Positions 1 through 26,734 of a DNA stretch of 26,734 nucleotides are shown piece after piece. Every line of letters begins with the position of its first letter. Position 1 is the first letter of the stretch. The position numbers and the translations under genes were made by a program. The notes below the pieces were generated by a model. That model worked only from the letters and a program-made list of their open reading frames with translations. It was not told the DNA's origin and did not search any database. Source of the DNA: a virus; IMG/VR virus record IMGVR_UViG_3300010885_064671. One strand, written 5' to 3'.

Positions 1-3000
1 TCTCATTAATTCAACTAGTATAGAAAATACTCTAGAAATTTCTTTCTTGTCTGGGTTCGCAGATATGGCGTTAATCATAGGTTGATATGTTAAATCCGGA
101 TCTATAGTATCGACTATTTTTGATGCAATTTTATCGTATATTCTAGAATAATGTATACCGAATACATCTTCTTTCGCATCAAACATTTCAGCAAATTTTA
201 CAGACACCCCAGCACTATCAAATTTGTTTTCTCTAAAGAACTCAAATACTTTTTGCATTATTCCATCTAAGGATCCCTGTGTAGTGTTATAAAATATAAC
301 ACCTAAGGTTCTTGCATATCTATCTTTTAAAAACTCTGCTGTATTATTTATTGTATTTGGTTCAAAATCTGCTTCTGTTTCTAGTTTTCCAGTCACTCTA
401 GATTGCTTTACTCTTACCACAAAAGTTTTATTTTCTAGTGCTGTTTTTACAAATTGTGTTGCCATCATTCCGGGGCTACCAAAATCTTCTACTACTAGAT
501 CATTACCTGGCACTACTTGTTTGAAATAGGTTCCTTTACCAATATTTGGAAATACTTTTTTGTTAGGTATCAAAGTTATTTTATCTTCTAGTGCCAATTC
601 ATAGAGGGCTCTACCTTGTGCGTCACTTATTTCATATGTAAAATAATTCAATACACTTTGGCTATAGGTTGGATCTATTACCGATGAAGACAATACTGTT
701 GCACCTACAACATCAAATGAAGCACCCACATTTGTTACGGTTACCTTATCGCCCGCTACTCTTACTCCATCGATTTTTGACTCTGGAGTTAAAGTATTTT
801 GCGCCGCTTTATATAAAGCAAAGCCTTCAGTATCGTACTTAATCGCAGTCCCATCAGCATAGGTGTCCTGTGTCCCTGTCAGAAGAGTTGCATAATATTT
901 GTTATTAATATATCTTATATTTGTTCCGATAATGGATCCAGTTTTTAGAGCTGTATTAGTAAAACCTATTTGGATTTTTTCAGAAACGTTTATTCCATCA
1001 AGACGAACCGTAAAAGTTACATCTGGATTTAAGATGTCCTCAACTATTATTGTGTCACCGTCTGTTACACCAGAATTATCAAAACCACTACCCTTTTTCA
1101 GGGTGCATAAAACTTTGAAGAATGGTTCAAAAGTTGTTTTATCTGGCCCTAAACCAGAAAGCCCCAAAACTTGTGCATGGACTAAAGCATTTTCGTAGCT
1201 TACATATCTTACAAAATTATTAGTATCCTTTTCAGACCAACCCATACTCTTCATTAAGTCATTGGTCCTAATATATTGATACCCATCAGGGCTAAGTGTC
1301 TTCGTCCTAACTCCTAATATCCCAGGTAACAATGATATGCTATGGTATCTGCCTACAACCATACCTTGGTTATAAGACAAACCAGCTTCCATTGGCTGAC
1401 CATTTCTGGTTAAATATTGGATATAGCATCCGTGTTGATCTAGAAGTTTATCCCTAACCCAACTCCAAGCTTTCCATACTAGCGGACCAGCAATGATTGC
1501 TGCACCAGCGATAATCGGGGCAGCGCCTACTCCAGCCACAGTACCCGCAGCTACTGCAGCAGCTCCGCTTATACCAGCTGACACAGCACCACCAGTAGCT
1601 ACAGCCATTCCAGCAGTTCCCGCAATAACCGCAGCTATATTGCCTCCAGTAATCTGACCATTATTACCATTTACCTGAGCTTGCATTCTTATTTGATTAC
1701 CTAAACCAGTATTTGTCATACCCGATGCCGTAACATTGGCTATAACATCTTTTGTCAAAGCGGAAGAACCACCAGTAAACTGCATACCACCCATCATTTG
1801 AGGTGTTAAAGAGTTGCCAAGCGCGTCTAGAGATATTTCATCGCCCATTGTTATACCAGAGTTACCAGCTCTTATGGAATCTAAATAGATTCTTGTATCA
1901 TTTCTTATAGTTTGCACATTCAGCCAAGAATGTAGCCAAGATGTCATAAACCATTTTGCAGGATCATTTACTGTGACTAATGCATTAGGGGTTATCGAAG
2001 TTACAAAACCTAGCTCTGGAGTAAAATGATGTATGACTTGTTCGACTTCAAACATTCCATACATTCTTTCATATACATCGGCAAGATAAACTAGGTCGTA
2101 AGGTCTAATATCTGGGTTGCCTATAACTATTATTTCACCACCGTATATATCTTTTACAGATTCTTTCAAATGACTTAAGGCAATTCTCTTAGCACTAAGT
2201 TCATCTGGTGCTCCAGTTAAATTCTTTGATATTCCTCTGCCAGTTTCAAATGGATGCAGTAGTGGATGCAAAAAACCAAAGAACCCATTACCGACTACAT
2301 TGTCGAAGTATATTCCAGTTTCCACTGTAGCTTCTACTTGTCGATCAGCTGGAGCACCCTTGTCAAGTGCAACTGTAACTGGAGATTTGCCATCTGACAC
2401 TGCTGTTATCGTAGTCGCAACGCCAGAGCTTTCTTGTATCCTATTAGATAGGATATGGGAGAACGAACTAAGATAATGTATTCTTTGAAAAGGTTCCCTA
2501 ATTTCTATAACAGGTTCAGCGTACTCCCTAGTGAACGGGTTATCAACTGCTCGCAAAAGACTGCCAGGCCTACCCATAGAATAAAATATTGAATCATTTA
2601 AAGCTTTATTTAATATGTTTGCTTCTCTTGCAAGTATAGAACTCTGAGAAAGACCATACCCTGTTTGCAGCATATTTAGCTTAAACATCTGGAACAGAGC
2701 AGATAAGCTATCAGTTACGGCATTAAAAACTTGTCCTATACTTTGTTGATAAAAATCGCCCAAAGAAGTTAGACCCTTACTTACTAAGTTAGTTGAACTA
2801 TTACCTTCACCTTTATTCTTGTATAATAATTGTATAAATTGTGATTTGTCTTTAGCGTACGTGTTACCAGGAAAGATAAAAGCTTGGAAGATTGGGTTAA
2901 CTGGTTTAAAAGACCAGATGGTTTCTACTTTTGCATCTACAAAAATTTTTCTATCTGGCTTCAAAACAAGCCAAGCTCTTGCGTATGGATCAGACCAAAG

Positions 3001-6000
3001 ACTTTGCCTGAATAAACCAACTACATATAAAAATAAAGCTTTTGGATTTGTAATACTTTCAAAAAGATTCTTATCTTTACTATTTTCGACTGCAGCGGCA
3101 GCAGCTTGAGAACGCTCTATGGCTCTTGCGCGTGCAGCTAAATTTTTTTCACTCTCATAAGTGTTAGCTGCTTTTACTGGACTAAAATTTATTTGTATTT
3201 GAAATAGATTTTCTTTTAATGCTCTTATCTTATCTATCGTAAGTGCATTAAAGTAATTAATTAATCCACCCTGTTCTATTGGTGCATCTATTAAGTTCGC
3301 TCTTGCATATTCTACAGCTTTATTTTGGGCTGGCGTAACTGCATCCCCGAAAAGTAAACTAAATTCATCTATCGCATTACCTACACCGCCAGTAGGATGA
3401 TCTGCTGTTCCTCCAGTTTTAGTTGTTGTATAACCAAATTTCTTAAAAGATTCATAATCTTCTGGAATAGCGTCAGGAGAAAATATCTTTTGGATTTCTG
3501 GGGGAAAAATTTCTTCACTGTCTGGATCCATTGCCAACGTTGCAAAAAATATATCTTTGACAGATTGTTCGGTATGATAGCTAAATCTAAATTCATCCCA
3601 AATTTGCTGAGCTTGAGAAAGTGTTCTGCCGTTGCCTGCTATAACAGAAACTAACGGATCAAAATTTTCATCGTAAAATCTTCTAGCATCTACGGATGTA
3701 GAATCGGTGGCACTATACACCGATGCAAAGTGTACACGAGCATTGTTGCCGTAATCTATCATTTTACCATCTTCTGCCGCTAAAAGCCCTCTACCATATT
3801 CGACGGTCATATCAGCGTATTTTTTGGTTGCAATCTGGTCGTAATAATCACGATAATTACCGCCTTGAGAACCAGAGTCAGCAGAAGGGGCTGTAAATTC
3901 ATTTAGAATATTAGTACCCATACCAGGTTGGAGTAAATTTTCATCCTCTTCATAATAACCGGGTATAACCTGGGTTGAAGTACCACCATTTCCATCTGTT
4001 ATAACAACTACTACTTCTTCCTTAAATACTAACGATATATCAAATGACCCAAAACCTATAATAAAATCTTTTGAATCATCTTTAGCAAGGTTGTTAGTAA
4101 TTTTTTGGTCAGAAGTATATGCAACCCCTAAAGGAATAGTGTTAGGTACAAATGCAAAATGGCATTCTTGTATATCTGGAGTTATCGCATAACCCGGATT
4201 ACCACCACCTGCATCATTACTGTAATTACCTTTTTCATCTAAGCCGCGGTTAGGTGTCGTTAATACCCCAAGATAGTATGCAGCATCGGGTGAAACAACT
4301 GCGGACAAATTTCTCTCTTCATAATCAGGACCAAAACTATCGCTTTTTGGCCTTGATGCTTCTTTAGTGTCATTCTTCCCCCACATAAAATATGCCGGTT
4401 TACAAACTACAGCTGAACCCCTGCCGCTATCACCATTTGGATTATAGACTAAAATGTGTTGATTTTTATAATCTTGCGCAGTTCCTATTAGTTCTGACTC
4501 ATCACCATCAAAGTAATACTTTTTGAAACTACTAATAACCGAAGTATCTTTTGTACTTATATTGTATGGCCATCTCATAGCTATATGAAATTGCTCATCT
4601 ATTTCATTTTCAGGAAATTTCCATTCAGAGTATGGTTTCCACATACTATTATTTTTGAATTCAAATATATCAGGTACAACACCGCTAGAGGGAACTTCCG
4701 GGAAAGGCATTTTAACCGTGATAATATCTGGGAATACTCCATCTATGGGATTAGTGCTAAAGTCCAATGGATTACCTAAGAGTTCTGAAACCATTACACC
4801 AGAAATTCCTTTTTCTGATTGGAAAGATATGTCTAATGACAATAGTTGATTGAACTCTGCTCCATAAACTTTTTCAATTTTTTTTCCTATAAAATTTTTG
4901 TTATCAGATTTATATTCACCAGAAGCTCCGCTATCACCAGACAATTGTGAATATTGGAAAGAATAATTTTCCAGAGATAATTGGTCTTCTACTCTTGAAG
5001 CAAAGAACGGAAATCTAAATCTTGCTGGCAATTGAGGTATCTGCCAATGCCTGTCCTTGGAGTTTACAGATGAGCTAACCTGCTCCGAGCCAACAGGCAA
5101 GTGGAATCCGACTCCCACATTACCTTTTAATGTTGGAAGTTTTGCAACGGGTATTCCTTTATCGTCTAATGCAATTTGAGCTTTTTTTGAATTAAGATTA
5201 ATTAACTTTCCCTTTAATTGTTTGGATGTGTTGAAGATACCGGTAGACAAAAGCTGTGATTCAGTAGAAGCAGAAAGACCAGCAATTGGTTCCGTACTCT
5301 TGAGGAATGCTTCTGCATCTGCATATGGTGTAATATTCTTATTCATTTCTGTAATTATATTTAAAAGATCAAAATCAGGACTATTTATTTGTGGTGGAAT
5401 TATCCCCAATTCTTCGGCCTTGTCATCTCCAGGGTAACCAGTAGTTATTGGGATAACTCCAGAGGTGTATAACCAATGAGGTTTACCATAGAACACGGTT
5501 GACCTATCTTCAAATGGCCTAACAGCAACAATATAATTAGGCAATAACCTTGCGCAAGTCTGAAAGAGTTCCCACACAGTTCTCATGTATGTTTGGGCCC
5601 TAAACGATACCTCATCGAACCCCGGCATGTCGTCGTCTGAATTTGCGGAAACTAAACCTAAAGTTCTAAAAATATTATTTCCACCTCTACCACTCAAAAC
5701 TCCTAGTAAGCCTACACCGATACCAATGGTCGCAGTTACGGGACCACCAGCTATAGCCATAGTCGCCCCTATCCCACCTAGAGATAAGTTTTTGGTTAGA
5801 GTAGCAGAGCCAGTTGGATCTCGTACGGTACCACCACTAGCTGATTGCTCTACTACTTGTGATGATCCAGGAACACCAGAATCCAACTTTACCATTAAAT
5901 TATTCCATGATCTATCTGATAATCTACTTAAATAATCTAGTCTTGGGTTTGGTTGATTTTCTGGCGTTATTGAAGCAACACTTGTCCACCCGTCGCCAAG

Positions 6001-9000
6001 GTCACCACCAAGGAATTGGGCTATCCCTGTACCATTTCCTGGATATATATTTCTTTTAAATATTTCCATATCTCTTTGTGCAGAAAAATTTGCCCAAAGT
6101 TGACCCATCAAAGAAGCTACTGGATACCTAAAATCTTGGCCAACACCAACTGATTGTAGAGCATACTTTGCTATCGTCCCACCACTTAATTCGTTTGCCG
6201 CTTTGTGAGCATCTGCTATTCCATCTACCCTTTTATAATGTTGTGCTTCTTCGCGAGGTGTCATAGGTTGATATAACATTGAACCAAAATGTCTTATACC
6301 GAATTTATTTTCAGAAAAAACTAATCCCCTATTAGCGTTGGCTATACCCTCTTTGAATCTAGACGAACCCATAGATAATAATCTAACCATTAAATCTCTT
6401 GGTTCAGATAACCATAAGCCTGTATTAATACCACCATCTATTTTGCCACTGTCACCTTTTTTATTTGTAGAATTTGCCATAGCTCCAAGCTCTATCGCGT
6501 CTGACTGAGCTGTGATTGTTATTATCTCGCCGTATTCTACTTGGGTTATTGTCCCATTAAATAACGTTTGCAAGCTGTTAGGGTTAGAGCCATAACCCCC
6601 TCTTAAATGGACTCTGACACCTGGCTTTAAAACTATGTTTTCAATATTTACAGTATATTCATTTTTCATATTGCCAAGAATATTTCTTGCCTTGTTTAAT
6701 GTATTGTCTAATATACTTGCTGTTTGGCTACCAAGAAATGTACTTGCAACTTGAGAATCTGGACCAAAGATGTCAGTAGACGCTGCCTTATTTAATTTTG
6801 AATAAAGATTAGAAACTCTAAATATAAAAGTATCACCAAGTAAATCCTCGGAAGATACAACAGAAAAATCTATTATTGATTGCAAACCATAAAAATTATC
6901 AAATAGTTTAACTCCAGCAAAGAAGCCACCTTCGTCTATAAGCCAAAGCATATAGGTGGGGAATGCTCTAATCATTCTACCTGAAAGATCTCTATAGGAA
7001 GTATCAACCAACATTTTTTCCCAATGACTGTTAACTGATGTTGGAGGAGAAGAATTTTTTGAGGAGAATTCTGGTCCACCATTATCTCCGTGAGATATAC
7101 AACTACCATACCCAGAAAGAGGTGTTAGTGATGGTATAGCCGAATTTGTTGTTCCATGTGCTGGGTTCATGTGTTCATCTATACTAGATGGGACTAACTG
7201 CATACTCCTTGTATCTTTGTCTACTTTTACCCCATCAATAGTTAAGTAAAATCTTCCCTCTTTCTCTAAATCCACATAGCCAAAATTGACACCATAGGCC
7301 GTAGTAAGCATTGCGGGTATTTTTCCTGGATCATTTGGATCTTTTATTGGCATCATGTGTATCTGATGATGCGCCGGAAAATCTTCTGGCATAAAGCTAA
7401 CTTCGGTTTCCCCAGGTACACTGTATTCTCCCTCTAGAGCTGATTGAAGTTGGTCAAAAACTTGTTGACCACTAGATTTAAGATCGCCGACTTGAAAGCC
7501 TGCCGAAACAACATTAGTTATATCTATATTGCCGCTAGTTGGATCTTCTATAAATTCTAAATAATCTGTTAAAACTCCTTGGGCGACCTTGTAATCCACA
7601 TCAGTCCCATTACCTTGTGCGTACTGGCTAAATGTTTTCATAAATAAAATATAATCTATATTATTTTCATTTATCCAAGCAGCAATGCCATTGAGTTTGT
7701 TTTTCTTAACTTCTTCATTGTTAATATTATCCCAATTTCTTAAAAAATCAGGAAGATAACTTTTTATTTTTTCTTCTTGGACAGCTAACGCTTTAGAAGA
7801 TGATGTAGGAATGTCTATCTTTTGAGATTGAGTTTTAATATTATTAACAACATCTTTATCAAACATTTCAAAACTTCTGAAATAAAAATCAGGATCTAGA
7901 TTACCAACTATTTCATTTGAACTATTTTTTACGTCCAATGGTAGATCAGGATACGCATTAAACGAACCCCACAATTGTTTAATTCTTAAAAATGGATTTC
8001 TTTTAGCTGCAAAATTATCTATAAAATCTTGCTGTAATTGGGAACTCATTTTTTCCCTTGTTTGCTGGAAGACATCAAAGTCCATTAATGTTATATTCAC
8101 CTCGTAGGCATGAGGATAATCTGGTATTGTAGATATAGAATAGTTGGATGGTATAACATATTTTATACCAGACAATGCTGTTATTATATTTTTTATTCCT
8201 ATAAAACCTAGAACACCTCCCGCATGTTCTAGTCTTGCTAAAGAATTTACATGGTCAAATACTTTTTTTATTTTGGCCAGTTCCATTTCGCCTTTGACAA
8301 TCATTGATATATTTATGAAAGAATCTTTTCCACCTATATGCTGATAGGTCGGCTCATCTTGCATCTGTAATTGTAACTTAGCTAAATTATTTCCAAATGA
8401 TACACTGACACCTTTTACCGTAACATACTTGGGGTCAAGATCCACTTTCATCATTGGGACTTCCCACTCCCTAAATTGGAAAGCTCCGGATTTAGCTCTT
8501 GCAGCTTCCATCAAAGCTTGTATCGGCCCACTATTAAAAAATCTTTCATAAGCCAATACGCTAAAGACATCTGAAACTTCTTTTTTTGCTTGGTTCTTAA
8601 TATCTTGATATCTTGGAGTTCCTTCAGACCCTTCTACGGGCAAATTTACTCCCTCAGCTTTTGCTCTTTTATCCGCAAGCGTTGATATTGTATGATCTAA
8701 ATAAGCCGTCGAACTTTTTGATATCCTCTTTATATAATCTTTAGCGGCTGAAAGAGTACCTTCAAACATTTCACCGTTAACCCTATATGTGCTTGTCCCA
8801 CTTGTACCCGGTGTTGAAGTAGAATTCATGTCTTGAAGATATTTTTTTTCTGCAGCTGCTAAGGATTTATTTTCTATCATAAATACCTTAACTAAATAAT
8901 CATAAATCTTTTTTTGAGAATCATTTCCAGAAACACCAGTAGTTAATATATCCATTGAATCTTTTAATATACTTTTTATGTTTCTATTGTATTGACCGCT

Positions 9001-11280
9001 TGAAGATAGATCGTAAGTATTGGCAAGTGTGATACCGTAATCTGCAGCTTTATTTACGTCGATACCAAAATAGCCTAATATTTGAGAGAAAAAATCTAAG
9101 CCGGCTTGAGAATTTATTAGCTCTTCATTATCTCTTCTAAAAGAACTAGTATCGGGAAGAAATATTTTAGTTTGTGATTCTACTGGAATATAAAAAGTTA
9201 TATTATTTCCATCAGTCCATTCATTAATGACATTTGCATTTAGCCTATCTTGATTATAGGATAGATCAAGGGTTTCATTAAATTTATTGTTGCCGAGCGC
9301 CGGTATCTTTAATTTAGCTTTTTCAGGCAGATTATCAACACCCTTTACATCTGTTGTCTTAAGTAAGAAGTCACCATTAACATAACTATTAATTGAATTA
9401 GCAGCCTTGCCCATATACTGCCTATACTTACCCCAATGTATTGCTTGATTAAAATCACTTATCATAGGCAATAATGGTTTATGATTAAAGTTCAGCAACT
9501 CTATATCTACCGCTAATGCAAAAGGGAAATTGGGTACAGTTTGTATTTGCATACCAGAAAGAGCAACTGCCGTGATACCGTGAACACTATTTAGGTAACT
9601 ATTCCTAATAGGTAAAAATGGTGAATACTTAAATGCTGCTACCAAACCTCTAAGAGAAGAAAGAAATTTATCTATTTTGTTATCTGTATCACCAGATGCA
9701 GAAAAATCTATTACAAAATTATCCTTTAAAACTATTTTGGAAGCATCTTCTATTGATATACCCCAAATCTCTTCATAGTTAGGAAAAAACAATCTTAAAG
9801 TTATAGAAGTTTCTTTAAAGCCAGAGTTGAATTTTGGAGTGTTCTTTTGCCTTAACGCACCACCGGTTAAACTACCAGTTTTAAAAGCTGTATTTACGTT
9901 TATTGACAATGGTGGAATGTAAAAATTTGCTGCGCCTAACCTAAGATGAAAAATATCTGGAGTTTTTGGAGACACACTTTCTCTGTATGGAGAATTATCT
10001 AATATTTCTTTTATTTGCTTAGAAGTATTATTAAAATCAGCGGCAAGTTCAAAAACATCTTGGAAATTTCCAGCTGCATCTGGCCTTACACCAAATGCTG
10101 ATTGCAAACTTTTCTTAAAATCTTCATAGCTATTTATTGTATCTTCTCCGCCGCCGCCTCTTCCCTCGTTTGAGTAATCCGCAGACGCCGCTAAAGCATC
10201 AAAAAAGAATGTTACAATTGAAGGAAAATACATATTTATAGTAGATAAAAGAATAGGGTCTCTAGAAACATTAGCGACCACGAATCCGAGTTGATCTAAC
10301 CAACCAAGATCTTCCATAGGGTTTAAGTAGGTAATCGCAGATTCTTTTACTGCGTCTTCGGATGCCATTCTTCTTTTAGCAAATTCGGCTATTTGTCCTG
10401 CGTAGGTTGCAAGAGTTAAAAGGCCAGATTGTTTTATCTTTGAAAAGATCGCTTCAAACTGCTTAGAGTCCAAATTTCCTGGAGATAAAGCTGGGGTAAC
10501 ATTAATTACATTTGGATTAAATATGGAATAAACTTTTGTCCATTCTGCCATAGATGTAGATCCATCTGGCAATACTGAACCAAATATTAAATTTCTATTC
10601 CATTCTCCAGCCTGTGGATAAATTTTTTCAAATAATTCGTTTAGATAAACAGCGTTTCCTGGGTCGACATTATTTGGATCGGTTGATTTCTCAAATTCTT
10701 CAGATATAAGAACTAGCTCTTCTTTTGCAATAGCACTTAATTGTGATGCAGTTAATGAATTGATACTGGTCTTATATTTTTTCCATATCGATAATCTCTT
10801 GAATAAAGCTTCACCAGCTATATTTATTGCTGGATAATCTGTACTTAAAGTAAAATTTGGTTTTGTTGGCTGCCCAAGCCAAGTGTTATAAAAATATTGT
10901 CTTAATTCTTTTTCTGTTTTTTTATCTCCTGATTGTGCTTGATAATCAATTAAAACCTGGGGACTTATCAAGCTTATAGATTGCCTAGATGAATACACCC
11001 AGTAATTAATACCGAGCCCGTTAGCCCAAACTGAAAAAGCATCTTTTTCATCAAAAACTATAGAATCAATAGGAGTTCCATCTAAGTTTTTTTCACCAGA
11101 AACACTAGATGGTAAGATCCCCGCAGAAAAAAAATCAATTAATTTATAGAAATGTTCTTTATCGGCTTTTTCAGATTCCGGATTAAGAAAATTTATAATT
11201 TGATCAAGATTTGGTAAACCCACCAAATAGACTAAGTAATCTATTGCCTTTTGATTGATTACTGTTTTACTAGAAGCCAT
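1..11280 (-). CDS. Giant multidomain baseplate hub / tail-initiator protein, at least 3760 aa, 3' end outside window
   Basis: ATG at 11280 (MASSKTVINQKAIDYLVYLV), with GGTG just upstream. Many blocks translated by hand in this frame are stop-free, down to base 1 (...ANPDKKEISRVFSILVELMR). An internal stop would have produced a track ORF starting at 11280, and none is listed. Hub-like motifs: LKPGVRVHLRGGYG...LFNGTITQVE, TVWELFQTCARLLP, GEIIVIGNPDIRPYD...FEVEQVIHHFTPELGFVTSI. Confidence 0.9.
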   Translation of the reverse strand, partial: MASSKTVINQKAIDYLVYLVGLPNLDQIINFLNPESEKADKEHFYKLIDFFSAGILPSSVSGEKNLDGTPIDSIVFDEKDAFSVWANGLGINYWVYSSRQSISLISPQVLIDYQAQSGDKKTEKELRQYFYNTWLGQPTKPNFTLSTDYPAINIAGEALFKRLSIWKKYKTSINSLTASQLSAIAKEELVLISEEFEKSTDPNNVDPGNAVYLNELFEKIYPQAGEWNRNLIFGSVLPDGSTSMAEWTKVYSIFNPNVINVTPALSPGNLDSKQFEAIFSKIKQSGLLTLATYAGQIAEFAKRRMASEDAVKESAITYLNPMEDLGWLDQLGFVVANVSRDPILLSTINMYFPSIVTFFFDALAASADYSNEGRGGGGEDTINSYEDFKKSLQSAFGVRPDAAGNFQDVFELAADFNNTSKQIKEILDNSPYRESVSPKTPDIFHLRLGAANFYIPPLSINVNTAFKTGSLTGGALRQKNTPKFNSGFKETSITLRLFFPNYEEIWGISIEDASKIVLKDNFVIDFSASGDTDNKIDKFLSSLRGLVAAFKYSPFLPIRNSYLNSVHGITAVALSGMQIQTVPNFPFALAVDIELLNFNHKPLLPMISDFNQAIHWGKYRQYMGKAANSINSYVNGDFLLKTTDVKGVDNLPEKAKLKIPALGNNKFNETLDLSYNQDRLNANVINEWTDGNNITFYIPVESQTKIFLPDTSSFRRDNEELINSQAGLDFFSQILGYFGIDVNKAADYGITLANTYDLSSSGQYNRNIKSILKDSMDILTTGVSGNDSQKKIYDYLVKVFMIENKSLAAAEKKYLQDMNSTSTPGTSGTSTYRVNGEMFEGTLSAAKDYIKRISKSSTAYLDHTISTLADKRAKAEGVNLPVEGSEGTPRYQDIKNQAKKEVSDVFSVLAYERFFNSGPIQALMEAARAKSGAFQFREWEVPMMKVDLDPKYVTVKGVSVSFGNNLAKLQLQMQDEPTYQHIGGKDSFINISMIVKGEMELAKIKKVFDHVNSLARLEHAGGVLGFIGIKNIITALSGIKYVIPSNYSISTIPDYPHAYEVNITLMDFDVFQQTREKMSSQLQQDFIDNFAAKRNPFLRIKQLWGSFNAYPDLPLDVKNSSNEIVGNLDPDFYFRSFEMFDKDVVNNIKTQSQKIDIPTSSSKALAVQEEKIKSYLPDFLRNWDNINNEEVKKNKLNGIAAWINENNIDYILFMKTFSQYAQGNGTDVDYKVAQGVLTDYLEFIEDPTSGNIDITNVVSAGFQVGDLKSSGQQVFDQLQSALEGEYSVPGETEVSFMPEDFPAHHQIHMMPIKDPNDPGKIPAMLTTAYGVNFGYVDLEKEGRFYLTIDGVKVDKDTRSMQLVPSSIDEHMNPAHGTTNSAIPSLTPLSGYGSCISHGDNGGPEFSSKNSSPPTSVNSHWEKMLVDTSYRDLSGRMIRAFPTYMLWLIDEGGFFAGVKLFDNFYGLQSIIDFSVVSSEDLLGDTFIFRVSNLYSKLNKAASTDIFGPDSQVASTFLGSQTASILDNTLNKARNILGNMKNEYTVNIENIVLKPGVRVHLRGGYGSNPNSLQTLFNGTITQVEYGEIITITAQSDAIELGAMANSTNKKGDSGKIDGGINTGLWLSEPRDLMVRLLSMGSSRFKEGIANANRGLVFSENKFGIRHFGSMLYQPMTPREEAQHYKRVDGIADAHKAANELSGGTIAKYALQSVGVGQDFRYPVASLMGQLWANFSAQRDMEIFKRNIYPGNGTGIAQFLGGDLGDGWTSVASITPENQPNPRLDYLSRLSDRSWNNLMVKLDSGVPGSSQVVEQSASGGTVRDPTGSATLTKNLSLGGIGATMAIAGGPVTATIGIGVGLLGVLSGRGGNNIFRTLGLVSANSDDDMPGFDEVSFRAQTYMRTVWELFQTCARLLPNYIVAVRPFEDRSTVFYGKPHWLYTSGVIPITTGYPGDDKAEELGIIPPQINSPDFDLLNIITEMNKNITPYADAEAFLKSTEPIAGLSASTESQLLSTGIFNTSKQLKGKLINLNSKKAQIALDDKGIPVAKLPTLKGNVGVGFHLPVGSEQVSSSVNSKDRHWQIPQLPARFRFPFFASRVEDQLSLENYSFQYSQLSGDSGASGEYKSDNKNFIGKKIEKVYGAEFNQLLSLDISFQSEKGISGVMVSELLGNPLDFSTNPIDGVFPDIITVKMPFPEVPSSGVVPDIFEFKNNSMWKPYSEWKFPENEIDEQFHIAMRWPYNISTKDTSVISSFKKYYFDGDESELIGTAQDYKNQHILVYNPNGDSGRGSAVVCKPAYFMWGKNDTKEASRPKSDSFGPDYEERNLSAVVSPDAAYYLGVLTTPNRGLDEKGNYSNDAGGGNPGYAITPDIQECHFAFVPNTIPLGVAYTSDQKITNNLAKDDSKDFIIGFGSFDISLVFKEEVVVVITDGNGGTSTQVIPGYYEEDENLLQPGMGTNILNEFTAPSADSGSQGGNYRDYYDQIATKKYADMTVEYGRGLLAAEDGKMIDYGNNARVHFASVYSATDSTSVDARRFYDENFDPLVSVIAGNGRTLSQAQQIWDEFRFSYHTEQSVKDIFFATLAMDPDSEEIFPPEIQKIFSPDAIPEDYESFKKFGYTTTKTGGTADHPTGGVGNAIDEFSLLFGDAVTPAQNKAVEYARANLIDAPIEQGGLINYFNALTIDKIRALKENLFQIQINFSPVKAANTYESEKNLAARARAIERSQAAAAAVENSKDKNLFESITNPKALFLYVVGLFRQSLWSDPYARAWLVLKPDRKIFVDAKVETIWSFKPVNPIFQAFIFPGNTYAKDKSQFIQLLYKNKGEGNSSTNLVSKGLTSLGDFYQQSIGQVFNAVTDSLSALFQMFKLNMLQTGYGLSQSSILAREANILNKALNDSIFYSMGRPGSLLRAVDNPFTREYAEPVIEIREPFQRIHYLSSFSHILSNRIQESSGVATTITAVSDGKSPVTVALDKGAPADRQVEATVETGIYFDNVVGNGFFGFLHPLLHPFETGRGISKNLTGAPDELSAKRIALSHLKESVKDIYGGEIIVIGNPDIRPYDLVYLADVYERMYGMFEVEQVIHHFTPELGFVTSITPNALVTVNDPAKWFMTSWLHSWLNVQTIRNDTRIYLDSIRAGNSGITMGDEISLDALGNSLTPQMMGGMQFTGGSSALTKDVIANVTASGMTNTGLGNQIRMQAQVNGNNGQITGGNIAAVIAGTAGMAVATGGAVSAGISGAAAVAAGTVAGVGAAPIIAGAAIIAGPLVWKAWSWVRDKLLDQHGCYIQYLTRNGQPMEAGLSYNQGMVVGRYHSISLLPGILGVRTKTLSPDGYQYIRTNDLMKSMGWSEKDTNNFVRYVSYENALVHAQVLGLSGLGPDKTTFEPFFKVLCTLKKGSGFDNSGVTDGDTIIVEDILNPDVTFTVRLDGINVSEKIQIGFTNTALKTGSIIGTNIRYINNKYYATLLTGTQDTYADGTAIKYDTEGFALYKAAQNTLTPESKIDGVRVAGDKVTVTNVGASFDVVGATVLSSSVIDPTYSQSVLNYFTYEISDAQGRALYELALEDKITLIPNKKVFPNIGKGTYFKQVVPGNDLVVEDFGSPGMMATQFVKTALENKTFVVRVKQSRVTGKLETEADFEPNTINNTAEFLKDRYARTLGVIFYNTTQGSLDGIMQKVFEFFRENKFDSAGVSVKFAEMFDAKEDVFGIHYSRIYDKIASKIVDTIDPDLTYQPMINAISANPDKKEISRVFSILVELMR
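289..1068 (-). other. Staphylococcal nuclease (SNase/thermonuclease)-like domain within the giant protein, with a large insertion
   Basis: Ordered motifs VTDGDTIIV (from 1068), VRLDGINVSE (to 979), PGMMATQFVKTALENK (from 474) and KDRYARTLGVIFY (327-289) match the SNase pattern DGDT / RLxGIDxPE / GxxAxxF / DxYGRxL. Confidence 0.8.
1474..1638 (-). other. 55-residue uncharged Gly/Ala-rich hydrophobic segment (putative membrane-inserting hairpin)
   Basis: IAAVIAGTAGMAVATGGAVSAGISGAAAVAAGTVAGVGAAPIIAGAAIIAGPLVW has no charged residue and is followed by KAWSWVRDK. Confidence 0.7.
1981..2496 (-). other. C-terminal half of a T4 gp27 / Mu gp44 / P2 gpD-type hub fold
   Basis: EPFQRIHYLSS...AKRIALSHLKESVKDIYGGEIIVIGNPDIRPYDLVYL...FEVEQVIHHFTPELGFVTSITP fits the GxPxIRPGD...VxxVxHxF...GFxTxI pattern of hub proteins. 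Confidence 0.75.
4261..4590 (-). other. Degenerate RlpA/expansin-like double-psi beta-barrel within the hub insertion
   Basis: HIAMRWPY...ILVYNPNGDSGRGSAVVCKP...DSFGPDYEERNLSAVVSPDAAYYLG resembles the RlpA pattern VxNxxNGRxVVV...DxGP...RxIDLSxxAAxxLG, with AVVS in place of IDLS. Confidence 0.5.
5461..6960 (-). other. N-terminal half of the baseplate hub fold
   Basis: PTYMLWLIDEG...IIDFSVVSSEDLLGDTFIFRVSN...LKPGVRVHLRGGYGSNPNSLQTLFNGTITQVEYGEIITITAQS (6960-6481), then TVWELFQTCARLLPNYIVAVRPFEDRSTVFYG (from 5580). Confidence 0.7.
8071..9960 (-). repeat. Two diverged protein-level repeats with tail-tube/initiator-like character (9960-9481 and 8460-8071)
   Basis: FLPIRNSYLNSVHGITAVALSGMQIQTVPNFPFALAVDIELLNFN aligns with FIGIKNIITALSGIKYVIPSNYSISTIPDYPHAYEVNITLMDFD. 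The second copy has PTYQHIGGKDSFINIS, similar to the PxxQxxG motif of P2 gpU-like tube-fold proteins. Confidence 0.65.
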
Positions 11281-11289
11281 AGTGCACCA

Positions 11290-11742
11290 TTACATTTTGT
11301 TAATTTTTGACATTGCTTGGATTCTACTTGAAGAAGAATCCTTTTGGGTAATGCCACTATAGTTATCCATTCTACCATTTGAATTAAAATTTGTAAAATT
11401 ACTTTTAACAAAAGGGCTACCATGGCTAGCATAAGATTCTGTATACCTGGCTTGCTGAAATTTCCTATTTGAATATCCAGTATTATTCATCTCCAAACGA
11501 GTAGTATTCCCGTCCATCAAGCCTTCTCTTGAGCCTCTATGCTTTTGAGGTTTACTTAAATTTTTCTTTGAGTTTAAAGATACATTTTTTGCGCCTATCG
11601 CATCCTGTGTATTCTTATTACCTTTGCTTGAAGCTACTTGAGCGGCATACTTGTTGGACGCAGCGACTCGGGGAGAAGTATCCTTTGTTTTTGACGCGGC
11701 TTCTTTAAGGTTTTTATTTTGTTTGTTAGCACCGAAGATCAT
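11290..11742 (-). CDS. Small basic, low-complexity hypothetical protein (150 aa)
   Basis: Fills the gap between two giant genes with 8-9 nt spacers. AAGG precedes the ATG. Rich in K/N/S/R, with few hydrophobic runs. Confidence 0.75.
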   Translation of the reverse strand: MIFGANKQNKNLKEAASKTKDTSPRVAASNKYAAQVASSKGNKNTQDAIGAKNVSLNSKKNLSKPQKHRGSREGLMDGNTTRLEMNNTGYSNRKFQQARYTESYASHGSPFVKSNFTNFNSNGRMDNYSGITQKDSSSSRIQAMSKINKM

Positions 11743-11750
11743 ATTTCGCC

Positions 11751-14700
11751 TTAGAATGAACTAGCTACTTCTTGGTATGGGTTTCTTCCCAATTGAGGTG
11801 TTCTACGGTACATAGTAGTGTTGGTATTGAATTTTCCTAAGCCCATCGCATTTTTCCTAAAGTCTTCTACACTACCTCTATCCCCAAATAAATTAACTTT
11901 ATAATTTATTCCAGGGTTATAACTCATAGTGCCAATCTGAGGGAGTTCAGCCATTCTTTGTGGATAATTTTCTTCATATGCGGAACCTCCCGGTAGAAGT
12001 GCTGGACCCTGCATCTGCTCTGGTGTTCTATCACTAAAATGTTGGTATGCAAAGCTTGCTACAACAAGGGCACCAATCCCTAAAGCGGTATTCTTAAATG
12101 TTTTATTTTCATTAAATAATTGTTTTAAACTTCCATCTTTTATAAAATTGGATAGTCTAGTAAAAGTACCTTTATTAGCTACTACATTTTCCCCAGATAA
12201 TACCCTCTCTATATCTTCTGCCACTTTTCCTGAGCTACTAACTGTTGATGCTGGTTGTACTTGAGTAAACTCTGCGCCTGTTTTATATTCTTCCTGTAAA
12301 TTTTCATAGTTAAAATTTGATCTTATTGCATCTATTCTTTCTCTATTTGTTGCTCTTGCCGCAGATACATTGGCCGCACCACCAAAATGGCTTTCTAGTA
12401 TTTTTTCATCCTCAGATAAAAGTGCTAAAATATCTAAATCCTTTGTAGTTGGAAGTGCTGAATTTAAGCGAAATGCTTCTGCGGATCTTTTTTCTATCTC
12501 GTCAATTGGGCCTGTGCCTATATCGTCTATAGTACCTTTTAAATCATCTCTAATTTTTTCATAAAAATCATATCTTCTTTTTGTGCGAGCAGCATTAAAC
12601 ATTTCGGATACCGAACCCTCAGATGTACCATATCTCAATTCATCATATAATAAAGTTGAGCTACTTTGATGAGCTCTTTTTTCCATGGTGTTAATCATCT
12701 GCTCCATAGAAACTCCTGCCCTTCTTGCACCTTCTTGGATATCAGAAAATGCTGCTTCACCCCTTTGCATCTTTCTTAAATCTAGGTCTATACGATCAAT
12801 CTCAGGTAAAGCACTTTCGCCAAAATTTGCTATCCTAGAAATTTCCTCATTATGTTTAGCTATCAAATAGTCAGCTACTCTACCTGAGCCCTCATCATAC
12901 TGATGCCTCAGCAGCGTCGAGTCTAGTAAGTTACCTCTATTGTATAGCCTTTTGGTTGCTGCCATTACAGAAGCAGCCCTTAAACCCTCTGCGCTTATTG
13001 CGGAAGATCCAGCATAAGCGTGGCTGGCATTAGCACCAAAATATTTTATTAAGCTTGCAGAAATCTTTTCGGAATCATCAGAAGCACGCAAGCTATCTAA
13101 TACTTCTTTAAATATAGATTTATCTTGAGCTGTACCTTCTATCGAGCCTATTATCGCATCTTGGAATAGCTTTGCATCTGCTTGATGTAATCTTGTACCA
13201 AGTAACATTTCATCTATTTTTGGCAAATATCTTTCCAGAAAACCTGTTGCATCTTCTCCATTCGCAATCATCTGATTTGCCACTTCTCTGACTATTGCAT
13301 GCTCTGTTCCAATTCTCATTCCCAAATTTCTTATTCCCTGCTCTCCTACATTGGAAATAGGATTTCCTTCTAAATTAGATATTAATTTAAGCGCCTGTGC
13401 TGGGTCAAAGCTGCTTACAGCAGATATATTCATAGCCTTAATTGAACTTGTAGTTATGTCGAATTGATGAAATGCTCCAGAAGCATTTTTGGAAAAGTCA
13501 ATAGCTGTTTCCTGTGCGAATAGGCCAGTTCTAATATTTAATATTTTTTGTATATTACTATCTTGTCCGCCAATTTTATACAATTCTTCTATTAAATCTT
13601 CTGTTTGATTCATTTTAGAACCGATAAGCATAGTTCTATTTACGTATCTTCCCAATAAATCGCCCTCTGCACTTTGAGCAACGTTAAACATTTTTGCGAA
13701 AGTAGACTCCTGGAGTAGACCACCTAATAAATTGTCTCCTCTGTTTGCTTGTATTAATCTATTTAATTCAACAATATTTCTGCTTTCTGCCGCCTTAAGC
13801 AATTGAGAATGTAAAGTGGTATCAATTGCATTAGTGTAATCAGAGGTTTTTAATAAGTCTGTAAATTCATCTAATATTAAAAACCCATCTCCCGTTTTTT
13901 TGCTTTCATCAGTGAAGATCTTATATATGCTCTCTCTAGTGTACTGACCAGTCCCTTGAAGCTCGGAACCTTCACGTTCCATTTGCCTTAGAATCCTCCT
14001 ATTATGAGAACCGGTAACTCCTGTTGCATCTGGGTTTAGGTGGCGTAACCCCATGCCACCTTTGCTCTTTGAAGAATCGTATATTTGTAATATTAATTCT
14101 TCTGCGCTTTCGCTATTAAGGTTTGTGTATTTTTTTTCATTCCACAATACGTCAAACAATTCATCTATTTCTGACGATTGATTGTTTGTTTTATATTCAT
14201 TAAATAAATTTTTGAAATTTTTATCACCAAAATAAGATCTTAAAGTATCTTCATCCAAAATTGCTTTTGCATAAATAGATTCTTGGGGTCCAGAAGGCTG
14301 CCTATACATTCCAAACACCAATCTTTTTTTTCCATTAACCGCCTTATCATTATATGTCATTATTTTAGTTAAAACTTTATCGTCTAAGTCGAAGCCACCA
14401 AGTGATTGATAGAATTTATCAACCATACCAGGACCAAACAATACTCTGCCATCATTAACCCTAAAGTTCATTAACTCAGAAGTAATGTCACCTCCATTTT
14501 CCCCGACAAAATCGACCTGTCCCATAGCTGAAAATGGTTGAGATTGACCACCAAGGTTCGCAGAAGCCTCACTGGATACTGCAAATCTTTTTACATCTGG
14601 AAGTCGAGGCATATACTGATCGATACCCTTTTTACTTTGGACCCTATACATCTCAGAGGCATGCAAACTGGCTATCATATTCATCATTCTTGGTGAATCT

Positions 14701-16178
14701 CTTGGGCTTATTCCAGATTGATGCATTTCAAGAATTTGTTTTGCAAAATCCCTGTTCCTCATAGAAGCCTCAGACATATAGGATGGAAGCCATTCGGATT
14801 CATTGTTGTAAACTGTGTTTCTTAACATGCTTTTTATATCTGATGGTAGCGTACCATTCTCTATGTGACCCCTAAATTCATTCATCATACTATTTGAATA
14901 GGCTCTAATATTCTCCATATCCTCTGGCGTAGAAAATATTTCACCCAAAAAAGATGTTGACACAGCGTCTGCATAAACGCCTGAAGAATTAGAACCAAGT
15001 CCACTTATAACTAATCCATTAAATTTAATACCTAAATCAGATTTTATAGCTTCCTCGTCATAGATGCCGGCAAAACTACTGAATATCCCTCTTGCTCCCC
15101 CTCTGCCTAATTTATCAAAATCCGTAAAGTAAGCTGCCGATTTAAACTGCTCTTCGCCCATGCCTCCTCTTAAAGAAACTTGATATAAATTATTTGCATT
15201 ATCTAAAATATCAGATTGACCAGTCAATTCGTAAAGTTGTTCTTTTAATTTATTTGCATCAGCCAACGATGGAGCTACCCCCGTAGAGCCACCACTTATC
15301 TGATACTGCAATTTTTCAATTTCTAATTTTATCTGATTTTTTTTATACTTTAATATATTAATATTATGTGGAGAAATACCATCAAATTCTTTTCTAATAC
15401 CTTTTACAACTTTTTCTATTGATTGGTATTCATCACTACTTAATTTTTTTCCAAGTTCTTCAAGAAGTTCTTTTGAGCTACTTGATGATTCTATGATAGC
15501 TCTTACATCTGGTCTAGATAAAATGTCGATTGCATCTTGGCCACCTATATTTTTTATTGTATTTCCTATTTCTATATCACTACCTAAAAGTTCATCTATT
15601 AAATTGTATTGTTTCCCATTATGGATTTTTTGATATTCACCATTTTGACCCACCCTAGCTTCCAAGCCCAAATGTTTTTTTAAATAATCTATTCCAGAAT
15701 CTACTCTTAATATACCGTCTTCCATTTTTGTGCCCCCAAAAGAACCTATAATATCTGATTCAGTAATGGTCACATCTCTTTCTGAAAAAAAAGCTCTTAA
15801 ACGTTTTGGAAGTTTGTTTACAAAATCTGACATCTCTCCTGCACTTAACTTATCCTGCAGTTTGTCTACATTCAAAATTCCGCCACCTAATATACGAGTC
15901 ATCATATTAATCTGAGCTGAAGTTAGATTTTTTTCTTCACCAGAAATTAATGCCTTCATGGCTACAAACGTTCCATTTTCCGAGTCGATTATTGGTATAA
16001 ATCCAATGCCACTTTTCTGCAGCTGCTTGGCGGCCTCCGCTGCATTTTGGCCTGATGAAGCTTTTACTGAAATCACTTGGAAGCTTAAGCTACTAGCGTC
16101 TAAGCCTCCTAAGCCTATTCTATTTAAGTTACTCTTTTGTGTCGCAGTAGCACCACTAAATGCATCTTGTATCCCGGC
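11751..16178 (-). CDS. Divergent single-chain two-barrel RNA-polymerase-like protein, main frame (putative virion RNAP)
   Basis: The track start GTG at 16076 lacks a properly spaced RBS, and the frame is open upstream to 16178. Ordered motifs: FDG (15386-15378), QVSLRGGMGEEQFK (R 15170, K 15143), PRLPDVKRFAVSSE, GGFDLDDK (14399-14376), RQP (14303-14295), LLGRYVN (13658-13638), AIDFSK (13505-13488). Confidence 0.7.
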   Translation of the reverse strand, partial: AGIQDAFSGATATQKSNLNRIGLGGLDASSLSFQVISVKASSGQNAAEAAKQLQKSGIGFIPIIDSENGTFVAMKALISGEEKNLTSAQINMMTRILGGGILNVDKLQDKLSAGEMSDFVNKLPKRLRAFFSERDVTITESDIIGSFGGTKMEDGILRVDSGIDYLKKHLGLEARVGQNGEYQKIHNGKQYNLIDELLGSDIEIGNTIKNIGGQDAIDILSRPDVRAIIESSSSSKELLEELGKKLSSDEYQSIEKVVKGIRKEFDGISPHNINILKYKKNQIKLEIEKLQYQISGGSTGVAPSLADANKLKEQLYELTGQSDILDNANNLYQVSLRGGMGEEQFKSAAYFTDFDKLGRGGARGIFSSFAGIYDEEAIKSDLGIKFNGLVISGLGSNSSGVYADAVSTSFLGEIFSTPEDMENIRAYSNSMMNEFRGHIENGTLPSDIKSMLRNTVYNNESEWLPSYMSEASMRNRDFAKQILEMHQSGISPRDSPRMMNMIASLHASEMYRVQSKKGIDQYMPRLPDVKRFAVSSEASANLGGQSQPFSAMGQVDFVGENGGDITSELMNFRVNDGRVLFGPGMVDKFYQSLGGFDLDDKVLTKIMTYNDKAVNGKKRLVFGMYRQPSGPQESIYAKAILDEDTLRSYFGDKNFKNLFNEYKTNNQSSEIDELFDVLWNEKKYTNLNSESAEELILQIYDSSKSKGGMGLRHLNPDATGVTGSHNRRILRQMEREGSELQGTGQYTRESIYKIFTDESKKTGDGFLILDEFTDLLKTSDYTNAIDTTLHSQLLKAAESRNIVELNRLIQANRGDNLLGGLLQESTFAKMFNVAQSAEGDLLGRYVNRTMLIGSKMNQTEDLIEELYKIGGQDSNIQKILNIRTGLFAQETAIDFSKNASGAFHQFDITTSSIKAMNISAVSSFDPAQALKLISNLEGNPISNVGEQGIRNLGMRIGTEHAIVREVANQMIANGEDATGFLERYLPKIDEMLLGTRLHQADAKLFQDAIIGSIEGTAQDKSIFKEVLDSLRASDDSEKISASLIKYFGANASHAYAGSSAISAEGLRAASVMAATKRLYNRGNLLDSTLLRHQYDEGSGRVADYLIAKHNEEISRIANFGESALPEIDRIDLDLRKMQRGEAAFSDIQEGARRAGVSMEQMINTMEKRAHQSSSTLLYDELRYGTSEGSVSEMFNAARTKRRYDFYEKIRDDLKGTIDDIGTGPIDEIEKRSAEAFRLNSALPTTKDLDILALLSEDEKILESHFGGAANVSAARATNRERIDAIRSNFNYENLQEEYKTGAEFTQVQPASTVSSSGKVAEDIERVLSGENVVANKGTFTRLSNFIKDGSLKQLFNENKTFKNTALGIGALVVASFAYQHFSDRTPEQMQGPALLPGGSAYEENYPQRMAELPQIGTMSYNPGINYKVNLFGDRGSVEDFRKNAMGLGKFNTNTTMYRRTPQLGRNPYQEVASSF

Positions 16179-16473
16179 TTAATATTGGTGCGACTTGTGC
16201 GAACCTCGCATTGTATGCGGCAGTTCCTGGTATAGATGCATCTTTAGATATTGTATTAAAATTAGTTAGAAGAACGCTTCCTACTTCTACAAAAGCTTCT
16301 TCAATAGTTTTATGTTTCTTACCAGTAATATTAGAAATGTATGAAATTATTCCGTTAGCATCTTGGTCTATTCTTACTCCACCAGCTCTACCTGTTTCAG
16401 TCGAAAGCAAAGAACTTTGCGCAGCAAAAAGTCTTTTTTTAGGATCAGACCAAATTTTATTTACATCTACCAT
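16156..16473 (-). CDS. Probable N-terminal part of the RNAP-like gene, separated from it by a +1 frameshift
   Basis: The ATG overlaps the upstream stop (TAATG) and has GGAG upstream. Its last codons overlap the open +1 frame (16178-16159) that runs on to 11751. The fused product would be about 1573 aa. Confidence 0.75.
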   Translation of the reverse strand: MVDVNKIWSDPKKRLFAAQSSLLSTETGRAGGVRIDQDANGIISYISNITGKKHKTIEEAFVEVGSVLLTNFNTISKDASIPGTAAYNARFAQVAPILSRDTRCI

Positions 16474-19400
16474 TATCTAACTCCAGCCGATATATCAATG
16501 CCGCTAGAACCAAATGGATTCATTACTGGTGTTACTGTCCCAGATACACCAGAACCATTTAGGAGACTTCTAAGCTTCTGTAAAATATTTCCCTTATCTT
16601 CTTGTTTAGAAAATTGTGGAAAAGATGGATTAGACAAATTAGCTTCTCGCAGCTGTTGAGGATAGTAACCCATTTGAGACATTTCAAGACCCATATTTTG
16701 ACCTATTTTTATTTTTACATGATCCATATTAGTACTAGGATTCCATCCTTCCCAATCCATATCTGGCAGTTCATGCTTGGCGAAATATTCGCCCAGATCT
16801 GGTTTGTCCTCTACCGGCATGCCCCAAGCTGCCTCATATATTCTTCTTTCCAATCTTCCAGAAGTAGACAATATAGCTTTGCGTTCAGACTCTGGGGCAT
16901 TAATCATTTCCGCAAAATGTTCTCTTTTTCTTTTTGGTATTGCAAGACTTAAAGTATCTATTGGTGCACCATAAATATCTGCCCCATACATAGTCCTTTT
17001 AGCTGCTTGAGTATACTGATTGGCATCCATCCCGTTGCCCGATTGCTTAGCCATAGAAGCCAGCCTAGAATACTTAACATAAGTTAACATATCTGAATAT
17101 TCTTCTAAAGCTAATTCCTTCTTTCTAGTCTTTGGAATATACCTTTCACCTGTTATCTTTTCTTTTATATTTGATATTAAAGAAGAAGATAAACCAACAG
17201 CTGCACCAACACCACCAGATAATGCTTTTGCCCTTGGAGTCCTACCTAAGGTGCTACCAATAAATGATAACATACCTGCTGCTGTTATCGGATTTCTATC
17301 TGACGCCTTTTGAATCATTGGCTTTATGAAACTTTCATAAGGTTTTTGCCATTCAGGAAAAGTTGAACCATAAACATTTCGTCTTTCCCAATCTTCTTGA
17401 GCTGTACGCCTTTGAAGAAATTTAGTATTAAATAATGTATCTCTATGTGCTAAATATTCCATGGTTCTTCCAGCATTATATTTAGCGCTAGATAAACCCA
17501 TTTCAGATGCCGTTTTGTCCTTATACTTATAGGGACTAAATTCATATTTTTTTGTAGTTTCAGCTAATCTAGCTCTTATTTCTCCTACCTTTATTCTTTG
17601 ATCTGGTGATAAATTTTGAGAATCTATTGATGAATTTATTTTCTTAAATTGATCCGAATACGGCGCAACATCAGCCAGTATACTTAGCTGATCAAGTAAT
17701 CCATACTTACCAGTAGAATCAGAATTAAGATTATGCAATCTCTCATATCCTACTCCAGGCAATCTTAGCTCACCTTCTTGCACCTTAGTGAAAGGATCGC
17801 CCCTTTGGAAGTCCGTAAAATATTCTGCCCCCGGCAAAAATGGATATTGCTGCCCCATAGTATTTTTTATTGGGTTGATATAATCTATACCAGTTCTTTC
17901 TTTAGGAATAAATCTTCTAACTATTTCAGAAAATTCTAAGTTGCCTAACGCACCTTGTGCAGGTAAGGGAACATCTCCTGCTCCACCTAGATTCAAATCC
18001 CAAAAAGCTCTGCTACTCCCATATGCTTTACTTGATGATTGTAAAGTTGATCTATTAGGTTGAAAATCTTTTTTACCAAAACCAAATTTTTCTCTAAGAC
18101 TAGAAAAACCAAATCCATATATACCGGCCATTTCCTGTGCCCTATAACCAAATTCTCCCAACTGCATAGACCCACTAATTGGTGCACCAGCAGCAACAAT
18201 AGGCGGTGACATTATCCCACGCTGTTTAGTTGGGCCATACGCCATTTCAGCTAAAGGGCCATTTAACCCAGCGATAGATCCCTGAGTTAATACTGATGCA
18301 GTGTTGCGCGGATTACCAGCTGCACTGCTATATCCTGCGTTTATACCAGATATTGCACCGTTACTAAAACCTCCACCCCCTGAACCACCGCCAAACCCAG
18401 ATGAACCGCCCCCTATAGCACCACCGATGTAAGCAGAGCTGTCGTATGCGCCAGATTGACCGACACTCACATAATTAGACAGACCCTGAGTTAATTCATC
18501 AGCATGCATCATCTTTTGTGGCTTTAGTATTCTACCCAAGGTAGCATTCAAAGCTGGTACAGCTGGACCAAATGGGCCAGTAAAATATTCACCAGTTACA
18601 GGATATGGTCTATCTTGATAATGTTTTCTTTCAAATCTATATGGGTCTAATGGTCTAAGTGGAGATATGTCATTGTAGTATAAGAATTTTTCCATTGGGC
18701 TTCCATAGGTATCTGAGGTAAACATTGCCCCAGCCTCTAACCTCTTATACCAAGAAGGCCTATAATAATTTACTTTTCCACCTTTAAACGGAGTGTTACC
18801 AAGAGGCCAAAAACGCCCTTGCCTTATCGGCACCATACCTTCTGTTAACTGCTCTTTCTTTTGCTCAAATGTCATTCCTCCTGGAGTAATCCCAGAAACA
18901 ATTGATCTAGCTTCGACTAATCCACGAGCAGCTTTTGTCGTAAAAAATGGAGAATATATTCTTTGCCCGTTTTCGTCTTTACCATTGGCAGCTCCACCTA
19001 TTGTTCTGTCTACTGTAAGTGCGGTAACGCCTGCTGCATACAGCGGCAATACCCTCTTGCCAACCATTCCCCTCATGTATAAGTCTAGGGGACCTTTATA
19101 TTTGCTAACGTCTAATTGCCCGCCCAATGTTCCAAAGTATCTATTTAATCTTTCTACACCTTGAGACACAGCTGTTGAACCAGTAGAATAGTTTGAAGGG
19201 TCTTTATAAGTCCCTATACCCAAAGCACTCTTTAATGCCCCAAAAGGATTCTTGTCAAATGCTGTCCCAAATGTAGGTGCAAAAGTTATTTTTTGACCAG
19301 AACCAAATGGATCTACACCTAAACTATTTGTTGTATGTGGAGCTGTACCAAAAATCTTTTTGCCAAAAGGAACCAAGGAGGAAAAAGGTTTTCTAACACC

Positions 19401-22400
19401 AGTATTAATTGAGGCAATTGTTCCCTTTGTAAATGGTTCAAAAAGTTTTTTTGCACCGGCGCCAGTAGTTGAACTTAATCTTTCCATCAATTCTGTTACT
19501 GCTGCCCTAGAATTTTCTATAGATGCAGCACTCTGCTTATATGTGGTAAATGCGCTTAAATTAAATAGTGTTGATAAAGCTGCGGCTTGTGCTTCTGCGA
19601 ATTTTGAAGCTGGTAAAGTTTTCTTTAATTGCTGAAGAACACTCTGTATATTAATGAACATCTCATTAACACCAGATCCACCATTACTTAACGCTGCATT
19701 TGTTTGCGAAACATATCTAAATATTTCATTTTTTAATTCATCGACACGAGTAGTAATTGTGGAAGATTTTGCGCTGAGCTCAGACATTCCAGCTGCATCT
19801 GATTTTAGAATATTTTGTATTCTAGAATATGATTTTGTTATAAAACTTGAATCAAGACCTTTAGCTTTAGCTTGCGCTTTAAGCATCGGAATCATGTTGC
19901 CTAGTTGCTGAGCATACTCTTTAGCTTGTTGTGGAGTTTTGATAGAAGAAATTCTGCCCAATCCAGCAATACCAAATGTTTCTGGCATGCTAGTTTCCAG
20001 CTGTGCCATAATTCTATCGTCAAATCCGTAACCAAAAGTGCTTCTTTCAAATGATTCAACGCTTCGCAAAATTTGGGATTCATCATATAAATTACTTGGT
20101 TTCCCTAAATCATCCACCAAAGAATACTTGCCGTCAACTTTATCTAATCTAACCGATTTTCTTTGGCCACCTTCTTTTATTAAAACTTCTTCCCCACTCA
20201 ATAAACGTGAAGTAACACTAGGGTTGTTTATGTCATAAGATCTTTTTCTAAATCTGGAAAATAAATTTAATAAAGAGTTTGGTTGTTCTGCGTCGACATC
20301 CATTGCCCCCTTAAATCTTCTAAGTTTACTTGAGCCAATTTCACCTATATCAGTAACTGATTCGCCACTCAATCCAGAAGCAAAACGAGCCTGCCTGCTA
20401 AGCATTTCCATACTCTGAGTTGGCAAGGGTCTATATGTACCCTTTAGTGTTTTGCCTGAAATTTCACCAGATTGACTGTCAGTAAAGTATGAAGTTATTT
20501 TTCCTTTTGTACCACGAGTGCTGTGCCACATGTGGAAGTCTGCAGTACTTCCGCTCAATTCACCAAAAGGCTGGACAGTCATACCTGGGGAGTATTGAAG
20601 CGGTCCCGCTTTTTTCATTTGAGCAAATGATCTATATCCAAACATGTCTGCTGGATTAATTTTAATTATAGGTACTTGTAACTCGCTAGCAAAAAAATTA
20701 GCTACTTTAGAAAAGGTTGTTTTTACGGCACTGAAGTCTAAGACTTGTCCACTTTTACTTTGATATACGCCGCCTAATTTGTTGAATCCTATAGATCTAG
20801 AAACAGGATCCGACACCGCCATTCTTCCAGCAAGACCACCTATTATTTCCTGCTCTCTCTGTGGAAGATATTTAAAATTTCCCCTTTCTATCGCTTCGCT
20901 TATTAACACGGGCCTTATGCCAAAGATATTTGAATTACCTTCAAATATACCTGAAGTCATTTTTTTATTTCTTACCAAAAATGATCTTAAATCATTGAAG
21001 TTATATGGGTCTAGACCTCTATTGACTAATCCAGATCTGATCAGATCATTAGATACTAAACCTCCACCAGCTTTATTTAATGGTATACCAAGAGATTGTG
21101 CTGTTTTTCTTTGTAAGAATTCTTTTTTTGCGCTGGTAAGGGGACCAACAAAATCTTGATAAGCTGCTTTTTGTGGTTTTAACAACGTAGAAGCAATATC
21201 AACCATATCATTTCTGGCAAATGAATTCCATTGATTGCCAATTTTTGTTGCAAGTGATTTCTTAAATTCTCTACTTGTGAAATATGTATTGGTTTCTTCA
21301 ACTATATTTTGAAAAAACTTTCCGGGTGTTTGACCATCATTTTTTGCTAATTCAAAAAAATTATTATTGAATTCTTTTCCACCTTTTATATTTCTAAATC
21401 TTTCTAAAATTCCCTCAAAGTATTCGTCTCCATCTTTATGTATTCCTGTTTTTCCAAGTGATACACTATTGCTTGGATGAGTTTGGGAGCCTGGAGCGTT
21501 TGTTCTTAATTGCGTTACAAAATTATTTGCTTCTTTTTCGTCTATTCCTTTTGCAATTAATCTTCTAGATAAAAGTTGTCTATACTCTTTATTTTGTTGT
21601 CCTATAAAAAATTCTGATTTAGAAAAACTTTTATCGCCAGGACCACCAGCTCCTAAAATAGAAACTTGACTGGCAAAGCTTGACAATCTACTTGAATACT
21701 GAGATTGTATTTTTTGCATTGCAGCTATAACACTCTCGGCATGGTTGCCAGGGGAACTGGCAGCTAGTAATCTTCCATGAGCAATAGAGTTACCTAATGC
21801 ATCATAGGCTTCCCCAAAGACTCTGAATTGTTGACGCCCTGTTCTAATACCTGAACTCAAACCCCTTAAAGCTGGAATGGAATCAACTAAACCAGCTTTA
21901 TCATTTACGCCAAATGCAAGGGCTTTGGCATAGATGGTGGCTCTTTTTAGTCCTGGGTCTTTTGACGCAGCAGAAGCCCTGTACGCAGCTGTGGCGCCAT
22001 GCCTAGCATCGTATAGTGCTTGGACTATCTTAGGTTGCTCATCAGCACCCATAGCTTTAGCGGCACTAGTAAAAGCCCCTGAAGTTTGTGCGGCCTTCTT
22101 AAGGAAAGCATTACCTGCGGTTGTTGCATCATGGCCAACCTCGGAAAGAATATCAGTAAGATCTAGATAGCCTTTAGCTACCTTTTGTTTTAAGGGACTC
22201 AGACTTGACAGGGAATTCATTGAATACTGGAAGGTATTAAGTGAGCTCTTAGCCGCATTTACAGTGCCACCTAAAATCTCACCTGGCAGCACCATTGTAG
22301 CAATGTTGTTTACTGAAGTTTTTACAAAATCAGTTAATACGTCTGCTGGATTATACCAGTTTACTTTTTTTCTTTTATCATTATTTCCAAATAGTGGATC

Positions 22401-22988
22401 AGTTACAGCTTTTTGTGCACCATATAATGCTGGAAGTTCATAGGGCATTCTTCTTCCAGCCCTAATCATCCTTTGTTGCATTTCTTCTTTAAATGACCAG
22501 ATTGATGCCGGCTCGTTAGTTAAACCCCTTCCTGCTTGTTGGAGTTCATTTTTTGTAAAAGAATAACCAAAATTTTCAAAAGTAGAATGAGCACGACCCA
22601 TGTAGCCGGTAGTTAATTCATCACCAATTTTATATACTAATTTTTCGTAAGGATCATTTACGCCATCAATTGCCCTTTTAACACCCTGCAAGGCATCAAG
22701 ATGTTTCCTAACATCTATCATGTCTTTTATTAAAGATGTACTACCGTGCGTTTGGATTTTTTCAGCTAATTTTAAGCCACCTTTTCGGAGCATAGTTGCG
22801 CCAACACCAGCAACTAAAACAGTTGTACCCATGTGCGCAAAAAAGCGCATGACTGGATGCCCATTTAGGGCTTTACTTACTACTCCGCTATCTTGAGATA
22901 TACCTTCTGTTTCGCCGTCACCAACAGGTATGTCACGAGATGATATACCATTACCAAGACTCTGTAATGGCCCACGATCTCTTATCAA
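16473..22988 (-). CDS. Large tape-measure-position / ejection protein (2171 aa)
   Basis: Directly follows the chaperone-like pair. TTG start with AGGAG at 22999-22995. Gly/Ala/Ser-rich with several hydrophobic segments (MGTTVLVAGVGATML; VLPLYAAGVTALTV; ITAAGMLSFIGSTLG...ALSGGVGAAVGLSSSLI). Function is assigned by position, not by a motif. Confidence 0.6.
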   Translation of the reverse strand: MIRDRGPLQSLGNGISSRDIPVGDGETEGISQDSGVVSKALNGHPVMRFFAHMGTTVLVAGVGATMLRKGGLKLAEKIQTHGSTSLIKDMIDVRKHLDALQGVKRAIDGVNDPYEKLVYKIGDELTTGYMGRAHSTFENFGYSFTKNELQQAGRGLTNEPASIWSFKEEMQQRMIRAGRRMPYELPALYGAQKAVTDPLFGNNDKRKKVNWYNPADVLTDFVKTSVNNIATMVLPGEILGGTVNAAKSSLNTFQYSMNSLSSLSPLKQKVAKGYLDLTDILSEVGHDATTAGNAFLKKAAQTSGAFTSAAKAMGADEQPKIVQALYDARHGATAAYRASAASKDPGLKRATIYAKALAFGVNDKAGLVDSIPALRGLSSGIRTGRQQFRVFGEAYDALGNSIAHGRLLAASSPGNHAESVIAAMQKIQSQYSSRLSSFASQVSILGAGGPGDKSFSKSEFFIGQQNKEYRQLLSRRLIAKGIDEKEANNFVTQLRTNAPGSQTHPSNSVSLGKTGIHKDGDEYFEGILERFRNIKGGKEFNNNFFELAKNDGQTPGKFFQNIVEETNTYFTSREFKKSLATKIGNQWNSFARNDMVDIASTLLKPQKAAYQDFVGPLTSAKKEFLQRKTAQSLGIPLNKAGGGLVSNDLIRSGLVNRGLDPYNFNDLRSFLVRNKKMTSGIFEGNSNIFGIRPVLISEAIERGNFKYLPQREQEIIGGLAGRMAVSDPVSRSIGFNKLGGVYQSKSGQVLDFSAVKTTFSKVANFFASELQVPIIKINPADMFGYRSFAQMKKAGPLQYSPGMTVQPFGELSGSTADFHMWHSTRGTKGKITSYFTDSQSGEISGKTLKGTYRPLPTQSMEMLSRQARFASGLSGESVTDIGEIGSSKLRRFKGAMDVDAEQPNSLLNLFSRFRKRSYDINNPSVTSRLLSGEEVLIKEGGQRKSVRLDKVDGKYSLVDDLGKPSNLYDESQILRSVESFERSTFGYGFDDRIMAQLETSMPETFGIAGLGRISSIKTPQQAKEYAQQLGNMIPMLKAQAKAKGLDSSFITKSYSRIQNILKSDAAGMSELSAKSSTITTRVDELKNEIFRYVSQTNAALSNGGSGVNEMFINIQSVLQQLKKTLPASKFAEAQAAALSTLFNLSAFTTYKQSAASIENSRAAVTELMERLSSTTGAGAKKLFEPFTKGTIASINTGVRKPFSSLVPFGKKIFGTAPHTTNSLGVDPFGSGQKITFAPTFGTAFDKNPFGALKSALGIGTYKDPSNYSTGSTAVSQGVERLNRYFGTLGGQLDVSKYKGPLDLYMRGMVGKRVLPLYAAGVTALTVDRTIGGAANGKDENGQRIYSPFFTTKAARGLVEARSIVSGITPGGMTFEQKKEQLTEGMVPIRQGRFWPLGNTPFKGGKVNYYRPSWYKRLEAGAMFTSDTYGSPMEKFLYYNDISPLRPLDPYRFERKHYQDRPYPVTGEYFTGPFGPAVPALNATLGRILKPQKMMHADELTQGLSNYVSVGQSGAYDSSAYIGGAIGGGSSGFGGGSGGGGFSNGAISGINAGYSSAAGNPRNTASVLTQGSIAGLNGPLAEMAYGPTKQRGIMSPPIVAAGAPISGSMQLGEFGYRAQEMAGIYGFGFSSLREKFGFGKKDFQPNRSTLQSSSKAYGSSRAFWDLNLGGAGDVPLPAQGALGNLEFSEIVRRFIPKERTGIDYINPIKNTMGQQYPFLPGAEYFTDFQRGDPFTKVQEGELRLPGVGYERLHNLNSDSTGKYGLLDQLSILADVAPYSDQFKKINSSIDSQNLSPDQRIKVGEIRARLAETTKKYEFSPYKYKDKTASEMGLSSAKYNAGRTMEYLAHRDTLFNTKFLQRRTAQEDWERRNVYGSTFPEWQKPYESFIKPMIQKASDRNPITAAGMLSFIGSTLGRTPRAKALSGGVGAAVGLSSSLISNIKEKITGERYIPKTRKKELALEEYSDMLTYVKYSRLASMAKQSGNGMDANQYTQAAKRTMYGADIYGAPIDTLSLAIPKRKREHFAEMINAPESERKAILSTSGRLERRIYEAAWGMPVEDKPDLGEYFAKHELPDMDWEGWNPSTNMDHVKIKIGQNMGLEMSQMGYYPQQLREANLSNPSFPQFSKQEDKGNILQKLRSLLNGSGVSGTVTPVMNPFGSSGIDISAGVR

Positions 22989-23000
22989 AATATTCTCCTA

Positions 23001-23633
23001 CTACTTCATGCCCCATAGCTTTTGAGCGATAGGATCCTGATAGGCTGCTTCACCTGGTTTTTTAGACAGATTATGTCTTGCTTCACTTGTTCTTTCCTTT
23101 AGAATTTCTTCTTCCGGATCAATCAATTGCAGGTTAATATTGCTAGGTTCTACGCCATTTATGCTTTGCTGAATTTCTATAATCTTTTCAGATAAAGCAA
23201 CGTTTTCTGCCAATTGAGAAAAGGTCATCTTGTCTAAATCGCCAGGACTGTATGCATGTATAGTAGCGAGCACAAAGGCCTTCATTAAGCTTCTTACTTC
23301 ATTGGCTTTTTCCCTTTTGCCCTCAAGTATATCTTTAGCTATCTTAGCTGAATAGAAGCCAGAGACATCTACCACCTGCTGGGACAGGGATGATATCAAT
23401 CCAGGAGATAAAGAATTCACATCAAAATCGCTAGGGTAAACAACCGCAGCTGCCAATATGACATCCTCTACATCAGCAGAAGAGTGGTCTTGCGAATTCT
23501 TATATTCTACAATTTTATCGTATTCTTCGAATGTTAATTCCCTAAAAAAGATATCTTTACTTTTTACATTAATACTAAATATAGAACCATATCTTTTTTT
23601 TAGTTCATATAATTGTTCTGGATCCATATTCAA
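23001..23633 (-). CDS. Tail assembly chaperone-like protein, long paralog (start may be ATG 23627)
   Basis: Lies between the tube genes and the tape-measure-position gene. The N-terminal half (LKKRYGSIF...IFFRELTFEEY...VVYP...PGLISSLSQQVVDVSGF) is paralogous to the upstream 167-aa protein. Confidence 0.65.
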   Translation of the reverse strand: MNMDPEQLYELKKRYGSIFSINVKSKDIFFRELTFEEYDKIVEYKNSQDHSSADVEDVILAAAVVYPSDFDVNSLSPGLISSLSQQVVDVSGFYSAKIAKDILEGKREKANEVRSLMKAFVLATIHAYSPGDLDKMTFSQLAENVALSEKIIEIQQSINGVEPSNINLQLIDPEEEILKERTSEARHNLSKKPGEAAYQDPIAQKLWGMK

Positions 23634-24137
23634 TTACAGTTGTCTCACCTCAAGAGCAACAAAACCGGATGCCTCTAAGACTTCTTGAGAAATTAGAGAA
23701 GGAACTCCAGCCATAATACCTGCAGTATTATTCTTGTCATACGGAGGATACAGCGTGCAAATTTCTGCAATTGCTTCCTCATTCCACATATTAGCTTCGG
23801 CAGATGAAAGCTGCCCAGCTTGTACTAACTGTTCCATTTTTTTCACCAAAGTTTTGTATTCAAGTCTTGATAAAACACGCCAAACAATGTGCTTATCAAA
23901 TGACAACGAAGTTACATAAACTTCACCATGGATTTTCTTCCACTCTTTTATCATGCCCGCATTAGGGCCGCCATCCCAAATTTCTTGGGAATCTTCCAGG
24001 TCTTCGATAGAAGTTGATTCCTCGATTACCGGTTCATCTAGCTCTATGCTGCGAGAGACTTCGACTACTTCGTCAATGCCTATTTCTTTTGCTAATTCTT
24101 CATTGTTTGAAATGGTAACTTTTCTTTGACTAGCCAT
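23634..24137 (-). CDS. Tail assembly chaperone-like protein, short paralog
   Basis: AGGAG RBS at 24147-24143. Acidic N-terminus followed by WKKIHGEVY...IVWRVLSRLEY...LYP...AGVPSLISQEVLEASGF. The beta-beta-RxL(S/T)xxE pattern and gene position are typical of tail chaperones. Confidence 0.7.
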   Translation of the reverse strand: MASQRKVTISNNEELAKEIGIDEVVEVSRSIELDEPVIEESTSIEDLEDSQEIWDGGPNAGMIKEWKKIHGEVYVTSLSFDKHIVWRVLSRLEYKTLVKKMEQLVQAGQLSSAEANMWNEEAIAEICTLYPPYDKNNTAGIMAGVPSLISQEVLEASGFVALEVRQL

Positions 24138-24172
24138 AATTTCTCCTAATAATAAAACTTAGATCACTGTAC

Positions 24173-24201
24173 ATTCTACACTAGATATTATATATAATCA
24201 A
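24173..24201 (-). promoter_or_regulatory. Candidate sigma70-type promoter upstream of the chaperone genes
   Basis: TTGATT (24201-24196), 17 nt spacer, TAGAAT (24178-24173), in a 66-nt intergenic gap. The AT-rich context lowers specificity. Confidence 0.4.
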
Positions 24202-24203
24202 CT

Positions 24204-25109
24204 TTATATGTTTAAATTATTTGCTGAAGCAGTAGATGTTGCTGTAGCTGTTTTTGAATCAGAAGCATTTGTGGGTGTTTGTGTCTTTATGAAACCTAAA
24301 TTAACTTCTGAGAAATATAGGTCCCTAGCTATAAATTGATAATTTTCTACAACTGCTTGACCACCCGGGACAAAAGATGTAGTCATACCAAGCAATTGGA
24401 CTTCTTGCAATATTACCTTCATAGCATTAGTTTCTTTGCCAAATCTCACCAACCTATCATTGACATCTGACGCAATCATTCTATCAAGATTGTCATTAAT
24501 TACATTTGTAGTCCCAGAAAAATCCCTAGGGCTCAAAGATGCCTCTTGAGCACCATACAGAATTACGAAGTTGAAAGGGGGGTGAGCACTAAAAATATTA
24601 TGACCAGAATCTATTACTTCCTTCTTCATGGGGTCTGAGGTGAGCCTATCTAATTGGCTATAGGACCAATACTTTTGTATATTTTTTTCATCTTCTGGGG
24701 ATTCCATTTTAGATCTTAGGGGAGAAACAACACCAGTACCACCCGATTGTGGGGTTGGATTTTTAGATCTTACGTCTGTAGCTTTTTTTATTAGATCTGT
24801 CATTCTACTTGGATACCTACTAAACAATGTAAACTCACCACTGATTATTCTTGTACCATATAAAATCGAGTCATAATTATATGACCAAAAACCATAGATC
24901 GGTTGCTTCTCTTGCTTAATGGCATATGCGAATGAACCTATATCTAATTCATCCTCTGGTTCAAATAATCCATCCATATAAACTTTAATATCTTCACCTG
25001 AGAAATAATAATCATAATAATTACTAAATCTAGAATCTATATCTGTTCCATTGGAAGTGCCAGACCAAACTGTATCTAAATCAGATAGCGGGTTAAATCT
25101 ATCAACCAT
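24204..25109 (-). CDS. Tail-tube-fold protein, paralog 3 (301 aa)
   Basis: FSGEDI, QEKQPIYGFWS, GTRIISGEFTLF, PPFNFVI and ENYQFIARD are shared with the two upstream genes. Confidence 0.75.
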   Translation of the reverse strand: MVDRFNPLSDLDTVWSGTSNGTDIDSRFSNYYDYYFSGEDIKVYMDGLFEPEDELDIGSFAYAIKQEKQPIYGFWSYNYDSILYGTRIISGEFTLFSRYPSRMTDLIKKATDVRSKNPTPQSGGTGVVSPLRSKMESPEDEKNIQKYWSYSQLDRLTSDPMKKEVIDSGHNIFSAHPPFNFVILYGAQEASLSPRDFSGTTNVINDNLDRMIASDVNDRLVRFGKETNAMKVILQEVQLLGMTTSFVPGGQAVVENYQFIARDLYFSEVNLGFIKTQTPTNASDSKTATATSTASANNLNI

Positions 25110-25845
25110 TTATTACTCTATCCGTAATAAAATTGCTATACATAGCCGTGACTGTTTCTCCATTATCCGTATCACCAAAAATATTTCTATTTATATTTAA
25201 GATATTATCAGATTGTTCTTTAGTCGTATTGCCATATTGTTCTTTTTCATTTGCCATATGAACCATTGGTTGAATTCCCCTAGCCATAAAAGTATATGTT
25301 TGTTCAGTTATCAAGTCGTCGATAGACATCGTTTGACCTTCGTCAACTATAGTTATACCATATATTTTCATCTTAGATGCATTTCCGTATTCATTGAAGA
25401 ATGTCAATACTACATCAAATGGTGGCAACATGTCTGCTAAAGGAGCAAAAAAACCATTACTTCTTGCAAGATAATCTCTATATTGTTTAATCTTATAAAA
25501 AGCATATTCGTTAAACACAGTAAAAATTAAAGATCCAGCTATTGTTCTGCCACCCTTTATAAACGCTCTAACATTAGAGTGCCCCAGTGTTCTAACCGGA
25601 CTGTTCTCCCTATGTATAGAATAGGATATAGTTTGTAATTCACCTATATCTATAACATCTCCTGCGGAAGTCACCTTTCCATCTGGGCCCATTATAGGTG
25701 GGATAATCATTGTGGCAATTGTGTCAGCACCAGAAAATGACATGTTGCTTAAAGCAGATTCCATATCATAGGATGCGGTATAACCTGTATTTGGATTAAC
25801 CGAAGAAAGTCCTTGGGTGTAAGCTGTGTTTGTTATATTTTCCAT
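25102..25845 (-). CDS. Tail-tube-fold protein, paralog 2 (247 aa)
   Basis: FSGADT, LQTISYSIHRENSPVRTLG, GGRTIAGSLIFTVF, PPFDVVLTFFNEYG, IYGITIVDEGQTMSIDD, EQTYTFMAR. Confidence 0.8.
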   Translation of the reverse strand: MENITNTAYTQGLSSVNPNTGYTASYDMESALSNMSFSGADTIATMIIPPIMGPDGKVTSAGDVIDIGELQTISYSIHRENSPVRTLGHSNVRAFIKGGRTIAGSLIFTVFNEYAFYKIKQYRDYLARSNGFFAPLADMLPPFDVVLTFFNEYGNASKMKIYGITIVDEGQTMSIDDLITEQTYTFMARGIQPMVHMANEKEQYGNTTKEQSDNILNINRNIFGDTDNGETVTAMYSNFITDRVING

Positions 25846-25870
25846 AACTACCTAACTGTTCCCTAAATGA

Positions 25871-25904
25871 AGAATGCATGAGAGATAAATCCCTCATGCA
25901 TTCT
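25871..25904 (-). terminator. Stem-loop after the first tube gene (weak terminator or mRNA-stabilising hairpin)
   Basis: Perfect 12-bp inverted repeat AGAATGCATGAG (25871-25882) / CTCATGCATTCT (25893-25904), extendable by a G-U and two more pairs on the minus-strand RNA. The U tail is poor (UCAUUU). Confidence 0.65.
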
Positions 25905-25924
25905 CAAATAACTTTTAATACAAC

Positions 25925-26626
25925 TTATGGACGGATGATACCAGTATTCATATTTGCGTTCTTCAATGCATCTGCGCTAACTATATCGCTTAATTTCATT
26001 GAGCTATCTGAAGTTGGATCAACCTTGATGGAATACATAGGACCCAATTCTCTGGCTACGTATGTCATCGTTTCTTCCACGACGATATCATCCATCGAAG
26101 CGCCAGAACCTTCATTCAAAAGTTCAACGCCATAGATAGATCTTACCGCTGCTTGTCCATATTCGTTAACAAATGTTACCGTAATGTCGAATGGTGGGAT
26201 TTGGTCAGCGTAGTATGGTGTCTTTTGCACAATGTCTTTAGTATATCCATTACCATCTTTGATACCTGGTATTCCTCTGCCAACAGCTTGTGCGCCATCT
26301 CCAGGAAGAGTATTATGAGCTCTAGTGAAGAATTTTTGGCTAGTAGCTGCTGAACTAGCATTCTTATCTAACATGGTGTAAAGTGCTGGACGATCAAAAA
26401 CCATGAATATTAATGATCCTGCGATGCCACGCTTTCCTCTTGAGAAAGATCTTGGGTTTGGTGAACCCATCGTATAGATGGGAGCTTTTTCTCTTGTTAC
26501 GGAAAAAGTGATACCCGAAAGGGCACCAATTTCTACTCCGCCAAAAGTAGCAACAATATCTGCACCTGAAAAAGTAGTGTAAGTATTGAGGTATTTATTT
26601 ACTGGTGTGTAATCTCCTGAGGCCAT
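25925..26626 (-). CDS. Probable major tail tube protein (233 aa)
   Basis: Immediately follows the sheath-like end. Strong GGAGG RBS at 26638-26634 and a downstream hairpin. Motifs FSGADIVATF, TFSVTREKAPIYTMG, RGKRGIAGSLIF, PPFDITVTFVNEYG, SMDDIVVEETMTYVAR. Confidence 0.8.
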   Translation of the reverse strand: MASGDYTPVNKYLNTYTTFSGADIVATFGGVEIGALSGITFSVTREKAPIYTMGSPNPRSFSRGKRGIAGSLIFMVFDRPALYTMLDKNASSAATSQKFFTRAHNTLPGDGAQAVGRGIPGIKDGNGYTKDIVQKTPYYADQIPPFDITVTFVNEYGQAAVRSIYGVELLNEGSGASMDDIVVEETMTYVARELGPMYSIKVDPTSDSSMKLSDIVSADALKNANMNTGIIRP

Positions 26627-26648
26627 ATGTCACCCTCCAATCGGTATA

Positions 26649-26734
26649 TTATATGTTAATGGCTAATTGTACCTGTATCGAACTAAGTTCAAATGCAGGT
26701 GTTAATACGAGGTCAATAATCGCCAAGTTATCTA
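26649..26734 (-). CDS. C-terminal tip of a probable tail sheath protein (partial)
   Basis: The frame from 26732 reads DNLAIIDLVLTPAFELSSIQVQLAINI-stop (TAA 26651-26649). This fits the hxhxPxxxhxxIxh ending of contractile sheath proteins, and it lies directly before the tube gene. Only 27 codons are visible. Confidence 0.6.
   Translation of the reverse strand, partial: DNLAIIDLVLTPAFELSSIQVQLAINI

Follow-up and report, generated by a model that had tools for sequence, protein, structure and literature searches.

Can a two-barrel RNA polymerase carry its catalytic motifs in reverse? In cellular and viral two-barrel polymerases, the β′-like double-psi barrel (DPBB), with RxP ahead of DxDGD, is regarded as a core that does not vary. 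The locus studied here lies in a stretch of 26,734 nt from IMG/VR virus record IMGVR_UViG_3300010885_064671 (the window), where one long ORF encodes RVLFGPGMVDKFYQSLGGFDLDDKVLTK and then, further on, LVFGMYRQPSGPQE. An earlier note had read this as DxDD placed before RQP with the Arg 29 codons after the first Asp, and had proposed a rearranged DPBB with a shortened metal-binding loop, belonging either to a distinct polymerase lineage or to a repurposed inactive enzyme. The spacing is confirmed: the GGFDLDD aspartates are D563, D565 and D566, the RQP arginine is R592, and the codons of D563 (nt 14390-14388) and R592 (nt 14303-14301) are 29 apart. Its statement that no DxDxD follows RQP is also borne out, as neither DxDGD nor DxDxD occurs anywhere in the main ORF, and the figure it gave for E. 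coli β′, where RxP lies about 35 residues ahead of the Asp loop, agrees with R425 and D460 (35 residues). The features of the ORF are as follows.

11751..16076, minus strand: main ORF, 1441 aa; aa 1-880 are a predicted two-barrel RNA polymerase in a single chain, followed by a helical tail and, at the C-terminus, a hydrophobic anchor
14997..15395, minus strand: β-like barrel (aa ~228-360) with D232-G233, R303, K312 and K345, and a coiled-coil insert
14571..14594, minus strand: strand 495-502 with R497, read as β1
14436..14489, minus strand: strands 530-541 and 544-547 with a short turn between them, read as β2 and then β5
14379..14399, minus strand: GGFDLDD loop with D563, D565 and D566, the predicted metal-binding triad
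14346..14378, minus strand: strand 567-577, read as β6
14256..14330, minus strand: strand 583-593, RQP (R592-P594, nt 14303-14295), E599 and strand 600-605, read as a displaced β3-RxP-β4 block
13575..13661, minus strand: long helix 806-834 with LGxYVN, bridge-helix-like
13491..13529, minus strand: aa 850-862 with ETAID, trigger-loop-like
11973..12089, minus strand: conserved hydrophobic segment and a GPxLLPGG motif near the C-terminus

We take D232 and the lysines to be the β-side Asp and lysines, R497 and R592 to be the equivalents of β′ R352 and R425, and the LGxYVN and ETAID motifs to deserve the names bridge helix and trigger loop. The R497 strand is read as the counterpart of SGRSV in β′ and of SGRF in KLEB27-3.

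The reversed order is a property of the whole family. In a motif-seeded search, RxP followed 26-35 residues after the first Asp in 48/48 protein matches, and it did so in all 79 GGFDLDD-bearing loci (among 80, selected by that motif). To avoid motif bias, loci were also fetched through the upstream gene; the best 80 of 211, many of them near-identical, gave a homolog in 76 and coverage of both motifs in 73. DxDD precedes RxP in 73/73 of these, with D563, D565 and D566 all retained, while R592, P594 and E599 are kept in the 74/74 loci that cover the second motif. In the same set D232 is conserved in 74/75, R303 in 67/69, K312 in 71/74, K345 in 75/75 and R497 in 71/74, and downstream of the second barrel LGxY[VI]N and ExA[IV]D are conserved as well. 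Four distant members have GGADFDD, GGPDFDD or GGWDLDD, followed by RxPxxxGE. Among 286 distinct barrel segments, which were collected on condition of a downstream RxP, this motif lies 23-57 residues after the Asp loop, and only four have any RxP at the canonical upstream place. The main ORF has none 25-50 residues ahead of D563; its nearest upstream RxP, at R491, is not conserved. The earlier note had said that a canonical upstream RxP, or a lack of co-conservation, would speak against it; its proposal withstands both, since DxDD and RxP are co-conserved and the canonical upstream RxP is absent. Judged by these alignments, the reversed motif order is not a matter of chance.

We consider it likely that the gene encodes an active single-chain two-barrel DNA-dependent RNA polymerase in which the β3-RxP-β4 block lies behind the Asp loop. 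Strand topology was derived from motifs, DSSP and fold-search ranges rather than from coordinates. When aligned by eye to gp99 of phage 0305phi8-36 and to β′, the barrel falls into three blocks, A (β1-β2), B (β3-RxP-β4) and C (β5-helix-Asp loop-β6); the canonical order is A-B-C, whereas that of the window family is A-C-B, and DSSP of the predicted model gives six strands in the second-barrel region in the sequence order mapped above. The window family has no conserved RxP upstream of the Asp loop, the mark of canonical double-psi connectivity, and no DxDxD triad at i, i+2 and i+4, which is present only as DQDGD in one paralog subfamily. The change in the barrel is most likely an internal block swap giving the strand order 1-2-5-6-3-4. 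That the barrel as a whole was simply circularly permuted was rejected: the 29 residues separating the loop from RxP have room for no more than a hairpin, and β1 with R497 remains upstream.

In the canonical fold, β2/β5 and β6/β3 are antiparallel neighbours, and for this reason the lost links could be bridged by hairpins with every strand left where it was. Two new hairpins (2-5 and 6-3) would then take over from the first crossover and the second psi-loop, while each strand of the barrel would stay at its canonical position; R592 would stay beside D563/565/566, D566 would act as the third metal ligand once the glycine had been lost, the β-side contacts would come from D232, R303, K312 and K345, and the active-site residues would be unchanged despite the moved block. 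The arrangement is likely to have arisen by tandem duplication of the β3-β6 block (B-C), after which the outer halves were lost, all of this before the paralogs described below diverged.

The barrel may instead have been remodelled with its strands off their canonical places, for instance as an all-antiparallel six-stranded barrel or with the Asp loop moved into the first repeat by a symmetry switch, and the enzyme still be active. A weak covariation signal hints at this, as it places β2 near β4 and β3 near β4 and leans towards an antiparallel β2-β4 pair (535-604, 536-603 and 533-605); covariation among invariant residues (D563-R592 etc.) was discarded as an artefact of segment selection. In the fold search, too, canonical DPBB domains align to the β-like barrel in a paralog and are not picked up by the DxDD barrel, and when segments were reordered in hhalign against YonO-like, KLEB-like, slot-2 and β′ profiles every order scored near noise, with ABC not above controls; neither the covariation nor the reordering thus confirms the block swap. 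However, each segment matches a canonical one by eye in gp99 and β′, the DQDGD paralog has helix, loop and strand intact, and the fold alignment with QDE-1 over the whole chain spans both barrels and continues as far as the bridge helix, fold alignments reaching residue 870-880. We therefore regard such a remodelling as unlikely, and retain the block swap with strands in place.

The same genome (record G000) carries a stand-alone paralog of 877 aa (G000:C1:9007-11640, plus strand; L321), with GGHDEDD and, 27 residues after the first Asp, RSP. Its profile is collinear with the window family (E 1.9e-4), it is more conserved than the tail copy and likewise has DxDD, and GGxDxDD is followed by RSP in 120/120 of the homologs listed, of 245. 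This paralog was found in 20/46 genomes searched and in 11/11 records that are at least 90% complete and have the reordered tail gene; in the four complete records without it, the slot gene is canonical or motif-less. A third paralog of ~800-920 aa lies 10-15 kb from the second in many genomes (L345-L349, L352-L359), though it was not found in G000, an 81% complete record. One subtype reads GGxD[LE]DD...RNP (5 loci); the other has WDQDGD and an insert before RSP (8 loci), with RSP 51-57 residues after the loop in the five distinct segments scored. As side observations, the 877-aa paralog contains a single in-frame CGG (codon 76), and in G019 the stand-alone paralog is present twice, as close copies ~209 kb apart (L334, L350), with one TAA flagged inside each match.

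The DQDGD form shows that motif order and the length of the loop changed separately. Since paralogs with reversed order retain DQDGD, the shortening to DxDD was a separate and probably later deletion of one glycine, and the DQDGD register (D-x-D-G-D and then the strand) suggests that D566 is the counterpart of the third Asp. The rearranged DPBB of the earlier note thus stands as a prediction, with an internal block swap as its likely form, while its shortened loop does not belong to the same event. In this freshwater phage lineage, genomes encode as many as three predicted two-barrel RNA polymerases with reversed motif order, usually with DxDD instead of DxDGD.

What these enzymes would do can be judged from their folds. 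Fold similarity extends over the whole length to QDE-1, RDR2 and gp64, with QDE-1 and RDR2 among the best structural matches, and the 877-aa paralog matches the same three strongly; its ESM Atlas look-alikes are RdRP clusters at 0.94, while the window core gave sub-0.9 leads only. The highest-ranking VIA matches, to the coiled coil at 239-295, were set aside as common helical hairpins. Two barrels forming one core within the overall fold were found, as were a β-like barrel with an acidic and two conserved basic residues and, from motifs and fold alignments, a bridge helix and a trigger loop that follow the second barrel. That the closest folds are RdRPs, that genomes have three paralogs as against two polymerases in P23-45, and that the stand-alone paralogs have Tyr or another residue at the R497 position would fit an active polymerase with another job (a primase, an RNA-templated enzyme or a DNA polymerase, or three paralogs sharing tasks beyond staged transcription). 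We find this very improbable, as the phage proteins nearest to it in fold (gp64, gp96 and gp66) are DNA-dependent RNA polymerases and the RxP arginine, which in β′ contacts ribose, is invariant.

The window is a tail module of a 0305phi8-36-like myophage of ~172 kb; the whole virus record comprises 171.5 kb (81% complete, 37% GC, 7 tRNA genes). Around the main ORF lie the following.

1..11280, minus strand: baseplate-hub homolog (gp147-like; 3760 aa), running off the window, by sequence match
16156..16473, minus strand: 105-aa ORF corresponding to the N-terminus of unsplit homologs, with a +1 frame change to the main ORF
16173..16176, minus strand: CGGG word at the +1 junction, where one Gly step opens a continuous frame
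16473..22988, minus strand: 2171-aa homolog of the 0305phi8-36 virion protein gp145 (blastp E 1e-51)
23001..26626, minus strand: two tail chaperone-like genes (label from synteny) and three tail-tube-like genes

The tube genes match those of 0305phi8-36, KLEB27-3, WH1, Edson and MTATph1. Lying between the gp145-like gene and the hub gene, the main ORF occupies the slot of gp146 (0305phi8-36), gp034 (KLEB27-3) and gp095 (WH1), which are listed in their records as virion or structural proteins, gp146 by mass spectrometry. The tie to these proteins is by synteny only, because no sequence similarity of the window protein to gp034, gp095, gp146 or the MTATph1 slot protein was detected. The polymerase would likely be packaged with the tail, injected, and transcribe the first genes, with the 877-aa paralog as a non-virion enzyme as in P23-45.

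Between polymerase and hub, a small basic 150-aa gene (11290-11742, minus strand) is kept in most clade loci; a family search for it found none. Near-identical DNA is present in freshwater metagenomes, and one RNA run contains the stretch as a 12-kb contig, which is not proof of transcription. A WhiB-like regulator (PHROGs match) and, by eye, a JAB-like and E1/ThiF-like gene pair and a ferredoxin-like gene lie among G000 21367-21699, 25430-27907 and 42792-43037; the WhiB gene suggests an actinobacterial host.

The N-terminus of the protein is split off. The 105-aa ORF is 35-46% identical to residues 1-100 of 39 homologs, and the full protein, of about 1575 aa, would require a +1 frameshift at CGG-G. 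An assembly error was rejected: contigs of two other runs, with 53 substitutions each, have the same one-base offset at 16176 without a gap, and L001/L002 and P0001 are split at the identical place. The polymerase gene was compared in 57 distinct copies, 27 of them whole and 30 of them split. Across loci L160-L318 and the window, counting overlapping junctions and leaving out those with gaps, 47/47 +1 junctions have an in-frame CGG, the window junction being of the same kind, against 1/3 of the other overlapping junctions and 31 CGG in 95,594 codons elsewhere in the coding parts. In comparison with unsplit homologs the word reads as Gly at the L160 and L223 junctions, and CGGN read as Gly opens the window junction; C-GGN thus appears to be read as Gly. 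G000 has five candidate CGG junctions, all on the minus strand, and is without tRNA-Arg(CCG); besides 16173-16176 of the window, they lie near 111339, 66703, 50939 and 41828 (minus). Some lineages (L160-L166) show as many as seven breaks, and breaks occur in the upstream gene as well. The pattern suggests programmed frameshifting, in which the ribosome would shift by +1 at a starved CGG codon. In the literature covered, which included PMC7824862 but few subscription journals, we found no CGG-linked +1 shifts in phages. For the wider proposition, that freshwater myophages run on two or three polymerases of their own with an internally permuted DxDD barrel, whose order is otherwise the same from bacteria to RdRPs, and make the virion enzyme only via programmed CGG +1 shifts as part of a recoding that spans many clade genes, we see the case as evenly balanced.

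Frequent splits, together with fast divergence, could mark the virion copy as a dead or non-transcribing derivative (a structural tail or ejection protein, or a nucleic-acid-binding motor), with only the stand-alone paralogs being enzymes; gp146 and the MTATph1 slot protein lack the motif, and DxDD lacks the glycine of canonical loops. The splits are nonetheless tied to one codon, with motifs kept, the more conserved paralog uses DxDD too, and at 20-25% overall identity the catalytic-type residues of both barrels are near-invariant. We thus think a dead virion copy quite improbable, and the inactive-enzyme branch of the earlier note is disfavoured by this near-invariance in both barrels and across three paralogs.

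With the active enzyme as the preferred reading, the window protein is predicted to work like a YonO/RdRP-type single-chain RNA polymerase. It shares with YonO, 0305phi8-36 gp99 and the QDE-1 and RDR2 family the DG, R..KG and K motifs, RxP with an acidic residue, the bridge helix and the trigger loop; yet at the level of sequence its family lacks two defining features of the YonO/RdRP family, and in gp99 RxP lies ~44 residues ahead of DxDGD, opposite to the window family. KLEB27-3 gp034 and WH1 gp095 share the slot between gp145-like gene and hub, the SGRF strand, bridge-helix- and trigger-loop-like motifs and the C-terminal hydrophobic segment, but have the canonical order SGRF...NRYP...ADxDGD, are 2400-2500 aa long and are annotated only as structural; their two-barrel motifs are unannotated in L083:17004-24308 (gp034) and L084:24593-32140 (gp095). 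The same canonical barrel occurs in six metagenomic loci, and six more have RxP before DxDxD; canonical-order motifs were seen in tail-module proteins of relatives (L241-L246, L250, L252-L259). Slot proteins without polymerase motifs are found in L081:22624-30237 (gp146), L082:15513-19442 and L247, and the motif-less slot proteins suggest that these lineages have lost or replaced the virion enzyme.

Phage P23-45 likewise pairs a virion polymerase (gp96, tape-measure-fused, DFDGD) with a non-virion one (gp64, DxDxD), and the passages of that paper examined do not mention motif reordering (PMC10770324). The window polymerase differs in being a separate gene with DxDD before RxP and up to three paralogs, and has no sequence similarity to those of P23-45. 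The crAss-like phi14:2 gp66 retains the five-residue DxDxD spacing, unlike the DxDD of the window; according to passages of its preprint, a glycine-less loop is active, yet gp66 crystallised in an inactive shape, and the string "permut" has no occurrence there (bioRxiv 2020.03.07.982082). Literature searches, which covered few subscription journals, turned up no reordered two-barrel polymerase and no GGFDLDD, GGHDEDD or DxDD motif.

Database searches fared similarly. The main ORF had no informative family in Pfam or PHROGs, and the paralog had none in PHROGs; PF05183, the YonO/RdRP profile, had no match among window proteins or in the genome; PDB sequence searches returned chance matches only; neither protein matched cultured phages, and a motif-seeded search of GTDB genomes gave no match. 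The earlier note's expectation of a lineage missed by DxDGD searches is upheld: these proteins escape Pfam and PHROGs, sequence searches of the PDB and scans for DxDGD, a blind spot of standard polymerase searches. The slot proteins and paralogs together form a graded series, from canonical in the same gene slot through reordered with DxDGD to reordered with DxDD. The canonical motifs of the gp034/gp095 type, in cultured Bacillus myophages, are open to testing in culture, and the compact, expressible paralogs (about 800-890 aa) might serve as new tools for transcription. The CGG-linked +1 breaks hint at an unrecognised recoding rule in phages of this clade, and a natural, widespread reordered family would mean that the active site of two-barrel polymerases depends on geometry, not on chain order.
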